A program made the translations under genes and the position numbers. Positions 1 to 64,000 of a stretch of 64,000 nt of DNA are shown here, one piece after another (positions within the stretch are counted from its first letter, which is position 1; each line of letters opens with the position of its first letter). The DNA is taken from positions 397,636 through 461,635 of the forward strand of contig JAYQSH010000005.1 of NCBI GenBank assembly GCA_038146805.1, given 5' to 3'. Under the pieces are notes generated by a model. It was given only the letters and a program-made list of their open reading frames with translations, had not been told where the DNA came from and searched no databases. This DNA is from a bacterium. GTDB taxonomy: Bacteria > Cyanobacteriota > Vampirovibrionia > LMEP-6097.

Positions 1-167
1 TTTTTGACAGTTTTTTGCTTATGAAAATTTTCACTTCTTTGTCGAGCACGTTCTAATAATTCTGATAAACGACTATTTTTTGACATCGCAGAACCAGCAG
101 CAAAAGCTAGATTGCTATTAAACAAAAAAACTAAAACAAAGGTCGGTATCAAAAAATTTTTTCGCAT
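1..167 (-). CDS. hypothetical exported protein, N-terminal part only (gene continues past left edge)
   Basis: Reverse-strand ATG at 165-167. N-terminus MRKNFLIPTFVLVFLFNSNLAFAAG looks like a signal peptide. Frame is open to position 1. Too short for the ORF track. Confidence 0.35.
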   Translation of the reverse strand, partial: MRKNFLIPTFVLVFLFNSNLAFAAGSAMSKNSRLSELLERARQRSENFHKQKTVK

Positions 168-237
168 ATTTCTATAATAAGCTTATTATAGAACTATAAG
201 TGCTGTTGTAAAATTTACACAGAAACTTTTTTGAACA

Positions 238-1020
238 ATGCAAAATATAGAAAATTTATTAAAAGAGCCAGCGCAAATTTTAAATCCCGCGCAAAATAAG
301 TATTTACTCGCGAATAATAATTATCAAGAGGTATCAGAGTATTTAGAAAAACAACAAAATATAATTTTGCCAATCGGCAGTACCGAACAGCATGGTGCAG
401 ATGGACTGCTTGGGGTTGATCATATTACAGCAACCGCGATTGCTTACAGTCTGGCGCAACACAAACAAATCCTTTGTGCTCCACCTTTAAACTACGGTAT
501 GGCTATGCATCATCTTGATTTTAAAGGAACTATGGCTTTAAAACCGATTACTTACATTAATGTAATTAGTGATTTAATTGCATCTTTAAAAGACCATGGC
601 TTTAAAGAGATCATTGTCATCAACGGGCATGGTGGTAATAAAGGACCATTTTTAAATGCTCTTGCACAAAACAAAAATGATTTTGCTGATTTAGATTTTA
701 AGTTTTTTAATTGGTGGGTTATGCCAAAACTAGAAAAAGAAATTATCAAAAAAGAATTTGCTGAAAAAGAAGGCTATCATGCAACGCCAACAGAAATTTC
801 TTTAACCATGTTTGTTTGCCCAGAAATGATGTCAGTACCAAAGTCTTATAAATGCCCACAAAAAGAAGTAGGCTCAGAAAACTGTTCATGGGTGATTCCA
901 AAAAAATTCAAAGAACTTTATCCTGATGGAGTGATGCGAGCTGATTATTCACTAGCGACAAAAGATATAGGAAAAAAAGTTTTAGAATTTGCAGTTCAAG
1001 AAATAGCGGCTCTCATTTAA
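238..1020 (+). CDS. creatininase-family amidohydrolase
   Basis: 260-aa ORF with LPIGSTEQHG and VINGHGGN motifs characteristic of the creatininase fold family. Confidence 0.8.
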   Translation: MQNIENLLKEPAQILNPAQNKYLLANNNYQEVSEYLEKQQNIILPIGSTEQHGADGLLGVDHITATAIAYSLAQHKQILCAPPLNYGMAMHHLDFKGTMALKPITYINVISDLIASLKDHGFKEIIVINGHGGNKGPFLNALAQNKNDFADLDFKFFNWWVMPKLEKEIIKKEFAEKEGYHATPTEISLTMFVCPEMMSVPKSYKCPQKEVGSENCSWVIPKKFKELYPDGVMRADYSLATKDIGKKVLEFAVQEIAALI

Positions 1021-1040
1021 GGGTCTATTTTGCTCAAGTT

Positions 1041-1709
1041 CTAATGTAAACGAGTTGTATCAATCAAAATCTCGTTTGCGATTTTACCTTCTTCGGTAAT
1101 ATCAGAATTAATAATTGGATCTTTTTCTTTATATTTTTGTTGCCACCAAGCAACAAAAGCTTCAACAACTTTTGGATCAAATTGCGAGCCCGAAAATCTA
1201 ATAATTTCTTCAAGTCCTTCTTCAGGACTTCTTGCCGGCATATAGACACGATTTGTTGTCATAGCATCATAAGCATCAGCAACAGAAGTGATTTTGGCAA
1301 TAAAAGGAATCTCTTGATCTTCAGCACCATGAGGGTAACCCTTGCCATCAATTCTTTCATGGTGAAATAAAATTGGCTCCAAACATCTCTTTAAATTTGG
1401 AATTTGTGAAACTATATTAGCTCCAAGCACAACATGTGTTTTCATTAAAGCGTACTCTTCAAAACTCAAAGAAGAGGGCTTAAACAAAACATCATCTTTT
1501 ATACCAATTTTACCGATGTCATGTAATAAAGAACCACCTTCAAGATTGAATTGATCATCTTCAGACAAATCAAACATTAAACCTAATTCTTTTGCTATTT
1601 TAAAAACTCTGTAACTATGACCACTAGTATAAGGATCTTTAATTTCAAGTGCATATATCAGGGCCTTTGCGACATTGTAAAATTCTGAGTGCATCATTGA
1701 ATTGTTCAA
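1041..1709 (-). CDS. HD-GYP domain protein (c-di-GMP phosphodiesterase-type)
   Basis: HD motif (LLHDIGK) and HHERIDGKGYPHG signature. Confidence 0.85.
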   Translation of the reverse strand: MNNSMMHSEFYNVAKALIYALEIKDPYTSGHSYRVFKIAKELGLMFDLSEDDQFNLEGGSLLHDIGKIGIKDDVLFKPSSLSFEEYALMKTHVVLGANIVSQIPNLKRCLEPILFHHERIDGKGYPHGAEDQEIPFIAKITSVADAYDAMTTNRVYMPARSPEEGLEEIIRFSGSQFDPKVVEAFVAWWQQKYKEKDPIINSDITEEGKIANEILIDTTRLH

Positions 1710-1946
1710 ATTTAGGATTCCTTCAGGTTCTAGTTAAAAAAAACTAAAGATTTATACTTATAAAGTATACAATGCAAAAGTTTTTATCCACTATATTATT
1801 GACAAAAAAAAAGATCATTTGTTCCACTAAAAGTGTATTAACAATAAACTAAATTTAATGTTAATACCAATAAAGCATAAAAAGAGTTGAATTATTAAAG
1901 CCATAATTTACAAATAACTTTAATATAATTATGTAAGTCATACGCC

Positions 1947-3746
1947 ATGCAAAATCAACAAAAAAACAGAAAGACTCAAATACTGTTAATAATTCTATGT
2001 TCTTTATTTTCAGTAAACCCCATTTATGCCCTTGATGATTTGCAGACAGAAATTGCACGCTATACCAGCGAAGGTATTAATTACCATAACAATAGAAACT
2101 ATATTTTAGCGATACGCTCTTTTGAAAAAGCACTTTTTTTATCGCCAAACGATAAAGAAATTGCAGAAAACTTGAGCATTGCTCACAATAACTACGGTAA
2201 ATATCTTGCAGAGAGAACTGATGATTTGGGTTCTGCTAGAGAGTTTAGAAACTCTTTGTATTATAACGACAGCAACGAAATTGCTCGCGAAAATTTGCGC
2301 GTTAAACTCAAAGAAAAAAATATTGCTGATGATGATATTTTCAAAAGACTTGTTGAAGGTAAACAAGAAAAACTCAAAGAAAATTTCAAAGCGGCAATTG
2401 CCGAGTTTAGAGAAATCAATAAAATCAAAAAAAATGTTGACGCCTACTTAGAGATTGGAACTTGCTATCACTTACTTTCTTTAAAAACTCCGGGCAATAA
2501 CAGTTATACTGACATGGCTTTAATGGAATTAGAGAAAGCGCATGAGCTTGATAAAAATGATCCAAGACCCTTTATTAAGCTTGGTGACGTTAATGTAGCA
2601 AACGGTAAAATAAATAAAGGAATCGATTATTACGAAGAAGCTATAAAACTTGAGCCTGACAATGTAGATGCACAAAGTTCTTTGATTAATGGTTGGCTTG
2701 CGGCGCTACGTATTGCGCCTCATTTGGCAAATAACCATATTGGACTTGGTACTGCTTATCAACTCAAAGGAGATTTCACACAAGCTCAAAGGGCTTTTAC
2801 TAGAGCATTACAAATTGATCCCAACAATCAACTAGCAATGAATAGCATGAATAATCTAAGACAAGATCAATTAAAAACTCAGGTTAATTTACTGCTCAAA
2901 AGAGCTCTTAAAGCTCAACAAGAAAAAGATTATGGGCGTAGCTTAGATCTTTATATTGAAGCAATGCAAAAAGAACCTTTAAACGCTGATATTCACTACA
3001 ACATAGGAACTGTTTTTCAAGCACAAAATAATTTTTCAAAAGCCAAACAAGCTTACAATAGAAGCTTAGAATTAAATCCTAATTTGGTAGAAGCCAAGCA
3101 AGCACTGACTGCTTTGCAAGCTACACAAAAAGAACAATTCATAGAAGAAGCCTTTAACAAAGCAATTGCTTTGCAAAAAAATGATAATTTTGATGACGCG
3201 ATTGAAATTTATAGCAAAATTGCTAAAGACAAACCACAAGATGAAAATCTTTTTTACAACTTAGCAGTTGCTTACCAAGCAAAAAAACAATATGCAAAAG
3301 CGATTGAAAATTATCAAAGGGCATACGCAATCACCCCAAACTCTATTTATAGTGATGCAATCCAAAGTGTAAAAATTGCTGAAGCCAATGAAATTTTGGA
3401 AGAAGCTATTAGTAATCAAGGTAATGCAGAAAATGATAAAGCCATTGCTAATTACAAAAAAGTTCTAGAGATAGTTCCAAGCAATGCAAATGCTTGGTAT
3501 AACCTTGGCACTGCTTATCAAGCAGTTGGCAAAGACCACGACGCACTTGAGGCTTACAAAAAAGCTTTTGAGATTGATCCAAAAAGCCAAAGTGAAGCAA
3601 TATTTTTTGCGGCTTTGATTTTGGAAGAAGAAAGAAAGCTTATTGAAGCAATCGACCTTTATGATAAATATCTTGATGTAGCACCAAGCGGAGAGTATAT
3701 AGCCGAGGCAAAAGAAAGAAAAGAATATATAAAGAGCTTCTTATAA
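1947..3746 (+). CDS. secreted tetratricopeptide (TPR) repeat protein
   Basis: 599-aa ORF. Hydrophobic signal-like N-terminus (ILLIILCSLFSVNPIYA) followed by many 34-aa TPR-like units (recurrent A..Y...G.AY......A...Y.KA.EIDP pattern). Confidence 0.8.
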   Translation: MQNQQKNRKTQILLIILCSLFSVNPIYALDDLQTEIARYTSEGINYHNNRNYILAIRSFEKALFLSPNDKEIAENLSIAHNNYGKYLAERTDDLGSAREFRNSLYYNDSNEIARENLRVKLKEKNIADDDIFKRLVEGKQEKLKENFKAAIAEFREINKIKKNVDAYLEIGTCYHLLSLKTPGNNSYTDMALMELEKAHELDKNDPRPFIKLGDVNVANGKINKGIDYYEEAIKLEPDNVDAQSSLINGWLAALRIAPHLANNHIGLGTAYQLKGDFTQAQRAFTRALQIDPNNQLAMNSMNNLRQDQLKTQVNLLLKRALKAQQEKDYGRSLDLYIEAMQKEPLNADIHYNIGTVFQAQNNFSKAKQAYNRSLELNPNLVEAKQALTALQATQKEQFIEEAFNKAIALQKNDNFDDAIEIYSKIAKDKPQDENLFYNLAVAYQAKKQYAKAIENYQRAYAITPNSIYSDAIQSVKIAEANEILEEAISNQGNAENDKAIANYKKVLEIVPSNANAWYNLGTAYQAVGKDHDALEAYKKAFEIDPKSQSEAIFFAALILEEERKLIEAIDLYDKYLDVAPSGEYIAEAKERKEYIKSFL

Positions 3747-3849
3747 TTCATTACAATTAGGTCTAGACATTGAAAAAATTTAGCTATTCTTAAAATAGCT
3801 TGGTATCGTATTTGATTGTTATTAACAACGTGCTAATATCTTTTGTGGC

Positions 3850-3925
3850 GGGCCCGTAGCTTAGTTGGTAGAGCGCCTCGTTTGCACCGAGGAGGTCGAG
3901 TGTTCGAATCACTTCGGGTCCACCA
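3850..3925 (+). tRNA. tRNA-Ala (anticodon UGC), CCA encoded
   Basis: Cloverleaf read by eye. Acceptor GGGCCCG/CGGGTCC with G3:U70. Anticodon stem CCTCG/CGAGG, loop TTTGCAC. T-loop TTCGAAT. Terminal ACCA at 3922-3925. Confidence 0.93.
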
Positions 3926-4064
3926 TTTCATAAAAAATTACCAAGCTACCCTAGTGGTAGCTTTTTTTTGGGCATATATAACTTAAATGCAGGCTATTCA
4001 ACAACTTATTGCATGCCTCAACTTTATTACAGAAGATAAAGAACCTGAAACTGTACAAGAGAAA
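3920..4064. repeat. left copy of 145/147-bp direct repeat (DR1) bracketing accessory segment 1
   Basis: Near-identical to 8933-9079; differences are the T-run length and one A/G at 4055 vs 9070. Begins exactly at the CCACCA end of tRNA-Ala. Contains a terminator hairpin and the first 26 codons of the 9002 gene. Confidence 0.9.
3943..3969 (+). terminator. intrinsic terminator after tRNA-Ala
   Basis: 8-bp stem AAGCTACC/GGTAGCTT, 5-nt loop, then T-run. Confidence 0.75.
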
Positions 4065-4103
4065 TTGGAAATTGCCTATGTTTTCTTAATATTTTTTTCT
4101 TGA
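3987..4103 (+). pseudogene. truncated 5' duplicate of the gene at 9002..9406
   Basis: First 26 codons (MQAIQQLIACLNFITEDKEPETVQEK) identical to ORF 9002, then divergence and a stop after 38 codons. Confidence 0.8.
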
Positions 4104-4129
4104 ATTCAAGGTCTCTTATTTTGTATAAT
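4100..4129 (+). promoter_or_regulatory. near-consensus sigma70-type promoter
   Basis: TTGAAT (4100-4105), 18-nt spacer, TATAAT (4124-4129). ATG at 4139 lies only 9 nt downstream and no Shine-Dalgarno is visible. Confidence 0.5.
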
Positions 4130-4138
4130 GTAAGTATT

Positions 4139-4954
4139 ATGGAAGTTCCACCAAGTTCATCAAGGAGTATAACTATCCCAACAAGTCGCTATCAAATGTT
4201 AAAAGAAGCAGCTAAGCAGTTTTATAGAACAAAAGGCAGAGAAGAAGCTCATGACACAGAGAGAAGCCGTAGAGACGCTCAGACCTCACTAGAGATGAAT
4301 GTCAGCGATACTACAGAACAATCTTTAGGATTTTTGCTGAGAAATGTTAACCTAATTGCTGATGAATTGAACAGAGATTCAAATGGAGGTGTCAGGAATG
4401 ATAGACTTAACACGACTTTGCAGAAAACACTTACTGGAGTCGTGCAAGAAGAAGTTCTAAGAATGAGGGACAATTTGCAGCGTCAAGTTTATAAAGCTTT
4501 GGCCAGTGAACAATCTGTAGATGCTAGGGGAGAGGTTAATAAACAAATTCTTGAAAAACATAGAAGTGGAGCGCAAATTCTTGAACTTAATGCACCAATG
4601 AGTTCTCTTGATATAGAATTACAAAACGGTTATATTTTATCAAAAACCGACAACTTTGATAGACCAGTCTCGATATTTAGAAATCTTAAACTTGGCAATA
4701 ACGAGGCTTCTGTGGATTTTGATCTTTTAAGAGGAAGTGTAAAAGTTAATATAGATACAAGCGCTCTTGGTAATACAACAATAAAAGCATCAAATGTAGA
4801 TAATCTAGCAACTTACGAAATTGTGCATAATCCTGATGGAGATGGGGCTTTTTCAGTTGAAGCAAGTGAACATGAAAGTTTATTTGATCCAGCTAAAAGT
4901 TTCTTGGCAGATACGATGGAGATGGTTGAATTAGATTTACTAAAAGGTCACTAG
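4139..4954 (+). CDS. hypothetical protein (island cargo)
   Basis: Long ORF with no recognised motif. I prefer ATG 4139 over the ORF-track TTG 4100, which is the -35 box. May be the N-terminal part of a gene continued in ORF 5053..5541 after a frameshift. Confidence 0.5.
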   Translation: MEVPPSSSRSITIPTSRYQMLKEAAKQFYRTKGREEAHDTERSRRDAQTSLEMNVSDTTEQSLGFLLRNVNLIADELNRDSNGGVRNDRLNTTLQKTLTGVVQEEVLRMRDNLQRQVYKALASEQSVDARGEVNKQILEKHRSGAQILELNAPMSSLDIELQNGYILSKTDNFDRPVSIFRNLKLGNNEASVDFDLLRGSVKVNIDTSALGNTTIKASNVDNLATYEIVHNPDGDGAFSVEASEHESLFDPAKSFLADTMEMVELDLLKGH

Positions 4955-5052
4955 GAGCTTCAAGCCTTGAAGCAGGACAAGGCAAAGCTATAAGACAGTT
5001 TATTGCCCATGTCAAAGCAGCTCTAATCGATGATTCAACTGGGCAAATTGAT

Positions 5053-5541
5053 GTGAGCAAAGCGTCGGAACTAGCAAATGATCGTCGTTTTGTTGCTGTT
5101 GCAGAAACATTAGCTTTACATGCTTCTAAAGAAGGTGAAACAGATGGTAATAATCATAGTTTAGTTATAAATGATCTTAAGTATAACAATGGAGAACCTA
5201 TGGGTAGCCTAACAATTACTTCTAAAACAGCAATACGTGCAATTGCAGCAATAGGTGATAGTGTTCCGAACAAAGTTACGATTGAGTTTACACCTGCAAG
5301 TGAAGAAACAGAAGCAAGTTTGCATGGCAAAAAAGTAGACCTCGATCTTGAAAAAGATATAAAGTTATCTAAACATGCCACGCATTACGGAATCAATGGC
5401 TCTGGAGACGATTATGTATCAACAGCGCTTCACGAGGCTCCATCTTCTGATAAATTGCAACCTGTTAGTTTCAGAAAACCTGACCCATTCAAAATCAGTG
5501 TTAATTTTGTGACTGGTGAAGTATCGATAGATGGATTCTAG
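5053..5541 (+). CDS. hypothetical protein (possibly C-terminal part of a frameshifted gene, 3' end abutting IS30 element)
   Basis: Frame is open upstream to ~4929 and overlaps the end of ORF 4139..4954. The last codons (DGF-stop) lie at the IS30-like terminus. Confidence 0.45.
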   Translation: MSKASELANDRRFVAVAETLALHASKEGETDGNNHSLVINDLKYNNGEPMGSLTITSKTAIRAIAAIGDSVPNKVTIEFTPASEETEASLHGKKVDLDLEKDIKLSKHATHYGINGSGDDYVSTALHEAPSSDKLQPVSFRKPDPFKISVNFVTGEVSIDGF

Positions 5542-6435
5542 GAGCAAATGCAACTTTGCTTGATTTCTTCCTCAAAGACCTCAAAAGGTGTTTTGTAGCC
5601 TAGTCTTTTCTTGGTCTACTATTGATTAAATCAACGTACTTTTGAAGTTCTTCATTTGTAATTTTACTCAAATCTGCTCCTTTAGGAATAAATTCTCGTA
5701 AAAGTCCAATAGTATTTTTCACGTTCCTCTTTGCCATGGGCTGTAAGGTTTGGCAAAATATACTTTCATATCAAGACTACTTTCTATTTCTTGATGCTTT
5801 GCAAACTCAGTGCCATTGTCATAAGTTATTGAAAGACAAAGTTCGTCAGGTATTTCTTCAAAAAGCTCCTCAGTTGTTTCAAGAATTGATTTGGCCTTTT
5901 TTATTTTCCATTTTGGCTGCAAGAAGCAGTCAGACCTGCGTTCTACGTTAATTAAAATCTTAGGTGATTGTTTTGGGTCTCCAAGCATAGTATCTCCTTC
6001 CCAATGTCCGGGAACGCTCCTCTCATTGATTTCTTGAGGTCTTTCATCAATCGATCTCTTATTAATAATAAATTCTGGGCTGGATCTTTTCCTTCGATAT
6101 TTTTTACCTTTTCTCCTAAGCCTGAGTTTGACTAGGTCACAGCGTTTCTTGTAGAGCCATTGATATATAGTCTCATGACAAATTACTTCACCAGTTTCTT
6201 GTCTCCATCTACCCGCAATTTGATTGGGAGACCAGTGAAGTTCAATACAATCAATGATAAACTTCTCTAAAACACTGTCACTGACTATCCTTAGATGAAT
6301 ATTAGCTTCTCTTTTTCTTTCATAAGCAAGCTGCCAAGCTTTTTCAGCAGTGAAGCTTCCATCAACTGAATTGTTACTAATACACCTACTTACAACTGAT
6401 TTATTTCTACCAATAGTAATTCCAATTTCACTAAT

Positions 6436-7507
6436 ACAGGAGTTACGCGATTGCCTGACTTAGGTGTAACTGCACAGCTTCTCTAACTATTTCCCATTTT
6501 TGTTGATACCAACTTGTACCCTCTTTGAATCTAAAGTATTCCAGCTTGATCAGAGCTAAAAAAGCACAAAATATATGATTCTTTTGCGCTTGAGCTTTTC
6601 GCATATATGACTTTTCAAGTCCACAGACTTGTTTAAGTCCTCGGTGCATGGTCTCAATAAACCAGCGAGTTTTAGCATGACCAATAAAATTATCCCAGTC
6701 ATCTAAGTCCAAATCGTTAGTTATTAAGTACCTTATCTTCCCGTCTTTGAGAGTCCTCTTGCACACTAATATTGGACCAAAGTCTTTTAGCCAAACTTTC
6801 TTAACTTGTCTTTCTGCTAACTCTAGTTCGTCAACTCTAATCCAAACTCCTTTCACCTCACTAATCTTGCGATTTGATTTTATGTCAGCAACAAAGTTCC
6901 AGCCTTTAGCTTGTATTGCTTTTAAATTTTCCTTTGACACATACCAGCTATCCATCAGTACATAACTTGGCTTGAAACCTCGTTGCTCAGCGATATCTAA
7001 CATATCTCTAAAATGATCATTCTTGGTTTTATCATCACCTTCTTTGTTGTAGATTCGGTAGTCTACTGGTAATGCTATGCCATCTAGGTCAACCCACTGA
7101 GCATTTACGATACCGATACCTTGCTTTACGGCATGATGTTTGCCACTCCATTGCCACTTGGTTAGTTCAATTTTTTTAGCATATGGTTTTTCAAGCAAAG
7201 TATCATCAAATGCTAAGTAACCTTCATTGATATTAATTTTTTCTTCTACCTGAGACCAAAGGTCTTCTGGAGAAAATTCAGAATTATTCAGCCATCTATT
7301 TACTGAATCATGAGCCATTGTTTCATCTCGACTAACTTTTTCCAACTCACTACAAGAATACTGCTTTTGTGAAGCTATTAAAAACTCAACGTACAAATCT
7401 AAGCTACATTTTTGTTGTCTCATGTAGTCTTAGACGTATTTAATTCAAAAAAGTGGCCGTAATACTTATTAAATTACTGACAAATTAGGCAATCGCGTAA
7501 CTCCTGT
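6436..7507 (-). mobile_element. intact insertion sequence nested in the IS30 pseudogene
   Basis: Perfect 21-bp terminal inverted repeats ACAGGAGTTACGCGATTGCCT (6436-6456, reverse complement at 7487-7507). Flanking 3-bp direct repeat AAT (6433-6435 / 7508-7510). Single transposase ORF. Confidence 0.88.
6443..7423 (-). CDS. DDE-type transposase (IS4/IS701-like superfamily; family not resolved)
   Basis: 326-aa ORF filling the IR-bounded element. Acidic-residue context (LAFDDT, YVLMDSWY) resembles DDE transposases. Family assignment comes from memory only. Confidence 0.65.
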   Translation of the reverse strand: MRQQKCSLDLYVEFLIASQKQYSCSELEKVSRDETMAHDSVNRWLNNSEFSPEDLWSQVEEKININEGYLAFDDTLLEKPYAKKIELTKWQWSGKHHAVKQGIGIVNAQWVDLDGIALPVDYRIYNKEGDDKTKNDHFRDMLDIAEQRGFKPSYVLMDSWYVSKENLKAIQAKGWNFVADIKSNRKISEVKGVWIRVDELELAERQVKKVWLKDFGPILVCKRTLKDGKIRYLITNDLDLDDWDNFIGHAKTRWFIETMHRGLKQVCGLEKSYMRKAQAQKNHIFCAFLALIKLEYFRFKEGTSWYQQKWEIVREAVQLHLSQAIA

Positions 7508-7681
7508 AATAGTTAATCCTTGATCTAGCAATGTCTCAATTTTAACCATCTCTTCCCAAGTCAAATGACCCTTACTTTTGTCTGACATCTTTTTCTCCTG
7601 TATTTACTTACAAGGAAGAAAACATAGATTTGTTGCATTTCGGTTTAGAAAGAATCGTTTAAGTTGTAAACAGTTTGATAG

Positions 7682-8389
7682 ATTAGTGGGTCTGCCGAGA
7701 GGCAAAGTCCGAAACTTGGAGAAAGATTTGATTTAGATAATCCAAGGCAGAGTCCATACAAGGCTGCTCGATTTAGAGATGATGGAGGCGTTGTACTGCA
7801 TAAGAGTCAAACCTTCAGGGGACGAGATATAGAGGCACCAATTGGTGCTACTTTTGCTAAAGGACAATACCGTCAACTAAGCAGTAATAGTGAATTGAAT
7901 GATTTGCAAAGACAAACAAAGATTGACTTGAACTTTAAAGGGTTACTGAATGGTGATCCAGATGTTATTGATTTTGTTGATAACACATTAATTGATTCTG
8001 ATGAAGAGAGAGGGGATTTACATTCTAGGTATCTTGCGATGCGTGACTTTGTGTTAGAGGGCGAAAATTTTCCTAGTCGAAGAGCGGACATATTATGGAG
8101 ACAACTTTGCCTAATAAAACAATGTCAATCATCTTTTAAAGATGATGCAGAGTTAACTTTTTATAGAAAAATGTTGACGGCTGATCTTGCTCTTGAATAT
8201 TCAAAAGAGAGAAACGAGAGTAGACATAGTTGGTGGCTTCCACGTGGTTCTATGTATGATGTTATCAAATGGGATGAGAGCTTTAGGGAGGAATTGCAGC
8301 ACGAGTTTTTAGATGAGGCGCATCCTTTTCACTTTAATGCTGAAGAGAGGGATTTGGTAAGATCCCAAGTTTTTACTAACAGGCTTTAA
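7682..8389 (+). CDS. hypothetical protein, apparently 5'-truncated next to the IS30 end
   Basis: Frame open from 7682, just after stops at 7676/7679, with no nearby ATG. The ORF track starts at TTG 7895. No recognised domain. Confidence 0.4.
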   Translation: MSGSAERQSPKLGERFDLDNPRQSPYKAARFRDDGGVVLHKSQTFRGRDIEAPIGATFAKGQYRQLSSNSELNDLQRQTKIDLNFKGLLNGDPDVIDFVDNTLIDSDEERGDLHSRYLAMRDFVLEGENFPSRRADILWRQLCLIKQCQSSFKDDAELTFYRKMLTADLALEYSKERNESRHSWWLPRGSMYDVIKWDESFREELQHEFLDEAHPFHFNAEERDLVRSQVFTNRL

Positions 8390-8421
8390 TTTTTTTAAAT
8401 TCTTCCAAGTTTATGGTTTTT

Positions 8422-8568
8422 ATTTCAATGAGTAAGAAAGTGATTTCTGGTTGGTAGAAGACTATTTCTGTTAAGTAGAATTCAACTTCTAGCTTGCAGA
8501 TAGCTATTTCTTGAGGTAAGAAATTTATTTCTTCTAATGATATGCCCATTTCTTCAAAGTAGATAGGC
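8422..8568 (+). repeat. seven phased 21-bp direct repeats (iteron-like array)
   Basis: Units start at 8422, 8443, 8464, 8485, 8506, 8527 and 8548. Each begins A(T/C)TTC(T/A) and has a (G/T)NAGA-like core about 11 nt later. Confidence 0.8.
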
Positions 8569-8595
8569 TTAGACCCAATTAGGAAGCCAAAATCT

Positions 8596-8938
8596 CAAGT
8601 AGAGGCTGTCGCCTCGTCGCTGCCGCTCCTCGTTGACACCCTACTGTTTTTGTCCGCGAACCAAAGAAGCAAGAGCCAAACCTAGTGCGAGGTCACAACC
8701 GCTAAGTCTAGGCTCTGCGCGAGTCGCCGGTAACTACGCTCCTGAAGGCTTATCTGATGCTAGTCTAGAATGGTGGGAGACTTTGGCTACGGCTTGGACT
8801 GAGGTGGGCGGAGCGAAGCGGAGCCTACTCAAATATGTTCTTCTAAAGTGTTGGACGAGCTTGCGAGAACAACACTTCGGTGAATTTCAGCGCGGCGCCC
8901 CCACCTCGGGTTCGGACAGTTCCGTAAATCCCCCACCA
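8596..8938 (+). ncRNA. candidate structured non-coding RNA of unassigned family
   Basis: About 56% G+C by hand count, with AT-rich flanks. No credible ORF. At least five long-range complementary segment pairs, two of them crossing. Followed by an intrinsic terminator. 5' end uncertain (possibly ~8545). Confidence 0.55.
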
Positions 8939-9079
8939 TTTCATAAAAAATTACCAAGCTACCCTAGTGGTAGCTTTTTTTTTTGGGCATATATAACTTA
9001 AATGCAGGCTATTCAACAACTTATTGCATGCCTCAACTTTATTACAGAAGATAAAGAACCTGAAACTGTGCAAGAGAAA
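8933..9079. repeat. right copy of DR1
   Basis: See 3920-4064. Begins at the CCACCA that closes the GC-rich segment. Confidence 0.9.
8956..8984 (+). terminator. intrinsic terminator (duplicate of 3943-3969)
   Basis: Same AAGCTACC/GGTAGCTT hairpin followed by a T10 run. Confidence 0.75.
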
Positions 9080-9406
9080 GTTGACAATGATCCCTATGCA
9101 ACTGTTTTATCTATTGGAGCAAATGATCTTCGTGATAACAAAAAAGCTAGAGAATTTAACCAAGCTATTAAAGAAATTCATCAAGATCCTAATTTAGTAA
9201 CAAAAAAACAATTAGAGCAAATTACAAGCTTTACTAAAAAGCTATTAGAATTAAAACAAAAAGCACTCGACATGGCTCAAGAGTGCGAGGCTCCTTGGGT
9301 TCGAGAAGAACTTGATTGGATAAAAGAGAGTTATTTGGCTCTAGCTCAAGGCTATCAAAAGATTATTGAGGAATTGGAAAAACTAGTGAAATTAAAAACA
9401 AACTAA
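9002..9406 (+). CDS. hypothetical coiled-coil protein
   Basis: 134-aa ORF with no recognised motif. Its first 26 codons are duplicated at 3987. Confidence 0.55.
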   Translation: MQAIQQLIACLNFITEDKEPETVQEKVDNDPYATVLSIGANDLRDNKKAREFNQAIKEIHQDPNLVTKKQLEQITSFTKKLLELKQKALDMAQECEAPWVREELDWIKESYLALAQGYQKIIEELEKLVKLKTN

Positions 9407-9414
9407 AAATTTAA

Positions 9415-10143
9415 TTAATCAAGTTTTTCTATAACTTTTTCAAAGAATTCTAAAGGATAAGCACCGCCAATTTGTACTCCATTTAAAACAAAATTTGGAG
9501 TACCGCTGACCCCAGCTTGTCTAGCTGCTTTTAAATCTTCTGCTAATTGTGCTTCTACTTCAGTACTTTGCATATCTTCTAAAAATTTCTTTTTGTCGAG
9601 CTTTAGGTCAAGCGCAATTTTTTCATAAAGCTCTTGCCCTAAATCTCTTTGATTAGCAAAGAGCTCTTTTGAATACTCAAAGAACTTGCCTTGTGCGTGT
9701 GCAGCAAGTGCTGCTTTTGCTGCTGCTTTTGCATTTTTATGAAAACCTAAAGGGTAATTTTTTTGTACTATATATAAATCTTTGCCAAGCTTTTCTTTTA
9801 AAGACTGGACTGTATCATCGCCTCGTCTGCAATACGGGCACTCAAAATCTGTAAAAATCACTAGTTGGTATTTTGCATCTTTATTACCATGACCCGGAGA
9901 GTTGCCATGATCTACCTCAACTTTATTTGCAAACATTTTTGTGAATCTTTCTTCTTCAGCTTTTTTTTGTTGAGCTTCTTTTTGTCTTGCTAAAGTTTTT
10001 TCAATGACTTCAGGATTTTTCATGATTATTTCAAGCACTTTTTGCTCTAAAACACTATCACCAATATCATCTAAACTCTCTGCTAATGCAAAATTTGCAC
10101 ATAAAACACAAAGTAAAACTATAGACACAACTTTTTTGATCAT
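9415..10143 (-). CDS. DsbA-like thiol:disulfide oxidoreductase (periplasmic)
   Basis: Thioredoxin-fold CPYC motif (FECPYCRR). Signal peptide MIKKVVSIVLLCVLCANFALA from the ATG at 10143; the ORF-track start 10170 is probably too far upstream. Confidence 0.75.
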   Translation of the reverse strand: MIKKVVSIVLLCVLCANFALAESLDDIGDSVLEQKVLEIIMKNPEVIEKTLARQKEAQQKKAEEERFTKMFANKVEVDHGNSPGHGNKDAKYQLVIFTDFECPYCRRGDDTVQSLKEKLGKDLYIVQKNYPLGFHKNAKAAAKAALAAHAQGKFFEYSKELFANQRDLGQELYEKIALDLKLDKKKFLEDMQSTEVEAQLAEDLKAARQAGVSGTPNFVLNGVQIGGAYPLEFFEKVIEKLD

Positions 10144-10240
10144 AAATAACAATATAGCATTTAAAAGCAAAATTTGAAGAAGGTGCTTAAAAACTCAAGT
10201 TTTCTTGACGCTTACTCAAAAAAATAGCTAAAATTATGGC

Positions 10241-11038
10241 GTGCCAATCAAAGATAACTGGTTTTATGAATCTCTCAAAGAAAGCTCTAGTCTAACTTTA
10301 AAAGTTGACGAGCTTTTATATCAAGAACAAAGCGAGTATCAAGAAGTTTTAGTTTTTTACAATAAAGACTATGGCAATGTGCTTGTTTTAGATGATGCTT
10401 TAATGCTTTCAGACTTAGATGAACATATGTACCACAAAGCAATTACACATTATGGGGTGAGTAATGCAACACAAAACAAAAAACTCAATGTCTTAGTTAT
10501 TGGTGCTGGTGATGGAGGAGTCGTAAGAGATCTATTGAGTAAACATCAAGAACAAATCAATCAAGTAACAATGGTAGAAATTGATCAAGCAGTAATAGAT
10601 GTTTCAAAAAAATTCTTTCCTAAAATTTCTTCTCACTTAAATGATGCAAGACTCGATCTTAAAGTTGAAGACGCATTACAATACATTGACAAAGCGGCTG
10701 ATGCAAGTTTTGATTTGGTGATTTGTGATTCAACAGACCCAGTTGGCTTTGCGGCTGGTTTAATCGAAGAAGATTTTTACAAAAAAATTCAACGAGTTTT
10801 AACAAAAGAAGGAGTTTTTATTGCACAAAGCGGTTCAATTTTTTTAATGCCTGAAGAGCTAGAAACAGCCCAAAAAAATCTCAAAAAAGTTTTTGCTGAT
10901 GTGCATACGTTTTTTGCTCCAATGATGGTATATCCGGGTGTCATTTGGTCTTACACAGCGGCAGGTGCTAAAATCCAGAATAAAGAAAATTTAGATTTAA
11001 AGGAATTTATCAAAGAAAAACAAAGTGTCAATGCCTGA
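10241..11038 (+). CDS. speE: spermidine synthase (polyamine aminopropyltransferase)
   Basis: VLVIGAGDGGVVRD and ICDSTDPVG motifs. GTG start. Confidence 0.85.
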   Translation: MPIKDNWFYESLKESSSLTLKVDELLYQEQSEYQEVLVFYNKDYGNVLVLDDALMLSDLDEHMYHKAITHYGVSNATQNKKLNVLVIGAGDGGVVRDLLSKHQEQINQVTMVEIDQAVIDVSKKFFPKISSHLNDARLDLKVEDALQYIDKAADASFDLVICDSTDPVGFAAGLIEEDFYKKIQRVLTKEGVFIAQSGSIFLMPEELETAQKNLKKVFADVHTFFAPMMVYPGVIWSYTAAGAKIQNKENLDLKEFIKEKQSVNA

Positions 11039-12014
11039 AGTATCAATTATCGTTCCTAGTTATAATAGAGCCGAGTTTCTTGAAGCAACGCTTGCAAGTA
11101 TTCAAAATCAAAGCTTTAAAGATTTTGAAGTAATCTTTGTCGACGATGGTAGTACAGACAACACTGAGGAAATTTTAAGAAAATTTTGTGAGCAAGATCC
11201 AAGATTTAAATATTTCAAACAAGAAAATTCCGAAAGAGCCGTTGCACGTTCTTATGGGCTCAGTTTGGCAAATTCTGATTTATTGTGCTTAGTTGATTCA
11301 GATGATATTTGGTATCCCAACAAACTTGAACAACAATTAAAAGTCATGCGCGAAGATCCAGAAATTGTTTTAAGTTATGCTTCGGTTAATCGCATTGACA
11401 TGCAAGGTAAAGCTATCAGATCTAAGCCACGTCAACATCGCGGTTTTTCTGGTTATGTGTTTTTTGATCTATTGATGCGCAATTTTATACCTTCGGTCAC
11501 TCCAATGTTTCGCAAAAAAGCTTTTGAAGCTGTTGGCAAACAAAATACAGAATTTATTCCTTATGAAGATTGGGATTTTTGGCTTAGGCTTTCAAGGCAA
11601 GGAAAGTTTTTTCATATTAAAGAAGCTTTGGGTGACTATCGCTTACACCCCGGTCAATCAGTACAAAACGTCAAAGCACAACATATCGAAAAAGTGACAA
11701 ATTTTGTTTTAGAGAACAATACTAATTTAGAAAAAATAGACCTAGAAAATTATTTACAACAAATTGGGCTTAAAAAAGATGATAAAGATTTTTCTCAAAT
11801 TGTTGACGAAGCTTATAGCCTTGCAAATTTGAGGTTTGCCTATTGGTATTTAATTGCTAACGAAGCACAAATATCTCAAGCAAAATTATTAAAAGCACTC
11901 AACTTATCTAAAAAAAGACTTTTAGATTATCGTTGGTACGGGCTTTGGCTAGCTAAAACCTGCAAACCAATATTTGGTGATGTGATAACAAAACTCTTGG
12001 GAAGTTTCCACTAA
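11025..12014 (+). CDS. family 2 glycosyltransferase
   Basis: VSIIVPSYNRAEFL...VIFVDDGSTD GT-A signature. Overlaps the speE stop. Confidence 0.8.
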   Translation: MSMPEVSIIVPSYNRAEFLEATLASIQNQSFKDFEVIFVDDGSTDNTEEILRKFCEQDPRFKYFKQENSERAVARSYGLSLANSDLLCLVDSDDIWYPNKLEQQLKVMREDPEIVLSYASVNRIDMQGKAIRSKPRQHRGFSGYVFFDLLMRNFIPSVTPMFRKKAFEAVGKQNTEFIPYEDWDFWLRLSRQGKFFHIKEALGDYRLHPGQSVQNVKAQHIEKVTNFVLENNTNLEKIDLENYLQQIGLKKDDKDFSQIVDEAYSLANLRFAYWYLIANEAQISQAKLLKALNLSKKRLLDYRWYGLWLAKTCKPIFGDVITKLLGSFH

Positions 12015-12016
12015 TA

Positions 12017-12517
12017 ATGGCTGATAAAATTTTTTATTTTATTCGCTATTTTACTTTTTTAGGAAATTTCTTTCCTCAGTTTACTTTGTCAATTTTATTG
12101 CTTTTTATAGATTTCCCGACTGGCTTTAAAGTTGGTGCAACTTGGGGCTGGGGGTAATCATCAACTTTACAATAAAAATTTAGTACAGAAAAAAGACCTA
12201 ATATTGGCAACTGGAAAATTGCACATGTTAATGGGCATAGTTTTCCTTCAGGACACTCTTTAACTTCACTCGTTATTTATTGGTCTTTAGCTGAACAATT
12301 TCAGCTTGGTCTAGCATGGACGATTTTTTTATATTTAATTCCTTTTGCACTTGGACTTTCAAGACTCTATTTAAAAGTTCATGATCCTATTGATGTTTAT
12401 GCAGGCTGGGCTATTGCTTTTATTTATTTGCGAACCCTTTCTGACGAAGCAATTGCTATTACCAAACCTGTTTTTATGTTTTTCTTTAAACTTTTGGGGA
12501 TTGAAATCGATTTTTAA
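12017..12517 (+). pseudogene. PAP2-family phosphatase, disrupted by frameshifts/stops near 12150-12180
   Basis: Frame 2 from 12176 encodes EKRPN...HSFPSGHS...SRLYLKVHDPIDV (PAP2 motifs KxxxxxxRP, PSGH, SRxxxxxHxxxD). The membrane N-terminus (MADKIFYFIRYF...) from ATG 12017 is in another frame. Confidence 0.65.
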
Positions 12518-12550
12518 AGCAGTTTTTCTAAAATGCTATAATTCTCTTTT

Positions 12551-13042
12551 GTGCAATACTCAAACATAAAATTCGAAGCTAGAAAAACCGTAGAACAAGT
12601 TGAAGAAAGTCAAGATCTTGCTCCTAAATTTGATGATAACGGTTTGATACCAGTTGTAACAACAGACTATAAAACTGGGGAGCTTTTAATGCATGGTTAT
12701 ATGAATGAAGAAGCATTCAAAAAAACCTTAAGGGATGGACAAGCATATTATTATAGTCGCAGTAGAAAACTTGTTTGGCACAAAGGTGCAACTAGCGGCT
12801 TGTACCAAAATATCGATGAGATGCGCATTGATGATGATCAAGATTGCGTTTGGCTTAGAGTAACAGTAACTGGAAGCGGAGCAAGTTGTCACGTTGGTTA
12901 CCGCTCATGTTTTTATAGAACTGTTCCAAATGGTAAAACACTCACTGACGAGAAACAAATCAAATTAACTTTTGTTGAAAGTGAAAAAACTTTTGACCCA
13001 CTTGAGGTATATGGTGATGTTGAAAACCCAACAAAACTCTAA
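12551..13042 (+). CDS. hisI: phosphoribosyl-AMP cyclohydrolase
   Basis: GLIPVVTTD...WHKGATSG...DCVWLRV...[11 protein letters not shown] pattern of HisI, including the Cys residues. GTG start. Confidence 0.8.
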
Positions 13043-13913
13043 AGTTATAAACAAAAACTCTAAGATTGAACAAAGCCTTGACTGGGTAGGTATGGAAACT
13101 GTTAAAGTGCCTGTCAAATATAGTCTTAATCAAAAAGAATATGGAACTAGTGCCGAACTTGAAATATTTTTGAGCTTAGATAAAGGCAATTTTCGCGGAG
13201 TTGATATGGCAGAAATATTTTTTCAAAGCCAAGAGACTCTTGCTAAACAAATTATAAATTTTGAGCGACTTAAAGTACTGAGCCAAAAACTACTTGATAC
13301 ACACCAAGACAGAAGCACAAGCACTAAAGTAAAAATCAATTTTGATATTTTCCTTGAAAAAACCAGCTTGCAATCACATGAAAAATTTTTACAAAGCTAT
13401 CCAATTACGCTCGAACTAATCAATAAAAATGGTAATTGTAATTGTAAAATCAGCTTCGAAATTTTATATGCCAGTACCTGTCCTTGTTCTGAGAGCTCTG
13501 CGCGCCAACAAAATTTAAAAACAATTCAAGATTTTTTAAAAAATAACTCAGTTGAAGATTTAACAAACTGGTTTTTAGATAGCAATACTAAATTTGCTTA
13601 CCCACATGCACAAAAATCAAAAGCAAAATTTAATTTAGAGCTTGCAGAAACAAAAAATATCTTTGAACAAGTTTCAACCTTAATCCAAGAGCTTGAATCA
13701 TGCGCCAAAACAAGTGTTCAAGCAGGAGTAAGACAAGTAGACGAAGCTGAATTTACAAAAATCATGGGTGAAAATTTAATTTTCATTGAAGATATAGCCA
13801 AAATTTTTAAAGAATACATTAATAATCAAAAACAAATTCTCAATTCAAGAGTAGAATTAATACACAATGAAAGCATTCATCCACAAAATGCAAAAGTTAT
13901 TTTTAGCACTTAG
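13011..13913 (+). CDS. GTP cyclohydrolase FolE2/MptA-family (DUF198-like) protein, divergent
   Basis: [13 protein letters not shown] and STCPCSESS motifs resemble FolE2 (..VGI..hkLP.. and CPCSK). The KG.NMSRF-type motif reads RGVDMAEIF. Start uncertain (12972/13011/13092). Confidence 0.55.
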
Positions 13914-14928
13914 TTTTTTGGTTATTAGTATGCAAGCAAGTTTTGCACATGGTGCTGGCTGTGCTTGTAATGCACTAAGACCCACAGCCATTGGTGGACC
14001 AATTATTACAATCCCAGCATATACCATGCCTAAAGGTACTTTTAGCATTGGTTATGGTTTAAATTATTTGAACAATCATAGACTCAACCAAAAACAAATT
14101 TTAAAAGTAATCAAAGCAGACGAACATGCTGATGATAATTATGGTTCTTTGAACCAAAGTCTTTCTATGGCGTGGGGAGCAAGTGACGATTTAAACTTTT
14201 TTGTTACCATGCCTTTTAATATTGCTTATGATTTTAGAGAGGTACATGATGGCATAGAAGATTTAGGAAATTCAATTGGCTTTGGTGATATGACGATTTT
14301 AGCTCAGTATAGATTTTTGAATCTTAGTAAAACCAACCTTGCCTTACTTGGCGGAATCAAATTGCCAACTGGTAAAACTCACGTTAAATCTAATACTGGT
14401 GAAACTTTTGAAGCTTTAAACAATCCGGGCTCAGGCTCTTTTGACCCACTATTTGGTTTTGCGCTTAGCAGACCTGTTGGCAGTTTTGGCTTAGATTTTA
14501 ATTTTTTGTATAAACTCGCAACCCAAGGAAGCCAAGACACAGATATTGGTGATGTTGCCAATTATAATTTTGCGATTAGTTATGCAGTCAATCATGACCA
14601 TAATAAAGAATTTGATCACAAACACAAACACCAAAAACAAAAAAAATTACTCACTAAAATTTTTCCTCAACATCTTTTTGGCAAACATTTAAGTTGGGAT
14701 TTGATTTTAGAACTTAATACCAATTGGGAAGCAAAGCCTGAGCAAAACAATATCAAAGACAATAATCATGGCGGCACATCAGTATTTTTAAGCCCGGGAA
14801 TTCGACTTGCAGTAGATGATAATTTCGTATATAACTTTGGACTTGGCTTTCCAATAATTGAAGACCTAAATGGCGAACAAGGTGGAACTGATTTACAATT
14901 GTATACAGGTTTTGCCATGAGTTTTTAG
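13867..14928 (+). CDS. outer-membrane beta-barrel protein with His/Lys-rich loop
   Basis: Signal peptide ([17 protein letters not shown]). Alternating amphipathic strands. C-terminal ...YTGFAMSF ending in Phe. Loop NHDHNKEFDHKHKHQKQKK. Confidence 0.6.
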   Translation: MKAFIHKMQKLFLALSFLVISMQASFAHGAGCACNALRPTAIGGPIITIPAYTMPKGTFSIGYGLNYLNNHRLNQKQILKVIKADEHADDNYGSLNQSLSMAWGASDDLNFFVTMPFNIAYDFREVHDGIEDLGNSIGFGDMTILAQYRFLNLSKTNLALLGGIKLPTGKTHVKSNTGETFEALNNPGSGSFDPLFGFALSRPVGSFGLDFNFLYKLATQGSQDTDIGDVANYNFAISYAVNHDHNKEFDHKHKHQKQKKLLTKIFPQHLFGKHLSWDLILELNTNWEAKPEQNNIKDNNHGGTSVFLSPGIRLAVDDNFVYNFGLGFPIIEDLNGEQGGTDLQLYTGFAMSF

Positions 14929-14931
14929 TGA

Positions 14932-15567
14932 ATGTCTGAAAAAATTATCATTTTAGCTGGAGTGCACGGTGAGGAAATTCAATCAAGTTTCTTGTTAGAG
15001 GATGTTTGCAAAGACTATAAACTATACCAAGAACAATCTTTTACAAGTTTTATCAATTCAAAACAAAACATTATTGCAATACCACGTTTCAATATTTTTG
15101 GTTTAGCAAAACAAACACGAGGTAACAAGAACCAAGTAGATTTAAATAGAAACTTACCTAGCCGTAATTGGAGCCATAAACACAGTCACCCAGCTTATTA
15201 CCCGGGGACAAATGCGGCTTCTGAACAAGAGACTAAAGATTTTTTAGAACTTTTAAAAGAATTTGAAGCAAGTTTAATAATTTCAATACACACAAATCAT
15301 TTTGTTACAGTGCAACACCCAGCTCAAATAAATTTTGATGGACAAGAAAATTCTCAAGGTTTTTTCTATGCTCAAAAACTAGCAAAAGTTTTTAATTTAG
15401 AATTGACACAAAACATTGGCTATCCAACCCCGGGTTCACTTGGTAGCTATGCCAAAGAAATCAATATACCTTGTATCACTATTGAATTAGAGCACGAACT
15501 CTCATCTCAAGAAATTCAAACAAAATACAGTGAAGTTTTGACAGAATATCTCAAAACCCTTAGCTGA
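14932..15567 (+). CDS. M14-family zinc carboxypeptidase/amidase-like protein (MpaA/AstE-AspA superfamily)
   Basis: GVHGEE (HxxE), DLNRNLP and SIHTN motifs. Confidence 0.6.
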   Translation: MSEKIIILAGVHGEEIQSSFLLEDVCKDYKLYQEQSFTSFINSKQNIIAIPRFNIFGLAKQTRGNKNQVDLNRNLPSRNWSHKHSHPAYYPGTNAASEQETKDFLELLKEFEASLIISIHTNHFVTVQHPAQINFDGQENSQGFFYAQKLAKVFNLELTQNIGYPTPGSLGSYAKEINIPCITIELEHELSSQEIQTKYSEVLTEYLKTLS

Positions 15568-15583
15568 GTTACAATATTAATAA

Positions 15584-16294
15584 GTGAATATTGAAATCCT
15601 AAAAGCAAACAAAGTTTCTAAAGCCATTATTTTGGGTTCTGGAGTAAGTGTGTTTGAAAATCAAAAACCCTTACACTCTATCAGTTATAGTAGTATCGAT
15701 AACTGGCCACTTGGCAAAGTAAAAGGTCACAAAGGGGTTTTAGATATTTACGAAAACATCTGGGTTTTAAGAGGCAGGGCTCATCTTTACGAAGGCTTCA
15801 CTTGGCAACAAGCTTGTTTCCCGACACAATTTTTAGCAGATCAAGGTATTGAAGAATTAATCTTAACCAATGCTGCTGGAGGACTCAATAGTGATTTTGA
15901 AATTGGTGATCTGATGCAAATTACTGGCTATTACAATATGCTCAAACCTAATCAGGCAAGAGGAAACTTAGGCATTTTAGATCAAGAATTAACAAGATTT
16001 ACTACTGAAATAATTGCCGCAAAAGATATTCATCATGGAAATTATATTGGTGTACATGGACCAAATTATGAAACTGATTTAGAAGTAGAATTTTTCAAGT
16101 CTAAACAAGCTGATGCAGTTGGAATGTCGACTATTCCAGAAATTGAAACAGCCATCAAAAACAATATAAAAGTGCAAGCGCTTTCAATTATTACAAATGT
16201 TTATGGCAAAACCGAAGACCTTGGTCACGAAGGAGTAGTCGCCGCCGCAAAAAAAGCCAGTAAAAAATTAACAAGTTTATTAGGAATCAATTAA
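15584..16294 (+). CDS. purine nucleoside phosphorylase / MTA phosphorylase family
   Basis: RGRAHLYEG, TNAAGG and VGMSTIPE motifs of the trimeric PNP (PunA/MtnP) family. GTG start. Confidence 0.8.
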   Translation: MNIEILKANKVSKAIILGSGVSVFENQKPLHSISYSSIDNWPLGKVKGHKGVLDIYENIWVLRGRAHLYEGFTWQQACFPTQFLADQGIEELILTNAAGGLNSDFEIGDLMQITGYYNMLKPNQARGNLGILDQELTRFTTEIIAAKDIHHGNYIGVHGPNYETDLEVEFFKSKQADAVGMSTIPEIETAIKNNIKVQALSIITNVYGKTEDLGHEGVVAAAKKASKKLTSLLGIN

Positions 16295-17022
16295 TGTCAA
16301 TTACAGTACTTACAGCATATGATTTTAATACCGCAAGAGCGCTTGAAGAAGCAGGTATTGATTATATTTTGGTTGGCGATAGCCTTGCAATGGTTGCACA
16401 TGGTCACAAAAACACCAAAACCATTAGCCTTGGACAAATGCTGGCTTCAACAAGAGCTGTCAAAAAAGGTGCAGCAAAAACAAAAATCATTGCAGATATT
16501 CCTTTATCAATTGTCAAAAAAACCAAAGAACAAGTTTTAGATGCCGCAAAAAAATTAATACAGGCAGGCGCCGATATAGTCAAAATTGAAAACGCAGAAA
16601 AACAAACAATAGAACAAATAAAATTACTAATAGAAAACAACATTGCCGTCATGGGACATATTGGCTATACACCGCAAAGCTTCGATAAACCAATTATAGT
16701 CAAAGATCGAGAGGCTTTAATTGCAGCTGCTCATAAACTAAACGAAGTCGGTGTTATGGCTTTGGTACTTGAAATGATTCCAGCTGAAATTGCCAAAGAA
16801 ATCACAGAAGCATTAAAGATACCAACTATTGGTATTGGTGCTGGTGTTGATTGTTCTGGTCAGGTTTTAGTCAGCGATGATATGCTTGGCAGATACAATT
16901 TATTTGAGCCTAAGTTTTTAAAGCGCTATGCAAATCAATACCAAGAAAGCGTCACAGCCTTTAAAGCCTACATTGAAGATGTAAAAAACAAAAATTTCCC
17001 AAGTTCAGAAAATTCATACTAA
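16294..17022 (+). CDS. panB: 3-methyl-2-oxobutanoate hydroxymethyltransferase
   Basis: LVGDSLAMVAHGH, VKIE and HIGYTPQ motifs. Confidence 0.85.
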   Translation: MSITVLTAYDFNTARALEEAGIDYILVGDSLAMVAHGHKNTKTISLGQMLASTRAVKKGAAKTKIIADIPLSIVKKTKEQVLDAAKKLIQAGADIVKIENAEKQTIEQIKLLIENNIAVMGHIGYTPQSFDKPIIVKDREALIAAAHKLNEVGVMALVLEMIPAEIAKEITEALKIPTIGIGAGVDCSGQVLVSDDMLGRYNLFEPKFLKRYANQYQESVTAFKAYIEDVKNKNFPSSENSY

Positions 17023-17027
17023 GATTT

Positions 17028-18392
17028 TTAAATAGCCATTGCTAAACTTTGTTGCTGCTCACGATCAGTCACTGTCTGTTCTTGAGCTTGCCTAAGCTTT
17101 TCAATTTGAGATTCATGTTTTTGTTGAAAGTTTAATTGTTGTTTGTCAGTGTCATAGGTTTTTACTTTATCTTGTTGGTTTGTTTTCATATCAGACCTAT
17201 TTAAATACAGACCTACTCCAAGATTATAAGCAGCCATAGAGAAATTACTCCAAGGCATTATGATATTTTTCAAGCTTGCTGGTATAAATCTTTGAACGAT
17301 ATCCATAAATGTGTTTACCGACAAGAATATCGCTGATGCATTAAAGTAAGGGTCTTTGTGTCCAAAGATACTAAGATCTGCAAAGATACCACCAATATTT
17401 CTTATTGTGCCACCAATCTTATAAGCTAGTCCCTTATTGGCTTTGCCAAGATAACCCAAAATAGATCCAATAATCATGGTGTAACCACTTAAAGCAGTAG
17501 TATGTCCCTTGTCTTTACTTTCGTCACCCTTACAAAGTTCTTGGATATGAGAAATCCCACTTTCTTGACAGAACTTATCGTATCTTTCCGCCATACTACC
17601 ATTTGCTGATTTAAATAATTCTGCAAAAGAAGCAAACTTAAACTTAGACAAGAAATTAGAAATTTGTTTTTTTATATTAGCAAAACTCAAACCGGTTAAA
17701 AATCTTCTTTGCGAACCAATTCCACCTGTAAATAATTCTTTAAATAATTTTTTCATTGCCTCAACATTAGAATCATGATCTTGCCCCATCGTTGGATTTC
17801 TTGTTTCATTTTTATTAGTTAAATCTATATCTAATTTTTCTTTTATATGCTCGTTGTATAATCCCTCTTGCGAACCAACCAATTGAGATATACCAAGCCC
17901 TATCCCTCTTGCCAAGCCCAAATCTTCTGTTCTATTTTCAGCAATAATAAAAATTGGTTCAATAAATCTCGAAATTGCTTCCCATAATCTATTTTTTTTC
18001 AGAGCTTCCCAACCATTAAAACCACAACTAGCTGTCAGAATAACCTTTGAAAAATTCAAAGCTAATTTATCAACAAATTGTCGAACTTTACTATTCTCAA
18101 AATCTTTAAAAAACCATAAGTCAGAAAAACCAGCATAGCAATGTGAAATAGCTGTTGCCACCGGACCTAAATTTATTAATGACCATTTTAAATTATCGTA
18201 AAAACTAAATTTATCCTCTTTAGTTGGAGATTTTTCTTCTTGATGAATTTCTTGCTTAAACTCAATATTAGTTTCTGGCGCCTCAGTATTCTCAGCTAAT
18301 TTTTGACGTGCTATATTAACTGGTTCAGTAGCTGGGCCAGTTTGATCACCAAAATTAATTTGTTTTGGATCAAGCATTAGTATTGCGCCCAA
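17028..18392 (-). CDS. hypothetical membrane-associated protein
   Basis: 454-aa ORF with no recognised domain. Gly-rich hydrophobic stretches (SGYTMIIGSILGYLG, IGGIFADLSIFG). First in-frame ATG at 18377. Confidence 0.55.
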   Translation of the reverse strand: MGAILMLDPKQINFGDQTGPATEPVNIARQKLAENTEAPETNIEFKQEIHQEEKSPTKEDKFSFYDNLKWSLINLGPVATAISHCYAGFSDLWFFKDFENSKVRQFVDKLALNFSKVILTASCGFNGWEALKKNRLWEAISRFIEPIFIIAENRTEDLGLARGIGLGISQLVGSQEGLYNEHIKEKLDIDLTNKNETRNPTMGQDHDSNVEAMKKLFKELFTGGIGSQRRFLTGLSFANIKKQISNFLSKFKFASFAELFKSANGSMAERYDKFCQESGISHIQELCKGDESKDKGHTTALSGYTMIIGSILGYLGKANKGLAYKIGGTIRNIGGIFADLSIFGHKDPYFNASAIFLSVNTFMDIVQRFIPASLKNIIMPWSNFSMAAYNLGVGLYLNRSDMKTNQQDKVKTYDTDKQQLNFQQKHESQIEKLRQAQEQTVTDREQQQSLAMAI

Positions 18393-18520
18393 TATATAAA
18401 GACAATTAGGCTTGATCTTATCTTAGCATAATTCGTAAATACAATAATCTAGCCAAAAAAAGCAAGCATTTTAGGCATAAATTTGGTTTTTCAGATTTAA
18501 AATTAGGGATAATTATAATT

Positions 18521-20626
18521 ATGAACAAAAACCCTCTATTAAATTACCAAGAATTTGTACCCTATGAACAAATCAGCGCCCAAATTATTGAAGAAGCTGT
18601 AATTCAAAGAGTCGAAACAGCAAGAGCAAAATTAGAAGAAATTGTCAAAATTGATCCTAATAATTTAAGTTTTAAAAACACACTTTTTGAATTTATCGAA
18701 CTTGATAATATGGTCGAGAAAGTTTGGAATCCTGTGCAAAATTTATTGTCACTTATGGGCAGTGAAGAAATTAGAGAAGTAGCAAATAAAACCAGACCAA
18801 TTATAGTTCAGTTTTATAACGATTACTCACTTGATGAAAGAGTTTACAAATTAGTAAAAGATTTTTCGCAAAGTGAAGCGGCACAAAATCTTAGCCAAGA
18901 AGAAAAAAGACACCTTGAAAATACTTTGACTGGTTTTAAACTTTCAGGTGCCGAATTAGAAGGTGAAGCAAAAGAAGAATTTAAAAAATTAAATTTAGAA
19001 CTTAGTGAACTATCACAAAAATTTTCTGATAATGCAACAGATTCAAAATTTGAATTAATAGTCAAGGATGAAGACTTAGAAGGCTTATCAAATGATGTAA
19101 TTCAAACAGCGAAAGAACTTGCCAATGAATACAGAAAAAAACTTGGTAGTGAAAAAATCCCAGAGAATGCGGCTATTTTTAATTTAGATTACCCATCTTA
19201 TGGACCTTTTATGAAATTTTCTGCAAAGAGCAAATTGAAAAAATTGTTTTACGAAAATTATTTGCGCAAAGGAACAACTCAAGCAAACAGAGGTTTACTT
19301 GGAACTAAAGAAGATAGTCTTGATAATGAAATCTTGATCGAAAAAATATTTAAAGCCAAACTTAGAAAATCACATTTACTTGGTTTTAAAAACTATGCTG
19401 AACTAAGTTTACAAACAAAAATGGCACCTAGCCCGCAGGAAGTAAAAGAGTTTTTGCAGAGACTTGCTTCAAAAGCAAAATTATTAGCACAACAAGAAAA
19501 TCAAGAACTCATTGAATTTCAAAAAGAAATCAATTACCAAAATTCTGAAAACGACTTTAGCAAGGTTTATCCATGGGACAAAGAATACCTCTCTGAAAAA
19601 TTGCGAGAAAAAAAATATGCTTTTGACACTAACTTAACAAAGCCGTATTTTGAGCTTGAGCAGACGATTACAGGTATGTTTAATATTGCTACGACCTTAT
19701 TCAATATTGAATTTAAAACTAATGAGCAGATAGAAAAATGGCATGAAGATGTCACTGTATATGAGGTTTTTGAAAATCAAGAAAAAATTGGTACTTTTTA
19801 TATGGATTTATTTCCAAGAGATATTAAACGAGGCGGCGCTTGGGTAATGCCATTAGTACAAGCTTGTGAAAATATTCATGGAGAAAAAATTCTACCTCAG
19901 TGCACTCTAAGTTGTAACTTAACTAAGCCAAGTAAAGAGCAGCCATCCTTGCTCAACCATACAGAAGTCACGACTTTATTTCATGAATTTGGGCATGCTT
20001 TACATCATTTATTGTCTAAAGTAAAGCTTGAACCTTTATCAGGTACTAATGTTGAATGGGATTTTGTGGAGTTACCTTCTCAATTAAATGAAAATTTTGT
20101 TTGGGAAAAAGAATCTTTACAAAGTTTCGCAAAACATTTTCAAAGCAAAGAAGCAATCCCTGACGAGCTTTTAGAGAGTATGCTCAAAGCAAGAACTTTT
20201 AATGAAGGGCTTGCCTGTATACGCCAATTAGAATTTGGTCTTTTTGATTTGGCAATTTATATGATAGAAAAACAAGAAGATTTTGAACAACCTTTAGAAA
20301 TTTTCAAAAAAATTGTTACGCAAATTGGTGTTAATGAAGTATGGCAAGGCACAAATTTCCCTTGTGCTTTTTCTCATATTTTTGCTGGTGGTTATAGTGC
20401 TGGCTACTATAGCTACAAATGGGCTGAAGTTTTAGAAGCTGATGCCTTCTCAAGATTTCAAAATGAAGGTGTGTTAAATCCACAAGTAGGCTTAGAATAC
20501 AAAAAAGCAATTTTGGAAAAAGGAGATTCGCAAAAACCAATGGAACTTTTTGTGGAATTTATGCAAAGAGAACCTCGCGAAGAAGCTTTGTTACAACGCA
20601 TGGGACTTGAGGTAGCACAAAAATGA
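18521..20626 (+). CDS. M3-family oligopeptidase (oligopeptidase A / Dcp-like)
   Basis: 701 aa with the HEFGH zinc motif (TTLFHEFGHALHH) in the expected position. Confidence 0.85.
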   Translation: MNKNPLLNYQEFVPYEQISAQIIEEAVIQRVETARAKLEEIVKIDPNNLSFKNTLFEFIELDNMVEKVWNPVQNLLSLMGSEEIREVANKTRPIIVQFYNDYSLDERVYKLVKDFSQSEAAQNLSQEEKRHLENTLTGFKLSGAELEGEAKEEFKKLNLELSELSQKFSDNATDSKFELIVKDEDLEGLSNDVIQTAKELANEYRKKLGSEKIPENAAIFNLDYPSYGPFMKFSAKSKLKKLFYENYLRKGTTQANRGLLGTKEDSLDNEILIEKIFKAKLRKSHLLGFKNYAELSLQTKMAPSPQEVKEFLQRLASKAKLLAQQENQELIEFQKEINYQNSENDFSKVYPWDKEYLSEKLREKKYAFDTNLTKPYFELEQTITGMFNIATTLFNIEFKTNEQIEKWHEDVTVYEVFENQEKIGTFYMDLFPRDIKRGGAWVMPLVQACENIHGEKILPQCTLSCNLTKPSKEQPSLLNHTEVTTLFHEFGHALHHLLSKVKLEPLSGTNVEWDFVELPSQLNENFVWEKESLQSFAKHFQSKEAIPDELLESMLKARTFNEGLACIRQLEFGLFDLAIYMIEKQEDFEQPLEIFKKIVTQIGVNEVWQGTNFPCAFSHIFAGGYSAGYYSYKWAEVLEADAFSRFQNEGVLNPQVGLEYKKAILEKGDSQKPMELFVEFMQREPREEALLQRMGLEVAQK

Positions 20627-20937
20627 TAAAACATTTTCTACTTACTGCCTATGATTACAATGATGCTGAAGCCTATCAAAGGCGCATAGACACTCGAGAA
20701 GAACATTTGAGTTTAATCGCAGAGTTAAAAAAACAAAACAAAGTAATTTTAGGAGCCGCACTTATCGACGACAAAGAAAAAATGATTGGCTCTAGTATTT
20801 TTTTTGTAATGAGTCAAGCAGAATTTGATGATTACCTGAGTAAAGAGCCTTATATTATTAAAAAGGTCTGGCAAAAAATTGATGTTAAAGAATGTAAAAT
20901 CGCACCAAGCTTTGTTGGACTTTTAAACTCCCACTAA
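20623..20937 (+). CDS. YciI-like protein
   Basis: 104 aa. Pattern ...REEHL..I..LK..G.V.LGGAL.. is typical of the YciI family. Overlaps the upstream stop by 4 nt. Confidence 0.55.
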   Translation: MIKHFLLTAYDYNDAEAYQRRIDTREEHLSLIAELKKQNKVILGAALIDDKEKMIGSSIFFVMSQAEFDDYLSKEPYIIKKVWQKIDVKECKIAPSFVGLLNSH

Positions 20938-20985
20938 AACTTAGCATTTGGCTTAAACTTATCTTTGAAATTAGTACACTAAAGG

Positions 20986-21084
20986 GACGGTGTTTGATTC
21001 TTTTGTTAGGCGTGTCTAACCAAACCCTACTTATGCCCAAATCTAAAGACTCGAGATGCTTATTACGGGTTTGGAAGAACGCCC
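20986..21084 (+). repeat. MITE-like element, copy 1 (core 21009-21084 plus 23-bp 5' extension)
   Basis: GACGGTGTTTGATTCTTTTGTTA + GGCGTGTCTAACCAAACCC...GGGTTTGGAAGAACGCC. The core has imperfect terminal inverted repeats and a central CTCGAG. Confidence 0.85.
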
Positions 21085-21122
21085 CTAAAGACGCCACCTC
21101 CATGTGCTTGTATAATATTTTT

Positions 21123-22541
21123 ATGTCTAAATTAAAAATAGATTTACTACTCAGAGAAGAACCCGGCGCAAATGAAGAAATTGGTCTTAATGAACGTAAA
21201 GCTTCAAAGACTCAATATCATATCGACGAAAAACTCTTGCAAGTATTTTTGGGCAAAAAGAAAGATTTGAGTATCAAAAAAATCCGCGAAATACTCTCAA
21301 AAGCAGACTGGAAAAACATTTCAGAAACCGAAGTGGAAATCAATATCAACGATCTTGATGCAGAAAGTGTCGAAGCCGCCTATGAAATAATAGTGCTCAA
21401 AAGCTTTATTTTTGACAAATATAAGTCAGACGCTGGTGCTAGACAAGTACAAGTAAAAAAAGTAAGTTTTAAACCAAGCAAACCAAAAGATTTTGATTAC
21501 GAATATCGCTCTAAGGTCATAGATGCTATTAAATTTTGCAGAGATATAGTAAGCTCAAACGCGAGCACTATTAACCCCGGACAAATGCAAAAATTTGCAG
21601 AAAATTTAGCAAAAGAACACCCAGTAATCACTGTCAAAAGCATAGATGCACAAGAAGCAAAAAAACTTAACATGGAATGTTTACTCGCTGTTGGTGCAGA
21701 GAGTTTAAAGAACTCAAGTCCAAGTTTTCACCCAAGAATAGTCGAATTAAGTTTTCAAGGTGCAAAATACAAAAACTCAAAAAAAGACAAACACATAGCT
21801 TTAGTAGGTAAAGGTATCACCTATGATACTGGTGGCTTATGCTTAAAGCCAACTCAATATATGTTAGACATGAAATCTGACATGACTGGTGCAGCGACAG
21901 TGTTGTCGGTATTTAGTGCCTTGCCAAATATCGCTAAATACTTACCAGACAATATAAAAATTACTGGCATTATGGCTCTAAGCGAAAATGCATTCGGCGC
22001 TAGTAGCTATAAACCGGGGGATGTTTTGAGAGCAATGAATGGCACTACTGTTGAGGTAGTAGATACAGACGCCGAAGGTAGATTAGTTTTGGCAGACGCC
22101 TTAAGCTATATGTCTGCACTAAAAGACCAGCCAAATTATTGCATCGATCTTGCAACACTAACTGGATCTATAGTAGCAAGTCTTGGCGAAATTGCGGCTG
22201 GCGCTATGACTAATAACGATGAATTTAAAGATCAGGTAATTAATGCTTTTCGTAAAGAAGGTGAAAATTTATGGCATATGCCTTTGTTTTCTGAATACAA
22301 AACTTTATTAGATTCAAGTATTGCGGATATCAAACACTGCAACACCAGACCAGATGCACTTTGTGCGGGAATCTTTTTGAAAGAATTTGTTCACAAAAAC
22401 ATCAAATGGTTACATTTAGATATTGCTGGAGTTGGTTTTATCGAAGAAGATGGACTATGGGCTTATAAAGGTGCTACCGGATTTGGCATTAAAGGATTAT
22501 TGAAACTACTAAAAGATTTGGGCGTGCCTCCAAACCCGTAA
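21123..22541 (+). CDS. pepA: leucyl aminopeptidase (M17)
   Basis: VGKGITYDTGG and VVDTDAEGRLVLADAL motifs. Start moved to ATG 21123 because the ORF-track N-terminus (from 20994) is MITE-encoded. The last 7 codons lie in MITE copy 2. Confidence 0.85.
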   Translation: MSKLKIDLLLREEPGANEEIGLNERKASKTQYHIDEKLLQVFLGKKKDLSIKKIREILSKADWKNISETEVEININDLDAESVEAAYEIIVLKSFIFDKYKSDAGARQVQVKKVSFKPSKPKDFDYEYRSKVIDAIKFCRDIVSSNASTINPGQMQKFAENLAKEHPVITVKSIDAQEAKKLNMECLLAVGAESLKNSSPSFHPRIVELSFQGAKYKNSKKDKHIALVGKGITYDTGGLCLKPTQYMLDMKSDMTGAATVLSVFSALPNIAKYLPDNIKITGIMALSENAFGASSYKPGDVLRAMNGTTVEVVDTDAEGRLVLADALSYMSALKDQPNYCIDLATLTGSIVASLGEIAAGAMTNNDEFKDQVINAFRKEGENLWHMPLFSEYKTLLDSSIADIKHCNTRPDALCAGIFLKEFVHKNIKWLHLDIAGVGFIEEDGLWAYKGATGFGIKGLLKLLKDLGVPPNP

Positions 22542-22910
22542 TAAGTATCTCGAGTCTTTAGATTTGGGCATAAGTAGGGTTTGGTTAGACACGCCCATTA
22601 ACTGTGCCATTTTATATATTCTAAATACAAAGTTATTTAGTACTTCTTTGCTATATTTATTTAATTTCAAAAATTGTATCTGAGAAAAATCAGGAATAGC
22701 ACCAATTAAATCTTCTAAACTACTTGTTGCACCAGCTTTGAAAGCAAAAGGTTTTAAAGGATTAATAGAGCGAGACAATAATTTCAAGCTTGCTCTTTTT
22801 TGATCATTAGCAGTTTTTTTTCTTAGCGTAAAATTCATCATCAGCCTGCAACAAGCTTCTGACAAAAGCATATTCAGGATAAAAATCGCATATTTTTGAT
22901 CAATTCTCAT
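22509..22910 (-). CDS. doubtful hypothetical protein
   Basis: 133-aa ORF whose C-terminal ~30 residues (MGVSNQTLLMPKSKDSRYLLRVW..) are MITE sequence. No motif. Confidence 0.25.
   Translation of the reverse strand: MRIDQKYAIFILNMLLSEACCRLMMNFTLRKKTANDQKRASLKLLSRSINPLKPFAFKAGATSSLEDLIGAIPDFSQIQFLKLNKYSKEVLNNFVFRIYKMAQLMGVSNQTLLMPKSKDSRYLLRVWRHAQIF
22520..22595 (-). repeat. MITE-like element, copy 2 (core only, inverted)
   Basis: Reverse complement of the 76-bp core. Overlaps the pepA stop codon. Confidence 0.85.
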
Positions 22911-23014
22911 AAAAAACAGTATCCATATTAATGCATAAATTAATATTTTGTAATATTTATCTTAATTAATTTCTTAACCAAAGCTTAAAAAAAAATTGGT
23001 ATAGGATAATTATT

Positions 23015-23935
23015 ATGACAGATTCAGTTAGCCCTAAAAGTTTAGCACAAGAGTTTGGACGAACGAGAGAAGCTGAACTTAAAGCTAAAAATGATGTCGA
23101 ACAATTTTTAAAAGAGGATGGCATAGAAGATAATGAACAAGAAGATTTATTTCAAGCAATACGAGAATCTGCTAAAAGTTTAAATTTATATCCTGTGATA
23201 AAAGGAAATCAATTTGAAACACCCCAAGAATTTGAGGCTAAAATTCGCCCCAGCTTAGAAGAAGAACAGGAAAAACTAATTGAAAGCCTAGACCAATTTA
23301 GTGAAAAACAAGTTAAATTAGCAGAGCACATAGATCTTTTAGAATCGTTAAAAAAAGGTGGACTTAGTGAAGAGCAGAAAAACGGTTTAAGAGATGCTGG
23401 TTTTGAAGATGTAGAGATAGGAAAATTAAGTAACCGCGCGCAAAGAATTGACAAACAAAAGGAATTAGAAAGTCAATTAGCGAATGCTGAACAAAACGAT
23501 CCTCAAAAAGCGATATTACAAACGAAAATAGAAGCTTTAAAAACAATTACTAAAGCCGAAAACAAAGAAATAAAAAAAGCAGGTTTAAAACCAAAAGAAC
23601 TACAAACAAAAGCTGAAATAAAGGCAAAACTAGCTGACACAACAAAACAACAAGAAAGTCTAGAAAAAGTTAAAACAACTTTAGAAGCTAGAAAAACAGA
23701 AGTGCAAAGATTACTAACTTTAAATGGCACTCCAGAAGCTGAAGGTACCCAAGGTACCCAAGGCAGTCAAGACGATTCAAACCCACAAGCTCAACCTCAA
23801 GCAGACGACGGCGGCTGTCCAGACGGAAACTGCGGTACACAAAGAGGAAGAGGAAGGGCTAAAGCTACTATTATGGCTGTTGCCGCCACTGAACTTGCCG
23901 CTTTACAAATTGATTATTCGCAATTTTTAAGTTGA
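23015..23935 (+). CDS. hypothetical acidic coiled-coil protein
   Basis: 306-aa ORF, E/K/Q-rich, with a GTQGTQGSQ tract and a Cys/Gly/Arg-rich tail. No recognised domain. Confidence 0.55.
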   Translation: MTDSVSPKSLAQEFGRTREAELKAKNDVEQFLKEDGIEDNEQEDLFQAIRESAKSLNLYPVIKGNQFETPQEFEAKIRPSLEEEQEKLIESLDQFSEKQVKLAEHIDLLESLKKGGLSEEQKNGLRDAGFEDVEIGKLSNRAQRIDKQKELESQLANAEQNDPQKAILQTKIEALKTITKAENKEIKKAGLKPKELQTKAEIKAKLADTTKQQESLEKVKTTLEARKTEVQRLLTLNGTPEAEGTQGTQGSQDDSNPQAQPQADDGGCPDGNCGTQRGRGRAKATIMAVAATELAALQIDYSQFLS

Positions 23936-24047
23936 GCATTTATTGAAAAACAAAGTGTTAAGGCTCAAATACGCTTAAAAAACCTTAGTCTATAGCTAAA
24001 AGTTAAACTACTGAGCAAATAAGCTAAAATATTTTAAGTTTATAGAA

Positions 24048-24968
24048 ATGCAAAAAACTAAAAATATTTTAGAAACTAATCTTGCGGGTATCAAAATGAA
24101 AAATCCTATTATGCCTGCTTCTGGCTGTTTTGGTTTTGGCAGAGAATTTGCAGAATTTTATGATTTATCTTGTCTTGGTGCTATTGCGGTCAAAGCAACC
24201 AGCCTTGAAGCACGCGAAGGTAATTGGACACCTCGAGTTGCTGAAACTTATGCTGGAATGATTAATTCTATTGGTTTACAAAATCCGGGTATCGAAAAAG
24301 TTATTCATGAAGAGCTCAAATTTTTAGAACAATTTGATACAGAGATTTTTGTAAATATTGTTGGGCACAGTATCGAAGACTATGCACAAGTGGCACAAAA
24401 AATCTCCGCAGTGCAAAATGTGTCAGCCATCGAACTTAATGTTTCTTGCCCTAATGTTCACGACGGAATTCATTTTGGTTCCAACGCAGAGTTGTTACAC
24501 GACTTAGTAATAGAAGTAAAAAAATATTCTCAAAAACCAGTCTTTGTTAAACTTTCACCAAATGTCAGCGATATAGTAAAAATGGCAAAAGCCTGTCAGC
24601 GCGCAAATGCCGATGGTTTGAGTATGATAAACACCCTTATTGGTATGCGTATTGATTTACACAGCAAAAAACCTATCATTGCTCGTAAAACAGGTGGACT
24701 TTCTGGACCAGCTATCAAACCAATTGCTATTCGCATGATTTATGATGTAAGTCAAGAAGTGAATTTGCCCATCATTGGCATGGGCGGCATTATGAATGTA
24801 GATGATGTACTTGAATTTTTTTATGCGGGCGCTTCGGCTGTTGCTATTGGCACAGCAAACTTTATTGAACCCTTTGCATGCCAAACAATTATTCAAGAAC
24901 TCGAAAATAGACTGGCACAAGAAAACATATCAAATATTCAAGAACTTATTGGGCTTGCCTATAAGTAA
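24048..24968 (+). CDS. pyrD: dihydroorotate dehydrogenase, class 1
   Basis: [32 protein letters not shown] and IIGMGGI motifs. No adjacent pyrK. Confidence 0.88.
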
Positions 24969-24978
24969 AATTGCTAAT

Positions 24979-25752
24979 TTATTTTCTCCTTAGTTTTCTT
25001 TGTCTGCTTTTTTCTGTTTTAGCTCTTTTAGCTTTGTTTCTTGCGATTTTTTGGCGTTTCTTGGTTTCTGCTTCTTTTTGATCACTTCTTACTTGCGGGT
25101 CTTTTCTTTTTGTGCCATCAGGATTTCTGTTTAATGTAAGGATTTCTCTCACTGTCTGAGATGCGCCAAAAAGCTTTTTAGACATTACAGATTTCAAATT
25201 ATTAAATTGCCCTTGATAAATTTTTGTATCAAATTCATCTTTAATTTTTTTAGACAATAATGCAAAAAATTCACCTAAAATTTCTAAAAGTAATTTGGAA
25301 GCTTCTTCTAATTTTTGTTTTTGTTGTATTTTGTTTTTAAAATTTTGCTTTATTATAATGCCTATAAATTTATCTAAACTAACAAACAAGTGCATGAATT
25401 GATCGACCAATTTTTTTTCTTCTTTAGTTAAACGTCTATCATATTCAATCAATTCATTTATAGTAAATGATATTGGAACAGCTGAGGCTGAGAAAAATTT
25501 GGTTTTAGGGCAAGTAACCCATTCGTGTTGTTTTTTGTCATAGTAAGTATCTTCTGATGAATTACTATCTTGAGTTTCTTCATATTGACAAGCTATAGCA
25601 TGCAACTCTTTTACAGCTCTATTTGTTTCCTCGACAGCATCGTTAAAAGTAGGTGTATTAATAATAGTTGGCAGGTTTTCGATAGCAGGCAAAACCCTTG
25701 TACAAAGGCTGTTATAAAATTTATCAACTATATTAGTATTAGCAGAACTCAC
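24979..25752 (-). CDS. hypothetical protein with very basic C-terminus
   Basis: 257-aa ORF. The tail KRQKIARNKAKRAKTEKSRQRKLRRK is highly basic. No recognised domain. Confidence 0.5.
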   Translation of the reverse strand: MSSANTNIVDKFYNSLCTRVLPAIENLPTIINTPTFNDAVEETNRAVKELHAIACQYEETQDSNSSEDTYYDKKQHEWVTCPKTKFFSASAVPISFTINELIEYDRRLTKEEKKLVDQFMHLFVSLDKFIGIIIKQNFKNKIQQKQKLEEASKLLLEILGEFFALLSKKIKDEFDTKIYQGQFNNLKSVMSKKLFGASQTVREILTLNRNPDGTKRKDPQVRSDQKEAETKKRQKIARNKAKRAKTEKSRQRKLRRK

Positions 25753-25797
25753 TGGATTATTATTTTAACCCAAATCCTGCTAAAATATCAATAAGCA

Positions 25798-26499
25798 ATG
25801 CAAAAAAACAATAATCTCGATAAAACCATTATTGCTCTTGACTTTTCAGATTTAGCTAAATTAACAGAATTTATTGATAGTTTTGACTACCAACAAGAGC
25901 TTAGACCAAGATTTGTCAAAGTTGGAATGGAGCTGTTTTATGCTCAAGGTAGAAAAATTATTGAATACCTCAAAGAAAAAAATTTAAAGATTTTTTTGGA
26001 CTTAAAAGTTCATGATATTCCAAACACAGCATTTAAAGCTTTAACTGCACTAAAAAATCTTGAAGTAGATATTTTAAATCTGCATGCGGCTGGTGGAATT
26101 GCTATGATGCAAAAAGCCAAAGAGGCTCTAGCAGACAGCAAAACAAAATTAATTGCAGTAACAATTTTAACGAGCCTTGATGATCAAGCACTCACACAAG
26201 AACTACTAATAAACAAAAATACACAAGAAACAGTTTTGCATTACGCCCAAAACGCCTACCAAGCAGGACTTGACGGTATAGTATGCTCAGCTCATGAAGC
26301 ACAAAGTATCAAAGATAGTATTCACCCAGATTTTCTAACAGTGTGCCCAGGTATTAGGTTTGCTGATGGCAATAGCCAAGATCAAAAAAGAGTTGCCGAT
26401 CCAGCATGGGCACTAGCAAACGGATGTGATTATATTGTTATGGGTAGAGCAATAACTCAAGCTAGCGATAAAGCTCAAGCACTTATGAGCTTGCTATAA
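25798..26499 (+). CDS. pyrF: orotidine-5'-phosphate decarboxylase
   Basis: IIALD, FLDLKVHDIPNT and VMGRAI motifs. Confidence 0.88.
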   Translation: MQKNNNLDKTIIALDFSDLAKLTEFIDSFDYQQELRPRFVKVGMELFYAQGRKIIEYLKEKNLKIFLDLKVHDIPNTAFKALTALKNLEVDILNLHAAGGIAMMQKAKEALADSKTKLIAVTILTSLDDQALTQELLINKNTQETVLHYAQNAYQAGLDGIVCSAHEAQSIKDSIHPDFLTVCPGIRFADGNSQDQKRVADPAWALANGCDYIVMGRAITQASDKAQALMSLL

Positions 26500-26505
26500 T
26501 TTTTT

Positions 26506-27153
26506 ATGTATATGAATAGTCAAGAAACACAAGTAGATGCAAAAAAAATTGCCAAATTTTTATTAGAAACAAAAGCAGTTTTTTTAAGTCCTCAAGAACC
26601 TTTCACTTGGGCATCTGGCATTAAAGCCCCGATTTATTGTGATAATCGAATTTTATTGTCGTTCCCAGAAATTAGGAGTCAAATTATTGATGCTTTTGTC
26701 ATGAAAATCAAAGAAAATTTCCCAAATGCAGATTACATTGCAGGAGTTGCAACAGCTGGTATCGCCCATGCCGCTTTGATCGCAGAGAAAATGCAATTGC
26801 CTATGATTTATATTAGAGCTTCTGCAAAAGACCATGGCAGAGCAAAACAAATCGAAGGTAAATTAAAAGCAAATGCCAAAATTGTTGTCATTGAAGATTT
26901 AATTTCAACAGCTTCAAGCTCACTACAAGCAATCAAAGCACTTGATACAGAAGAGGTAAATGTCTTAGGTCTTTGCGCTATCTTTAGTTACAATTTGCAA
27001 AAAGCCACAAACAATTTAGCAAACGCTCAAATCAAAGCTGTCACTTTATCAAACTATCAAAGCTTAATTCAAACTGCACTAGAAGAAAATTATATAAACT
27101 CTGAAGAGTTAAAAATCTTAGAAAACTGGATGCAAGAACCTTCTAAGGTCTAA
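26506..27153 (+). CDS. pyrE: orotate phosphoribosyltransferase
   Basis: PRPP-binding motif KIVVIEDLISTASS and the typical OPRT N-terminal region. Immediately follows pyrF. Confidence 0.85.
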   Translation: MYMNSQETQVDAKKIAKFLLETKAVFLSPQEPFTWASGIKAPIYCDNRILLSFPEIRSQIIDAFVMKIKENFPNADYIAGVATAGIAHAALIAEKMQLPMIYIRASAKDHGRAKQIEGKLKANAKIVVIEDLISTASSSLQAIKALDTEEVNVLGLCAIFSYNLQKATNNLANAQIKAVTLSNYQSLIQTALEENYINSEELKILENWMQEPSKV

Positions 27154-27813
27154 GTGACATTTGCACCAAGTTGAGCTTCTAGATTGAGGTTGTTCATATC
27201 TTCTTTATAAAAAAACAAAAATCTAAACTTATCAGCAAAGCTAATTTTTTTGTCTAAAGCACAGCCAAGAATAAAATCATCGGCTTGCATTTCTTCACTA
27301 ATAATTATCATGACTCCATTATTTTTTTGTAAATCCAAAATATATTTTTCAAAACAATCTTTGCAGGGTAAAAGTTTTTGAGAATTTAATTTTTTACTTT
27401 TGTTATCAAGACGAAACAAGACCAAAATTTTTAAAAACTCATTGCCTAAATTATCAGCTTCTAAAGCGGAAAGCGAAGCTTGCTTTTCAGCACAATTTCT
27501 AAATTTGGCATTTTTCAAATTTTCTTTTTTGTGGATCAATATTTGCGCCGGCATGTACAAAAAACTCGCCTTGTTTTTGAAAAACAAAAATCGAAGAGTA
27601 ATAAGCATTTGAGTGTGGCGCAATAGCTTTTTTACTGATACTCTTTGCTTCTAAATAAAGTTTTTCATAAAAATCTTTCGAAAAATTTTGCTCTAATTCT
27701 TGACGATCAAAACCTTTCAGAAGCAAAGCAAAAAAGTCAAGAGCTTGCTGTGATTTCTCTAAATCTGTATATTTAAAGCCTGTTTTATAAAAAATAGCTT
27801 TTGAATCTTTCAT
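27150..27813 (-). pseudogene. cytidine/deoxycytidylate deaminase-family gene split by a frameshift near 27540
   Basis: The upstream ORF (27499..27813) ends ...FVHAGANIDP. The downstream frame (27150..27623) continues ...FRNCAEKQASLSAL...LPCKDCFEKYI, giving the CAE ... PCxxC zinc-deaminase signature. Confidence 0.6.
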
Positions 27814-28037
27814 GCTGGATAGACATTATTCCACTAAAAATAGGCCTTTTAACCTAGTATTTTGTGCTTTGTTTATTGCAGTCTATGACTGAATTTGACT
27901 AGTACAAAAGTTATGTATTACAGCACTAGAGGCCTACTGCATTTTTCAAATAAATGATGTATAGTTTTTTGAAAAATTTATGGATTAACATCTATATGAT
28001 TTGGTATTATTAAAGACACCAAAGATTTTTAAAAATT

Positions 28038-28760
28038 ATGAACACCGAATTAAAGACAGCAGATCCATTAGCAAATACAAAAGACACCAAAGTACTAATA
28101 ATCGAAGATGAAGCTCAAATCACACGCTTGATAGAACTTGAACTTAAGTACGAAGGTTACAATGTAATCACTGCAACTGATGGAGTTGAAGGTCTTAATT
28201 CAATTCGTGAAAGTTCTCCTGATTTGGTTTTGCTTGATTGCATGCTACCAAATATGTCAGGTGAAGAAGTATGTAAAAATGTACGTAAAGATTCTATCAA
28301 CACGCCAATCATCATGATTACAGCAAAAGATAGTATCGAAGATAAAGTTAAAGGTTTAGATTATGGTGCAGATGATTACTTAGTAAAACCGTTTGCTACA
28401 GAGGAATTGCTCGCAAGAATTCGTGCCGTTCTTAGAAGAAAACCAAAAAGTGAAGCAGGTACTTTACAATATAAAACTTTATGGCTTGATCAATTTAATC
28501 GTTTAGCAAAACGAGGAGATACAGAGCTAGAACTTAGAAGTAAAGAGTTTTCACTACTTAGAGTATTTATGCTACACCCAGAACAATATCTCACTAGAGA
28601 ATTTTTGTTCAATAAAGTTTGGGGTTACGACTTTATTGGTGAAAGCAATGTAATTGAAGTTTACATTAGATACCTTAGATCTAAACTAAAAGAAAAACAG
28701 TTAGGCAAATTAATCCACACTAAACGTGGTGAAGGTTATATGCTAAAACTGTTTGAATAA
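28038..28760 (+). CDS. OmpR-family response regulator
   Basis: Receiver domain (IIEDE, LVLLDCMLP, DDYLVKPF) plus winged-helix C-terminus (LT.REF.LL..F, RYLRSKL, TKRGEGY). No adjacent histidine kinase. Confidence 0.88.
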   Translation: MNTELKTADPLANTKDTKVLIIEDEAQITRLIELELKYEGYNVITATDGVEGLNSIRESSPDLVLLDCMLPNMSGEEVCKNVRKDSINTPIIMITAKDSIEDKVKGLDYGADDYLVKPFATEELLARIRAVLRRKPKSEAGTLQYKTLWLDQFNRLAKRGDTELELRSKEFSLLRVFMLHPEQYLTREFLFNKVWGYDFIGESNVIEVYIRYLRSKLKEKQLGKLIHTKRGEGYMLKLFE

Positions 28761-28809
28761 AGCTTTCAAAGCAAGCCTTATAAATATTAATAGTACTTTC
28801 GCAACAACT

Positions 28810-29586
28810 TTAATTTTTATTACTGGCGTTAATAATTGTCATAAGAGCGCCCACGCTCATTCCTATGATTGCAAGCAATTGAGCAGCAGCGAAGCCCCCT
28901 ATAAGTAGGCTATCGCTGCGGATTGCTTCTAAAAAGAAACGCACAAAAGAATACAAGAACAAATAAATTCCAATTAAACACAAATCTTTTTTACTTGAGT
29001 TTTCATAAAAATATTTATTTGAAAGAAAAAGAATTACAAAAATCAGCAGATTCAAAATGCTTTCATACAAAAAAGTTGGATGATGATACTGACCAGTGTG
29101 ACTAATATAAAGCTTCCAAGGTAATTCACAAACAGCACCAAAAGCTTCTTCATTAAAAAAATTACCCCAACGTCCAATAGCTTGTGCCAAGGGCAAAGCA
29201 GAAACAAGGGCGCTAAGATAAAATAGAATTTTTTCTTTTTCTTTAGCAAAAATCAAAAAGGCTGCCGCAAAGGCTCCCATAATGCCACCTTGAATAGAAA
29301 TACCACCATGCCAAATTTGCGGGATTTCTAAAAGATTATAAGAGAAATATTGCCAATCTAAAACAACATACCAAGTCCTCGCTCCAAAGATACCCGCAAA
29401 AAGCAAAATATAAGCTGTATTTTGAAAGTCCTCTAAGTCATTAAATTGTTTGTGTGCTCTTTGCCTAATCAACAAAGTTGCGTATTGCAAAGACAAATAA
29501 AAACCTAAGGCAATCAAAAGTCCATACCAACGTAAAGTAAGGGGACCTATTGAAACTATTTCTGCACCGGGAGAATGAAAAAGCAT
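28810..29586 (-). CDS. lgt: prolipoprotein diacylglyceryl transferase
   Basis: Polytopic membrane protein with the GRWGNFFNEE signature. Confidence 0.85.
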   Translation of the reverse strand: MLFHSPGAEIVSIGPLTLRWYGLLIALGFYLSLQYATLLIRQRAHKQFNDLEDFQNTAYILLFAGIFGARTWYVVLDWQYFSYNLLEIPQIWHGGISIQGGIMGAFAAAFLIFAKEKEKILFYLSALVSALPLAQAIGRWGNFFNEEAFGAVCELPWKLYISHTGQYHHPTFLYESILNLLIFVILFLSNKYFYENSSKKDLCLIGIYLFLYSFVRFFLEAIRSDSLLIGGFAAAQLLAIIGMSVGALMTIINASNKN

Positions 29587-29588
29587 AA

Positions 29589-30191
29589 TTAACTAACTGG
29601 CGAACTTGAATTTTTATCATAGATGCTATCTGCACCAAACAAAACAGCAAAAGTTCTAAAAATGATCATGATATCAAGAAAAACATTATTGTTTAAAGCG
29701 TACCAAACATCTAATTCCATACGCTTTTCATATGGAATAGAATTTCTGCCATTTACTTGAGTCCAGCCTGTTAAGCCGGGTTTGACTAAAAGTTTTTGCA
29801 TATCATGTTCGCTAAAATTTTTCACTTGTACAGGCAAAGCTGGTCTTGGACCAACAATACTCATCTCACCTAAAATTACATTTAATAATTGAGGTGTTTC
29901 ATCAAGGCTAGTTTTCCTTAAAAAATGACCCAAGGCAGTAATGCGATCGTCATCTTTTGATTCTGCAAGTTTGTTTGGATCAGCATCGAGCTTCATTGTA
30001 CGAAATTTAAAACAAGTAAATTCTTTATTGTTTTTGCCAACACGAGTGTGCAAGTATAAGGCAGGTCCAGCTGAATCTTTTTTTATTAAGACAACTAACA
30101 AAAGCCAAATCGGTAAAAAGAGCAAAGTAGCAAAAAAAGCTATCACGAAGTCTATGATTCTTTTACAAATTAGATTAACAAAAGTCTGCAC
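29589..30191 (-). CDS. undecaprenyl-phosphate sugar phosphotransferase (bacterial sugar transferase family)
   Basis: Single N-terminal TM segment, then KFRTM, DETPQL.NV..G.MS.VGPRP and KPGLTGWTQV motifs. Confidence 0.82.
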   Translation of the reverse strand: MQTFVNLICKRIIDFVIAFFATLLFLPIWLLLVVLIKKDSAGPALYLHTRVGKNNKEFTCFKFRTMKLDADPNKLAESKDDDRITALGHFLRKTSLDETPQLLNVILGEMSIVGPRPALPVQVKNFSEHDMQKLLVKPGLTGWTQVNGRNSIPYEKRMELDVWYALNNNVFLDIMIIFRTFAVLFGADSIYDKNSSSPVS

Positions 30192-30287
30192 TCAACCATT
30201 TTAACACTGCGAGCTGTGTCATTTTTATCTCACACTTAAGTAAAATCACTAAGTCTTTTGAGGAATCTTCAAGCTAAAGATAAAAAT

Positions 30288-30361
30288 GGGACAAAAATGA
30301 CACGGTCCGAAGTGTCTTAAAAATAGGACAAAAATAACACGGTCCGAAGTGTCTTATTAGA
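30288..30361 (-). repeat. two tandem 37-bp terminator-like hairpin units (minus orientation)
   Basis: GGGACAAAAATGACACGGTCCGAAGTGTCTTAAAAAT / AGGACAAAAATAACACGGTCCGAAGTGTCTTATTAGA, the reverse complement of the unit at 48699-48883. The second unit overlaps the stop of the ATPase gene. Confidence 0.85.
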
Positions 30362-31796
30362 GGATGCTTTTAAGTTGCTGTAAGGTATCAGCAAAAGCAA
30401 TTTGATCATAAATACCTTGTTGTAAAAATGCATTTATTTTTGGCACAATATTAATTGCTTTATCGATAGTTGCATTTGAACCTCTTTCGTAAGCACCAAT
30501 GTTGATGAGATCTTCATTCTCATTGTAAACCGCAAGTAAATTTCTCAGTTCACCAGCTAGCTGTTGTTGTTCTTTTGAAGTAATCTCTGTAAATAAACGG
30601 CTCACGCTTCCTAAAACATCAATTGCTGGATAATGGTTTTTGTGAGCAATTTTTCTTGACAAAACAATATGACCATCTAAAACTCCACGCACAGTATCTG
30701 CAACAGGCTCATTCATATCATCACCTTCAACTAAAACCGCATAGATAGCAGTGATAGAACCTTTTTCAGCTTTACCGGCTCTTTCTAAAACTCTTGGAAT
30801 TAAGGAAAACACCGAAGGTGTATAACCCTTCATGGTTGGAGGTTCACCAACAGCCAAACCCACATCCCTTGCTGCCATTGCCATACGTGTCACACTATCA
30901 ACCATAAGCATAACTTTTTTTCCTTGATCCCGAAAATATTCAGCAATAGTTGTAGCTGTTAGTAAACATTTCATTCTCATCATTGCAGGTTGGTCACCAG
31001 TAGCAATCACACAAACAGAGCGCTTCATACCTTCTTCACCCAAAGAAGCTTCAATAAAATCTTGCACCTCACGACCACGCTCACCTACTAAAGCAATCAC
31101 ATTAATATCAGCATCACAGTAACGAGCAATCATACCCATAGTCGTTGATTTACCAACTCCAGAACCAGCAAACAAACCAATACGCTGGCCTTCTCCAAAA
31201 GTTAAAGTTGAATCAATAGCACGCACTCCAGTCGCAAAAACATCTTTGATACGAGGTCGTCCAAAAGAATCTGGTGGAGCTTGTTCTATATCACGAAACT
31301 CATCAGGAACAATTGGTGGTTTTTTGTCCATAGGATCACCAATAGCATTTACTACACGCCCTAAAAGTGCTGGACTTAAACCAATTTGCATAGTGTTTCC
31401 AGTAGGATAAACGCGGCAACCTTGACTAATTCCCTTGCCATCAACAAGTGATAACAATAAAGAAATTTGCCCTCGAAACCCTACAACCTCTGCAAATTTT
31501 TCTACACCTTCATCAGTAACAATCTTACAAATCTCACCAACTTTAGCACCGGGCAACTGCGCCTCAATCAAAAGTCCAACCACTTTGCTCACATAGCCGT
31601 ACCATTCTTGACTTTGAAAATTTTCTAAAGCATTGGCAAATTTATTTTTTAATTGCTCACTTGCTTGATTGACATCATCAAAACATAATTTAGTTTGATC
31701 ATTAATCTGCATAAAATCTTCATAGACCTTATCAAACAATTCTCGATTGAGCTTGTCCTCTTGAAGATTTTCACTCGAACTATCCACTATATACAC
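30357..31796 (-). CDS. FliI/SctN(YscN)-family type III export ATPase
   Basis: Walker A GSGVGKST, VGERGREV and Walker B VMLMVDSVTR. About 480 aa. GTG start. No other flagellar or T3SS genes nearby. Confidence 0.85.
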   Translation of the reverse strand: MYIVDSSSENLQEDKLNRELFDKVYEDFMQINDQTKLCFDDVNQASEQLKNKFANALENFQSQEWYGYVSKVVGLLIEAQLPGAKVGEICKIVTDEGVEKFAEVVGFRGQISLLLSLVDGKGISQGCRVYPTGNTMQIGLSPALLGRVVNAIGDPMDKKPPIVPDEFRDIEQAPPDSFGRPRIKDVFATGVRAIDSTLTFGEGQRIGLFAGSGVGKSTTMGMIARYCDADINVIALVGERGREVQDFIEASLGEEGMKRSVCVIATGDQPAMMRMKCLLTATTIAEYFRDQGKKVMLMVDSVTRMAMAARDVGLAVGEPPTMKGYTPSVFSLIPRVLERAGKAEKGSITAIYAVLVEGDDMNEPVADTVRGVLDGHIVLSRKIAHKNHYPAIDVLGSVSRLFTEITSKEQQQLAGELRNLLAVYNENEDLINIGAYERGSNATIDKAINIVPKINAFLQQGIYDQIAFADTLQQLKSIL

Positions 31797-31839
31797 ATTT
31801 TACCCAAAGCATAGGTGTTATTATCTAATGTATTGACAA

Positions 31840-32691
31840 TTGAATAAGAACGGGCTATTATCTAGATTAGTGTGGAAGAATTTATCAGATGAATTCAAAC
31901 GTGATGCTTATCTTAATGCACTTGAAGCCTGGAAGGCTGGTGCCATTGAGTGTGAACCTGTGTATCCAACATTAGCAAAAAAAAAACCCAAGACAAATAG
32001 AACAAATGCTGAAATTCTTGCACAACCAAAAGAAACAAACTCAAATGAAATATTACGAAGTCCAAAAATGGACTTATTCAATAAACCAGAACTTACTATT
32101 AGCATCAATGAAGGTGTTGCTACAATCAGGGGCATTCAAATGAATGAAGATGGTTATTTAATAATCACAAATAAAGAAGATGCAAAAAGAACTATACAAA
32201 GAACTATAAACCGACTCAAAAAGAGAAGTTTTGACAGTGATGACGGATTTCCAGAATTAATGCTAAGAATAGTTTTTGAGGATGAATTACAAGGTAAAAA
32301 TCTGCAAGATCCTGCATACCAACGATGTAGAAACAAAGTCATAAACCCAGAAAATCCAAGTGAATGGATTCCAAACATTTTCGCAAGATCTAGGTTTATT
32401 GAAAATCTAAAAACAAATCCTGATGAGTTTGTACCTCAAGCCTTAGACGCAAATTCTTTTGGTTTACATTTTAATCGTGCATTTCGCAATTCCAGTGATG
32501 AAGAAGCTTTAAACATGTTTGTCAATTATACAAACACTCTAATCAATATCAAATTGAATAGTCCTGAAGAATTTACAAATAATGAAACTAATAATAATTT
32601 GCGTGAAACTAAAAAGCAGAAGGAAGCAAAAAGCGATATTCCTGAAAACCCAGATGTAACAGAGGCATGGAGAAGATATTATACAAGTTAA
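31840..32691 (+). CDS. hypothetical protein
   Basis: 283-aa ORF with a TTG start and no recognised domain. Confidence 0.45.
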   Translation: MNKNGLLSRLVWKNLSDEFKRDAYLNALEAWKAGAIECEPVYPTLAKKKPKTNRTNAEILAQPKETNSNEILRSPKMDLFNKPELTISINEGVATIRGIQMNEDGYLIITNKEDAKRTIQRTINRLKKRSFDSDDGFPELMLRIVFEDELQGKNLQDPAYQRCRNKVINPENPSEWIPNIFARSRFIENLKTNPDEFVPQALDANSFGLHFNRAFRNSSDEEALNMFVNYTNTLINIKLNSPEEFTNNETNNNLRETKKQKEAKSDIPENPDVTEAWRRYYTS

Positions 32692-32709
32692 AGTCAAAAA
32701 ACTATAAAT

Positions 32710-33003
32710 TTAAACTTCAGGAAAATATTCTATGTGATCACCATCAACAGTGACAATAGCTTTTTTTGCATCTTTTGGAGTTGTTTTTCCTTTAGCAGTT
32801 CTTTTTGCTGAACCAAAAACTTTTGAGATATTAATTTTACGAACCTTATGATCTGGGAAATACTTTGCAAAAGCTTCTTTGACATGGTTTTTTGTAGCCC
32901 ATGAAGGAATAACAAAACTATATTTAGAAAGTTCACTTGCTTGAATACAAGATTTTTCTGTGATTAAAGGTTTTTTTAGTACTTCTTCGATTGTATGTGA
33001 CAT
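32710..33003 (-). CDS. rplW: 50S ribosomal protein L23
   Basis: LKKPLITEKS N-terminal signature, 97 aa, directly downstream of rplD. Confidence 0.88.
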   Translation of the reverse strand: MSHTIEEVLKKPLITEKSCIQASELSKYSFVIPSWATKNHVKEAFAKYFPDHKVRKINISKVFGSAKRTAKGKTTPKDAKKAIVTVDGDHIEYFPEV

Positions 33004-33026
33004 GATAATTTCCTTTTTAAAATTTA

Positions 33027-33713
33027 TTAAACAGTAAGTGCTTCTTTTTTGTTTTTCTGCGATTCAGTGATATCAGCGTATCTCTCTTCTAATTGCGCAA
33101 GAGCCTGCTGTGAAATAATCACTTGGTCTGCTTTCAATAAGTCTTTTACATTTAACTCATTTGTAGTAAGCAGTTTCACATCCACTAAATTACGTGATGC
33201 TCTTTTGAGATTTTGAACTTCAGAGTTTGCACTATCAACAACAAAAACTAAGTTTTTGTTTGTCAACTCTAAACTACTAATTAAACTTGCAAATTCTTTT
33301 GTCTTTGCTTGTTCTAACTCAATACTTTCAATTGCCGCAAGTCTGTTTTCTGAAATCAATAAATTAAAAGCAGACAAAAGAGCTCTTTGTGATTCTTTAG
33401 CGTTCATACCACGAGTCCAATTAACATTGTTACGTGGACCAAAAATCACTCCACCGCCTCTCCAAAGAGGTGATCTTGATGAACCAGCACGAGCACGACC
33501 AGTTCCTTTTTGTCTCCAAGGCTTAGCACCACCACCACGAACTTCCATTCTAGTTTTTGTATGCGCTGTACCAGCACGAGCATTTGACTCTTGACGCATT
33601 CTTGCTAAATACAATAAATGCTCATTTACTTCAAGGCCAAAAAGATCAGAATTTAATTCTTGACCTTTACTGGTCTTTTTACCTTTTTTATCGAAAACTG
33701 TGATATTTGACAT
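33027..33713 (-). CDS. rplD: 50S ribosomal protein L4
   Basis: RGGGAKPWRQKGTGRARAGS motif. Start set at ATG 33713 (MSNITVFDKKGK...); the ORF-track start 33797 adds an implausible N-terminus. Confidence 0.88.
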   Translation of the reverse strand: MSNITVFDKKGKKTSKGQELNSDLFGLEVNEHLLYLARMRQESNARAGTAHTKTRMEVRGGGAKPWRQKGTGRARAGSSRSPLWRGGGVIFGPRNNVNWTRGMNAKESQRALLSAFNLLISENRLAAIESIELEQAKTKEFASLISSLELTNKNLVFVVDSANSEVQNLKRASRNLVDVKLLTTNELNVKDLLKADQVIISQQALAQLEERYADITESQKNKKEALTV

Positions 33714-33904
33714 AATTAAGCTACCCTTTTTAGAAGCGGCCTCAAATAATATCATATAGACATAAGGCTTTACCCTAAAAAAAACAAGTAAAATCAACGC
33801 TTTTGCTTTATTTTAATATTCATTCAGGATAGATGAAAAAATACAGTAAAACTTGGTTTTTCTCAGGCTTAAGAGCTATTTTTCTTAACTAAATCTTAAA
33901 AACA

Positions 33905-34753
33905 ATGCAATACATAATATATGTGGCTAAAGAAATAACCAATCAATTTCAAATTAATGCAAGCGGTAATAATAATCGCTTACAAGAAGTTTTAGATGGC
34001 AAGGCCACGGGCAATAGCTTAGATGATAAATTAAAAGGTTTAATTGAATTTTTAGAAGGTCAATTAAATATTAAAGCGCCAGCAGGTAACTCACAACAAA
34101 AACTCAATTTTTTAACAAGCGAACTTAAAACAAGAGAAACCAAAGAACAAATTCATATTTTAAAACAAGTTGATAATCAATTTGGCAGTAAAGAAAACTC
34201 TCCTTTTGCTCAACAAGTTCAAGCACTAAAAAAAGATGTTTTGCAAAACATCAAAGAAAAATTACAAAATCAATCCACAACAAACAAAGAAGAAAAAGAA
34301 AATGTTTCAAGTCAGTTTATTGACACTCAAAATACTACAAAAATTATTGCAAAGAAACCTTTTGAACAAAGAGTAAGTTTTCAAAGTAATCTGGCAGATC
34401 ATAATCAAGGATTTTTTGAAGATAGTGCTTTTAAAATGTCTGAATTTGCTCTGGAGGATCCACGTGCCAAAGAAGCTTATAGAATGTGCCGTGAAGCAGA
34501 TAAATTCTGGACTGGCGAAAAAGATTTTTTGACTGAATTAAAAGATGCAGGTAGCTCTACACAAAATCAAGCTCAATTAGATATTGCTTTTAGAGATTTA
34601 ATCACACTGCAATTACAAATGAGCTCAAACTTTGACGTTGATTTTGAAAACCTCGAACAAGGTAAACTCGGACAAGGTGAAAGAGATGGTATTGCCGCTG
34701 AAATCGCCTCTAAAAAAGCTGATATTCGAGAATTACATTCAAACCTTGCATAA
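33905..34753 (+). CDS. hypothetical coiled-coil protein
   Basis: 282-aa ORF, Q/K/E/N-rich. No recognised domain. Confidence 0.5.
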   Translation: MQYIIYVAKEITNQFQINASGNNNRLQEVLDGKATGNSLDDKLKGLIEFLEGQLNIKAPAGNSQQKLNFLTSELKTRETKEQIHILKQVDNQFGSKENSPFAQQVQALKKDVLQNIKEKLQNQSTTNKEEKENVSSQFIDTQNTTKIIAKKPFEQRVSFQSNLADHNQGFFEDSAFKMSEFALEDPRAKEAYRMCREADKFWTGEKDFLTELKDAGSSTQNQAQLDIAFRDLITLQLQMSSNFDVDFENLEQGKLGQGERDGIAAEIASKKADIRELHSNLA

Positions 34754-34780
34754 AATTTTCAAGAAAAAAAAGCCCCAACC

Positions 34781-35422
34781 ATGAAAATAAACACCCAAAA
34801 CGAAACCACCATAGACGCAATTAATAGTTACAAAAATCTTTGGACTAGTGCAAACAATAATTATCAAAGTTTAGAATCTCAGCTCGATAATATAAATCTA
34901 CAAGACATGCAAGCTGATAGTTCTTTGAATTCTACACTTGCTAGAGCAAGCGTGCAAAATGAAAGAGCGCAACTCTCTCTTGCAGCAAGTAATAATGGCT
35001 TGACACAAAACTTGAATATATTACAAAAATTCATGAATCTTGAAATGAAAAAAGACGAGCCCGATGAAAAACTTTTTAAAGTGATTCAACAAGAATATAT
35101 TTTACATAAAATGCAACTGGCACAAAACTACGAAAAGCTTGATGGTTTAAAAGATATCAATAAATTATATGGAACGATAGAAAATGAAAATCAAGGTTAT
35201 AAGATCAAAGAAAATCTCAAACTACAAAATCAAATTAATAATTTAACAAGTAAAATCGACTTAGAAAGATCAAATAGAGACTTATACAAAACTGAAATAG
35301 GTCTTTTAGAAAAAGATCTTTTTGATGTTGAAATCACATCGCAAGCACAAGACAGCATAGAACAAAGTCAGGACCTAAGCGAAGACAAAAAACTTAAAAA
35401 GAAAAAAGAGTTTGAGTCTTAA
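34781..35422 (+). CDS. hypothetical coiled-coil protein
   Basis: 213-aa ORF, N/Q/L-rich heptad-like sequence. Co-directional with 33905..34753. Confidence 0.5.
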   Translation: MKINTQNETTIDAINSYKNLWTSANNNYQSLESQLDNINLQDMQADSSLNSTLARASVQNERAQLSLAASNNGLTQNLNILQKFMNLEMKKDEPDEKLFKVIQQEYILHKMQLAQNYEKLDGLKDINKLYGTIENENQGYKIKENLKLQNQINNLTSKIDLERSNRDLYKTEIGLLEKDLFDVEITSQAQDSIEQSQDLSEDKKLKKKKEFES

Positions 35423-35460
35423 GGCTCAGGGAGTGAATCCTTAAAAACACCGAGGTGCTA

Positions 35461-36987
35461 TTAAACAACAAAAGCTGATTTGAAAGCTTCAAGTGCTTGA
35501 GTTAAAGCTTGTTTAATTTCATCATCAAAAGCACAACCTCTATCAAGTTTTTCTTTTAGGTCAGCATGATTTGCTTTAAAGAACTTAAACCACTCTTCTT
35601 TAAACTGAGCAATTTTTGTCGTTTCGATATCATCAAACAAACCTGAATCAGCAGCAAAAATAATTGAAACCATCTCAGCTACCGTATGCGGTGCATACTG
35701 ACCTTGCTTTAACATCTCAACTGATTTTTGACCACGACGAATTTGTTGTTGAGTCGCTTCATCTAAATCAGATGCAAACTGAACAAAAGCTTCAAGTTCT
35801 CTAAACTGAGCTAAACCCAATCTCAAAGGACCAGCAACTTTTTTCATACATTTTGTTTGCGCCGCTCCACCCACACGAGAAACAGAAAGACCAACATTGA
35901 TCGCAGGACGCACACCAGCATTAAACAAGTTTGTTTCTAAGAAAATCTGCCCATCAGTAATTGAAATTACATTGGTTGGAATGTACGCAGAAACGTCACC
36001 AGCTTGAGTTTCAATAATTGGCAAAGCTGTAATAGAACCAGCACCTTGATCATCACTCAATTTACAAGCTCTTTCTAATAATCTTGAATGTAAATAAAAA
36101 ACATCACCCGGATAAGCTTCACGTCCCGGTGGTCTTCTTAATAAAAGTGACATTGCACGATAAGCAACTGCATGCTTAGAAAGATCATCATAAATAATCA
36201 AAACATGTTTGCCTTTTTCTAAAAAGTACTCAGCAATTGCAACTCCTGCAAATGGAGCCAAAAACTGTTTAGCAGCAGTTTCTGTTGAACCTGCATGTAC
36301 GATAACTGAATAATCCATTGCACCTTCAGCTTCAAGTTTTTTAGCAATTTGTGCAACAGTTGAGTTTTTCTGACCAATAGAAACATAAACACATACTGGT
36401 CTATTTTCTTCTGGTTCATTTCTTTGATTTAAAATCGTATCGATAGCAATCGCGGTTTTACCAGTTTGTCTATCTCCAATAATCAACTCACGCTGTCCTC
36501 TACCAATAGGAATCATTGAGTCAATTGCAGTAATTCCAGTTTGCATTGGCTCATGAACTGATTTACGTTTAACGATGCCCGGTGCAATTTTTTCTAAAGG
36601 CATATATTTATCAACGTTGTAAGCAGGCTTAGAATCTAACATCTCACCTGTTGGAGAAACAACTCTACCTAAAACTTCATCACTTGCACCAATTGAAGCA
36701 ATACGACCGGTAGATTTTACCGTAGTTCCTTCTTGAATTTTTCTTCCGGGACCAAGTAAAACAGCACCAACGTTATCTTCCTCAAGGTTAATAACCATTC
36801 CTTGTGTTTTTTCTTCATCATCAAATTCAATTAATTCACCGTTAATTGCAGATCCAAGTCCATAAATACGAGCAATTCCATCACCTACAGAAAGCACACT
36901 GCCTTGCTCCAAAATTTCATTACTATCTTTGTAGTTTTGAATCTGTTCTTTTAAAATTCTAGTTATTTCATCTGGTCTTATTGACAT
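35461..36987 (-). CDS. atpA: F-type ATP synthase subunit alpha
   Basis: Walker [24 protein letters not shown], 508 aa. No other atp genes adjacent. Confidence 0.93.
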
Positions 36988-37123
36988 AAGTAAAATATTA
37001 ACAGTATTGAAGCTTTGTAGTTGTTAAAACGTAATTAAGGATTCGCTAAAAAACTAAGTTTTGAGGCACGAGAGTAACGCAGTTATTGGAATTTGTTACA
37101 GTAGCATAGTCTTAATAAATCCT

Positions 37124-37160
37124 GAGACAAAATGAACACGGTCCGAAGTGTCTTAGCTAA
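37124..37160 (-). repeat. single 37-bp terminator-like hairpin unit
   Basis: GAGACAAAATGAACACGGTCCGAAGTGTCTTAGCTAA. Lies downstream of the minus-strand ORF 37328..37987. Confidence 0.8.
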
Positions 37161-37261
37161 GCGACGGTGTTTGATTCTTTTGTTAGGCGTGTCTAACCAA
37201 ACCCTACTTATGCCCAAATCTAAAGACTCGAGATACTTATTACGGGTTTGGAAGCACGCCC
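37157..37261 (+). repeat. MITE-like element, copy 3 (full, with 5' extension)
   Basis: CTAAGCGACGGTGTTTGATTCTTTTGTTAGGCGTGTCTAACC...GGAAGCACGCCC, near-identical to 49151-49255. Confidence 0.88.
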
Positions 37262-37327
37262 TTTAATCAGGCTTGAATCAAAAGACTGCGTCAATTTTTT
37301 AGTAGATCCTTAAAAAAGCAAACCGTA

Positions 37328-37987
37328 TTAACAAGCTTGCCAAGTTTTTTTCGGCCCGATATTAGGACCAAGCTGAATATTTGATTCTTCAGCAGATTCT
37401 AGTAAATCTTTTAAACGACGAAAATCAGGACTTTGAGCACTGCTTAGATGATAATTACCTATACTTTGCCAAGGGCTTAAACTTGGTTCATCGTGAGTAG
37501 CAAAAGAATTTTCAAAACTTAACTCTCTATCTAGAAAAAATCGAGCAACATCAAGTTCAGCAGGATTTAAGTAATGCAAAGCATTTCTATTATTTCGATC
37601 TGTACAATGCAGATCGATTCCTTTTTTCTCTAAACTTTTTAGCATTTTGAGCTTTAAATTTTGGCTAATTTGACTTTTACGTAAGAGTTCTAGAATTAAA
37701 GGACGCTCAGAATGAGAATTATTACGATAAGAAAATAGATATTTAAATTCTCTTTGTTTTTGCGCAGATGCTTGATCCCAGATTGCTTCAAAGCGCCCAA
37801 TCAATGGACTAAATTCTTCATCTCGACTAGAAGTCAAAAATGCTTGCATAAAATCATCAAAGCTTTGCTCGGCTTCAGGACTAATTTGAACCTTTCTAGG
37901 ATTGATAATATCGTTCGTCAAGTGTTCAATTTCAGCTTGATTTAAACCACACATTTTTAGAACTTTTTTAAACATTGTTGAAAACAA
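37328..37987 (-). CDS. hypothetical protein (possible single ankyrin-like repeat)
   Basis: 219-aa ORF. The segment DRNNRNALHYLNPAELDVARFFL weakly resembles an ANK repeat. Confidence 0.45.
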   Translation of the reverse strand: MFSTMFKKVLKMCGLNQAEIEHLTNDIINPRKVQISPEAEQSFDDFMQAFLTSSRDEEFSPLIGRFEAIWDQASAQKQREFKYLFSYRNNSHSERPLILELLRKSQISQNLKLKMLKSLEKKGIDLHCTDRNNRNALHYLNPAELDVARFFLDRELSFENSFATHDEPSLSPWQSIGNYHLSSAQSPDFRRLKDLLESAEESNIQLGPNIGPKKTWQAC

Positions 37988-38027
37988 AGCAAGGTTTTCA
38001 TTATCTTGACTTGCGCATATTGATGGA

Positions 38028-39069
38028 TTCCAATATCAATTGCAACTCTGCTTGATTTGAGCCTGAAATACCTCTAAAGGTGTTTTCCATTTTAGCCTTT
38101 TTCTGGGTCTAGTGTTTAAAAGATGAATATAGTGCTGTAGATCTTCCTCTGAAAGGGTATTTAGATCAGTGCCTTTTGGAATGAATTGCCTTAAAAGTCC
38201 TATGAGATTCTCAATACTTCCTTTTTGCCAAGGGCTGTATGGTTTAGCAAAATACACCGTCATTTTTGTCTTTTCTTCAATTTCTTTATGCTTTGCAAAC
38301 TCTGTTCCGTTATCGTAAGTAACTGAAATCCTAAGTTCTTCTGGTATCTCTTTAAAATATTCTTCAGTAGCTTTTAAAACTGATTCAGCTTTTTTGTTTG
38401 GTAACTTTTTAGCTAAGACAAGACCACTTTTTCTTTCTAGATTAAGAACAATACATTCTTTTTTACCATGAGCACCTATGATAGTGTCGCCTTCCCAGTG
38501 ACCAAATTCAAGCCTCTCATTGGCTTCTATCGGTCTTTCATCAATTGATCTTTTATCAACAATGAATTCTGGGGTGGTCCTTTTCTTACGATATTTTTTA
38601 CCTTTTCTTCTCAAGTAAATTTTTATTAAATCAGGTCTTTTGGTTTGTAGCCATGTATATATGGTTTGATGAGATAAAGCTTCGTTGCACTCTTCAGTCC
38701 ATATCCCAGCAATTTGCTCTGGAGAATGGTAAGAAGTAATTTTTTCAATAACGAAGTTTTCAAGTAAGCTTTCATCAATAATTCTAGGATGATGGTTTGC
38801 AGTTCTTTTTCTTTCATGCATTAACTGCCAAGCTTCTTCAGCAACAAAATCACCATCAACAGAGTTATTGTTTACGCATCTGTAGACAACTGATTTATTT
38901 CTTCCTATGACAACAGCTATTTCTGCTGGATTAAGACCTTGATTTAGCAATGTCTCAATTCTAACTACTTCTTCCCAGGTCAAGTGACCCTTATATTTAA
39001 ATGACATATCAGCCTCCTGTATTTACTACATTTCGGCTAAATCCTTAAAAGTTGCATTTCGGTTTGGAA
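38028..39069 (-). mobile_element. intact IS30-family insertion sequence
   Basis: Imperfect ~40-bp terminal inverted repeats: TTCCAATATCAATTGCAACTCTGCTTGATTTGAGCC at the left, reverse complement of TTCCAAACCGAAATGCAACTTTTAAGGATTTAGCC at the right. Single transposase ORF. Exact ends +/- a few bp. Confidence 0.85.
38036..39007 (-). CDS. IS30-family transposase
   Basis: 323 aa. N-terminal HTH (LTWEEVVRIETLLNQGLNPAEIA). DDE core (HWEGDT ... YDNGTEF ... YSPWQKGSIEN). Confidence 0.9.
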   Translation of the reverse strand: MSFKYKGHLTWEEVVRIETLLNQGLNPAEIAVVIGRNKSVVYRCVNNNSVDGDFVAEEAWQLMHERKRTANHHPRIIDESLLENFVIEKITSYHSPEQIAGIWTEECNEALSHQTIYTWLQTKRPDLIKIYLRRKGKKYRKKRTTPEFIVDKRSIDERPIEANERLEFGHWEGDTIIGAHGKKECIVLNLERKSGLVLAKKLPNKKAESVLKATEEYFKEIPEELRISVTYDNGTEFAKHKEIEEKTKMTVYFAKPYSPWQKGSIENLIGLLRQFIPKGTDLNTLSEEDLQHYIHLLNTRPRKRLKWKTPLEVFQAQIKQSCN

Positions 39070-39678
39070 TTGTTCTATTTCTTGTTCTGTAAATTTAAGC
39101 AGAGGTGCTTTAATTGCTTGAATTAAAGGTTTCAAAGTTAGTTTTAACCTATTTAATAAATCATTTGCAATCTTATTAATTTTCTCTATTTTCTGACGAT
39201 CAGAAAGATTCTGTGCATCATTGTTTTTTTTCATAGAAGTAAATTTTCTTTTGCTAACTTTGGCGACAGTATTTAACCAAGAAAATAATTTTGCATAATC
39301 CAAAAGCTCTGGAAGGTCTTGAGATTGAAAATCTATTTGCTTACTATTCGCAGATCTTTTGCTTTCATAAAAATATGCAAAAAAATGATCTGCATAAGCT
39401 TGCAAAGAATTTTTAAATTGCATGTATAAATCCTGATCTTCAATAGTTGCAAATCTATAACAGTTATTTAAAAGATTAAAAACAGTATCAGGACTTTTGT
39501 TTAATAGCTGAACTGTTACAGAAACATTTGTGAACACAGCTTCAGGATCTTTAAGTGGAATATCGTGTTCTCTATACTCTCTTTGAATAGACACTAAAAC
39601 TTGATCCAAGTCTCTATGTTGTTCCTGAAATACTTTAAGAGTTTCTTCTCTTGGTAATATAGCTTGTATTGAAGTCAT
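39037..39678 (-). CDS. hypothetical protein
   Basis: 213-aa ORF with no recognised domain. Confidence 0.45.
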   Translation of the reverse strand: MTSIQAILPREETLKVFQEQHRDLDQVLVSIQREYREHDIPLKDPEAVFTNVSVTVQLLNKSPDTVFNLLNNCYRFATIEDQDLYMQFKNSLQAYADHFFAYFYESKRSANSKQIDFQSQDLPELLDYAKLFSWLNTVAKVSKRKFTSMKKNNDAQNLSDRQKIEKINKIANDLLNRLKLTLKPLIQAIKAPLLKFTEQEIEQFQTEMQLLRI

Positions 39679-39702
39679 AATATCTTACAAAGTAAGAATA
39701 TT

Positions 39703-39860
39703 AACAAAAGTCTTTCAAGATAACAATAAGGCAATACAGGATATTGCTAAACTAATTCTTATGATTATTAGATCTTTTGTTTTAATCTTTTTATTTTTTT
39801 TACAAAGCAGTGCATACGCTGTTGAAAAAAGAGAAATTGATAGCATTTTTAAAGCTAAAT
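39703..39860. repeat. left copy of 158-bp direct repeat (DR2) bracketing accessory segment 2
   Basis: 157/158 identical to 42544-42701. Comprises the upstream region and first 33 codons of the peroxidase gene. Confidence 0.92.
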
Positions 39861-39895
39861 CTGTTGCAACATCATTTCAGAAACTGTATTTCTAA
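39761..39895 (+). pseudogene. truncated 5' duplicate of the cytochrome c peroxidase gene
   Basis: MIIRSFVLIFLFFLQSSAYAVEKREIDSIFKAK is identical to the start of ORF 42602, then diverges to a stop after 44 codons. Confidence 0.85.
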
Positions 39896-41003
39896 AATGA
39901 ATACTTGCTTTTAAAAGAGTATCCAAAGTTATTTGGTCTTTAAATTGATTAAGAACATCAGTTTGATCAGCAGGATTTAATTTTTCAAATAACTGAGAAG
40001 ACAGTAAATCACTTAGACCCTGATTTTGTTTTACATTCGAGTTAAGCAAATCTTTTAAGAGAGTCAATTTATACTGATCCGGCAAATTTTGATAATCTTC
40101 TTGTTCAAAGAGAAATTGAGCAATTTCAGAAATAGGTGTCCCGCTGTTCCGCTTTTTGCTAAACTGTTGTTTAAGAGAAGAAAGCTTTTCATTTGGTTGT
40201 CTTTCCAATGTGATACCAGGATAGTTCCTTTCAAGCACAGTTCTTATTTGACGTCTTTCTTCAATAGAAAAATTCAAATGAGGAACTGTTGAAACAAAAA
40301 ATTCTACTCTTCGCTGTAATTGTTCGGGAGAAAGTTTTTCACTAGATCCTTTTTTAAGCGTAGCCATTAGGGCTTTAAAAAATGTTTTAGTGTTTGAGAT
40401 TTTTCTTGGCACATTCATAGGTTCAGGTATTTCTTCGTCCCTGATACCATGTATTTTGCACCATTCATCACATAATTTTTGTATTTTCTGCTCCCATCCC
40501 GATTGCCTTGCAAGTTTAAGTTGTTCCTCAATTTCTCTCACTCTTCTTAAACGAGCATTCTTTTGAGCAACTTGAGCATTATGGGCTACAGCTTGATCAA
40601 TCCTTTGTTTATTATCCTTTTGTTTTTGAGTAGTTACAGCATCAGAAACAACTGACAAAGAGCGCCCAGTTTCTCTTTTAAAATCATCTTCTTCCATTCT
40701 AGAGAGAGTTCTTAAAACTTTCGGATTAGCTGGATCCCATTTTTTAGCTTGCATATGCTTTAATATTGCTTCTATTGCTCGCGATGCTTTCAATCTTATA
40801 GCCATATTTAGTGCATGAAATAAATAATCTTTCTTTAATTGATGCTCATTTAAGAAAGTTGAAATAGAATCGGCTTCGATTGTTGAATTTGGATTAGAAT
40901 CACCAGCAACAAGTTGCTTTAGTTGTGAAGCCGGATCTCCTAAAAGTTCAGTGAAGGGTCTTCTAAGAAATGTTTCAGGAGGTATTATTGAAGTGCTACT
41001 CAT
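39855..41003 (-). CDS. hypothetical protein (island cargo)
   Basis: 382-aa ORF with no recognised domain. Its stop codon lies at the inner edge of DR2-left. Confidence 0.5.
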   Translation of the reverse strand: MSSTSIIPPETFLRRPFTELLGDPASQLKQLVAGDSNPNSTIEADSISTFLNEHQLKKDYLFHALNMAIRLKASRAIEAILKHMQAKKWDPANPKVLRTLSRMEEDDFKRETGRSLSVVSDAVTTQKQKDNKQRIDQAVAHNAQVAQKNARLRRVREIEEQLKLARQSGWEQKIQKLCDEWCKIHGIRDEEIPEPMNVPRKISNTKTFFKALMATLKKGSSEKLSPEQLQRRVEFFVSTVPHLNFSIEERRQIRTVLERNYPGITLERQPNEKLSSLKQQFSKKRNSGTPISEIAQFLFEQEDYQNLPDQYKLTLLKDLLNSNVKQNQGLSDLLSSQLFEKLNPADQTDVLNQFKDQITLDTLLKASIHFRNTVSEMMLQQI

Positions 41004-41084
41004 ACTAGATAAGAATAGCAGGCTGTTATCTATTTTTCAAATTCTTTTGGTAACTACTCAGGTCTAAAAAGCTAGTTTGAGCAC

Positions 41085-41205
41085 GTTTATTAAAGATTTA
41101 CAAGCATAAAGTATTGAAATCCCTTGTTTTTTGGCAGTATAAATAGTAGAAAGTATTGTGGCGTGACGTTTAGCGGTGTTTGGATTTCTAAAACAGCCTG
41201 AGATT
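41085..41205 (-). pseudogene. possible transposase C-terminal remnant (IS66-like tail)
   Basis: Reverse frame reads SGCFRNPNTAKRHATILSTIYTAKKQGISILYACKSLI. This is reminiscent of the RKNWLF....A..lYSLIETAK.NG tail of IS66-family transposases. Short, and matched from memory only. Confidence 0.3.
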
Positions 41206-41647
41206 TTCTAAAGCAAAACAAGAAAATGGCAAAAATTTAAATGGAATTCTAGATGGAGTCTTTAGTTTTGGTATAAAGAGAAATTGATTAGCATTCCTCC
41301 AGAAACCAACACAACTACTAAGTTTATGAACTTTAAGATTAGTTAAAGATAGAACTAGAGAAGGACTTCAAAAAATTTCAACAATAGGTTCTATTTAATA
41401 TACTAATCTAACAAATAGTACTTTCGCTTTATATTTCAAAGCGCAGGCTAAATTGTCAGATGGTGCAAAAGAAGATATATGCAGACTAATGAATCATTAT
41501 CGCTATGATCATTCCATATTTTTAGAAGAGCTTTTCTTGAAAAATTAGGGGTTAACATGGTGCTACGAAAGTATTTTCTAAAAAATTAAGCTAGAGTCTG
41601 GAAATTACCTATCAAATTGAATAAAACAAAGACCTTTTATCTTTAAT

Positions 41648-42454
41648 ATGACAAGAGTTGGTGAATCTAAATTCTCTCAAAAAGTTACTGTCGTTAGAAA
41701 GTCAGTAGACCCTGAACAGTGGTCTCATGTTGATATTAACTCTAAGCCTGGTAACTTTTTAATTAGAGCAGTAAATAGCCCTGAAGATTTTGAAAGAGAA
41801 TTTAATTCGGATACAGTCCCAAGACCTAAATCAAGAAATGGTATATGTGGTGGAGTGTCAACAATTCATGTTAATGGTAACAATCAAGAACCGTCTAATG
41901 ATGAAGCTTTATGCAATGCTTTAAGAGTATATGCAAGAAATGATAAAAAAATTGGTTACCTTCTTGATCGAGAAAGTCTTAAGAGTTCAGGAGTTAGAGT
42001 GGTGAATAACCCACACCGTTTTTATAGAGCCAAAGGTTTATATTCGAAGTCTACTAACGAATACTTTGATGAAGCAATCGTTTTAAATTCAATTCCAAAA
42101 GGTCATATTAAAGCACTCACAATTAGCGATGAGCATCTTGAAAATGAAGAAACAAAAATTGCTATTGGAAAATTAGCTAAAAAGTTTAATCTGCCTATCG
42201 TTTACATTGGTGCTCAGTATGATGTCTTAGAAGGTAAGCCAAAATTTGGAGATATTATTAAGATCTATGATTGTGGAGCAGTTAAATGTATCTCAAACCC
42301 TAATAAAGCAAAAAATACTAGACAAAATCATGAAAAGCAATCTGAGCTACTGATAAAGTATCAACCATTATTAAATACTAGAAGAATGCCACAAACAATA
42401 ATACCCAATAGTTCTTTGACTATGATTAAATTAAGAACTCAAATTAGTCCGTAA
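41648..42454 (+). CDS. hypothetical protein (island cargo)
   Basis: 268-aa ORF with no recognised domain. Confidence 0.5.
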   Translation: MTRVGESKFSQKVTVVRKSVDPEQWSHVDINSKPGNFLIRAVNSPEDFEREFNSDTVPRPKSRNGICGGVSTIHVNGNNQEPSNDEALCNALRVYARNDKKIGYLLDRESLKSSGVRVVNNPHRFYRAKGLYSKSTNEYFDEAIVLNSIPKGHIKALTISDEHLENEETKIAIGKLAKKFNLPIVYIGAQYDVLEGKPKFGDIIKIYDCGAVKCISNPNKAKNTRQNHEKQSELLIKYQPLLNTRRMPQTIIPNSSLTMIKLRTQISP

Positions 42455-42543
42455 GACTACAAAACAATATCTGCTTCCTTGTAAGTAAATATAGTGGGAA
42501 TAAAAGTGGTAAACAAAAGATTGAAAAATTTTTGGATCTAAGC

Positions 42544-42701
42544 AACAAAAGTCTTACAAGATAACAATAAGGCAATACAGGATATTGCTAAACTAATTCT
42601 TATGATTATTAGATCTTTTGTTTTAATCTTTTTATTTTTTTTACAAAGCAGTGCATACGCTGTTGAAAAAAGAGAAATTGATAGCATTTTTAAAGCTAAA
42701 T
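42544..42701. repeat. right copy of DR2
   Basis: See 39703-39860. Confidence 0.92.
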
Positions 42702-43903
42702 GCATGGATTGCCATAGTAATGAAACACATTTACCTTGGTATGCAGAGTTGCCCATAGCCAAGCAATTAATTACGGCTGATATTAATAAAGGTAGGTCAT
42801 ATTTTTTATTTAGCAGAGATTTTTTTCAATATGAAAACCACGAAGATATTCCAAAACATGTAATTAAAAGATTACAACATGAAATTGCACATGATTATAT
42901 GCCTCCATATATATATAGATTTGCGCACTTAGATAAAATTATTAGCCAAGAAGAAAAACAAAAAATTCTTGCCTTTTTGAACCAACAAGAAGAATCATTG
43001 TTAGAGCCTTTACCGCTCAAAAGTGAACTTAAGCTAGATAGCAAAAAAGTCGCTCTGGGCAAAAAACTTTACCACGACACTAGGCTTTCGCATGATAATT
43101 CTTTGTCATGTGCAAGTTGTCATGATTTAGCAAAAGGTGGAACTGATCAAGCTATTAGTTCAACTGGTATCAACGGACAGATAGGACCGATCAACTCACC
43201 TACAACTTATAACTCTGTTTACAACATCAGACAGTTTTGGGATGGCAGAGCACAAGACTTAGAAGAACAAGCACATGGACCAGTAAATAACCCCGGAGAA
43301 ATGGGGTCTGACTGGAAAGAAGTTATTGCAAAACTAAAAAAAGATTCTGAGTTAATGCAAGAATTCAAAGAAGTTTATGACACAAAAAAAATCACAGGCG
43401 ATATGATTGCAAATGCTATTGCCGAATTTGAAAAATCACTTATCACGGCAAACTCACGATTTGATGCTTACCTAAGAGGAGACAAAACTGTTCTTAGCCA
43501 AAGTGAACTTAAAGGTTACAAACTTTTTGAGAAACACAATTGTAGTAGTTGTCACTTTGGCAAAGCTATTGGTGGAAGAACTTTTAGAAAAATGGGTATC
43601 GCACATGATTACTTCAACGATCGTAAACAAGGCTTAAATGGCTTAAAAGCAAAAGCAATCACAGAGGTTGATGCAGGCTTATTCAATCAAACTCACAAAG
43701 AAGCTGATATAGGTGTATTTAAAGTTCCTATACTAAGAAATATCGAACTTAGTTTTCCATATCTGCATGATGGTAGCTTAAACACTTTAGAACAAACTGT
43801 AGAAGTAATGGCTTACTATCAAAATGGAACTAAAATCAAAAAACAAGAGCGAGATTTGATTGTAGCTTTCTTAAAAACATTAACTGATGAGGATTTGAAA
43901 TAA
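42602..43903 (+). CDS. di-haem cytochrome c peroxidase (CCP/MauG family) with extra N-terminal haem-binding module
   Basis: CASCH and CSSCH haem c motifs in a CCP-like context (..GRAQDLEEQA..P..NP.EMG..). An additional CMDCH...LPWY motif follows the signal peptide. Confidence 0.82.
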   Translation: MIIRSFVLIFLFFLQSSAYAVEKREIDSIFKAKCMDCHSNETHLPWYAELPIAKQLITADINKGRSYFLFSRDFFQYENHEDIPKHVIKRLQHEIAHDYMPPYIYRFAHLDKIISQEEKQKILAFLNQQEESLLEPLPLKSELKLDSKKVALGKKLYHDTRLSHDNSLSCASCHDLAKGGTDQAISSTGINGQIGPINSPTTYNSVYNIRQFWDGRAQDLEEQAHGPVNNPGEMGSDWKEVIAKLKKDSELMQEFKEVYDTKKITGDMIANAIAEFEKSLITANSRFDAYLRGDKTVLSQSELKGYKLFEKHNCSSCHFGKAIGGRTFRKMGIAHDYFNDRKQGLNGLKAKAITEVDAGLFNQTHKEADIGVFKVPILRNIELSFPYLHDGSLNTLEQTVEVMAYYQNGTKIKKQERDLIVAFLKTLTDEDLK

Positions 43904-44046
43904 TTAACTTTGTTGATTACTGCATTATTTTTATATATTTTGCTTTAATTTTAAGCAGTGGTTTTATTGTTAGAAAATTTTTCAAACAAAAAAGCGTTGA
44001 AACACAAGAAGATTATTTTTTAGCTGGTCGTAAACTTACAACTCCA

Positions 44047-45297
44047 ATGTTTGTAGCGACACTAGTAACAACTTGGTATGGCAACTTACTTGGTGTTACA
44101 GAAATGGCTTACAAAGAGGGTTTGGTGCAATGGCTGACCCAAGGTATTTTTTGGTATGCCGCTTATGTGTTTTTTGCTTTTTTTATTGCAAAAAAAATTC
44201 GCAAATCTAAATTATTTACTTTGCCAGATCAACTTGAAAAATTTTACGACCGTAAAACAGCTATTTTGGGAGCATTGATAAATTTAATTATGCTCAGCCC
44301 TGCAGCATATATTTTATCTATGGGCTTAATTTTTGAAATTATTTTTCAAATACCCTTAAGCCAAGGCTTAATAATTGGCAGTATTATAACTTTTATTTAT
44401 ACCTTTAGAGGTGGTTTTAAAGCTGTTGTAGTAACTGATATGCTGCAATTCTTTTTTATGTTTTTAGGCTTAGCTTTAATTATTCCTTTTGCCATTAACA
44501 AATTTAGTCTCACACAACTCTTAGCAAATATCCCAAACTCTCATCTAAGCCTGACTGGGTCTTACTCATGGCAAATTGTGCTTGCTTGGCTAGTGATTGC
44601 TTCATGGACACTAATAGACAGTAACTTCTATCAAAGATGTTATAGTGCTCGGGATTATAAAACAGCTCAACGAGGAATTTTAATAGCAACAGCTTTTTGG
44701 TTTGTTTTTGATTTTATGGTCTGCCTAGTTGGCTTATTTGCTTTTTCAGCAATGCCAAATTTAGAACCTGCTACGGCTTTAGTCGGATTTGCTAATTCCG
44801 TATTACCGCCAATTGCCAAAGGTGTTTTTTTTACTGGATTACTTGCAACAGTAATGTCAACTTTAGATTCTTTAAGTTTTTCAAGTGCCATGTGCTTTAC
44901 AAAAGATATTTACCAAAGAATCTTTAAAGTTACAGATACAACAAAAGTTATTTTTGTAAATAAAATTACTATTACCGTTGTGGTTTTATTGGGGATTATA
45001 GTTGCAATTAATTTTCAATCATTAATAAAACTCATGTACTATAAAGCTTCCATTGGCATTAGCGGTTTACTTTTACCACTTTTATGTGGGTTTTTTTTAA
45101 AGAAAAAACTCAATGCCAATAGTGCTTTTTTTAGCATAATTGCAGGATCAAGCGCCTGTATCATCTGGCTCATACTACAAAAGCTCTATATTATTAGTAT
45201 TAATTTTGAAGCAATCTTTGTAGGCTTACTTGCTTCAAGCATAACAATGTTCGCAATTGAATTTCAACAAAGGCGGGATTATAATAAAAATAGATGA
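44047..45297 (+). CDS. sodium:solute symporter family transporter
   Basis: Polytopic membrane ORF. Homology-like sequence, including the EDYFLAGR motif, continues in frame upstream to ~43897. No canonical start codon is present there, so the true start is unresolved. Confidence 0.7.
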   Translation: MFVATLVTTWYGNLLGVTEMAYKEGLVQWLTQGIFWYAAYVFFAFFIAKKIRKSKLFTLPDQLEKFYDRKTAILGALINLIMLSPAAYILSMGLIFEIIFQIPLSQGLIIGSIITFIYTFRGGFKAVVVTDMLQFFFMFLGLALIIPFAINKFSLTQLLANIPNSHLSLTGSYSWQIVLAWLVIASWTLIDSNFYQRCYSARDYKTAQRGILIATAFWFVFDFMVCLVGLFAFSAMPNLEPATALVGFANSVLPPIAKGVFFTGLLATVMSTLDSLSFSSAMCFTKDIYQRIFKVTDTTKVIFVNKITITVVVLLGIIVAINFQSLIKLMYYKASIGISGLLLPLLCGFFLKKKLNANSAFFSIIAGSSACIIWLILQKLYIISINFEAIFVGLLASSITMFAIEFQQRRDYNKNR

Positions 45298-47174
45298 ATT
45301 TCTTGAGGCTTTTATTTTTAACTTTTACAATAAGTTGGTTCTTAATACCAGACAAATGTTTTGCCACAAGATTTAAAACTTATCAAGGCTTAGTTGAAAT
45401 ACTTTTTATTGATTCACATGATAAACCACAAAAAATTTATAAATTAATTTTAGAAGATGGTTCAAAAATAATTTTAAAAACAAAAAAAGATCCTAATTTT
45501 GCTCCTCTTGAAGCAGTAACAATTCAAGGTGCAATTAAAAACAACAAACTATACGCAAAAGAAATTATACGCAAAAAAGATAGATCTTTAATGAATTCAA
45601 ATTCCTATCGCAGTGGTAATAGAAAGCTATTAGTTGTACAGATTACAGACGCTGGATTTTCAGAAAGTTTTATTCCATATACAAGTAGCGAGATTAATGA
45701 CTTTTATTTTAGTGACTCAATATCAGTCAAAGACTATATTGCAGAAAATTCTGATACTCGGTTAAATATTACTGGACTTACTATAGACACACTCGCTGTA
45801 CCAAATCTATGTCAAAATGATCAACTTTTTGATAGGTCAATTGAAACTACTGTACTTGCCACCGTAGACACTCTTATAGATGACTTAGATAGCTATAGCT
45901 ATGCACATATCATAGTTCCAGACAAAGATGAATGTTTAGCAAATGCTGCAGGCATTGGTACAGTAGGAAATACCATATATAGTTCTGCAAAACATGGAAA
46001 TATTTTTCTTGGCGTGAGCTTTATTAGAGCTTACAATCAAAGTAGCTATGAATATACTTTCTTAAGCACAATATTACATGAGTTAGGACATAATATTGGC
46101 TTAGGACATGCAAATGCTAATTCTTGTGGTGTAGATGTCTTTCAAAGCAAAGCTTGCACCGGAATTGAATACGGTGATGGTCATAGTATTATGGGAACAG
46201 CACCTACGCTTGCTCATTTTAATGGCATACAAAAACAAGACCTCGGCTGGTTAAACAGCAATCAGATTTTAACAGTGGATTCTGATACAAGCCTAGAAAA
46301 TATCAGCTTAATTCCAATGGCAAGTAGCGCGGCTGGCTATAAAATGATTCGCATCAAAAGAAATGATGGACTATATTACAGCATAGAATATAGACAAGCA
46401 CATGGTTATGATGATGTATTAGAAAGAAGTTTTTTAAACAAAAACTTTTCTGGGTTTTTAGTTTATGTAGATGAAGAAAATATTGGTAATAGACCAGTGC
46501 TTATTGATAGCGAGTTTGAAGACTTTAGAGCAAGCTCAGAATATATCTCTGGGTCTTATTCATATTATTCAAACTACGATATGACAAGCTCAATGAATGA
46601 AAGAGCTTTATTTGCTGTTGGGGAAGATTTTGATGATAATGTAAACAAAATATTAGTACAAACAACAGAACTTACGACTGATGCCGCAACTATTAATATC
46701 AAAAAAGGTGATTGCTTTTATAGTGACAACTCAGAGGGTGATGAAAACGATAATTCAGACGAGGAAGATTTTACAAGCAATTTTTTAGATTTCAAAGATT
46801 TAGCTTCAGAAATCTATCTTAAATACAAAAGACCCAGCAAAATTCTTTTGGATATTTCAGCAAATTTGCAAGAAGCTCAAAATGGTATGAAATTTAAAAT
46901 CACGAAATCAGCAAATTTTAAAAATGTTACCAAGATAAAGAAAAACTCTTTTCATTATCAGCGAGATGGCAGAGTAAAAATTTTAGTGGCACCAGAACGA
47001 AAACTTATTAAACAAGGTTATGTTGCTGACGAAAATGGAGAATACACACTAGAAGTTTTGATAAAACAAAAATCAAAAAGACCTAGTTTTACTCCGAGAG
47101 TTTTGGAATTTAAAGTCAAATCTAAAGACTCGAGATACTTATTACTGGTTTGGAAGCACGCCCATAATTTATAA
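45294..47174 (+). CDS. secreted zinc metalloprotease (HEXXHXXGXXH metzincin-type motif)
   Basis: Signal peptide (LLFLTFTISWFLIPDKCFA). HELGHNIGLGHAN motif. The last ~19 codons (KSKDSRYLLLVWKHAHNL) are MITE-derived. Confidence 0.72.
   Translation: MNFLRLLFLTFTISWFLIPDKCFATRFKTYQGLVEILFIDSHDKPQKIYKLILEDGSKIILKTKKDPNFAPLEAVTIQGAIKNNKLYAKEIIRKKDRSLMNSNSYRSGNRKLLVVQITDAGFSESFIPYTSSEINDFYFSDSISVKDYIAENSDTRLNITGLTIDTLAVPNLCQNDQLFDRSIETTVLATVDTLIDDLDSYSYAHIIVPDKDECLANAAGIGTVGNTIYSSAKHGNIFLGVSFIRAYNQSSYEYTFLSTILHELGHNIGLGHANANSCGVDVFQSKACTGIEYGDGHSIMGTAPTLAHFNGIQKQDLGWLNSNQILTVDSDTSLENISLIPMASSAAGYKMIRIKRNDGLYYSIEYRQAHGYDDVLERSFLNKNFSGFLVYVDEENIGNRPVLIDSEFEDFRASSEYISGSYSYYSNYDMTSSMNERALFAVGEDFDDNVNKILVQTTELTTDAATINIKKGDCFYSDNSEGDENDNSDEEDFTSNFLDFKDLASEIYLKYKRPSKILLDISANLQEAQNGMKFKITKSANFKNVTKIKKNSFHYQRDGRVKILVAPERKLIKQGYVADENGEYTLEVLIKQKSKRPSFTPRVLEFKVKSKDSRYLLLVWKHAHNL
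47117..47163 (+). repeat. MITE-like element, copy 4 (right half only)
   Basis: CAAATCTAAAGACTCGAGATACTTATTACTGGTTTGGAAGCACGCCC. Confidence 0.8.
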
Positions 47175-47176
47175 AG

Positions 47177-47261
47177 TGGTGGGCTTGTAGAGAGTCGAAC
47201 TCTAACGCCTTACGGCACATGATCCTAAGTCAAGCGCGTCTACCAATTCCGCCACAAGCCC
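47177..47261 (-). tRNA. tRNA-Leu (anticodon UAG), CCA encoded
   Basis: Reverse strand reads GGGCTTGTGGCGGAATTGGTAGACGC...CTTAGGA loop (anticodon TAG). Long variable arm. T-arm TAGAG-TTCGACT-CTCTA. Acceptor CAAGCCC-ACCA. One T:T mismatch in the anticodon stem. Confidence 0.88.
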
Positions 47262-47385
47262 AAAATGCATAAAACTAGAAATCATTAATAGTTTTACTTT
47301 TTAACAAAATAGCACAAAATTAGTTACTATTAAAATATCTATTGATTAATTAAGCATTTAGATTTAAAAAAAGCAAAGGCATCAA

Positions 47386-48033
47386 ATGTTAGAAGATCAG
47401 CTCAAAAAAATAGATATAAATACAGATTATGCTTTATCACAAAATAAAGTAAAACTTGTTGCTGTCTCAAAATATGCCAGTGATGAACAAGTTCAAGAAG
47501 CCTACGATCTTGGCATAAGAGATTTTGGTGAAAATTACATAATGCCTGCTCTCAAAAGACAAAAAACTTTGAATTTTAGAGATGAGGTTAGATGGCATTT
47601 ACTTGGACCCATACAAAAAAACAAAATCAATAAAGTAGTTGGGAACTTTGATTTAATCCATTCCGTACATACACAGGAGATTGCTTACTTAATAAATCAA
47701 AAGCAGAAGCACTTAACTTGGTACAAAATATTTTGCTTCAAGTAAATTTAACACAAGACAAATCAGGATTTTTAGAATCAGAAATTGAAGAGGTTTTTTT
47801 AGATTTAGTCAAATTAAAAATATAAAGATCCAAGGTTTAATGTTAATGAATTATCATGAAATTCTCAAAAAACAGAAACTAATTTTAATCGCATGCGTCT
47901 TTTGAAAGAGATGATGACAACTCATTGTCCAAATAGTGATTTTGAACTATCAATGGGAATGTCAAATGATTATCATCTTGCTGTCAAAAATGGCGCAACA
48001 ATAATTAGGATAGGCAGAAATCTGTTTTCTTAA
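47386..48033 (+). pseudogene. yggS: YggS/YlmE-family PLP-binding protein gene with several frameshifts
   Basis: The N-terminal 119 aa are intact (VAVSKY..., FGENY, WHLLGPIQKNK). Downstream conserved blocks (LLQVNLTQDKSGF; KIQGLMLM; [29 protein letters not shown]) lie in different frames. Confidence 0.7.
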
Positions 48034-48056
48034 AATGGGAGTACAATAAAAGTTCG

Positions 48057-48551
48057 ATGTTTAAATTAAAAAAATTGTGGATGGGTCCAGAAAATAAAGA
48101 TATCAAAGAAGGTTTTGATAATTTATTTGACATAGAGGATGATTATAAAATTCCAGCACCAACAGCGGAAGTAAAAACACGCTTAAATTCAATGACAGAC
48201 TCAGGTATACAAGAAAACAAAAAAGAAGGATTTGACGCAGCTATGGAATCAGTATTTGGAAGAAAGCAAGGAAATGAGAATTACGAAAGAGCAAATTTCA
48301 ATTCGTCACCTTTACAAGTTGTTCAACACGGAACCAATGGTGTAAACATTGTGGTTGTTGAACCTAGAAGTTTTGAAGATAGTTTAGAAATAGTAAATAA
48401 TTTAAAAGAAAGAAAATCAGTAATTGTAAACTTGCAATATTTAGATCAAGAAATGTCACAAAGAGTTATTGATTTTGTCAGTGGAGCAACTTTGGCTTTA
48501 GATGGTACTCAAGAAAGAGTAGGTCATGGAGTATTTATTTTGCTTCTATGA
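48057..48551 (+). CDS. sepF: cell-division protein SepF (3' end probably frameshifted)
   Basis: VVVVEPRSFEDSLEIVNNLKERKSVIVNLQYLD...RVIDFVSGATLALDG domain. The expected tail (..FIFASMNCTVQ..) continues in another frame to 48622. Confidence 0.78.
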   Translation: MFKLKKLWMGPENKDIKEGFDNLFDIEDDYKIPAPTAEVKTRLNSMTDSGIQENKKEGFDAAMESVFGRKQGNENYERANFNSSPLQVVQHGTNGVNIVVVEPRSFEDSLEIVNNLKERKSVIVNLQYLDQEMSQRVIDFVSGATLALDGTQERVGHGVFILLL

Positions 48552-48659
48552 ACTGCACTGTACAAACAGAAAATATTAGTCATAAATCTTATAAAGATTT
48601 ATTTGGCAAAGCTTTTAATTAAGTATAAAAATTTCCCATACCCCCAACTCCTGTTACAA

Positions 48660-48689
48660 AAACCCAAGGCTAATCGCTTTGGGTTTTTG
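48660..48689 (+). terminator. intrinsic terminator downstream of sepF
   Basis: AACCCAAGG...CTTTGGGTTTTT hairpin plus T-run. Confidence 0.65.
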
Positions 48690-48698
48690 TACTCAGTA

Positions 48699-48883
48699 AT
48701 TATTAGAACACTTCGGACCGTGTTCATTTTGTCTCATTATTAGGACACTTCGGACCGTGTTCATTTTGTCTCATTATTAGAACACTTCGGACCGTGTTCT
48801 TTTTGTCTCATTATTAGAACACTTCGGACCGTGTTCTTTTTGTCTCATTATTAGAACACTTCGGACCGTGTTGATTTTGTCTC
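48699..48883 (+). repeat. five tandem 37-bp terminator-like hairpin units
   Basis: Unit ATTATTAGAACACTTCGGACCGTGTTC(A/T)TTTTGTCTC. Unit boundaries at 48699, 48736, 48773, 48810 and 48847. No spacers. Confidence 0.92.
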
Positions 48884-49150
48884 ATGAATCAATAAATTAA
48901 CCTAGCTACTGTTAACAAATCCCAATAACTGCCCTACTCTACTGCCTCAAAGTCATGATTTACAAGCAGTAAACTGAAGCCTTTTTGGGGCGCTAGAAGT
49001 CCTTGTTCTCAAAATTTGTTAATGGGACTGATTCCAAACCCCATTTTGAATTTTAAAATACAGTGAAATGTTAAAATCACTAGCAAATGGGGTCAGAAAT
49101 CAGTCCCACAAACGACCTTACGCTTAGCTTGTTTCACTGCGTAAAACTCA

Positions 49151-49255
49151 CTAAGCGACGGTGTTTGATTCTTTTGTTAGGCGTGTCTAACCAAACCCTA
49201 CTTATGCCCAAATCTAAAGACTCGAGATACTTATTACGGGTTTGGAAGCACGCCC
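49151..49255 (+). repeat. MITE-like element, copy 5 (full, with 5' extension)
   Basis: Near-identical to 37157-37261. Accounts for ORF-track entry 49087..49269. Confidence 0.88.
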
Positions 49256-49465
49256 TTAATAGCAGCTAATAATGTTTTTTTTTAGTATCCACTGAAAAAT
49301 GCTAGTTCATCGATTTCTCAACCCTGATCCAAGAGTAGAACTTAGCTCAGGGACTGAATCCTTAATATTTTTGTTAAGCGGATAGCACCTCAAAACTGCG
49401 TTTTTCAGCGAATCCATAAAATTAAAAATGCTTTGAAGCAAGCTCTTGACCTTGAGGGCTAATTC

Positions 49466-50644
49466 TTAACTTGCAACAAACAAAGCCCCTCTTCTTGAAA
49501 CACGCCCTTGTAGTTCTAAGTCTGATAAATGATTCATCAAATCTAATTGAGAATTATATGATAAGTTACATAATAAAAGATCAAAATCATTAATACCAGA
49601 GTCTAAGAGCTCAATTAGAGGGTCGTCTAGTTTTGAATTTGGTTTTTGTTTTGTGTAAGATTTTGAATTTATTTTTGAGTTTGTGCTTAATTTTAGATTT
49701 GAAGCATTAAAATTCACTTGCCTAGTTTGCCTTGTTTTTGTTTGCGTATTGGTTTTCATTATTGCTCCTTTTGATTTTGTAATCGATTCTTTTAAATAAG
49801 GTTCTAAATCTAGATAACTAATAATTGCGCTTGCCTTAAATAGAGGCTTAGCAAAACCATTATGCAAAAGTTCTAGCCCACCAGCAAAACTTTTTTTATT
49901 GATATCACTAACTAAAACATAAAGGTCTTTTTCTAGATCTAAGCAATGTTTAGCAGTAATTAAAGCCCCACTATCTTGCGGTGCTTCAAGCACAACACAA
50001 GTATTAGCAAGCGCTGATATTAAACGATTGCGCTGAGCAAAACTATAATGAGTCGCATTTTGCATAGGGTGATATTCAGAAATCACTAAGCCCTTTGCTT
50101 GCAAGTCTTTAAAAACTTGATTTTGTTTGCCGTAATATTTAAAGCTTAAATGCCCTGATGCAATAACAGCAATACTAGCAATATCATGTTTTAAAGCAGT
50201 ACAATGTGCCGTCAAATCTATGCCGCGAGCTAAACCACTAACAACAGTAACAGCATAATCTTGCAAAACTTCTACCATAACAGCACAACTATGCTCAGCA
50301 TAAAAAGAAGAATTTCGTGTACCCACAACAGCCAAATTAAAATTAGAACTAACTAAATCATAATTACCGACATAATATACTAAGGCTGGCGGATTTGATA
50401 AATGATAAAAAACAGAAGGATAATTATCATCGGCAAAACAAGAATAATAAATACTGTGCTTTGCAGCAAAAGTTTCAAGCTCTGTTTTACTAAGTTCAAT
50501 ATCAGCTTTACTAATATTGAACTCGAGGAGCAAATTATCTAAATTATTTAAAGACTTAATTAGCTTTTGATCAGTGCATAAATTATGCTTCTTGATATGA
50601 TTAAAGACATAAGCTTTGTAAGCATTTTGTTCAAAGTTTTGCAT
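49466..50644 (-). CDS. dprA: DNA-processing protein DprA
   Basis: Rossmann-like DprA core (AVVGTRNSS.Y, VVSGLARGIDLTAH) and a C-terminal winged-helix-like tail. Confidence 0.82.
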   Translation of the reverse strand: MQNFEQNAYKAYVFNHIKKHNLCTDQKLIKSLNNLDNLLLEFNISKADIELSKTELETFAAKHSIYYSCFADDNYPSVFYHLSNPPALVYYVGNYDLVSSNFNLAVVGTRNSSFYAEHSCAVMVEVLQDYAVTVVSGLARGIDLTAHCTALKHDIASIAVIASGHLSFKYYGKQNQVFKDLQAKGLVISEYHPMQNATHYSFAQRNRLISALANTCVVLEAPQDSGALITAKHCLDLEKDLYVLVSDINKKSFAGGLELLHNGFAKPLFKASAIISYLDLEPYLKESITKSKGAIMKTNTQTKTRQTRQVNFNASNLKLSTNSKINSKSYTKQKPNSKLDDPLIELLDSGINDFDLLLCNLSYNSQLDLMNHLSDLELQGRVSRRGALFVAS

Positions 50645-50696
50645 AAAGTTATTATACCTTACTTTTGTAAGAGGGTGGGTTAATTTTATTTTATTT

Positions 50697-53600
50697 ATGG
50701 CAATTAAAGAAAAAAATCAAATCTCACAATCTGTGCGCGCTCTATATAGAATCATTGGCAGAATTATAGGCAGGCAAATTTTTGATCGTATTAGTAACGA
50801 TAAACATATCAGTGAAAATGCCGAAATCAGAAGAAGCATCGCACAAGAATTTATAAGTGCCATCACTGAACTCAGACACGAATTAAGACAAGAGCGCGAT
50901 TTCAAAAATATCGAAAAAATTATCAATAAATTTTTTGCAAAAGAAAACAAAGATATTTCTATCAAACAACTGGCATGGATCTTAGAAGCATACTTACTGC
51001 TAAATCAATCCAGCACAGCAAGCGCGCAAGTAACCAAAGCAACTGCAAAAATGCCAGATAGCTTACAGATGGGGCAATTGATCGATAGTATAAGAACAAA
51101 AATTTTACAAGAAAAAAAATTAGCAGAAGTTTTCACCAAGGATTTTTCTTTGAATTTGGTTTTAACAGCACATCCAACGGCTGGTATTCAACCCGACTAT
51201 ATTCATCATATTAAAAATCTAGTAAACGCCATTCAAAAAATTGCTTTTCAAGTTGACCCAAAAGACTGGGAAAAAATTGCAAAAGACCACTCAAACGCAA
51301 GCCTAGAATCAAACATTAGTGAAATTATTGAAGAAATCAACCTCTCTGTAAGTCATATGGTGAGAGCACAACCTTACAACAAAGAAAAACTCACACCAAG
51401 CGATGAGTCAAGAAATTTTTTAAACAATATTGCAGAAGCATGGTCGGTAATACCAAACAAAATTACTAGCCTCGAAAAAGAACTACGAAAATACTTAGGT
51501 AAAGAATTTAGAATACATCCAAGATTTTTTAGAATTCATTCTTGGGTAGCAAGAGACATCGACGGCAATCCAACCGTCAGCATTGATGAACATTTGCACT
51601 CAATGTACAACGAAAAACTTTTCTTTTTGAATCAATACAGAGCTGACCTTGAACAACTTTGGCAAAATTTAAGTGATGACTTTACTGATCACCAGCAATT
51701 ACCAAGCAAAACTTTTTTTGTTGATGAAAATTTCAAACAACATTATTTGAAAACCTTAGATGAAATAAAAGATGATATTAATTACCACAACCAAGCATAT
51801 AGAGTAGTGATTTTTAAAATCATTCAAGATCTTGATGATATTTTAAATCAACTATTTTTCATTGGTGAAATTAATTTAGAAACTATTGCAGCATTACCAC
51901 AATACAACCTTGAAGAACTTATCATCAAACCACTTGAACTAATTCGTGCCAACAAAGAAGCAGTTTTGATTCAAGAAATTGATGATCTAATTCGCAAAGT
52001 ACAAATCTTTGGTTCATTTGGTTCACATGGGCATACCCGTCAAGGTGCAGAAATCTTACGCACCATGACCAAGTACCTTACTTCTTATTGGGACAATGAT
52101 ACAGAAGGAAAAACTAAATTTCTTTTAGATTCCAATACTGAAAACTTTAGCTACCCAGTCTTAAAAACTAAAATTGAAGTGCAATATCAAAAAGACTCTG
52201 AAAAAAACCAGAAAAAATTAATGCAAACTTTGGATTTACTAATGCTAAGTCAATTTGGCTCTATTCAAAGACAGATCATTAGTATGAATGAAAACTTTGA
52301 AGATATGCTTAATGCTCTATGTCTTGCCAAAACTTTTAACGCTTTTCAGCCAAGTAACGGCACAAACTTACCAAGTTCACGCCTAGAAATTGTGCCACTC
52401 ACTGAGCAAATTTTAGATCTTCGTAATTCATATAAAGTAACAATAGATGCTTTAACCAATAGAGCTTGGCATCAATATTTAATTGCTAATAAAGGTCGTT
52501 TTTATAAAATGCGTGGACCTTCAGATAGCGGTAAACAAAACGGTTTTGTCGCTTCGCAATGGGAAATGTTTAGATCAAAACAATTCGACACTATTGTTAT
52601 AGAAATCTTTAATGCATTTCTTCTAAGTAAACTTGAAAAAGACAATAGCAAATTAGATATTTGGCGCAAAACTAATGTTGACCAAGATTGTTCAGAGACA
52701 AAAGTGATACAAGAAAGCTTTAATGCTTTTGAAAGTTTTTTTGCTGGAGCAGATTTTGATGAAGCATTATGGCAAAAAGCACATCAAGAACTAGACTTGA
52801 AAAAAATTCGCTTAATAAATTTTGATGGTTGGGGTGAACCTGTTGAGCGCGGGGGCGGACTTGAGTTTGAAGATACCGTTAAGCATACTCAGCCACTTGG
52901 TTCATTACCTTATTACGAACGTACTTTACAAGGTGGTGGCGCTCAACAACTCAATTCAAATCTGAGAACAAAACAAGCCGTGCAAGATTTTATCAATGGA
53001 GTTACTGAAATTGCTGTAAGAAGATACACTCTAAACAAAAGTTATAACAGCGAAGCTTTTGTTTTAAACAAAAATTTTGTTTACACAATGGAAAAATTAG
53101 TTGCAATTTTAAGAGGATCTCTAAGAGGAGAAGTTTTTGGTTTAGATTTAGAAGACGATAAAAAAATAAGCAACGAAAACGCATTAAGAAATTATTTTAG
53201 ACATGTCATCAAATCTCCTTTGGTATTTTTAGATTTGTTCAATATCGCAAGTAGACCAACTTCACGTTCAGGTTCACAAATAAAAGAATTTTTAAATGAA
53301 GATCAATATGCCAACAATATTGATGCCATGATTGATAACTTAAAAAGCGAAGATATCATTGCCATATTAAGCGACGTTCGGGCTATTCCTTATGCTGCAA
53401 TGTTTTCATTATTAGGCGGTAACCATGTTTCATTCTATGGTTTTAACAAAATTCTAGAAGACAAAGAAAAATATAGTTTTGTAAAAGGCGAAAGCAAAAA
53501 AACCTGCTTGGAATGGATTAAACATTTTTACCATAATGATTTTGAAACACAAGAAACTCTATTAATAAAACATATTATGGATTCACTTGAAAAAGGTATC

Positions 53601-54017
53601 TTTACTTGTGATCAAGCTTGTTACAGAAAGGCACATGAAATCATTGAACTTGCCACCAATAATGATTACCGATCAGGAAACGACAAATTGATTTTAAGTT
53701 TTTTACAAGCAGAACAAGACACGATAAATTTTGTGGCTAAGGTAAAAAATTACAACACTAAAAACCCACAAAAAGTGAAGCTAAGCGAACTAATGCCTAA
53801 TGAAATTGCACAAAGAGATTTGTTATTGGCACGCAGAGATGATGCGGCAATTCCGAGAATTGGACTTGCAAAAGCAATAGCAGAAATTTTTATTTATACT
53901 AAAGAACAGAACTTAAATCCTTTAGACGAAAAAAATATTCCGATAAATTTATTGGACTTATTGAGAAAGGCTTTTGCGGCTGGGGCCTCAACATTTGGCA
54001 ATGGGTGTATTGACTAA
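50697..54017 (+). CDS. phosphoenolpyruvate carboxylase-like protein, highly divergent
   Basis: 1106 aa. LVLTAHPT motif (PEPC VxTAHPT). MRGPSDSGKQNG corresponds to the MxGYSDSxKDxG motif. FDGWGEPVERGGG occupies the place of FHGRGGxxGRGG. No canonical C-terminal ..NTG. Confidence 0.6.
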   Translation: MAIKEKNQISQSVRALYRIIGRIIGRQIFDRISNDKHISENAEIRRSIAQEFISAITELRHELRQERDFKNIEKIINKFFAKENKDISIKQLAWILEAYLLLNQSSTASAQVTKATAKMPDSLQMGQLIDSIRTKILQEKKLAEVFTKDFSLNLVLTAHPTAGIQPDYIHHIKNLVNAIQKIAFQVDPKDWEKIAKDHSNASLESNISEIIEEINLSVSHMVRAQPYNKEKLTPSDESRNFLNNIAEAWSVIPNKITSLEKELRKYLGKEFRIHPRFFRIHSWVARDIDGNPTVSIDEHLHSMYNEKLFFLNQYRADLEQLWQNLSDDFTDHQQLPSKTFFVDENFKQHYLKTLDEIKDDINYHNQAYRVVIFKIIQDLDDILNQLFFIGEINLETIAALPQYNLEELIIKPLELIRANKEAVLIQEIDDLIRKVQIFGSFGSHGHTRQGAEILRTMTKYLTSYWDNDTEGKTKFLLDSNTENFSYPVLKTKIEVQYQKDSEKNQKKLMQTLDLLMLSQFGSIQRQIISMNENFEDMLNALCLAKTFNAFQPSNGTNLPSSRLEIVPLTEQILDLRNSYKVTIDALTNRAWHQYLIANKGRFYKMRGPSDSGKQNGFVASQWEMFRSKQFDTIVIEIFNAFLLSKLEKDNSKLDIWRKTNVDQDCSETKVIQESFNAFESFFAGADFDEALWQKAHQELDLKKIRLINFDGWGEPVERGGGLEFEDTVKHTQPLGSLPYYERTLQGGGAQQLNSNLRTKQAVQDFINGVTEIAVRRYTLNKSYNSEAFVLNKNFVYTMEKLVAILRGSLRGEVFGLDLEDDKKISNENALRNYFRHVIKSPLVFLDLFNIASRPTSRSGSQIKEFLNEDQYANNIDAMIDNLKSEDIIAILSDVRAIPYAAMFSLLGGNHVSFYGFNKILEDKEKYSFVKGESKKTCLEWIKHFYHNDFETQETLLIKHIMDSLEKGIFTCDQACYRKAHEIIELATNNDYRSGNDKLILSFLQAEQDTINFVAKVKNYNTKNPQKVKLSELMPNEIAQRDLLLARRDDAAIPRIGLAKAIAEIFIYTKEQNLNPLDEKNIPINLLDLLRKAFAAGASTFGNGCID

Positions 54018-54202
54018 TCTTTGTGCCAGGCACCAAAACCACTGTTTTTGCTCTTATCTAACACCCTCTAGGCAAAGCCCTTATTTCATTATCTAAGATA
54101 GCAAAATCTCTTATAATAACTAGCTTTTTTATCAGAAAATTCAAGTTTGAGATATCAAAAAAATGGGCATAATATCTTTATATAGACAATAAGGGGAATA
54201 CA

Positions 54203-54412
54203 ATGCTGTACAATCCAATTTTCGAAGAAGAAAATTTAAGAGAACAAGAATTATTAGACTTAAAAAAAGCTATCAAAACAAGAGCTTCAAAAGAACAAGT
54301 TAAAGAGGTTTACCAAAAAACCCAAAGATTCATCAAAAGTCACCCAATTTTTACAACACTTGCTTTAGGCCTTTTTGGTCTGAGTTTCAAAAAAAGAAAC
54401 TTTTTAAAGTAA
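54203..54412 (+). CDS. small tail-anchored membrane protein (hypothetical)
   Basis: 69-aa ORF with AAGGGG 7-8 nt upstream of the ATG and a C-terminal hydrophobic segment (IFTTLALGLFGLSF). Confidence 0.45.
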   Translation: MLYNPIFEEENLREQELLDLKKAIKTRASKEQVKEVYQKTQRFIKSHPIFTTLALGLFGLSFKKRNFLK

Positions 54413-54483
54413 TTAGATGGAAAAAACAATTCGCTTAATTTTCGATACTTTATCGATAGTACTGCTTGTTATTATAGTGCTTA

Positions 54484-55362
54484 ATGTACTGTGAATTTTT
54501 AGAAAAAAAATTTAATGTCAACACAGACAAAAATAAAAATTGTCTGTGTTTTGGCATCTTAAATTTAACCCCCGATTCTTTTTCTGATGGTAATAATAAT
54601 TTTGATCAACTAGAATACCAAAAAGCTAAAATAGCAGAATTAATAAACTTAAGCGTTGACGTTATTGATCTTGGTGCGGAATCAACCCGCCCCTATGCAA
54701 ATGCTGTCAATGACTCAGAAGAAATAAAACGCTTAGATTTTTTCTTAGAGCATTATAATGCTAAATTACCTTTAAGCTTAGACACTAGAAAAACAAAAGT
54801 TTTAGAAAACCTGTTTTTTACAAACACACTAAAAACAAAAAATAATCAGATTTTCAAATATATCAACGATGTCAGCGGTATGCAAAACCAAGAGTTTGTA
54901 GAACTTTGTAGCCAATTAAATCCAGAAATTCAATTTATTGCAATGCACTCTAAAGGCGATATTCCACCAAAATTTTCAAGTAAAGATTTACCCAATAATT
55001 TTTATGAAGAAGATCAAGGTTTAGAAAAACATTTCTTGAAGTTTTTTGAAAAGACAATTTCCATTTGTGAAGAATTTAACATTAGCAAAGATAGATTAAT
55101 TTTAGATCCGGGCTTTGGCTTTGCTAAAAATTTTCAACAAAGTTTTGAGCTCATTAACTTGATACCAAAAATAAAAAAAGAATTTAAAACCAAGATTTTT
55201 ATTGGTAGCTCGCGCAAAGGCTTTTTGAGACTTTGGCAAGAACAAATTACAAAACTAAACATCGATGCAAATGCTTTAAGCAACAAAGAATTAGACCAAT
55301 TAACAATAGCTTTTAATGAACTGCTTACAGATATTGATTATTTTCGTATGCACGGCTTATAA
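54484..55362 (+). CDS. folP: dihydropteroate synthase
   Basis: GILNLTPDSFSDG, DLGAESTRP and ILDPGFGF motifs. Confidence 0.85.
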   Translation: MYCEFLEKKFNVNTDKNKNCLCFGILNLTPDSFSDGNNNFDQLEYQKAKIAELINLSVDVIDLGAESTRPYANAVNDSEEIKRLDFFLEHYNAKLPLSLDTRKTKVLENLFFTNTLKTKNNQIFKYINDVSGMQNQEFVELCSQLNPEIQFIAMHSKGDIPPKFSSKDLPNNFYEEDQGLEKHFLKFFEKTISICEEFNISKDRLILDPGFGFAKNFQQSFELINLIPKIKKEFKTKIFIGSSRKGFLRLWQEQITKLNIDANALSNKELDQLTIAFNELLTDIDYFRMHGL

Positions 55363-55432
55363 AAAGCATTATTTTTATTAAACGAATCCCAAGCAAGCAT
55401 TCACTGACAGCAAAAAAAGGTTAAAATATCTA

Positions 55433-56482
55433 TTGATGTCAATAACACTCGAAGCAAGTAAAGAAGACTTAAGCAAACTACAAAGCCAAGCAAATGCTGA
55501 GTTTGCTAAAGTGCAAAATTCTAAAGAACTAAACGAGTTACGTGTTAAATATTTGGGCGATAAAAGTGTCATTGTTAATATGCGCCGCAATATGAAAGAT
55601 ATAAAAAAAGAAGATAAACCAGAATTTGGAAAGTTAATCAACAAAGTTTTAAATGCAATAAATAGCGCTTTTAAAAACGCTCAAGACAGTATCGCGGCTC
55701 AAGAACTTGCAGAAAAATTAGCAAAAGAAAAAATTGATCCAAGTCTTCCGGGTTTAGAAAACAACTTAGGTCACATTCATCCACTAACTCAAGTGACAAA
55801 TGATATAGTTGCAATTTTTGAAAGAATGGGTTTTGCACTTGTTGATGGACCAGAAATTGAAAGTAGTTATTATAATTTCACAGCTTTAAACACTCCTCCA
55901 GAACACCCTGCTCGAGATGAACAAGATACTTTTTATACTAAACTTGGACCAGAGGTTTTATTAAGATCGCACACTTCTTCAATGCAAATTAGAGCAATGG
56001 AAGAACTCAAACCACCTTTTAGAATTATTGGGCATGGAAGAGTTTATAGAAACGAAGAAGTAAACGCACGCAAGATGCCCTTTTTTCATCAACTAGAATT
56101 AATGATGATTGATGAAAATATAAACTTTGGTCATATGAAGTGGGTTTTACAAGAATTTTTAACTGCTTTTTTTGGCAAATCAATAAAAACTCGTTTTCGT
56201 CCAGATTTTTTTCCATTTACAGAACCTTCTGCAGAACTTGATGCTGAGTGTGTTTTTTGTAATGCTAAAGGTTGCAGTACCTGTGGTCAAAGAGGTTGGT
56301 TAGAGCTTTTTGGTTGCGGCATGGTAGATCCAAATGTATTAGAAATGGCAGGTATTGATTCTAAAAAATATTCTGGTTTTGCCGCAGGAATGGGCTTGGA
56401 TAGATTTACTATGCTGAAATATAAAATCAATGATATTCGCTATATGTTTAATGGTGATCAAAGATTTATCGAACAGTTTTAG
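55433..56482 (+). CDS. pheS: phenylalanine-tRNA ligase alpha subunit
   Basis: HPL...RMGF, PPEHPARD, FRPDFFPFTEPSAE and GFAAGMGLDR class II motifs. No pheT downstream. Confidence 0.9.
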   Translation: MMSITLEASKEDLSKLQSQANAEFAKVQNSKELNELRVKYLGDKSVIVNMRRNMKDIKKEDKPEFGKLINKVLNAINSAFKNAQDSIAAQELAEKLAKEKIDPSLPGLENNLGHIHPLTQVTNDIVAIFERMGFALVDGPEIESSYYNFTALNTPPEHPARDEQDTFYTKLGPEVLLRSHTSSMQIRAMEELKPPFRIIGHGRVYRNEEVNARKMPFFHQLELMMIDENINFGHMKWVLQEFLTAFFGKSIKTRFRPDFFPFTEPSAELDAECVFCNAKGCSTCGQRGWLELFGCGMVDPNVLEMAGIDSKKYSGFAAGMGLDRFTMLKYKINDIRYMFNGDQRFIEQF

Positions 56483-57066
56483 GCAGTGTGTAGTAGAGCT
56501 CTAAATTTATCTAACTCAGCTCTTAACTTATCTTCTGTAAATTGTATTTTTTTCGTAGAAGTAGTATCATGTCCGAAGTTACTCATCTGATTGCTATCCT
56601 CAGGTATTCCTGATTTTTGCTTTTCTACTACCTGATCTTTTTCAAAGCCACCTGAAAAACCAATTACAAAAATATCACCAAGGTAATCAACAAACTCTTT
56701 TAATACTTTTAAGCTACCTTCTATATTTTGGTAGTCTTGCCACTGCTTTTTTAAGGCATCCATCGTGTCTCTATCTCTAATTTGATATTTCTCTCTACCT
56801 TTTTCGTAAGGATAAGGTTCCTGCACATCTGTCATCTGATGATCAGTAATAACAAAAGTAGGTTTTTGAGCCATATCGACCCCCGCTTGTCTTTGTAATT
56901 CAAGCCATCTTTTTAAATAAACTGGATGCTCAAACATTTCAAGCTCGGCTTCAGGTGCAATTTTAGAAATAAGCTTTTGCATATCGTCTCTTTTGCCCCA
57001 AGTATCATCAATAACAAAAAAGCGGATATCTTTATTTTCTAAAGTCATATATAAATAGTCTAGCAT
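56479..57066 (-). CDS. hypothetical protein with degenerate receiver-like pattern
   Basis: 195-aa ORF. IRFFVIDD ... TFVITDHQM ... IFVIGFSGG is loosely reminiscent of a CheY-like fold. Weak. Confidence 0.4.
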   Translation of the reverse strand: MLDYLYMTLENKDIRFFVIDDTWGKRDDMQKLISKIAPEAELEMFEHPVYLKRWLELQRQAGVDMAQKPTFVITDHQMTDVQEPYPYEKGREKYQIRDRDTMDALKKQWQDYQNIEGSLKVLKEFVDYLGDIFVIGFSGGFEKDQVVEKQKSGIPEDSNQMSNFGHDTTSTKKIQFTEDKLRAELDKFRALLHTA

Positions 57067-57372
57067 TTATGCTAAGATGGTATTTACGAATTATGCAAGA
57101 CGACAGAATATCAGCAATATCAAGTCCAGAAGTTACTAGAGAAGGCCATAATCAAGTTTGACAACAAGCTATTGATAGACTTGCTGGTAATCAAGAAGAG
57201 GCACAGAAAGTCCCTCCAGCTCAAGAAGCCAAAAACACTAATAACGCTGTTGAAAAAACAGGACTTGCTGCAGCTGCAGTCTCAAATGTTCAAGCACCTG
57301 ATCAAAGACCAGGCTTTTCTAAAAATCCTTCTGTCGGTTTAGCTGTTAATACTAGCGCTTAAGAACTAATTA

Positions 57373-58812
<1,440 letters not shown>

Positions 58813-58908
58813 TCATATTTTAACATTCTCAAGAAATGAATTATTCTTATAATTATTGAATAAATTTGAAGAAATTAACCAAAGCGTCAATACAATAAAT
58901 TCAAAAAA

Positions 58909-59760
58909 ATGACAACTATTCCACGAAATCAAAGACTTAATTTTGCAGATTTCCTCAATGGCGAACTTGGCGTAAAAAAAACCGTTAATACACCGCGCAC
59001 AAAAAACCAAGAAAGCAAAGAAAAAAACATAGAGAGATTAATTAAACACTTAGAAAGTTCAAAAGATTTTTTAAGAGAAATATGTCGCTGGAAACAAGAT
59101 CCATATCTAAATTTAGGCGTAAAACTTTTTAATGAAATACAAAGTACAAATTTAAGCTATGAAGAAAAATTTAAAAAAATCGCATGGCAAATTGAAAACA
59201 ATATAAAGCAAATATTTTTAAGCCCAGCACTTAAAGGATCCGATGAAATTTTTGATCAAGCAAAAATCAAAGGTGGTTTTTTAAATGCTTTACAAACTCA
59301 ATTGGGCTTATCGCTAGTAACAATAAACAAACTTAAAACTCAATCTAATGAGCAGATACGCCGCACTCTAAAAAACAACCTAAAAACACTCAATCAATTA
59401 ATGCAATTGCAATTTATGGCTTTTAAATTTTTACTAGATCAAATGACCGAAAAAAATGGTCGAAATCTATTTCATGAATTTCAAGAAGAACAAATGGAAT
59501 TTTTGAATTTAAAAAATGGACAACCAATTTTAGTACCTACAACAGCTTGTTTACAAGAAGTAATCCAAAAAGCAAAAAGTGAAGCAATAGAATTCAAAGA
59601 TGCTCAAAAAACTTTTCGTTTACATGATTCTGGAATGGCAGTAGGTTGCCTCGCTCAAAGAGTGCAAGTGAAACAATATGGCAATAACTCTACAAAAGCC
59701 AATCTTGCAAGTGAATTTGCAGACTATTTAAATAAAGTCATTACTACAACAGTTGCCTGA
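58909..59760 (+). CDS. hypothetical protein
   Basis: 283-aa ORF with no recognised domain. Confidence 0.5.
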   Translation: MTTIPRNQRLNFADFLNGELGVKKTVNTPRTKNQESKEKNIERLIKHLESSKDFLREICRWKQDPYLNLGVKLFNEIQSTNLSYEEKFKKIAWQIENNIKQIFLSPALKGSDEIFDQAKIKGGFLNALQTQLGLSLVTINKLKTQSNEQIRRTLKNNLKTLNQLMQLQFMAFKFLLDQMTEKNGRNLFHEFQEEQMEFLNLKNGQPILVPTTACLQEVIQKAKSEAIEFKDAQKTFRLHDSGMAVGCLAQRVQVKQYGNNSTKANLASEFADYLNKVITTTVA

Positions 59761-59762
59761 AA

Positions 59763-60563
59763 TTGCTAGTATTAATTTTTATGCAGACCAGCCAAAAAAA
59801 AGAACTGCGATTTTCACTCATAGAAAAAGCTCTATATCAAGTAATAGAGCCTCTAGAAAACATCATCCAAGAAAGTAACTTAGGTTTAAATGCAAAGGAT
59901 TTATCAGACTTTGCCAAGCTACAACAAAAAACAAAATCGCTCTACGAGTATTTGAATTTTTTTGCGGATACTTCAATTCGCATATATAAAGACTATTGCG
60001 ACAAAGAGTTTTGGCAAGTTTATAACCTAGAACTCACAAAAAATAATCTAGATCAATTTCCTAGATACGAACAAAACCACATTGATAATGCTATTCAAAA
60101 CGCTTTTTACTTTTATTTTGGACTTTATGCAATTTTACCTAAAATTTATTTCAAACATTTTAAAAAAGAACTCGATAAAAAAACTTTTTTAACTTTAGTT
60201 AAAAACTCAAGACAAACATCCAAACACATGTCAATGATTCACTTTGATATGTTCCGTTCTTTTATTTATTCTTCAAGCCAAACCAAAGTTGGTGTTGCAA
60301 CGAGATTACATAATTTTTTCCCGGACACTTTTCTTATCAATGAACAATTAGAAATTCAATTAAGCCCCATTGCTCTATCAAGAGCTAAAGCGCATACTCA
60401 AAAACTACTAGAAGAAAACAAAGCACAAATAAACAAAGAAAGCCCTACTCTAGGATGCCCAGCTAAATTTGTAAAAATCAATGCTGAAACAGATTTGATA
60501 GACCTAATTCATCAATGGGTTTATTTATTAATGCAAAAATATATTTTAACAAGTGATGCTTAA
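59763..60563 (+). CDS. hypothetical protein
   Basis: 266-aa ORF starting 3 nt after the previous stop (likely co-transcribed). No recognised domain. Confidence 0.5.
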   Translation: MLVLIFMQTSQKKELRFSLIEKALYQVIEPLENIIQESNLGLNAKDLSDFAKLQQKTKSLYEYLNFFADTSIRIYKDYCDKEFWQVYNLELTKNNLDQFPRYEQNHIDNAIQNAFYFYFGLYAILPKIYFKHFKKELDKKTFLTLVKNSRQTSKHMSMIHFDMFRSFIYSSSQTKVGVATRLHNFFPDTFLINEQLEIQLSPIALSRAKAHTQKLLEENKAQINKESPTLGCPAKFVKINAETDLIDLIHQWVYLLMQKYILTSDA

Positions 60564-61334
60564 AGATTTTTTTTCAAGCTTTTCTGTTTTTAATTTTTCT
60601 AAAATAGGCTCTAGAAACTCTTGTACCAAACAATTAATAGAGACAACCTCTGACAAATTATAAAAACGTGATGGGGCAAATGAGCTTAAAACTTTTTCTT
60701 TAAACAATTCCAAAAAATCCTCACGAGACAGCTCTGGATCTAAAAAAAGTTTTTGCTGAGCACGATAAACAGCATTATTAACCTTTTTTCTAGTAGTAGA
60801 CATGTCTTGGGCAATTTGAGCAGTAGTTTTCCCTAAAACCAAAGTACTAATAACTGCAAATTCAAAAACAGAAATTTTATAAAAATCCTTAAATTCATAT
60901 GATTCTAAAACTTGTGGACTCACCCATGTTTCACCAGCAAGAACTTTTTCAATACCAGCTCGAACAATTTTTTTATCATTAATATATTTACCACTCAAAG
61001 CGATTCCTTCAACACCAATATTTTGACACTGCTTCAAAATGATAATCTCATTTGAAGCAGTAAACAAAAATATTTTTGTTTTTGGTAAATGATTTTTTAT
61101 CCAATGTGCTATTTGCAATCCACTATTTTTTATACCTTGATTATTATCCGCAAACTCTCCTAGATAGCAATCAAGCCAAACAAATTCAGGCTTATATTTT
61201 TTTATGGAAAATTCAGCTTCCTGCGTAGAAGTACAAAAATCTAAAATTTCACATTTATCACCAATAATAGAGCGGATATAATCCCACACTATTGGTTGAT
61301 CTTCTACTACGACCGTTCTTACTTTAGAGTTCAT
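60546..61334 (-). CDS. response regulator with LuxR/GerE-type HTH output domain
   Basis: Receiver (VVVEDQP, FVWLDCYL, FTASNE) plus C-terminal HTH (ISTLVLGKTTAQIAQDMSTTRKKVNNAVYRAQQKL). Confidence 0.75.
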   Translation of the reverse strand: MNSKVRTVVVEDQPIVWDYIRSIIGDKCEILDFCTSTQEAEFSIKKYKPEFVWLDCYLGEFADNNQGIKNSGLQIAHWIKNHLPKTKIFLFTASNEIIILKQCQNIGVEGIALSGKYINDKKIVRAGIEKVLAGETWVSPQVLESYEFKDFYKISVFEFAVISTLVLGKTTAQIAQDMSTTRKKVNNAVYRAQQKLFLDPELSREDFLELFKEKVLSSFAPSRFYNLSEVVSINCLVQEFLEPILEKLKTEKLEKKSLSITC

Positions 61335-61668
61335 TTACTAAATACCTCACTTTAATTTTGTTCTTACTTTTTTCTTTTCTAAAAAAATTTTTCATATAAA
61401 ACTCTAGATCTACAACTTGAAAATCATTAATAGAACTTGTTACAACCATTAGTTGATCAACTAAAGCCATAGAAGAAAATTTTTCTTCTATTTTTGGTTT
61501 GATCAATGCGATTTGATTTCTATTTTCATCAATAATTTCATTCACTTCAATATTAATTCTTGCTAAATTGGCATTTGCCAAATGTATTTCAAAAAAAGGA
61601 AAAACAAAATTGAAGGCTAAATAAATTGCTAACAAAACAGATATAAGTAAATTAAAAAATAAAGGCAT
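61324..61668 (-). CDS. small single-pass membrane protein (pilus/secretion accessory?)
   Basis: 114 aa with an N-terminal TM segment, then a coiled region. Overlaps neighbouring genes (translational coupling). Confidence 0.45.
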   Translation of the reverse strand: MPLFFNLLISVLLAIYLAFNFVFPFFEIHLANANLARINIEVNEIIDENRNQIALIKPKIEEKFSSMALVDQLMVVTSSINDFQVVDLEFYMKNFFRKEKSKNKIKVRYLVNEL

Positions 61669-61862
61669 TATTCTAGCTCTCCATACTTTAAATCACTAAG
61701 AGTTTGCTCTTGATTACTAATTTGATAATTACGATACTGAGTCTCTTTATCAATCAATAATTGATATTCAGGCTTTATAATTTGCAAAATACAATTAGCA
61801 TTAAAAATACAAAAAGCCATCAGAGACAATAAAGAAAAACTAATTAACAATAAATTGCTCAT
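61668..61862 (-). CDS. small single-pass membrane protein (pilus/secretion accessory?)
   Basis: 64 aa with an N-terminal TM segment. Starts 2 nt after the secretin stop. Confidence 0.4.
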   Translation of the reverse strand: MSNLLLISFSLLSLMAFCIFNANCILQIIKPEYQLLIDKETQYRNYQISNQEQTLSDLKYGELE

Positions 61863-61863
61863 C

Positions 61864-63636
61864 TTATAGACCTTCCTTTAGTTCAAGAGGATCAACAACT
61901 ACATTGACTTCACGTAATTTACTATTGTTTACTTGAGCAATATCCATATCTGAGCCCAAGTCTTTTTTTGCAAGTTTTTTTTGTTGTTCAGCAAAAATGT
62001 TTTTTTTCGTATTTAAATCAATATGCGGTAAATTAAAAGTTTCATTTTTTGCTTGTAGCGAACTTGCTACAATTTCTTGAGCTTCAATTGCGATAAACAA
62101 TAAATTTTTACGTTTTCTTTTTTTCTTTGAACTACCCAAAAAAGGAATAAGCCTGCCCAAAGGAGAAGTAGATTTTACATTTGCTTCTGATTCAGTTAAA
62201 AAGGCATTCAATACCACTTCTTGACCATCTTTCAAAAGAGCTCCGCTATTGACATATTCTTCAGTAAATATTGGCACATTAAAGCCCGCAACACTAGTGG
62301 ATGTAGATTCTGCACTTGATAAACGACTCGCAAGTTGCACATCAATCAAACCACTATCTAAATTAGTTACTTTTAGCTCACCTTTAAAACCAATCGGAAT
62401 ATACTCAACTGTAATTGAACTATTAGACAATGAATTATTGATTTGAGGTATTGGAAAACGTGTACCCTTGCCAAGTGCAACAGCTTCACCCGAATGTGTA
62501 ATCAAAGAAAACTCATTAACTATTCTTAGTGCACCTTCATTTAATAAATCATTGATATTGATATTTAAAAAAACATTATCCAATAATTTGACTGCACCAC
62601 TAACAAAGTTACCTGAACTTAATTGACTTGTTAAAGCTTGCAGTCCTTTATTAGTTATCGTATTGGTTGCATTAGCTGTACTTAAACCAGAAGCTTGGTT
62701 AATAGACGGCGCAGGAATAGGCGCTGATCCTGCACCACCACTAACCTCATTTAGTGTGGAAGTCGCTGAAATGCTAGACACAAAAGTGTCTATCATTCTA
62801 GTATCCATCTCTAAAAACCTTACTTTAACGGCAAAGCGCTTTGGCTCAGCAACTTCCAAAAAAGAAATTACTCTTTGATTTTCTGAGGCTAATATCAAAT
62901 CACGATATAAATTATTAGTATCAATTAGTTTATTTTGTGATTCATAAGATTCAACAAAGCTTTTGTTTTTACTAGAAGCCAAAGAATTTGTTGGTGCAGA
63001 ATTCAAATTTGGGCTTTCAATATCTTTTAGCCTTAGTTGCCCGCCGGGATTCGAGAAAATCTTAACGCCTTTATCACCAACTGCATTTGCGGCAAAAGCA
63101 ACTGCTAACATCGCAGCTTTTGCATCAGGAACTTTTCCTTTTAAAAAAATCTTAGGACCATTTTCAATATCCATATCACTTACTGTATTTGCTGAAATCA
63201 CAGTAATTTTTTCATCTGAATTTAAATTTTTACTTGCAAAAAGTTCATTGAGCTGATTTTCTAAATAGCTATAATTTTCTTTAACAACAACTTTTAATTT
63301 AATCAAATCCTTTCCAGACTCAAAAGTCAAAACCCCTGTACCCGGCGACTTTGCTTTGAGCAAAAACTTTTTATAACCATTGAGACTTTTTTCTAATTTT
63401 TCAAGCTCAATATAATCTAAAGATTGTTCTGAAGTTCCATAATGAGCTAGAGATACAGGATCTGCGAACTCTAATATTTCAATTTCACCCACATGCAATT
63501 GCTTTTGAAAATTGATTGCTTCTTTGTTAGTAAAACTTAAAATTGGTGTTGCCAGAGAAATTTGGCTAAAGTTTATTAGCGATAGCATTACAATTAGCAA
63601 TGTGCATAATCTATATTGTTGTTTTAGTTTTTTCAT
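61864..63636 (-). CDS. secretin (CpaC/RcpA-type, Tad/type IV pilus-like)
   Basis: Signal peptide. N-terminal pilus-N-like module (LHVGEIEILEFADPVSL...KAKSPGTGVLTF). C-terminal secretin pattern (..DGQEVVLNAF........SPLGRLIPFLGS......NLLFIAIEAQEIV). Confidence 0.75.
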   Translation of the reverse strand: MKKLKQQYRLCTLLIVMLSLINFSQISLATPILSFTNKEAINFQKQLHVGEIEILEFADPVSLAHYGTSEQSLDYIELEKLEKSLNGYKKFLLKAKSPGTGVLTFESGKDLIKLKVVVKENYSYLENQLNELFASKNLNSDEKITVISANTVSDMDIENGPKIFLKGKVPDAKAAMLAVAFAANAVGDKGVKIFSNPGGQLRLKDIESPNLNSAPTNSLASSKNKSFVESYESQNKLIDTNNLYRDLILASENQRVISFLEVAEPKRFAVKVRFLEMDTRMIDTFVSSISATSTLNEVSGGAGSAPIPAPSINQASGLSTANATNTITNKGLQALTSQLSSGNFVSGAVKLLDNVFLNININDLLNEGALRIVNEFSLITHSGEAVALGKGTRFPIPQINNSLSNSSITVEYIPIGFKGELKVTNLDSGLIDVQLASRLSSAESTSTSVAGFNVPIFTEEYVNSGALLKDGQEVVLNAFLTESEANVKSTSPLGRLIPFLGSSKKKRKRKNLLFIAIEAQEIVASSLQAKNETFNLPHIDLNTKKNIFAEQQKKLAKKDLGSDMDIAQVNNSKLREVNVVVDPLELKEGL

Positions 63637-63646
63637 TTTTCCCCCT

Positions 63647-64000
63647 TTAAAAAACTCCTTGTAATTGAAATAAAATCATATCTATCATTGGATACATAGC
63701 AACCATAAGCATTACAGTCGCAGGAAGCAACAAATACAATTGCATATTCTCAATAAAAATTTTTCTTTTTTCATCAGCAATATTCTTCTGACGTAATTTA
63801 AAATCAGATAAATTCTTTAGCAAGGCTGTTTTTTTTGTGCCTTGATAAATAGCAAGTAAAATCGAAAAAAATTCTTGTTCATCTAAATCTTCTTTGTTGA
63901 TATCACTAAGAACTTTTTGCATACCTAAATCATTCGCTTTTTCAAGCAATATATTAATTTCTTGTTTGGCTACAAAATATTTATCATCTAAGCTTTCTAA
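63647..64000 (-). CDS. C-terminal part of a membrane protein, possibly TadB/TadC (GspF-like) platform protein; runs off right edge
   Basis: Frame open to position 64000. Hydrophobic C-terminus LLLPATVMLMVAMYPMIDMILF. Sits immediately upstream of the secretin. Assignment is weak. Confidence 0.35.
   Translation of the reverse strand, partial: LESLDDKYFVAKQEINILLEKANDLGMQKVLSDINKEDLDEQEFFSILLAIYQGTKKTALLKNLSDFKLRQKNIADEKRKIFIENMQLYLLLPATVMLMVAMYPMIDMILFQLQGVF

Follow-up and report, generated by a model that had tools for sequence, protein, structure and literature searches.

Strain-variable insertions enclosed by 145–159-bp duplications of host sequence in an uncultured Melainabacterium

Results

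The DNA analysed here is a 64-kb stretch (hereafter the window; 33.5% GC) from the genome of an uncultured Melainabacterium. Between a tRNA-Ala gene and gene 9002 lies a 4.9-kb, strain-variable foreign segment enclosed by 145-bp direct repeats, with the following features at its borders:

3850–3925, plus strand: tRNA-Ala(TGC) (ARAGORN; Rfam tRNA, 68.5 bits)
3920–4064, plus strand: left copy of the duplicated target, 145 bp, with T8 and an A at 4055 (same variants in contigs L017, L018 and L007)
3987–4103, plus strand: stub joining codons 1–26 of gene 9002 to 12 codons from the cargo
8933–9079, plus strand: right copy of the duplicated target, 147 bp, with T10 and a G at 9070 (same variants in contigs L001–L003)
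9002–9406, plus strand: target gene 9002, intact, 134 aa (no known domain in domain searches)

The repeat edges were set by aligning 3900–4110 with 8913–9125; identity runs from CCACCA (3920/8933) to GAGAAA (4064/9079), or from −67 to +78 relative to the start codon of gene 9002, which is fast-evolving within the species. The copies are near-identical, as a first-pass annotation of this DNA had described, differing solely in the length of a T run (T8 on the left, T10 on the right) and in an A/G substitution at 4055/9070, and a match this good over 145 bp excludes chance in a window of this length and GC content. Also borne out were the contents assigned to each copy, namely CCACCA, the same terminator-like hairpin (3943–3963 and 8956–8976) and the start of gene 9002 (ATG and 26 codons), together with the placement of a stub on the left and the intact gene on the right. 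A promoter placed within the repeat was not recovered, with a simple sigma-70 scan finding none in either copy. tRNA-Ala and the left repeat overlap by 6 nt, the CCACCA that ends the former and starts the latter; given the tRNA boundaries, the repeat therefore opens with acceptor positions 71–72, the discriminator and CCA.

Misassembly, raised earlier as a possible artefact, is contradicted by independent short-read assemblies, in which both junctions recur with their copy-specific variants unchanged. Two JGI contigs (L017 and L018) run from a TPR gene through tRNA-Ala and the left copy (T8, A) into the cargo; a Logan contig (L007) begins 30 nt to the left of the A variant before continuing into the cargo; and three further JGI contigs (L001–L003) run from the cargo through a GC-rich tract and the right copy (T10, G) into gene 9002. 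The empty site that the first-pass annotation had proposed seeking was found in eight conspecific contigs, which read TPR gene, tRNA-Ala, terminator, gene 9002 and in all of which the 145-bp repeat is single-copy; compared with close relatives, the segment is thus a genuine insertion. Both 145-bp copies represent one host haplotype, found in none of the eight sampled empty-site strains. The near-identity of the copies had been taken to imply a recent event, which holds only loosely, as carriers that differ by 0.35–0.4% in the flanks share the insertion, the nest of insertion sequences and both copy-specific variants. Presence of the insertion does not follow flank similarity. Among assembled contigs, every one found with cargo genes carried the integrated form, and none a free or circular form.

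Between the repeats, the first insertion carries the following:

4100–4129, plus strand: promoter-like site TTGAAT-18-TATAAT, 5′ of the first cargo gene (pattern match only)
4121–5541, plus strand: 473-aa ORFan cargo gene (intact in P0007 and P0010)
5529–7656, minus strand: decayed IS30-family element (edges from homology to the intact copy at 38022–39072)
6436–7506, minus strand: IS701-family element inside the IS30 copy (NCBIfam, 368 bits against a cut-off of 250)
7685–8389, plus strand: 234-aa ORFan cargo ORF (read whole in L001)
8434–8568, no strand: iteron-like array, consensus AYTTCT-N5-GTAGA (six units, exact 21-bp period)
8581–8932, no strand: GC-rich tract, ~350 bp (55% GC, peak 58%, versus 33.5% in the window)

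The original cargo is ~2.7 kb (net size ~2.74 kb), to which an IS30-family copy was added later and into which an IS701-family copy then inserted (transposase 6443–7423; inverted repeats 6436–6456 and 7486–7506); the decayed IS30 with a nested element had been recognised from the outset, and the nested element can now be assigned to the IS701 family. Two reading-frame calls required revision. The two ORFan frames of the first reading belong to a single 473-aa gene, which an A4/A5 homopolymer difference near 4943 interrupts in this assembly; the gene's final three codons and stop fall within the IS30 terminus. Likewise, the supposed 5′-truncated ORF is the 234-aa ORF of L001, with a G3/G4 difference putting its GTG start out of frame here; this ORF may be the 3′ portion of a single ~715-aa gene interrupted by the IS30 copy. 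The 473-aa protein had no homologue among 1.84 billion representatives and no match in Pfam, PHROG or NCBIfam; for the cargo in general, searches covering billions of proteins gave no homologue.

Adjoining the 234-aa ORF, the 21-bp array noted in the first reading is real: six units are exactly phased (8443–8568), with an autocorrelation of 0.53 at lag 21 versus a background of ~0.27, and TRF makes no call on it. Its 6 × 21-bp organization has the form of plasmid iterons (17–22-bp direct units in helical phase). No DnaA box was found within 3 kb of the array, and no known Rep family among the cargo ORFs (Pfam, NCBIfam and PHROG); AlphaFold models were unusable here (mean pLDDT 36–39). Searches of all cargo ORFs against Pfam, NCBIfam and PHROGs recovered only the IS30-family and IS701-family DDE transposases, in agreement with the reported lack of an integrase; the sole mobility genes are thus those of the nested insertion sequences, each with its own ends. 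No att-type core was found at the insertion, and no terminal inverted repeats join 4065 onwards to the sequence ending at 8932.

The GC-rich tract had been described as a GC-rich RNA closed by CCACCA. Its composition stands, and it is the sole non-coding GC island of the window, tRNAs aside; its identity as an RNA is not supported. The tract had no Rfam match at E ≤ 1 and no tmRNA call by ARAGORN at the default or 80% threshold (implausible permuted calls only at 60%), carries C at position 70 in place of the U of a G3:U70 acceptor stem, lacks a 5′ partner (GGGGGAU) for such a stem, and does not fold more stably than shuffled sequence (z-scores of −0.27 and −0.59 for the plus and minus strands, with no 120-nt sub-window of either strand below −1.1).

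A search for other pairs composed of an upstream region and the 5′ end of a gene, suggested on first inspection, yielded a second case in the same window, 35 kb away:

39703–39861, plus strand: second insertion, left copy of the 159-bp duplicated target (yields a stub at 39761 onwards)
39862–42543, no strand: second insertion, cargo, 2683 bp (absent from L024 and L025)
42544–42702, plus strand: second insertion, right copy, 159 bp (runs into the intact cytochrome c peroxidase gene, 42602–43903)

Measured from the ATG of the cytochrome c peroxidase gene, the duplication here extends from −59 to +100, and the site is empty in two strains (L024 and L025). Both cargo ORFs (382 aa on the minus strand and 268 aa on the plus strand) are ORFan, the former with a sub-threshold DnaB_2 match (E 0.025), and the right end of the cargo is ~90 nt of an IS30-family 5′ end (42451–42543) cut at the junction; resemblance of cargo ends to IS30 ends was otherwise not significant. 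No integrase was found in this cargo (Pfam, NCBIfam and PHROGs), and profile searches found no resolvase or other recombinase in either cargo. The single variant between the two copies sits in the cargo-distal part of the left one. The two insertions are alike in duplication length (145 versus 159 bp) and net cargo (~2.74 versus ~2.68 kb), and their termini are unrelated, with no common core sequence.

The second insertion lacks a tRNA, CCACCA and any microhomology at either junction; a tRNA requirement for insertion is thus not supported, nor is the weight that had been placed on two CCACCA ends. The 6-nt overlap at one junction of the first insertion is accordingly best read as incidental or as microhomology, and the CCACCA shared with the GC-rich tract as an incidental overlap and not a functional RNA end. 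Past the right repeat edge of the first insertion, patchy similarity was marginal (anchored test, P ~0.06), and similarity past the repeat edges was not significant.

Discussion

Together, these two cases suggest repeated DNA uptake and insertion in this lineage without a recognisable integrase or transposase. Our leading explanation, held tentatively and at somewhat less than even confidence, is that small circular DNAs bearing ~150 bp of host sequence inserted by single-crossover (Campbell-type) recombination. A small circle, probably either a cryptic plasmid or a product of excision, would have carried ~150 bp of this lineage's chromosome, and one crossover with the chromosomal copy through host homologous recombination would have produced an insertion-duplication, with integrase and transposase not required; the same two repeats would permit loss by the reverse reaction and strain-to-strain spread via ordinary recombination. 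Single-crossover insertion leaves duplicated target segments of the kind that the repeats represent, as first proposed for this locus and as documented in the laboratory (PMC3240628). A homology segment running from just past the tRNA to codon 26 would leave the stub on the left and the intact gene on the right, and at both insertions the target is single-copy at the empty site and one truncated and one intact gene copy are present at the occupied site.

Several further observations fit single-crossover insertion. That both 145-bp copies belong to one haplotype is consistent with a resident circle that had copied the DNA of its own host, and the lack of correspondence between insertion presence and flank similarity with gain and loss by recombination. 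The derived variants A and T10 each lie in the cargo-adjacent half of their repeat (chance expectation 1/4), as expected if the copy on the circle had diverged slightly and the crossover fell between its positions ~50 and 136. The cargos contain faint hints of a replicon, in the 6 × 21-bp array and the DnaB_2 match of the 382-aa ORF. We infer the circular intermediate, the way in which it gained host DNA and the cargo's plasmid nature, whereas the duplication, the empty site, the lack of recombinase genes and element termini, and the recurrence are observed. Against single-crossover insertion, a circular form was seen in no contig, neither a known Rep family nor a DnaA box was found, and the variant of the second insertion is cargo-distal, in the left copy. 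The model would also need a rare prior capture of ~150 bp of chromosome twice, by unrelated cargos, and does not predict the similar duplication lengths, start-codon offsets and net cargo sizes; moreover, the repeat of the second insertion abuts a truncated IS30 end, an illegitimate-looking junction that counts against it.

The main rival is one-step illegitimate insertion that duplicates the ~150-bp target in place, which we consider doubtful but a real possibility. The incoming DNA would need no homology, and the repeats would be a very long target-site duplication: linear foreign DNA might be caught at a break with strand cuts ~150 nt apart and the gaps filled, or a replication template switch might exit at codon 26, pass through foreign DNA and re-enter at the tRNA end, or, by a related route, foreign DNA might bridge two sister chromosomes, duplications by transformation-driven sister-chromatid bridging being on record (PMC3784515). 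One-step insertion accommodates arbitrary cargo ends (a truncated IS30 end; a GC-rich tract), the want of a circular form, and two repeat copies of a single haplotype that no sampled empty-site strain carries. The CCACCA overlap and marginal similarity past the right edge at the first event also favour it, but the second event lacks microhomology at either junction and the similarity is not significant. Two independent events with similar duplication length and start-codon position likewise point this way, but with n = 2 the similar lengths possibly reflect chance together with selection for insertions that spare neighbouring genes. A further argument against one-step insertion is that we know of no bacterial enzyme or pathway that leaves ~150-bp duplications. 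An undescribed mechanism of this lineage, duplicating in place from ~60 nt 5′ of a start codon to ~80–100 nt inside the gene, is in our estimate unlikely; paired strand cuts set by a protein–DNA or R-loop structure at gene starts would be a possible cause, and such a mechanism, if true, adds ~2.7-kb gene cassettes with both neighbouring genes kept intact.

Site-specific integration by an integrase since lost, or encoded elsewhere, with an att region carrying a replacement 5′ end of the target gene, seems improbable. Parallels are islands that enter the 5′ end of dusA or the 3′ end of tRNA genes and rebuild the gene they enter. It would account for the adjacent tRNA gene and for a stub with a regenerated gene as in dusA-type islands (PMC4482086), and insertion-sequence activity within the cargo could have deleted genes. 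However, neither cargo has an integrase, including in carriers whose cargo genes are intact; with only 6 nt of tRNA in the repeat, there is no displaced tRNA fragment; the two events have no core in common and differ in their ends; and the repeats are 145–159 bp of near-identical host haplotype, whereas a short core and a replacement end that has diverged would be expected. Finally, a functional role for the CCACCA ends, in which the tract would be a CCA-ended tRNA- or tmRNA-like RNA and the junction would have arisen by a process dependent on RNA ends (for example, reverse transcriptase template switching onto 3′ CCA ends), is largely refuted and scarcely credible: both left repeat edges coincide with CCACCA and the tract is the window's only non-coding GC-rich island besides the tRNAs, but it lacks an RNA match, an acceptor stem partner and distinctive folding, the sequence 3′ of CCACCA is genomic trailer instead of mature RNA, a reverse transcriptase is absent, and the second event has no CCA end.

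Accessory DNA beside tRNA genes is usually attributed to integrases. The present window holds two independent, population-verified insertions with no recombinase, no element ends and 145–159-bp duplications of unique host sequence. If nothing beyond host recombination is needed, as single-crossover insertion would have it, they represent natural, recombinase-free and reversible gene gain, and a way for ORFan genes in and out of small genomes in an uncultured sister group of the cyanobacteria; if lengths, positions and cargo sizes recur genome-wide, an unknown insertion mechanism would be indicated.

Comparison with known systems

As with transposon target-site duplications, the target sequence is doubled on both sides of the insert. 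Insertion sequences and transposons make short target duplications of fixed length, ~2–15 bp. At 145 and 159 bp, the present repeats are far longer, as had been noted for the first of them, and, unlike transposons, the insertions have no terminal inverted repeats, shared ends or transposase acting on cargo ends. Homology-facilitated illegitimate recombination and transformation-induced merodiploidy (PMC5361080, PMC3784515) resemble our cases in that a recombination-proficient population takes in foreign DNA that lacks two-sided homology, and sister-chromosome bridging can yield duplications; in contrast to our cases, classical homology-facilitated events delete recipient DNA beside the anchor and do not duplicate the anchor, and documented merodiploid duplications span 100–900 kb between IS repeats (PMC5361080, PMC3784515).

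Like tyrosine-integrase islands at tRNA and tmRNA genes (Islander definition, PMC4383910), the first insertion adjoins a tRNA gene, has direct repeats, varies among strains and is absent from relatives. Unlike them, it lacks an integrase, its counterpart lies away from any tRNA, and its repeat comprises 6 nt of tRNA and 139 nt of downstream DNA, with no tRNA fragment displaced. A remnant gene end on one side and a complete gene on the other are shared with dusA-specific islands, which have dedicated integrases, a short (21-bp) semi-conserved core and a diverged replacement end (PMC4482086). The insertions described here differ in having 145–159-bp copies of the same haplotype and no integrase. 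Phage 21 and the element e14 integrate within icd and supply a replacement gene end.

Compared with laboratory Campbell-type cases, the present ones are natural events, the circular form was not observed here, and the homology is a unique ~150-bp chromosomal sequence and not an insertion sequence or cloned fragment. Conjugation in E. coli was followed by single crossovers in which circular plasmids left 109–950-bp duplications of the homologous locus (PMC3240628). As in those crossovers and in suicide-plasmid integration, a duplicated target brackets the insert, with the truncated copy upstream and the intact copy downstream, and ~110–950 bp of homology is enough, an element-encoded recombinase being unnecessary.

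Insertion within a 145-bp duplication next to tRNA-Ala

In the window (33.5% GC overall), the sequence from 3920, which opens with CCACCA, to 4064 recurs at 8933–9079, the two copies differing only in the length of a T-run (T8 versus T10) and at one A/G position (4055/9070). Each copy includes a terminator-like hairpin (AAGCTACC-CTAGT-GGTAGCTT, then the T-run) and the ATG and first 26 codons of a 134-aa gene that is intact at 9002–9406 on the forward strand (hereafter gene 9002); because the left copy holds only those 26 codons, a 38-codon stub lies at 3987–4103. The first-pass annotation had described this repeat pair accurately, and its coordinates, T8/T10 and A/G differences, hairpin, stub and intact gene were all reproduced. 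No similarity was found past the left repeat edge, similarity past the right edge was marginal (P ~0.06 anchored at the edge, 0.5 unanchored), and decayed internal repeat copies were sought within both this cargo and that of a second insertion (see below), with only 13–14-nt low-complexity matches returned. The features of the site are as follows.

3850–3925: tRNA-Ala(TGC)
4100–4129: promoter-like TTGAAT-18-TATAAT, a pattern match ahead of the first cargo gene
~5529–7656: decayed IS30-family copy, whose terminus includes the final three codons and the stop codon of the first cargo gene
6436–7506: IS701-family element, nested in the IS30-family copy
8443–8568: 21-bp array, six units with an exact 21-bp period
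8581–8932: GC-rich tract, 55% GC

Carriers and empty sites among related strains

Conspecific metagenome contigs were reached via the gene 9002 product. Three JGI contigs (L001–L003) match window positions 7383–11650 at 99.9–100%, spanning cargo, GC-rich tract, right copy (T10, G) and gene 9002; two more (L017 and L018) match positions 1–5746 at 99.6%, spanning the TPR gene, tRNA-Ala, left copy (T8, A) and cargo; and a Logan contig (L007) extends from a point 30 nt to the left of the A variant into the cargo. An assembly artefact is ruled out by three independent assemblies with the same junctions and copy-specific variants. The carrier samples are JGI 3300061608, 3300061609, 3300061610 and 3300061870, and SRR26337512. 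The empty site that the first-pass annotation had proposed looking for was recovered in eight contigs (L004, L005, L006 and L019–L023), each with the TPR gene, tRNA-Ala, a single 145-bp copy and gene 9002, and with nothing between copy and gene. Their left flanks are 98.5–99.1% identical to the window over 1.8–4 kb, right-flank identity is 99.3% in L004 and only 94–95% in L006, and the spermidine synthase is 98–99% identical in both of these; given these identities, most and probably all of the eight contigs belong to the same species as the window genome. Judged by this strain comparison, the first segment is a true insertion. The nearest genomes in the reference collection were Candidatus Caenarcanales and Melainabacteria metagenome-assembled genomes (53–78% identity for spermidine synthase), and a genome-collection scan with gene 9002 found no more distant relatives; the spermidine synthase scan showed that these assemblies have core genes, and no repeats, in the interval from tRNA-Ala to speE, and they are therefore uninformative on the insertion.

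The 145 bp vary at two to four positions between strains across the eight empty sites. Both carrier copies represent one haplotype that is absent from the empty-site strains, save for A in the left copy and T10 in the right, variants that occurred nowhere else in the comparison; the shared haplotype indicates that the lineage itself was the source of the duplicated DNA. In each copy, the derived variant sits in the half nearer the cargo (chance expectation 1/4). Carriers are ~0.4% apart in a 1.5-kb flank, in which the window is closer to two empty-site strains (0.20–0.26%) than to the other carriers, a pattern compatible with recombinational gain and loss, with few SNPs behind the comparison.

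Gene 9002 itself is fast-evolving (79–84% amino acid identity versus 98–99% for spermidine synthase on the same contigs, L004 and L006). It is frameshifted into two ~75-aa ORFs in several strains and interrupted at ~9207 in L019 and L020, where the sequence of a ~107-nt MITE-like repeat continues.

Cargo genes

The two reading frames that the first-pass annotation had called ORFans do lack homologues, and are not two separate frames: in other strains (proteins P0007 and P0010) they form one gene of 473 aa, split in this assembly by an A4/A5 difference. Homopolymer differences from short-read assemblies of the same species (A4/A5 at ~4943 and G3/G4 at ~7687) break or shorten two cargo ORFs; they could reflect true mutations or errors in the long-read consensus. 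The second cargo ORF has 234 aa, and in L001 its frame reads through the other IS30 end without a stop, so that the 473-aa and 234-aa ORFs may be one IS-split gene of ~715 aa, a reading that hinges on the exact IS boundary. The cargo spans 4065–8932 and, net of the IS nest, measures ~2.74 kb.

No homologue of the 234-aa ORF or of the second half of the 473-aa gene was found among 5.8 billion proteins, and the first 271 aa of the latter matched only themselves among 1.84 billion representatives. Neither protein matched Pfam, NCBIfam or PHROGs; the cargo proteins had no homologue in viral contigs, the cargo DNA no match in a plasmid collection, and no cargo paralogues occur elsewhere in the window. 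AlphaFold models of both proteins, built without alignment, were unusable (mean pLDDT 36–39).

The 21-bp array and GC-rich tract

No DnaA box lies near the 21-bp array. Read on the reverse strand (8376–8549), the array also forms an open frame of 57 aa with a 7-residue repeat, xEIxFxx, called as a gene by JGI; we treat it as a DNA-level repeat, allowing that it may be a coding one.

The GC-rich tract is the sole non-coding GC-rich island in the window besides the tRNAs. The first-pass annotation had called it an RNA, a reading that found no support from Rfam (no family at the gathering threshold or at E ≤ 1), ARAGORN (no tmRNA call at the default or 80% threshold, and rejected down to 60%), the acceptor stem (position 70, the base ahead of CCACCA, is C rather than U, and no 5′ sequence is able to pair as such a stem) or folding (z = −0.27 on the forward and −0.59 on the reverse strand against dinucleotide shuffles, the whole tract being at shuffle level, as is the folding energy of every 120-nt window on both strands). 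As a coding remnant the tract fared no better, with no codon periodicity and just one open frame, which has no Pfam match. BLAST of the tract against phages and E. coli genomes returned nothing, nor did a search of 7600–8940, which includes it, against plasmids.

A second insertion of the same design

A scan for similar repeat pairs, suggested by the first-pass annotation and run over the whole window, found a second case: 39703–39861 and 42544–42702 (159 bp), which share 99% identity at a spacing of 2841 bp. In the right copy, the repeat begins 59 nt before the start of a cytochrome c peroxidase gene that is intact (42602–43903) and extends through its codon 33; the left copy leaves a stub of that gene. 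Between them lies the second cargo.

39862–42543: second cargo, 2683 bp, with ORFs of 382 and 268 aa without homologous domains

This cargo contains a sub-threshold DnaB_2 match and, truncated at the junction, ~90 nt from the 5′ end of an IS30-family element; apart from this remnant (42451–42543), IS30 ends at the cargo termini were not significant. Two contigs from other strains (L024 and L025) are empty here, with a divergent 431-aa gene, 82 nt and the peroxidase gene. No sequence relationship links the two cargos, which are of near-equal net size (~2.74 kb without the IS nest versus 2.68 kb), and the duplications measure 145 versus 159 bp and begin 67 versus 59 nt upstream of start codons. 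The second instance has no tRNA, no CCACCA, no microhomology at either junction and no ends in common with the first; the emphasis that the first-pass annotation placed on the tRNA and CCACCA thus concerns an incidental feature.

Comparison with the strain of L021 and L024 indicates that both (2 of 2) non-IS insertions specific to the window strain have this duplication design; the 2.4-kb segment specific to that other strain has no flanking repeats. No further long-repeat pairs were found in the fetched loci, where short-read contigs break at such repeats.

Other elements in the window and its relatives

Between gene 9002 and a DsbA-like gene, L004 (5416–7800) and L021 (5425–8023) carry a strain-specific 2.4–2.6-kb segment. 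Besides a 70-aa ORF, it encodes a protein of 536 or 706 aa that faintly matches YadA_head; no direct repeats flank it, and it is missing from the window, L006, L022 and L023. The ~107-nt MITE-like family, with internal inverted repeats, occurs at 20977–21088, 37157–37263 and 49151–49257, with a partial copy (47117–47168) adjoining the 3′ side of tRNA-Leu (47177–47261, reverse strand); the copy at ~37191–37261 is missing from L024. An intact IS30-family element (38022–39072; 323-aa transposase; target duplication ATT or TATT) splits the 431-aa gene, whole in L024 and L025, into ORFs at 37328–37987 and 39037–39678. At 48662–48922, a 37-nt unit is repeated in tandem five to six times, each with a small hairpin (GAACACTTCGGACCGTGTTC); units of this type also occur at the ends of L004, L019 and L020 and near 30283–30359.

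Possible mechanisms

The best-supported explanation, which we favour tentatively and would not yet call probable, is a Campbell-type single crossover between the chromosome and a small circular DNA bearing ~150 bp of host sequence. The host recombination system would join the two at this common sequence, and the free circle would have the GC-rich tract, one repeat copy and TTGGAAATTGCC joined. The observed layout is exactly what a single crossover leaves, and crossover with a slightly diverged circle-borne copy would place derived variants in the cargo-proximal halves. The 21-bp array and the sub-threshold DnaB_2 match hint at small replicons. Weak points of the single-crossover model are that no circular form was seen in assembled contigs, that host DNA must have been captured twice, and that it does not predict how alike the two events are in duplication length, position and cargo size.

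As the main rival reading, these cargos might instead have been inserted in one step with the target duplicated in place, by strand cuts ~150 nt apart with fill-in, by template switching or by sister-chromosome bridging (compare PMC3784515). Such a process explains why both copies have one haplotype and why the cargo ends are arbitrary. It has no known enzyme, the second event lacks microhomology, and we consider it possible though less likely than the single crossover. More doubtful still is an integrase now lost or acting in trans: the stub-plus-intact-gene layout resembles that of dusA-type islands (PMC4482086), but this explanation is disfavoured because no integrase is present in the cargo (as the first-pass annotation had reported), the two events share no core and the tRNA is hardly touched. 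An RNA-end-dependent process at CCA ends is essentially excluded, the GC-rich tract being no demonstrable RNA and the second instance having no CCACCA.

The insertion within a ~145-bp duplication is real and thoroughly documented, its framing around the tRNA and CCACCA is incidental, and its recurrence makes the finding more interesting than a single accident would be. A novel mechanism making ~150-bp target duplications stands a genuine, if minority, chance of lying behind it. With single crossover as the preferred reading, we file the finding as a natural, recombinase-free variant of insertion-duplication, to be compared with E. coli, in which circular plasmids integrating by single crossover produced duplications of 109–950 bp (PMC3240628).

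Follow-up and report, generated by a model that had tools for sequence, protein, structure and literature searches.

A phased array of seven 21-bp iteron-like repeats beside a tRNA-Ala gene in a Vampirovibrionia genome

Phased arrays of iteron-like repeats are familiar from plasmids and phages, and the locus studied here raises the question of what such an array does beside a chromosomal tRNA gene, with no recognisable initiator or partition gene, in an uncultured and poorly studied lineage. The array lies in a 64,000-nucleotide stretch of a Vampirovibrionia contig (LMEP-6097; JAYQSH010000005.1), hereafter the window. A first-pass annotation, made by a model from the sequence alone, had described seven phased 21-bp direct repeats upstream of a presumed GC-rich RNA, and had suggested that a mobile segment might have its origin or partition site here, or that the repeats might be an operator controlling the RNA. 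To our knowledge, Melainabacteria have so far yielded no characterised plasmid origin or integrative element, and the array offers a way into the replication, segregation or mobile-element biology of this group. On the evidence of selection presented below, the array appears to be functional and the term iteron-like is apt for its architecture, the candidate roles lying in replication, partition, recombination and transcription.

Delineation of the array and its motif

The seven units stand head-to-tail and start at 8422, 8443, 8464, 8485, 8506, 8527 and 8548 (Table 1), exactly as quoted in the first-pass annotation. Autocorrelation of base matches over 8422-8568 was 0.556, 0.533 and 0.560 at lags of 21, 42 and 63, respectively, against ~0.27 at other lags. 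When all 147-bp stretches of the window were compared at lags of 8-44, the periodicity of the array (z = 5.25) ranked second, the only stronger signal being a near-perfect 37-nt tandem repeat at ~48.7 kb. We delineated the array by autocorrelation because repeat finders did not delineate its units: Tandem Repeats Finder did not report the array, since the units are only 45-70% alike, and a general repeat search of the window returned fragments of it only. The palindrome noticed earlier, AGAAATTTATTTCT, is present within the array at 8519-8532.

About 10 of the 21 positions are common to the units, which follow the consensus A-Y-T-T-C-W-N5-G-N-A-G-A-W-N4 with a partial internal dyad, TTCT-N7-AGAA. 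Two conserved cores had been proposed. The first, ATTTCT, holds in the slightly relaxed form AYTTCW, and the second, described as GTAGA/TAAGA-like, is best given as G12-N-A14-G15-A16 (GNAGA), in which A14 is invariant. The refined motif AYTTCWNNNNNGNAGA has four matches in the window, all of them within the array (1.2 expected by chance), and neither this motif nor the one first proposed has a match elsewhere in the 64 kb.

Table 1 Features of the tRNA-Ala locus in the window.
Feature	Position	Strand	Basis or remark
tRNA-Ala, intact gene	3850-3925		Contiguous with the left direct repeat
Direct repeat, left copy	3920..4064	+	Contiguous with the intact tRNA-Ala
4.9-kb insertion, lineage-specific	4065..8932	.	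Absent in L001-L004
Orphan gene of the insertion	4139..5529	+	Without Pfam, PHROG or NCBIfam match
IS30-like element	5530..7652	-	Itself interrupted by a DDE_Tnp_1 element
DDE_Tnp_1 (IS4-like) element inside the IS30-like element	6427-7516		30-bp terminal inverted repeats
Orphan ORF, 164 aa	7895..8389	+	TTG start; open frame from 7682; ends 32 bp before the array
Iteron-like array, 7 contiguous 21-bp units	8422..8568	.	Sequence, autocorrelation, L102 copy
Conserved flank, continuous with the last unit	8569..8651	.	64/84 aligned columns identical to L102 1139-1221
GC-rich segment	8652..8932	.	55% GC against 33.5% GC in the window
Direct repeat, right copy	8933..9079	+	Self-BLAST, alignment of relatives, terminator scan

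Conservation of the array in a distant relative

A genome search for the motif had been recommended by the first-pass annotation, and it proved productive. We scanned one genome per species with a query of three phased TTCT-N7-AGA units, which returned more than 120 loci, nearly all of them unrelated tandem or coding repeats; the one homologous locus was contig L102, from a MAG that carries the label Candidatus Melainabacteria. L102 and the left flank of the window have in common tRNA-Ala and the genes for creatininase, HD and TPR proteins, and since the shared proteins are 57-83% identical (57% for the flanking TPR proteins), L102 represents a distant relative of the same lineage. Window 8421-8651 and L102 991-1221 are collinear over 232 aligned columns (E = 1.7e-22). 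In L102 the array occupies 992-1138; it likewise counts exactly seven units of 21 bp, in phase with those of the window, and the 84-bp flank follows it there too.

The conservation within the units is uneven. A1, T3, C5 and A14 are invariant in 14/14 units of the window and L102, and Y2, T4, G12, G15 and A16 are nearly so. Between orthologous units, the ten core positions (AYTTCW-N5-GNAGA) are identical in 58 of 70 cases (83%), whereas the non-core positions are identical in 26 of 77 (34%), which is approximately random for the composition (Fisher p = 1.2e-9). Likewise, the TPR-tRNA and HD-TPR intergenic spacers of the two genomes gave alignment scores no better than shuffles. Because the core bases, unit count and spacing were kept while the other positions and the spacers were randomised, the comparison, read at the level of sequence, shows purifying selection on ten positions per unit, on unit number and on spacing, with the intervening bases free to vary. 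Furthermore, C at position 2 marks the fourth unit in both arrays, which suggests that the individual units are orthologous and were not homogenised. Conservation in homologous loci and a copy number that does not vary freely had been set beforehand as the tests on which the repeats could fall; they came through at 57% protein identity, with seven units, phase and core bases retained. Thus unit count, spacing and ten putative contact bases per unit were kept while the surroundings diverged beyond recognition.

The left edge of the conservation coincides with the first unit, the left neighbours of the array being different in the two genomes. On the right, the homology continues through the flank and ends at 8651 in the window and at 1221 in L102. 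The array and the 84-bp flank make up a 231-bp module, which is known from these two copies. The flank, at ~50% GC, contains the invariant 16-mer AGTAGATAGGCTTAGA across the array boundary, a GGCTT...AAGCC inverted repeat, and GTCGCCTC...TCGTTGACACCCT...GTTTTT. The 16-mer is the best-conserved stretch of 16 nt and includes a TAnnnT hexamer, TAGGCT.

Searches of wider collections gave no third copy of the module. BLASTN of 8400-8995 against 72,556 plasmids (PLSDB) and 50,697 phages found no match, three IMG/VR scans returned chance 15-mers and acidic coding repeats only, and a JGI metagenome scan with a 21-mer from the GC-rich part found no match. A JGI metagenome scan with the conserved 20-mer AGTAGATAGGCTTAGANCCA gave one match, which we rejected as a chance match in a GC-rich organism. 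Exact look-ups of the window proteins gave no match, and a genome-contig search with the neighbouring DsbA-like protein gave no relative.

The insertion at tRNA-Ala, its genes and the GC-rich segment

The proposal that the array belongs to a mobile segment is supported by its setting, a 4.9-kb insertion at tRNA-Ala that is flanked by direct repeats and absent from four close relatives. The relatives (contigs L001-L004) were found via homologues of a 134-aa ORF (9002-9406) and are 89-97% identical to the window around the locus at the nucleotide level. All four have an empty site, at which the TPR gene, tRNA-Ala, the terminator and the 134-aa ORF are contiguous. By self-BLAST, 8933-9098 and 3920-4080 are 94.6% identical, which defines a direct repeat of ~145 bp, and its right copy takes in the final 6 nt of tRNA-Ala (CCACCA), the terminator of this tRNA (8956-8976) and ~78 nt from the start of the 134-aa ORF. 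One substitution is common to both copies and is not seen in the four relatives; therefore, the duplication arose in the lineage of the window. A direct-repeat-flanked layout of this kind is what single-crossover integration of a circle leaves behind.

The two genomes share the order of array, 84-bp flank, ~300 bp of 55% GC and the exact 3' end of the tRNA-Ala sequence. In both, the module lies 365-417 bp from this 3' end, at the tRNA-proximal edge of the variable DNA. The orientation of the module relative to tRNA-Ala is nevertheless opposite: in L102 the tRNA-Ala gene is tail-to-tail with the module, whereas the window module is directed towards the duplicated CCACCA and terminator. At the far side of the insertion, the orphan gene has a frameshift near 4954 and is cut off by the IS30-like element; in a second sample of the same strain it encodes one 473-aa product. 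No array is present at the other end of the insertion. We rejected a transposon end of the Tn7-like or Mu-like type for three reasons: 3900-9100 contains no inverted motif cluster, the conservation runs 84 bp past the array whereas the sites of such ends lie within ~20 bp of the terminus, and the segment is bounded by 145-bp direct repeats instead of a short target duplication.

The open reading frame next to the array (7682..8389) had been put forward as a possible Rep, ParB or winged-helix protein, a relationship that we could not detect. The frame has no start codon before the TTG at 7895, and the resulting 164-aa ORF is an orphan without a Pfam, PHROG, NCBIfam or PDB relative. A word search of 5.8 billion proteins found no homologue, and an exhaustive HMMER search (1.84 billion representatives) gave one weak match, in which residues 79-137 align with a motif that recurs in a protein of 1,036 aa, together with faint PHROG hits. 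Its AlphaFold model has a mean pLDDT of 37, too low for use, and the ORF is not conserved beside the array in L102. More generally, no Rep, ParA/ParB-type or HTH protein was recognised in the insertion or beside the L102 array by comparison with Pfam, PHROGs, NCBIfam and PDB sequences; the ORFs at 4-10.2 kb of the window and at L102 1-8000 gave no match to ParA, ParM, TubZ or ParB-type families, and no integrase or excisionase gene is visible in the searched ORFs. A candidate XRE-type helix-turn-helix at 7653-7736, comprising 27 residues just outside the end of the IS30-like element, was rejected with no profile support. The ORFs adjoining the two arrays are unrelated to each other, and the one beside the L102 array resembles no ORF of the window; therefore, the binding protein would be encoded elsewhere or on sequence not seen. 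The L102 contig ends 990 bp beyond its array. A novel initiator might still be among these ORFs.

The GC-rich segment between the flank and the right repeat copy had been taken for an RNA gene, which our analysis does not establish. The segment gave no Rfam match even at E up to 10, ARAGORN found no tRNA or tmRNA in it, and it has no similarity to L102, plasmids or phages, no ORF and no terminator of its own. L102 has an equally GC-rich segment of 333 bp at the same position, unalignable with that of the window and likewise without an Rfam match or an ARAGORN prediction. In folding stability the window segment does not surpass shuffled sequence (z = -0.4 and -0.5 for its two strands), and the L102 segment has z = -4.6 and -4.95 on the two strands, with long Watson-Crick inverted repeats and no strand preference. 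We rejected tmRNA, RNase P RNA and SRP RNA, for which Rfam and ARAGORN gave nothing, and also a tRNA-derived 3' end, the local alignment to tRNA-Ala being no better than shuffles. The terminator that had been regarded as the 3' end of the RNA is the duplicated tRNA-Ala terminator, which directly follows tRNA-Ala in the relatives, and the local annotation is corrected accordingly.

Candidate roles and relation to known systems

From its conservation, the array is almost certainly a functional row of protein-binding sites. We propose that it presents seven putative sites for one sequence-specific DNA-binding protein, each unit having two contact patches, AYTTC (positions 1-5) and GNAGA (positions 12-16), which would lie ~11 bp apart in successive major grooves. 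A unit could be read by a two-domain monomer, as in iteron-binding initiators, or by a dimer on the partial dyad. Since the spacing is exactly two helical turns and neither of the two deeply separated lineages shows an indel in the 147 bp, the bound proteins would all sit on one face of duplex DNA, where cooperative polymerisation into a nucleoprotein filament or wrap may follow. We infer that protein binds double-stranded DNA here, that it does so cooperatively, and that the array has a role in element maintenance. An array of RNA or single-stranded DNA hairpins was rejected, as it folds no better than shuffles in either form and the changes at position 6 (T to A) and position 15 (G to T) occur without compensation at the would-be pairing positions; the conservation is therefore sequence-specific and not pairing-specific.

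As a tentative first choice, possible but short of probable, we regard the array as an iteron-like cis-acting site of a tRNA-Ala-associated, probably mobile segment, serving in its maintenance or processing. The module is found at the same tRNA in a distant relative, is absent in four close relatives and is part of a direct-repeat-flanked segment, which favours a mobile or at least variable segment; because the module is the conserved part of such a segment, a site for element maintenance ranks first. Preferably, it would serve as iteron-type replication origin or as partition site for an episome acquired through Campbell-type recombination, and in second place it would assist excision or integration at the tRNA as an accessory site. 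Several observations stand against a maintenance site. First, no initiator, partition or recombinase gene is recognisable, the adjoining ORFs are unrelated, and DnaA boxes are lacking. Second, the opposite orientations relative to the tRNA are not easily explained by a single site-specific integration mechanism. Third, sharing of ~10/21 positions per unit is far below that of the iterons of characterised plasmids.

Of the original proposal of an origin or partition site, the repeat layout stands and the genetic context does not. The array has the at least three tandem direct repeats of 17-22 bp, at approximately two helical turns, that define iterons. However, a cognate initiator gene (Rep_3/RepA-like, winged-helix) was not found on the replicon, nor was a DnaA box or a GC-skew switch near the array, and the 36-bp AT-rich stretch to the left of the window array, the position of a would-be unwinding element, is not conserved in L102. 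Similarly, the adjacent operon of an NTPase and a centromere-binding protein that is expected for a partition centromere is missing. A chromosomal origin was rejected because the GC skew shows no inflection and a DnaA box is lacking.

Plasmid iterons typically come in 3-7 tandem copies with a period of 21-23 bp, and several partition centromeres are alike; R6K gamma has seven 22-bp iterons, and P1 oriR has five at 21-bp spacing. The array resembles the iterons of theta plasmids (R6K gamma, P1 oriR, F ori2, pSC101, RK2 oriV) in its head-to-tail units and two-turn period, and R6K gamma also in its seven copies. Moreover, its two patches are about one turn apart, as for a two-domain initiator, and its segment looks like an integrated circle. 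Unlike these iterons, it has no Rep_3/RepA-type gene, DnaA box or conserved AT-rich unwinding region, it is chromosomal and beside a tRNA, its units share only ~10/21 positions, and it has no similarity to PLSDB plasmids. Tandem-repeat centromeres (the 20-bp repeats of pSK41 parC, R1 parC, tubC of pBtoxis), which are bound by ribbon-helix-helix or HTH adaptors, also have phased repeats on one DNA face, and the TAGA-type half-sites of the array are reminiscent of the operators of ribbon-helix-helix proteins, for example the 21-bp P22 arc operator. However, centromeres normally lie just upstream of a par operon, whereas no parA, parM, tubZ or small adaptor gene adjoins the array. In lambdoid phage origins, at least four phased, dyad-symmetric 18-19-bp iterons bind the O protein, and the array is likewise phased with a partial dyad in each unit; in contrast, lambda iterons are located inside the initiator gene and beside an AT-rich region, and the array has no intact ORF across it and no recognisable phage gene. 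By these analogies, the architecture appears closest to plasmid iterons, especially R6K gamma, and to tandem-repeat centromeres, with the protein gene and the accessory elements setting the array apart from both. TIGR arrays (TIGR-Tas) also alternate short conserved and variable blocks, with identity too low for CRISPR or tandem-repeat finders, but they have ~36-nt units, 8-10-nt spacers, box C/D motifs and a tas gene; we rejected this class given the period of 21 nt, the 5-nt variable blocks, and the lack of box C/D motifs, a tas gene and a Nop-domain match.

A rival that keeps considerable weight, although we consider it rather doubtful, is that the array is an operator or upstream activating array, at which a chromosomally encoded transcription factor would occupy the seven phased sites and act on a promoter at the array-flank boundary, driving the conserved 84 nt and the GC-rich segment downstream. 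This arrangement would account for the common order and orientation of array, flank and GC-rich segment in both genomes, and for AGTAGATAGGCTTAGA straddling the array boundary with its TAGGCT. The onset of conservation at the first unit, with different left neighbours, points to a target on the right; a binding protein that is evidently not encoded beside the array fits a host regulator; and 55% GC downstream in two AT-rich genomes suggests function. However, there is no sigma-70-like promoter at homologous positions of the window and L102, and the downstream segment belongs to no RNA family, is no more stable than shuffles in the window, cannot be aligned past 84 nt and has only the duplicated tRNA-Ala terminator. 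Seven phased sites would also be unusually many for an operator, and no further sites occur in the 64 kb. For the earlier suggestion of an operator controlling a downstream RNA, we found no conserved sigma-70-type promoter, no Rfam family and a fold z of -0.4.

A broader reading, which we hold to be unlikely, is that the 231-bp module and the adjoining ~300 bp, rich in GC and in inverted repeats, are the sole conserved part of an undescribed mobile element in Melainabacteria (Vampirovibrionia), or the control region of a new, fast-evolving ncRNA. Such an element would be associated with tRNA-Ala, would have no conserved protein gene of its own, and would depend for its maintenance or movement on a host or helper protein that acts in trans and polymerises on the array.

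It is distinctly unlikely that the repeats act as RNA, forming the 5' domain of a long non-coding transcript whose seven AUUUC ... GNAGA motifs would bind an RNA-binding protein in the manner of sponge RNAs. In both genomes the array runs directly into the conserved and GC-rich segments on the same strand, and a weak -35/-10-like pair occurs ~40 nt upstream of the L102 array; upstream of the window array, however, no promoter was found, and neither a fold signal nor a compensatory change is seen. In two deeply diverged lineages the units keep to exactly 21.0 nt, without an indel throughout the 147 nt, as helical phasing on duplex DNA demands, and we know of no repeated-motif RNAs that keep such exact spacing.

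Improbable, and slightly behind the RNA in our ranking, are accessory sites for site-specific recombination at tRNA-Ala, on which an excisionase/Cox/Apl-type factor or the arm-binding domains of an integrase would form a filament. P2 Cox, 186 Apl and L5 Xis each occupy 4-7 direct repeats in helical phase, and like these directionality-factor sites, the array has several phased repeats near a tRNA-associated junction, at a similar distance from the exact tRNA-Ala 3' end in both genomes. Yet the Cox, Apl and Xis sites are 9-13 bp long at ~10.5-bp spacing, lie within ~150 bp of the crossover and have int and xis adjacent, none of which applies to the array. No integrase or excisionase gene is visible, arm sites usually lie closer to the crossover point, the two genomes differ in how the module is oriented towards the tRNA, and homologous recombination accounts better for the 145-bp repeat than does a short recombinase core.

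A coding origin of the repeats, as the remnant of a minus-strand heptad repeat xFYxxEI encoded by GAAAT and TTCTAC, is very improbable. One minus-strand frame is indeed open through most of the array in both genomes and reads as FY..EI heptads, but it contains a stop in each genome, at different places, and all other frames are closed. Furthermore, the conservation comes in 5-6-nt blocks without codon periodicity, the amino-acid identity of ~56% in the flank equals the expectation from 76-79% neutral nucleotide identity, and tBLASTx gives similar scores in two different frames, a sign of similarity at the DNA level. Least probable of all is a neutral, freely varying AT-rich minisatellite or a chance periodicity, in spite of the degenerate units and the silence of Tandem Repeats Finder, as the periodicity stands out within the window and L102 agrees with the window in unit number, phase and core bases, while its neighbouring intergenic DNA is saturated with substitutions.

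The precisely defined motif AYTTCW-N5-GNAGA, in seven copies at 21 bp, is directly usable as bait for the predicted binding protein.

Boundaries and gene content of the insertion

The 4.9-kb insertion is enclosed by direct repeats of about 145 bp and is missing from four close relatives, whose contigs carry an empty site at the tRNA-Ala gene. Two insertion sequences are nested within it, a DDE_Tnp_1 element splitting an IS30-family element, and the latter also cuts short an orphan gene that starts at position 4139. We could compare this part of the insertion with a Logan contig (SRR26337512) from a second sample of the window's strain, which is 99.9% identical to window positions 4025-5563. 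The single 473-aa product of that contig corresponds to two ORFs in the window (4139-4954 and 5053-5541), and a single-base indel at ~4954 distinguishes the two sequences; judged from this comparison, the indel therefore reflects a frameshift mutation in the window or else an error in its sequencing. Further downstream, residues 79-137 of the product of ORF 7682-8389 weakly match a 1,036-aa metagenomic protein (E = 1.3e-5, full library), in which the matched motif D..DSH.NYLAKRD is present at least four times. This larger protein itself gave faint matches to phage families. The weak match may hint at remnants of a phage structural gene in the insertion.

Features of the window and of the Candidatus Melainabacteria contig L102
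Feature	Position	Details
Direct repeats, ~145 bp	window 3920-4064 and 8933-9079	tRNA-Ala CCACCA end, terminator, start of 134-aa ORF
Truncated copy of 134-aa ORF start	window 3989-4064	
IS30-like element	window 5530-7652	
IS4-like insert (DDE_Tnp_1)	window 6427-7516	30-bp terminal inverted repeats
Second IS30-like copy	window 38019-39069	68-76% identical to first
Long-range inverted repeat	window 8769-8783 and 8926-8940	AATGGTGGG / CCCACCATT; within GC-rich stretch
Long-range inverted repeat	window 8585-8596 and 8777-8788	AGCCAAAATCTC / GAGACTTTGGCT
Inverted repeat, example 1	within L102 1222-1554	GTCTCTGGGCTGG / CCAGCCCAGAGAC
Inverted repeat, example 2	within L102 1222-1554	GGCGGTGCTGCC-GAAG-GCAGTGCCGCC
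Tandem 37-nt repeat	window 48699-48885	5.1 copies, 96% identity
Tandem 37-nt repeat	window 30281-30356	2.1 copies, opposite orientation to 48699-48885

Inverted repeats in the GC-rich segments

The GC-rich segment of L102 contains long perfect inverted repeats and has a fold z of approximately -4.6 to -5 on both strands, whereas no such fold signal was found in the equivalent segment of the window. The window has two long-range pairs: the one at 8769-8783 and 8926-8940 overlaps the direct-repeat boundary at CCACCA, and the one at 8585-8596 and 8777-8788 joins the conserved flank of the array to the variable GC-rich part.

Other repeats

The scan for three phased TTCT-N7-AGA units also yielded 21-bp-period arrays in a Pyrinomonadaceae MAG (L014 and L082) and in Actinomyces-related MAGs (L085 and L120), among them 13 copies of ATTTCTTCACCGCAGATGTTG and palindromic units of TTCTATGNCATAGAA; none of these is homologous to the window array. 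Elsewhere in the window, two tandem 37-nt repeats occupy intergenic DNA that follows a SepF-like gene and precedes a DprA-like one. Neither has an Rfam match. Each repeat contains the hairpin GAACAC-TTCGGACC-GTGTTC, and the two appear to belong to a family of repeats dispersed through intergenic DNA.

Follow-up and report, generated by a model that had tools for sequence, protein, structure and literature searches.

Does a GC-rich segment of some 340 nt that lies in AT-rich DNA and is followed by CCACCA and a terminator represent the gene of a structured RNA, or is this appearance lent to it by its surroundings? The question is raised by positions 8596–8932 of the window—by which we mean the whole stretch of 64,000 nt of DNA that was analysed here. 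A sequence-only reading of this window had taken the segment for a helix-rich RNA that belongs to no known class, resembles a tRNA at its 3′ end and is carried on accessory DNA. The answer given here is that the locus adds one more example to a known kind, the small islands linked to a tRNA gene; it carries orphan cargo, which includes an unclassified GC-rich segment.

A GC-rich, non-coding block

8596–8932, listed as plus strand: GC-rich non-coding block, about 56% G+C, with no protein family, relatives or Rfam family

The strand is listed as plus on account of the sole downstream terminator, which reads on plus. Over positions 8601–8938, 189 of the 338 nt are G or C (55.9%), compared with a mean of 33.5% for the 64-kb window, and the earlier description of about 340 GC-rich nucleotides amid AT-rich flanks is hereby confirmed. 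The block is the only stretch within the 64 kb that exceeds 48% G+C over 300 nt. Its right edge coincides with the junction at 8932|8933, where a repeat copy (R2) begins; the block's own share of this ending is just the three C's ahead of CCACCA.

A protein-coding gene of 122–132 codons (8603/8633–9001) would be suggested by the fact that this frame is the only one open across the block. However, the frame reads through the terminator hairpin, and its G+C by codon position is abnormal—0.56/0.60/0.47 versus about 0.50/0.30/0.23 in the real genes of the window. It has no match in Pfam, PHROGs, NCBIfam or PADLOC, and 1.84 billion representative proteins returned only P0013, a chance match inflated by repeats, with 27–40% identity to a 30-residue unit that recurs about eight times. 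The exact product is missing from a collection of 15 billion proteins, and gene callers did not call the frame on the contigs L001–L003, which carry the block as well. The sequence-only reading was thus right to see no protein-like character in this frame, and we regard a protein gene as very improbable. The GC-rich stretch is real and it is non-coding.

A strain-specific insertion at a tRNA-Ala hot spot

3850–3925, plus strand: intact tRNA-Ala(UGC), the anchor of the hot spot (ARAGORN and Rfam scans)
3920–4064, plus strand: repeat R1, made up of the final CCACCA of tRNA-Ala (6 nt), the tRNA terminator and the truncated start of a 134-aa gene
4065–8932, no strand assigned: strain-specific inserted DNA, missing from near-identical strains; repeat period 5013 bp
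8933–9079, plus strand: repeat R2, which comprises CCACCA, a terminator hairpin followed by T10 and codons 1–27 of the 134-aa gene
8956–8984, plus strand: intrinsic-terminator hairpin and T-run in R2, the copied tRNA-Ala terminator
9002–9406, plus strand: downstream orphan gene of 134 aa, whose first 27 codons lie within the repeat

Self-comparison of the window shows that the sequence from 8933 on repeats the sequence from 3920 on for about 145 nt. The repeat begins precisely at the terminal CCACCA of tRNA-Ala, spans its terminator and reaches codon 27 of the next gene. In R1, the terminator hairpin at 3943–3963 is followed by T8; this run (T8 versus T10) and one substitution at 4055 are the differences between the two copies. 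CCACCA and the terminator behind the block are the first 52 nt of this repeat. Hence, they are not the block's own but belong to R2, a copy of the tRNA-Ala trailer. The sequence-only reading had placed both elements correctly—the CCACCA end and the terminator at 8956–8984 are there—and erred in taking them for the 3′ end of the RNA itself. The R2 terminator scores as a terminator on the minus strand too. A search of the plus strand ahead of the block gave no sigma-70-like promoter.

Same-species contigs, 98–99.5% identical, were retrieved from public assemblies via the neighbouring spermidine synthase. In three of them (L004, L005 and L012), whose left flank is 99.5% identical to the window, the TPR gene is followed by tRNA-Ala, one repeat copy, the 134-aa gene, DsbA and SpeE, with nothing extra between. 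It follows that the 5.0 kb which separate the repeats in the window are a strain-specific insertion, and these empty sites show directly what had been proposed for the block, namely that it sits on an accessory segment. The insertion is not an assembly artefact, since independent contigs cross both junctions: the right junction is present together with the block on JGI contigs, namely on L001–L003 (99.9–100% match to the window) and on L018 and L019, in which the adjoining ORF is likewise the same, and the left junction is spanned by the Logan contig L020, which has the R1-specific base.

The site holds more than these two states. Other genes replace the 134-aa gene in L006, L008, L010 and L011, and in L141–L150 a repeat element of about 246 nt splits this gene and a different gene follows. 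The site 3′ of tRNA-Ala(UGC) is hence a hypervariable hot spot—a clean example of such a site, from an AT-rich bacterium that has not been cultured; public assemblies show four different states or more.

Contents of the insertion

4100–5541, plus strand: orphan gene of 473 aa, split in the window into 284 + 162 aa
5527–6414 plus 7518–7650: decayed IS30-like copy, interrupted by the nested IS4-like element
6427–7516, minus strand: IS4-like element with a DDE_Tnp_1 transposase at 6443–7423 and 30-nt terminal inverted repeats
7685–8389, plus strand: orphan gene for a protein of 234 aa, or of 164 aa if the start is the TTG at 7895; lies directly upstream of the 21-bp array
8422–8610, no strand assigned: phased array in an AT-rich spacer, with seven 21-bp units (8422–8548) and a similar unit at 8590

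Apart from insertion sequences, the cargo consists of orphans. The 473-aa gene is split in the window because an A-run near 4941 differs by 1 nt. For the 234-, 284- and 162-aa proteins, no relatives outside the same population were found and none in viral contigs; among 5.8 billion proteins, the sole match of the 234-aa protein was itself, and its AlphaFold model (pLDDT 38) is unusable. The IS4-like transposase shows just 39–41% identity to proteins of Piscirickettsia, Acinetobacter and cyanobacterial plasmids. Searches of the insertion with Pfam, PHROGs, NCBIfam and PADLOC gave no recognisable integrase, Rep, Par or defence protein.

The 21-bp array, which runs into the 5′ edge of the GC-rich block, has the consensus ATTTCT-N5-GTAGAw, and its units contain the palindrome TTCT-N7-AGAA. 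None of 100 shuffles produced the 4-unit pattern. By its sequence, the array looks like a set of putative protein-binding sites. Scanning metagenomes with a 4-unit ATTTCT pattern yielded only unrelated 21-nt or 7-nt tandem repeats, none of them near a similar block.

Comparison with known RNAs and search for relatives

In a scan of the whole window with Rfam 15 at the gathering threshold, the block matches no family, and permissive scans (E of 10 or less) of segments of 801 nt and 361 nt matched none either; the families covered include RNase P, 6S, SRP, group I/II introns, ROOL, GOLLD, OLE, HEARO, raiA and riboswitches. The top score inside the block is that of mir-674, with 14.7 bits where 93 are required; all matches in the 801-nt scan are driven by the terminator and stay below half of the gathering score. 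The proposal that the block belongs to no known RNA class has thus withstood the scan of the Rfam models.

For a tRNA-like RNA in particular—a divergent or truncated tmRNA, an intron-containing tRNA-Ala, or a displaced 3′ part on an island that targets ssrA—speak the length of about 340 nt, the GC-richness and the ...CCACCA end. Moreover, tRNA-Ala and tmRNA genes are known integration targets. However, ARAGORN finds no tmRNA, standard or permuted, on either strand and only two tRNAs in the window, and the Rfam models for tmRNA (including the alpha, beta and cyano permuted forms and mt-tmRNA), tRNA and group I/II introns give no match even at E of 10 or less. The 3′ strand reads AUCCCCC and is without U70; neither a complementary 5′ strand of the GGGGGAU type nor a G3:U70 pair nor an arm with a 7-nt T-loop is present in the block. 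The sole hairpin ahead of AUCCCCC is CGGA-CAGU-UCCG, with 4 bp and a 4-nt loop, and in the predicted fold the CCA sits paired within the outer stem instead of being free. A tag reading frame that ends in a stop is missing from the six-frame translation. In these points, ARAGORN, Rfam and reading of the sequence agree with the earlier remark that acceptor strand, T-arm and tag frame are lacking.

The similarity to tRNA-Ala itself has to be assessed differently from how it was first described. The sequence-only reading had pointed to a 9/10 match between the block and the 3′ half of tRNA-Ala, yet local alignment places this at chance level (p about 0.2–0.3), and tRNA-Leu reaches an equal score. 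An origin from tRNA-Ala or from an intron-containing tRNA was rejected on these scores. Furthermore, CCACCA is part of the repeat, and sister strains live without the element, so that the block cannot be an essential ssrA gene. The tRNA-like reading is effectively refuted.

Relatives of the block are likewise missing from the collections that were searched. Its DNA has no match among plasmids, phages and E. coli genomes, and its translation, searched with degenerate patterns and tblastn, none in GTDB representative genomes, JGI metagenomes or IMG/VR viral contigs. The 17-mer GGGTTCGGACAGTTCCG from the block has one match in a viral contig, which is a chance match in a contig of 61% G+C. Copies of the block are known only from the same population, on contigs 99.9–100% identical to the window.

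Folding of the block

8765–8942, no strand assigned: imperfect long hairpin or inverted repeat, from folding z-scores and stem search

The five pairings of the sequence-only reading are all present where it had placed them, the two crossing ones with the bulges of 1–2 nt that it had described. Its characterisation of the block as helix-rich is not supported: compared with dinucleotide shuffles, the folding energy of 8596–8940 shows no surplus overall, with z = +0.9 (plus strand) and 0.0 (minus strand). Folding with the flanks and the terminator yields z = +0.1 (plus) and −0.55 (minus). The two halves differ. The 5′ half (8596–8768) is less stable than its shuffles (z = +1.5), and the 3′ half (8765–8942, 178 nt) reaches z = −2.2 on plus and −2.8 on minus. 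Three perfect stems of at least 8 bp are found in the block versus 0.76 expected, a number that 4% of the shuffles reach. The thermodynamic case for a structured RNA is weak.

The 3′ half forms a modest, imperfect long hairpin, whose outer arms 8769–8783 and 8926–8940 are complementary at 13 of 15 positions and enclose the nested stems 8801–8808/8900–8907 and 8846–8853/8870–8877. The symmetry of its signal on the two strands is as compatible with an inverted repeat in DNA as with an RNA. A MITE at 8769–8940 was considered and ruled out; the right arm is native tRNA-trailer sequence, which is found in the empty sites too.

In the closing stem of this 172-nt hairpin, the internal sequence AATGGTGGG (8769–8777) pairs with the junction sequence CCCACCATT. 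The 8-mer AATGGTGG occurs only three times in the 64 kb, twice as part of the junction copies and a third time in inverted orientation within the block. This arrangement might be read as an RNA carried by the element, whose 3′ hairpin with AAUGGUGGG (8769–8777) would be complementary to the attachment junction, the tRNA-Ala 3′ end CCACCAUU. Such an RNA might act as a site guide—by analogy with bridge or omega RNAs, though no protein that would accompany it is recognisable—or it might imitate or sequester the 3′ end of the tRNA; its partners would be the 21-bp array and the orphan protein of 234 aa. The threefold occurrence of the 8-mer speaks for this idea. Against it, the observation was made post hoc, the pairing comprises only 9 bp and a recombinase is absent. 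We consider it very improbable. Should the block be an RNA and the junction pairing be functional as well, this would bear on RNA-guided site choice by mobile elements; the current evidence does not justify expecting so.

Is the block a structured RNA gene in a more general sense—a novel noncoding RNA of the island, transcribed on the plus strand and ending at the R2 terminator, as had first been proposed? The sharp rise in G+C, from 33.5% to 56%, the non-coding nature of the block and the terminator downstream of it are what such a gene would show. In the same direction point the 3′ domain, which is somewhat more stable than shuffles, the excess of nested stems of at least 8 bp and the persistence of high G+C within an AT-rich, decayed island. 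These points are countered by the folding energy of the block as a whole and of its 5′ half, and by the hairpin signal on the minus strand, which is at least equal to that on plus, as an inverted repeat in DNA would give. There is also no promoter-like site upstream, it is the tRNA trailer that supplied CCACCA and the terminator, and no relatives exist in the collections searched. The block is dispensable, since near-identical strains lack it. GC-rich intergenic regions in AT-rich genomes are the selection signature of pipelines for noncoding RNA discovery, and in the published pipeline most of the unknown regions picked in this way end as ORFs or as 'unnamed', low-ranking or mobile/repeat candidates (PMC11109978). 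Taken together, we find a structured RNA gene rather unlikely. If the block were a transcribed and conserved RNA after all, it would represent a new class of island-borne noncoding RNA.

No result obtained here demonstrates an RNA that is conserved and folds on its own in the manner of tmRNA, RNase P, ROOL or GOLLD. The eye-catching traits of the block—CCACCA end, terminator, tRNA resemblance and helices—are either borrowed from the tRNA-Ala trailer or within chance.

Origin and possible role of the block

What, then, is the block? It could be a scrap of foreign DNA that is richer in G+C and has no function, either part of a gene or filler, and that was caught at the junction too recently to have drifted toward AT. 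It abuts the junction exactly at 8932|8933, is a complete orphan in sequence and has one frame open across its entire length, like a fragment of a gene; the overall lack of a structure signal and the decay of the surrounding island are also in line with a scrap. However, the search of the 1.84 billion representative proteins gave no more than a chance match inflated by repeats, and the order GC2 > GC1 > GC3 is the reverse of that usual in coding DNA of about 56% G+C. A recent arrival of the block alone would require a separate event, because the remaining island is AT-rich and holds an old IS copy. The phased array at the 5′ edge and the inverted junction 8-mer suggest organisation and not random filler. 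We hold this explanation to be possible, yet on the whole doubtful.

The explanation that we favour, tentatively and with somewhat less than even confidence, is that the block constitutes the orphan non-coding right end—cargo or cis region—of a decaying integrated element at the tRNA-Ala hot spot. A circular element that carried its own copy of the tRNA-Ala end and trailer would have integrated by a single crossover, either of the Campbell type or by an integrase. This would result in the present layout of intact tRNA, repeat, cargo, repeat and intact downstream gene. After entry the element would have decayed, leaving it with no integrase, an IS nested within an IS and one frameshifted gene. 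The block and the operator-like 21-bp array would then most likely be the cis-acting or regulatory region of the element beside its attachment junction; that such a region and not random DNA is at hand is suggested by the array together with the 172-nt hairpin, which closes on the junction. If the block is transcribed on plus, the transcript would be about 390 nt long and end at the borrowed tRNA terminator.

The sequence markers within the repeats might retain a trace of this process. The T-run and the base after it that varies are T8 and A4055 in R1, T10 and G in R2, and T8 and G in the empty sites. Each repeat hence shares one marker state with the empty sites, which would fit a reciprocal crossover within the repeat. 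This argument is weak, since immediately to the right of R2 the 134-aa gene is present as a diverged allele: its codons 31–130 differ by 5.7% from those of the empty-site strains (17 differences over 300 nt, 9094–9391), while divergence from these strains amounts to about 0.5–1% in the flanks and to almost nil in R2. For this gene, no relatives were found in GTDB representative genomes. Equally possible is that a ready-made island was imported from another lineage by homologous recombination and that gene conversion between the repeats followed.

Against the favoured explanation speaks that no integrase, Rep or partition protein is recognisable in the insertion, so that the putative label 'integrated element' is drawn from the architecture of the locus, and also that the repeat includes a mere 6 nt of the tRNA. 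A further point against it is the composition of the block: that 56% G+C was kept in an AT-rich and evidently old island argues for selection on the sequence, as a functional RNA would predict too. To our knowledge, there is no established function for GC-rich DNA that adjoins an attachment site.

Comparison with known systems

Among the candidates of the GC-rich intergenic region pipeline, the block resembles the 'unnamed' or low-ranking ones, being a long GC-rich intergenic region of an AT-rich genome that is neither an ORF nor a known RNA (PMC11109978). Named or high-ranking candidates, on the contrary, have many representatives and a covarying consensus (PMC11109978), whereas the block is one unique sequence and bears no global stability signal. 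Its mobile context is a category that this pipeline sets aside as mobile/repeat (PMC11109978).

With tmRNA (ssrA), the block has in common its size of about 340 nt, a G+C content above that of the genome, the CCACCA that follows and the nearby integration hot spot. In contrast to tmRNA, it has no acceptor 5′ strand, G3:U70 pair, T-arm or tag frame, is detected neither by ARAGORN nor by Rfam and is dispensable, and the CCACCA behind it comes from the duplicated tRNA-Ala trailer. The value of the locus is mainly corrective in this respect: a duplicated tRNA trailer at an island boundary can mimic a tmRNA-like ending of CCACCA and terminator. Hence, candidates that are picked by their G+C beside tRNA genes need a check for empty sites before they are labelled as RNA genes.

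The six to eight phased 21-bp units with their conserved 6-nt core and the palindrome TTCT-N7-AGAA, located directly downstream of a small orphan gene, are reminiscent of the iteron-like or centromere-like arrays in the control regions of plasmids and phages. Unlike in these regions, no Rep, Par or other DNA-binding family is recognisable, and the 337-bp GC-rich block has no counterpart that could be named.

The system that comes closest are the islets and integrative elements at tRNA 3′ ends. Classical elements that target tRNA genes copy a larger part of the gene, whereas the repeat described here, at about 145 nt, includes just the last 6 nt of the tRNA. The island is just 5 kb long and carries no recognisable integrase or excisionase; only IS-type DDE/rve transposase remnants are found in it. 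In its architecture, the locus agrees with the tRNA-associated integrative islands: the insertion starts at the 3′ end of a tRNA gene that stays intact, is flanked by direct repeats that include the tRNA end, and is absent from close relatives, which hold a single att-like copy. Orphan genes and insertion sequences as content and a cargo that varies among strains complete this likeness.

States of the tRNA-Ala hot spot

The hot spot between tRNA-Ala and the DsbA/SpeE genes is found in at least four states among public assemblies: empty, occupied by the 5-kb island, carrying other small orphan genes instead of the 134-aa gene, or bearing a long minus-strand gene instead of DsbA. Variant contents were located in contigs L006, L008, L010, and L011 (upstream of DsbA) as well as in contigs L141–L150 (downstream of the 134-aa gene).

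R2, the right-hand direct repeat, is nearly identical to its counterpart in the empty-site strains, and the flanks differ by 0.5–1%; between 9094 and 9391, within the 134-aa gene, divergence from these strains amounts to 5.7%, beginning just past the end of R2. This pattern suggests gene conversion between the repeats, an allele co-imported with the island, or diversifying selection.

In L141–L150, the 134-aa gene is broken into ORFs of 76 and 74 aa by a copy of a MITE-like repeat family of ~246 nt—a family that is also present in several copies within the window, one of which adjoins tRNA-Leu (47177-47261). The region around 48700-48900 of the window contains repeats of 37-nt period.

Copies of the MITE-like family
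49013-49258, window
37157-37263, window
20977-21087, window
22503-22595, window
47117-47169, window
L141:5301-5546, outside the window

Elements of the island

Island features
6427-7516, IS4-like element bounded by 30-nt terminal inverted repeats
8422-8610, array of phased 21-bp units, seven in register (8422-8548) and another resembling them at 8590

In Logan contig L020, the window's two ORFs of 284 aa and 162 aa (4100-5541) are joined in one orphan gene of 473 aa. An A-run near 4941 is one A shorter in the window than in L020, which could mean that the gene is a pseudogene or phase-variable, or that there is a sequencing error. The insertion's left edge carries a strong match to a sigma-70-like promoter (4100-4129; TTGAAT-18-TATAAT, 10/12), which coincides with the TTG at 4100 annotated as the start codon of the 473-aa gene; a possible internal ATG start lies downstream of this match, near 4139.

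Further to the right, a decayed IS30-like copy (5527-7650) holds the IS4-like element nested inside; a second IS30-like copy at 38019-39069 shares 68–76% identity with it.

The 8-mer AATGGTGG occurs just three times within the 64-kb window: twice at the repeat junctions (3920-3927 and 8933-8940), there reading CCACCATT, and once inverted at 8769-8776 within the GC block, where it closes a 172-nt hairpin.

The 21-bp array follows the 234-aa orphan gene and precedes the GC block. It imposes the xEIxFxx heptad of a 57-aa minus-strand ORF (8376-8549), which is probably spurious. Its units conserve an ATTTCT core and carry TTCT-N7-AGAA palindromes; by its sequence, the array looks like iterons or operators.

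Follow-up and report, generated by a model that had tools for sequence, protein, structure and literature searches.

How could a segment of 2.7 kb come to lie about 30 codons into a gene and yet leave that gene intact? The question is raised by the cytochrome c peroxidase locus in the stretch of DNA analysed here, 64,000 nucleotides of a bacterial contig (hereafter the window), where the 5' end of the gene is present on both sides of the segment. A preliminary description had proposed that the segment was inserted into the gene with duplication of about 150 bp of target, that the gene was kept, and that the same had occurred twice in 64 kb. This core reading was borne out, since alleles with an empty site were found at both loci. 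The peroxidase locus is composed as follows.

39703-39860, plus strand: left copy of the target duplication (DR-L), carrying most of the divergent intergenic region and peroxidase codons 1-33.
39761-39895, plus strand: stub ORF of 44 codons, 33 from the signal-peptide region of the peroxidase and 11 derived from the insert.
39861-42543: inserted DNA, 2,683 bp, missing from 16 contigs of the same species.
42544-42701, plus strand: right copy of the target duplication (DR-R), the 5' head of the intact peroxidase gene.
42602-43903, plus strand: intact di-haem cytochrome c peroxidase gene (PF03150, E 5e-59; PF14376, E 1e-25).

Alignment of 39703-39860 with 42544-42701 gave a direct repeat of 158 nt with 157/158 identities (99%), as first described, and within the 64-kb window the repeat sequence is present in these two copies only. 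It is made up of 58 bp of upstream sequence and the first 33 codons of the gene at 42602-43903, the identity of which as a cytochrome c peroxidase was confirmed by the two Pfam matches; the insertion point lies 100 bp into the gene. The truncated left stub and the intact right gene were likewise recovered. The peroxidase protein encoded by the filled allele is identical in empty-site strains, and dN/dS of the gene is about 0.1. A promoter and terminator scan of the repeat returned fewer matches than shuffled sequences. The single base that distinguishes the two copies is a SNP private to DR-L (T at 39713). A SNP (G) that is missing from several empty alleles is present in both copies; together with the near identity of the copies, this indicates that the duplicated sequence was that of the recipient lineage itself.

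The empty site, with a single 158-bp copy and no insert, is represented by sixteen metagenome contigs of the same species. In the empty allele L001, window positions 39076-39860 align with 9316-10100 and window positions 42544-46600 with 9943-13999, so that the single copy, at 9943-10100, aligns with both DR-L and DR-R. The filled site was found in five contigs. Three of these (L006, L012 and L013), from separate assemblies, read across both junctions, and a fourth (L014) contains the insert with both of its edges and stops 30 and 43 bp into the repeats. The fifth (L045) represents a second lineage; its right junction is identical, and it is diverged by about 5% across the ORF382 half of the insert. 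Filled and empty alleles lie on different peroxidase haplotypes. The nearest genome in the species collection is a lake MAG, with a peroxidase identity of 66%. A scan of genome contigs and metagenome contigs with ORF382, a DNA pattern scan and a plasmid blastn revealed no copy of the insert and no donor context beyond the known locus, and the insert matched no plasmid record.

The sixteen one-copy sites and the filled contigs establish, by alignment, that 39861-42543 was genuinely inserted, with duplication of 158 bp of target, and is not an assembly artefact. Metagenome contigs do often break at repeats, as L014 itself illustrates, but contigs from several assemblies cross both junctions into unique flanks. 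An assembly duplication, which the preliminary description had listed, if further examples were also lacking genome-wide, as refuting its reading, is excluded by these contigs, with L014 supplying both insert edges and L045 the right junction. It had also named a history in which IS elements entered independently after a simple tandem duplication; among about 22 contigs no allele carries the bare tandem duplication, and the insert edges are not IS ends. Taken together, an artefact or a history of this kind is scarcely credible. We also considered and rejected a scheme in which a larger region was duplicated in tandem and a deletion followed: neither the window nor any contig contains a second copy of the insert, and the whole of it is crossed by short-read assemblies.

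The second locus for which the same layout had been claimed, 35 kb from the peroxidase insertion, proved to have a target duplication and an empty site of its own.

3920-9079, plus strand: segment 1, flanked by a 145-bp target duplication (3920-4064 and 8933-9079).

Its repeat runs from the last 6 nt of a tRNA-Ala gene to codon 26 of a 134-aa gene, and in the insert (4,868 bp, 4065-8932) there are three orphan ORFs together with a relic of IS30 that an IS701-family element interrupts. Three contigs (L021, L022 and L029) carry the empty site, and a third allele exists at the locus. The two repeat copies show the same SNP pattern as the 158-bp repeats, that of the recipient lineage's own sequence. 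A 340-bp high-GC block at the right end of the segment had no Rfam, Pfam or plasmid match and no excess folding energy; its interpretation as a tmRNA, a tRNA, another RNA or a protein fragment was rejected.

Does the peroxidase insert carry the means of its own insertion? The following features were found in it.

39855-41003, minus strand: ORF382, an orphan gene for a predicted all-alpha protein, whose last sense codon and stop codon come from DR-L.
41067-41207, minus strand: remnant of an IS66-family transposase, from its C-terminal tail (NF033517 positions 345-379 of 387, E 1.6e-5).
41276-41296, plus strand: 21-nt match, with one indel, to peroxidase codons 23-29 (42668-42688), of marginal significance.
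41648-42454, plus strand: ORF268, encoding an orphan protein with no homologues but its own copies.
42425-42519, plus strand: decayed 5' end of an IS30-family element (inner terminal repeat, leader and transposase start), truncated at or before the right breakpoint at 42543.

No integrase, transposase or recombinase was detected in the insert other than the IS66 and IS30 relics, both truncated and with ends away from the junctions. The IS66-like tail, suspected from the start, is real but weak: in addition to the NF033517 match it gave weak tblastn matches to annotated IS66 transposases and was not reported by Pfam. The IS30 relic shares an 18-nt exact match with segment 1 (7601-7618), and in an extended alignment with the IS30 5' end of segment 1 it scored 70, with shuffled sequences reaching at most 46 (0/500). 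Its terminal repeat points inward, and the breakpoint is not at the end of the element but about 95 bp within it. At the left, the edge of the insert lies at or inside the 3' end of ORF382. No terminal inverted repeats were found. The preliminary description had called for a search for conserved element termini, and local alignments of the four inner ends of both segments, in both orientations, yielded nothing above shuffles. Neither homology between the sequences to the left of DR-L and of DR-R nor an IS30 relic to the left of DR-L was significant. The lack of machinery and of shared termini, and edges that pass through ORF382 and the IS30 relic, make the insert look like an arbitrary fragment joined through illegitimate recombination.

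A dedicated element would be one alternative, either a transposon making long duplications or an island inserted by an integrase at an attachment site that includes the target gene's 5' end. IS30 relics are present in both segments, an active-looking IS30 adjoins, and the segment-1 repeat begins at the 3' end of a tRNA-Ala gene, a classical integrase target. However, the intact local IS30 duplicates only 3-4 bp, compared with 158 bp here, and neither insert nor the annotated flanks contain an integrase or other recombinase; no motif is common to the four inner ends, and the segment-1 repeat extends downstream of the tRNA gene and not into it. Islands and prophages moved by tyrosine recombinases at tRNA or gene ends do share with these loci the flanking target repeats and the reconstituted target gene, and segment 1 adjoins a tRNA gene; they differ in having an integrase and a conserved attachment core, whereas here the recipient's own sequence was duplicated and the edges cut a gene and an IS relic. 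Within the IS30 family, IS1630 makes a target duplication of 19-26 bp, longer than usual, and IS30-family sequences occur in both segments. The duplications described here are nevertheless six to eight times longer, and the junctions are not at IS ends. The inverted repeats of the insert include no attC-type imperfect palindromic end site and there is no integrase, so that neither an attC cassette nor an IntI/attI platform of the integron type was recognized. The dedicated-element reading is largely refuted by these observations and we regard it as very improbable.

Insertion of DNA together with a long duplication of its target is nonetheless a described phenomenon. It was termed 'insertion with long target duplication' (Nobusato, Uchiyama, Ohashi & Kobayashi, Gene 2000; Furuta, Abe & Kobayashi, NAR 2010, PMC2853133). 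The class was found through restriction-modification genes, and DNA breakage by the restriction enzyme was proposed as its driver (PMC2853133). The inserts are shorter than 20 kb and lack a responsible integrase or transposase, and the direct repeats, of tens to about 400 bp, are single-copy in a related empty genome and often span a translation start, which was explained as keeping the target gene intact (PMC2853133). The peroxidase insertion fits this class on its sequence features. Its repeats exceed 30 bp (158 bp, and 145 bp for segment 1), an empty site with one repeat copy is available at each locus (L001 and the other empties, 16 in all; L021, L022 and L029 for segment 1), the 2,683-bp insert has no integrase, transposase or prophage to account for it, and the repeat is unique, not multicopy, within the 64-kb window. 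The operational criterion of Furuta et al. 2010 also includes R and M genes in the insert (PMC2853133); PADLOC, Pfam and NCBIfam returned no match to such genes here. The class has been recognised for non-restriction-modification DNA as well, as 'other DNAs' (PMC3457768). The layout that the preliminary description had considered unusual is thus real at both loci but is not new. What differs is the cargo, here orphan genes and IS wreckage, the bacterium, which is uncultured and whose genome measures about 1 Mb, and the occurrence of two events 35 kb apart.

We therefore favour, with a probability of roughly 0.6, a strain-variable insertion with long target duplication, in which two illegitimate joints linked a fragment to the chromosome, where it was retained since its neighbours were undamaged. 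The fragment, devoid of machinery or termini of its own, would have been joined through two illegitimate, RecA-independent, microhomology-type joints placed 158 bp apart in 'overlapping' order. Behind a replication fork the target exists as two sister copies, and the ends of the fragment could have joined these. Alternatively, a nascent strand may have left its template for the foreign DNA at codon 33 and returned 158 bp upstream, or a staggered break may have been filled in, giving the same product. Sister-chromatid joining, template switching and the filled-in staggered break would all fit the sequence alike. Fork stalling with template switching and microhomology-mediated break-induced replication, known mainly from human structural variants, produce templated insertions with flanking duplication. 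They resemble the present case in that one replicative process can yield the order duplication-insert-duplication with arbitrary breakpoints, and we know of no documented use of such template-switching insertion as a route of gene gain in bacteria.

Most accidents of this kind would destroy a gene, and the event at the peroxidase site probably survived through its duplication: the left copy would serve as the upstream region of the neighbouring 431-aa gene, and the right copy would provide the promoter, start codon and signal peptide of the peroxidase. If only events that spare their neighbours survive, repeats built from gene 5' ends would be expected, as in both events of the window. Once established, the 158-bp repeats would allow precise loss by homologous recombination and the homologous flanks would allow spread between strains, so that the locus would stay polymorphic.

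The same polymorphism would arise if a small circle, either a plasmid or an excised 2,841-bp circle, bearing a 158-bp host fragment had integrated in the manner of Campbell by one RecA-dependent crossover. The product is formally identical to that of single-crossover integration, with the insert between two copies of the homology and precise reversal possible; 158 bp suffice for homologous recombination, and excision and re-integration via the repeats would yield an insert common to two lineages alongside frequent empty alleles. This requires, however, a pre-existing circle for each of the two loci, with 145-158 bp of exact host sequence, and the first such circle still needs two illegitimate joints between the cargo and its host fragment. 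The insert, moreover, carries no replication, mobilisation or other plasmid function and has no plasmid match. The junction of such a circle would have the same sequence as the repeat arrangement in the chromosome. We consider this route unlikely.

The flank on the left of the repeat has a history of its own, centred on the following neighbour.

37328-39678, minus strand: 431-aa orphan gene, left neighbour of the repeat, split by an IS30 insertion and intact in empty-site strains.
38022-39075: the IS30 element inside the 431-aa gene, with a 3-4 bp target duplication.

Strains differ in whether they carry the 431-aa gene. L041, in which the junction and the repeat's left end are 5 bp apart, lacks it, as does L036, the closest related genome. 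Three alleles occur at the site upstream of the peroxidase gene, namely none, the 431-aa gene, and the 431-aa gene with ORF382 and ORF268. On this strain comparison the variable presence of the 431-aa gene and its lack in L036 show the site to be a hot spot. Repeated insertion here had been suggested before from a third, degraded fragment of the peroxidase 5' region. The 21-nt match with one indel does exist, and yet it is barely above chance (its score was reached in 2/300 shuffles and in 0/44 other real 2.7-kb chunks of the window) and is too weak to support repeated insertion; the notion itself stands on the distribution of the 431-aa gene.

Alternative cassettes with nearly coincident boundaries at one site, as the L041 junction illustrates, are also what would be expected if homologous recombination had contributed. 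In a one-sided or multi-step scheme, ORF382 and ORF268 would have formed an alternative cassette in a donor strain, immediately upstream of the promoter of the peroxidase gene. A transformed donor fragment could then have recombined by homology in or beyond the peroxidase gene, with an illegitimate joint at recipient codon 33. Alternatively, the cassette and 158 bp would have been duplicated in tandem, and the left part replaced by homology with the 431-gene allele, a pathway depicted by Lim et al. 2012 (Fig. 6A(ii)). The minimal mobile elements of Neisseria, alternative cassettes swapped by transformation between conserved flanking genes, offer a parallel in that one intergenic site carries differing orphan cassettes per strain; they are defined without flanking duplications, in contrast to the 158 bp of target duplicated here. 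A dprA gene in the window (49466-50644, PF02481 annotation), the different peroxidase haplotypes of filled and empty alleles and the prior proposal of the pathway speak for such a scheme. Against it, none of the about 22 contigs carries the donor allele and more steps are needed than in a single two-joint event. In addition, DR-R starts 8 bp inside the 431-cassette sequence of the empty alleles (AACAAAAG), which argues for a 431-bearing chromosome as the origin of the duplicated block. This scheme is possible but, in our estimation, doubtful, and the two-joint insertion is preferred.

The two duplications are similar, 145 and 158 bp, and extend from about -60 to +80/+100 relative to the start codon. 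With n = 2, it may be that a specific process, and not selection acting on random accidents, lies behind this similarity in size and geometry, a suggestion that we find quite improbable. DNA might, for instance, be captured where a promoter-proximal region is open or forms an R-loop, or where about 150 bp are wrapped by protein. The 12-mer AAGAGAAATTGA, with six occurrences in the window (1.95 expected), all in or at the two segments, could be part of such a site. If true, fast-evolving orphan genes would be installed by a specific process in a small genome that lacks integrases.

Which genes were gained? The two ORFs of the insert are ORFans, as initially proposed: ORF382 and ORF268 had no Pfam, NCBIfam or PADLOC match, and collections of 5.8e9 and 1.8e9 proteins contained no homologue of either except their own copies. 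PDB sequences, two single-sequence AlphaFold models and Foldseek gave no informative match as to function (the ORF268 model, with a pLDDT of 30, was unusable), and no paralogy was detected among the orphan ORFs of the window. Comparison with the second lineage, L045, revealed 41 nonsynonymous and 3 synonymous changes in ORF382 (dN/dS 4.15; binomial p 0.006), and the count of changes was 44/460 for coding compared with 5/482 for intergenic sequence. In the same lineage ORF268 is wrecked by a 658-bp deletion. As judged by these substitutions, ORF382 is under strong diversifying selection, a pattern expected for a host-interaction or surface protein; the bacterium, with its small genome of about 1 Mb, is probably host-associated.

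Insertion with long target duplication has been known since 2000 from genome comparisons, without an established mechanism and tied to restriction-modification genes. The present case adds two clean events, separated by 35 kb and each accompanied by an empty site, a cargo other than restriction-modification genes, edges that run through a gene and an IS relic, and a small, probably host-associated genome. On these grounds, we would argue that the insertion process needs nothing from its cargo. It appears to be a general route of accident plus selection by which gene-dense genomes gain genes with their neighbours unbroken, and the two loci are hot spots at which a natural population acquires and loses orphan genes that are under diversifying selection.

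The largest two-copy repeat of the 64-kb window is a 158-nt direct repeat (39703-39860 and 42544-42701, 99% identity in a repeat search) that encloses a 2,683-bp insert. It runs from 58 bp 5' of the ATG at 42602 to the end of codon 33 of a cytochrome c peroxidase gene. The preliminary description gave it as 58 bp of upstream sequence plus 33 codons with a stub on the left; repeat search and sequence reading confirmed this as written. The duplication covers nearly all of the 82-bp divergent intergenic region, and the left copy also supplies the final sense codon and stop codon of ORF382, the first ORF of the insert. The features of the locus are as follows.

37261-39702, region of the 431-aa gene cassette (IS30 excluded), compared with L041 1-170 and L036 9815-10000
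38022-39075, IS30-family element in the 431-aa orphan gene, intact-looking, 323-aa transposase (NF033563, E 3e-78)
39761-39895, stub ORF of 44 codons from the left repeat copy
39855-41003, minus strand, ORF382
41067-41207, minus strand, IS66 transposase tail (last 35 residues of the NCBIfam IS66 model)
41648-42454, plus strand, ORF268
42425-42519, IS30 5'-end relic, aligning to the 5' end of the segment-1 IS30 (inner terminal repeat, leader and start codon region)
42602-43903, di-haem cytochrome c peroxidase (PF03150, E 5e-59; PF14376, E 1e-25)

An exact-protein look-up of the peroxidase returned 19 contigs from unrelated metagenomes; in 9 of the 10 displayed, the 431-aa gene lies on the minus strand directly 5' of the peroxidase gene. 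By BLAST, window 39076-39860 corresponds to 9316-10100 of contig L001 and window 42544-46600 to 9943-13999. The two matches share exactly 158 bp of this contig, and related strains therefore carry a single copy with nothing in between. Look-ups with variants of the peroxidase brought in more empty alleles, one lineage at synonymous divergence 0.17 among them, for a total of 16 empty contigs. The filled allele was found in JGI assemblies 3300061608, -09 and -10 and in one Logan assembly: L006, L012 and L013 cross both junctions into unique flanks, and L014 contains the insert with both its edges. Another contig, L045 (ENA ERZ27275788), has a copy that is 5% diverged across the ORF382 half, with an identical right junction and a different peroxidase haplotype. 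The insertion is old enough to be common to two lineages. In L045, ORF268 is destroyed by a 658-bp deletion that removed two thirds of it (L045 936-942 compared with window 41485 / 42144). Only a few bases of microhomology are present at the joint, which is direct evidence of illegitimate deletion acting on insert DNA. L036, the related genome closest to the window (66% identity in the peroxidase), and the most diverged strains are all without the insert; the polarity is clear, the insert having been gained.

An assembly artefact was excluded by the occurrence of the filled allele in separate assemblies, by junctions that are read through and by the diverged copy in L045.

Both repeat copies carry G where several empty alleles have A, and the left copy has one private change. 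Since such SNPs are common to both copies, here and in the sister event at 3920-9079 (segment 1), the duplicated block is the recipient lineage's own sequence. A diverged copy imported by an element is thereby ruled out as its source.

The preliminary description had pointed to segment 1 as a second locus with an insert and a duplication of about 150 bp, and empty-site contigs bear this out. In L021, L022 and L029, window 4064 is joined to 8933 with a 145-bp overlap, which makes segment 1 an insertion of 4,868 bp whose target duplication (3920-4064 / 8933-9079) measures 145 bp. The repeat starts with the last six bases of tRNA-Ala, takes in a terminator-like hairpin and stops at codon 26 of an orphan gene of 134 aa; two lineage-specific SNPs are present in both copies. 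The cargo comprises three orphan ORFs, an IS30 relic with an IS701-family element inside, and a high-GC block. A third allele made of unrelated DNA was seen in L023, L025, L027 and L028 (positions 1-780), 5' of the DsbA-like gene (window 9413), where it replaces the 134-aa orphan gene. These contigs stop within it, so that it is seen without its left boundary; it codes for small proteins that are probably secreted.

The high-GC block forms the right end of segment 1 (8596-8932, 340 bp, 50-62% GC against 33% for the genome). Its terminus ...AAATCCCCCACCA resembles a tRNA-like 3' end and adjoins the CCACCA of tRNA-Ala. ARAGORN, Rfam, Pfam and plasmid searches of the block were all empty, and its folding energy was not in excess (z +1.1).

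The two sites are insertion hot spots, and the peroxidase site itself is variable. L041 joins window 37161 straight to 42549 (equivalent to 39708), without the 431-aa gene and without the insert, and in L036 the ATP synthase alpha and peroxidase genes are immediate neighbours (L036 9815-10000). The 431-aa gene, flanked in empty alleles by TTTTACA / TCTTACA, is an accessory cassette itself, with a boundary 8 bp from the left end of the 158-bp repeat. Because it is absent in L041 and L036, the intergenic site took at least two separate orphan cassettes. The IS30 within it has a 3-4 bp target duplication (TATT), is missing from all empty-site contigs and is only about 75-80% identical to the segment-1 IS30 relic.

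Recurrent insertion at this site had first been proposed from a 21-nt third fragment of the peroxidase 5' region, and it is better backed by the presence or absence of the 431-aa cassette. The fragment is a marginal match: 2 of 300 shuffles scored as high, and none of 44 other real sequence chunks did. With one mismatch allowed, the 12-mer AAGAGAAATTGA is present 6 times in the window (4057, 39829, 40108, 40528 on the minus strand, 41276 and 42670) against 1.95 expected, and all six sites belong to the two segments or lie at them; chance plus the repeat may account for this.

Several small elements were observed in the same window. One family of about 100 bp forms a long imperfect hairpin, GGCGTG..CCAAACCC / GGGTTTGG..CACGCC (DNA fold z -2.2), with these copies.

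20985-21084, hairpin element
37162-37260, hairpin element
47117-47168, partial hairpin element
49156-49257, hairpin element

Two copies are missing in other strains (L021, L001), the L042 copy is shortened, and the partial copy provides the last 17 codons and stop of an M12-like peptidase gene. Across the filled locus L006 and the window agree at 99.9%; L006 diverges past 47125 and matches again at 86% near 49012, and comparison of window 47126-49011 with L006 8168-8315 points to a further variable block with copies of this element at its borders. ORFs of only 119 and 164 aa at 47386-47745 and 48057-48551 stand where other strains have the YggS-like (216 aa) and SepF (188 aa) genes, and are either pseudogenes or source-assembly indel errors. 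A tandem array at 48662-48922 consists of about six 37-nt units, each with the hairpin ACACTTCGGACCGTGT; related single units lie near 30286-30359 and 37127-37155, and units of this type are found 3' of the ATP synthase alpha gene, exactly where the variable cassette region starts on the left.

Neither ORF382 nor ORF268 had a family, defence-system or structural match, or any homologue but their own copies among 5.8e9 or 1.8e9 proteins; single-sequence models were poor (pLDDT 30 and 62) and Foldseek gave none. The IS66-like tail suspected between the two ORFs is real, as judged by the NCBIfam match (E 1.6e-5), Pfam being silent there. The IS30 relic has an 18-nt exact core and an alignment score of 70 (shuffle maximum 46). 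It is oriented toward the junction and is truncated about 95 bp from its own end, so no IS terminus marks the right breakpoint; the left one is at the last codons of ORF382. The insert ends have no terminal inverted repeats. The four inner ends of segments 1 and 2, whose comparison had been proposed as a search for conserved element termini, showed no mutual similarity. A dedicated element, the only one of three rival explanations that the data clearly contradict, is very improbable. The insert is a patchwork of orphan genes and IS remnants, and its edges are arbitrary.

Between the window and L045, the coding part of ORF382 differs at 44 of 460 nt, against 5 of 482 in adjacent intergenic DNA. 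The changes are 41 nonsynonymous and 3 synonymous (dN/dS 4.15, binomial p 0.006). For the 431-aa gene, comparison of close strains gives dN/dS 1.6-3.4; the value for the peroxidase is about 0.1, and the ATP synthase gene shows zero nonsynonymous changes. The orphan genes appear to be expressed, and selection on them to be diversifying or strongly relaxed, as one would expect of proteins at the surface or in host interaction. With a source contig of 1,041,516 bp and a GC content of about 33%, the genome is small and AT-rich, and the life style is probably host-associated.

Taken together, the data show a duplicated target, arbitrary edges, an insert devoid of recombinase genes, two independent events and a locus that is polymorphic in the population. 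We infer two illegitimate joints, 158 bp apart and in overlapping order. These could form if the two ends of a fragment joined two sister copies of the target, by a template switch from codon 33 into foreign DNA and back 158 bp upstream, or by fill-in of a staggered break. One-sided homology, or tandem duplication plus replacement, with an unseen donor allele, is an unlikely alternative to the two illegitimate joints, and Campbell-type integration of a circle is more doubtful still. Because the duplication spans nearly the whole intergenic region, the native sequence 5' of both neighbours is retained, and the peroxidase loses neither its start nor its signal peptide. That both repeats are built of a gene's 5' end we attribute to a selective filter, not to targeting. 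The 158-bp repeats would allow precise loss of the insert, which, with recombination in the flanks, would explain why filled and empty alleles coexist.

The class 'insertion with long target duplication' was described when Helicobacter pylori genomes were compared (Nobusato et al. 2000), and a survey across bacteria followed (Furuta et al. 2010, PMC2853133). In that survey, the repeats were from 45 to about 420 bp long and often took in the start or the stop of translation, so that the target gene was preserved; the majority of cases were in naturally competent species, and no established mechanism was stated. The present insert shows all structural features of the class but lacks R and M genes, the one operational criterion it does not share. 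The window is annotated with a dprA gene, a candidate competence gene. The finding is thus real and had been correctly described, and the recurrent process proposed for it was soundly reasoned; the class into which this process falls is known and seldom documented. New here are a cargo other than restriction genes, breakpoints at arbitrary positions, the occurrence of two events within 35 kb, fast-evolving orphan genes and a small genome.
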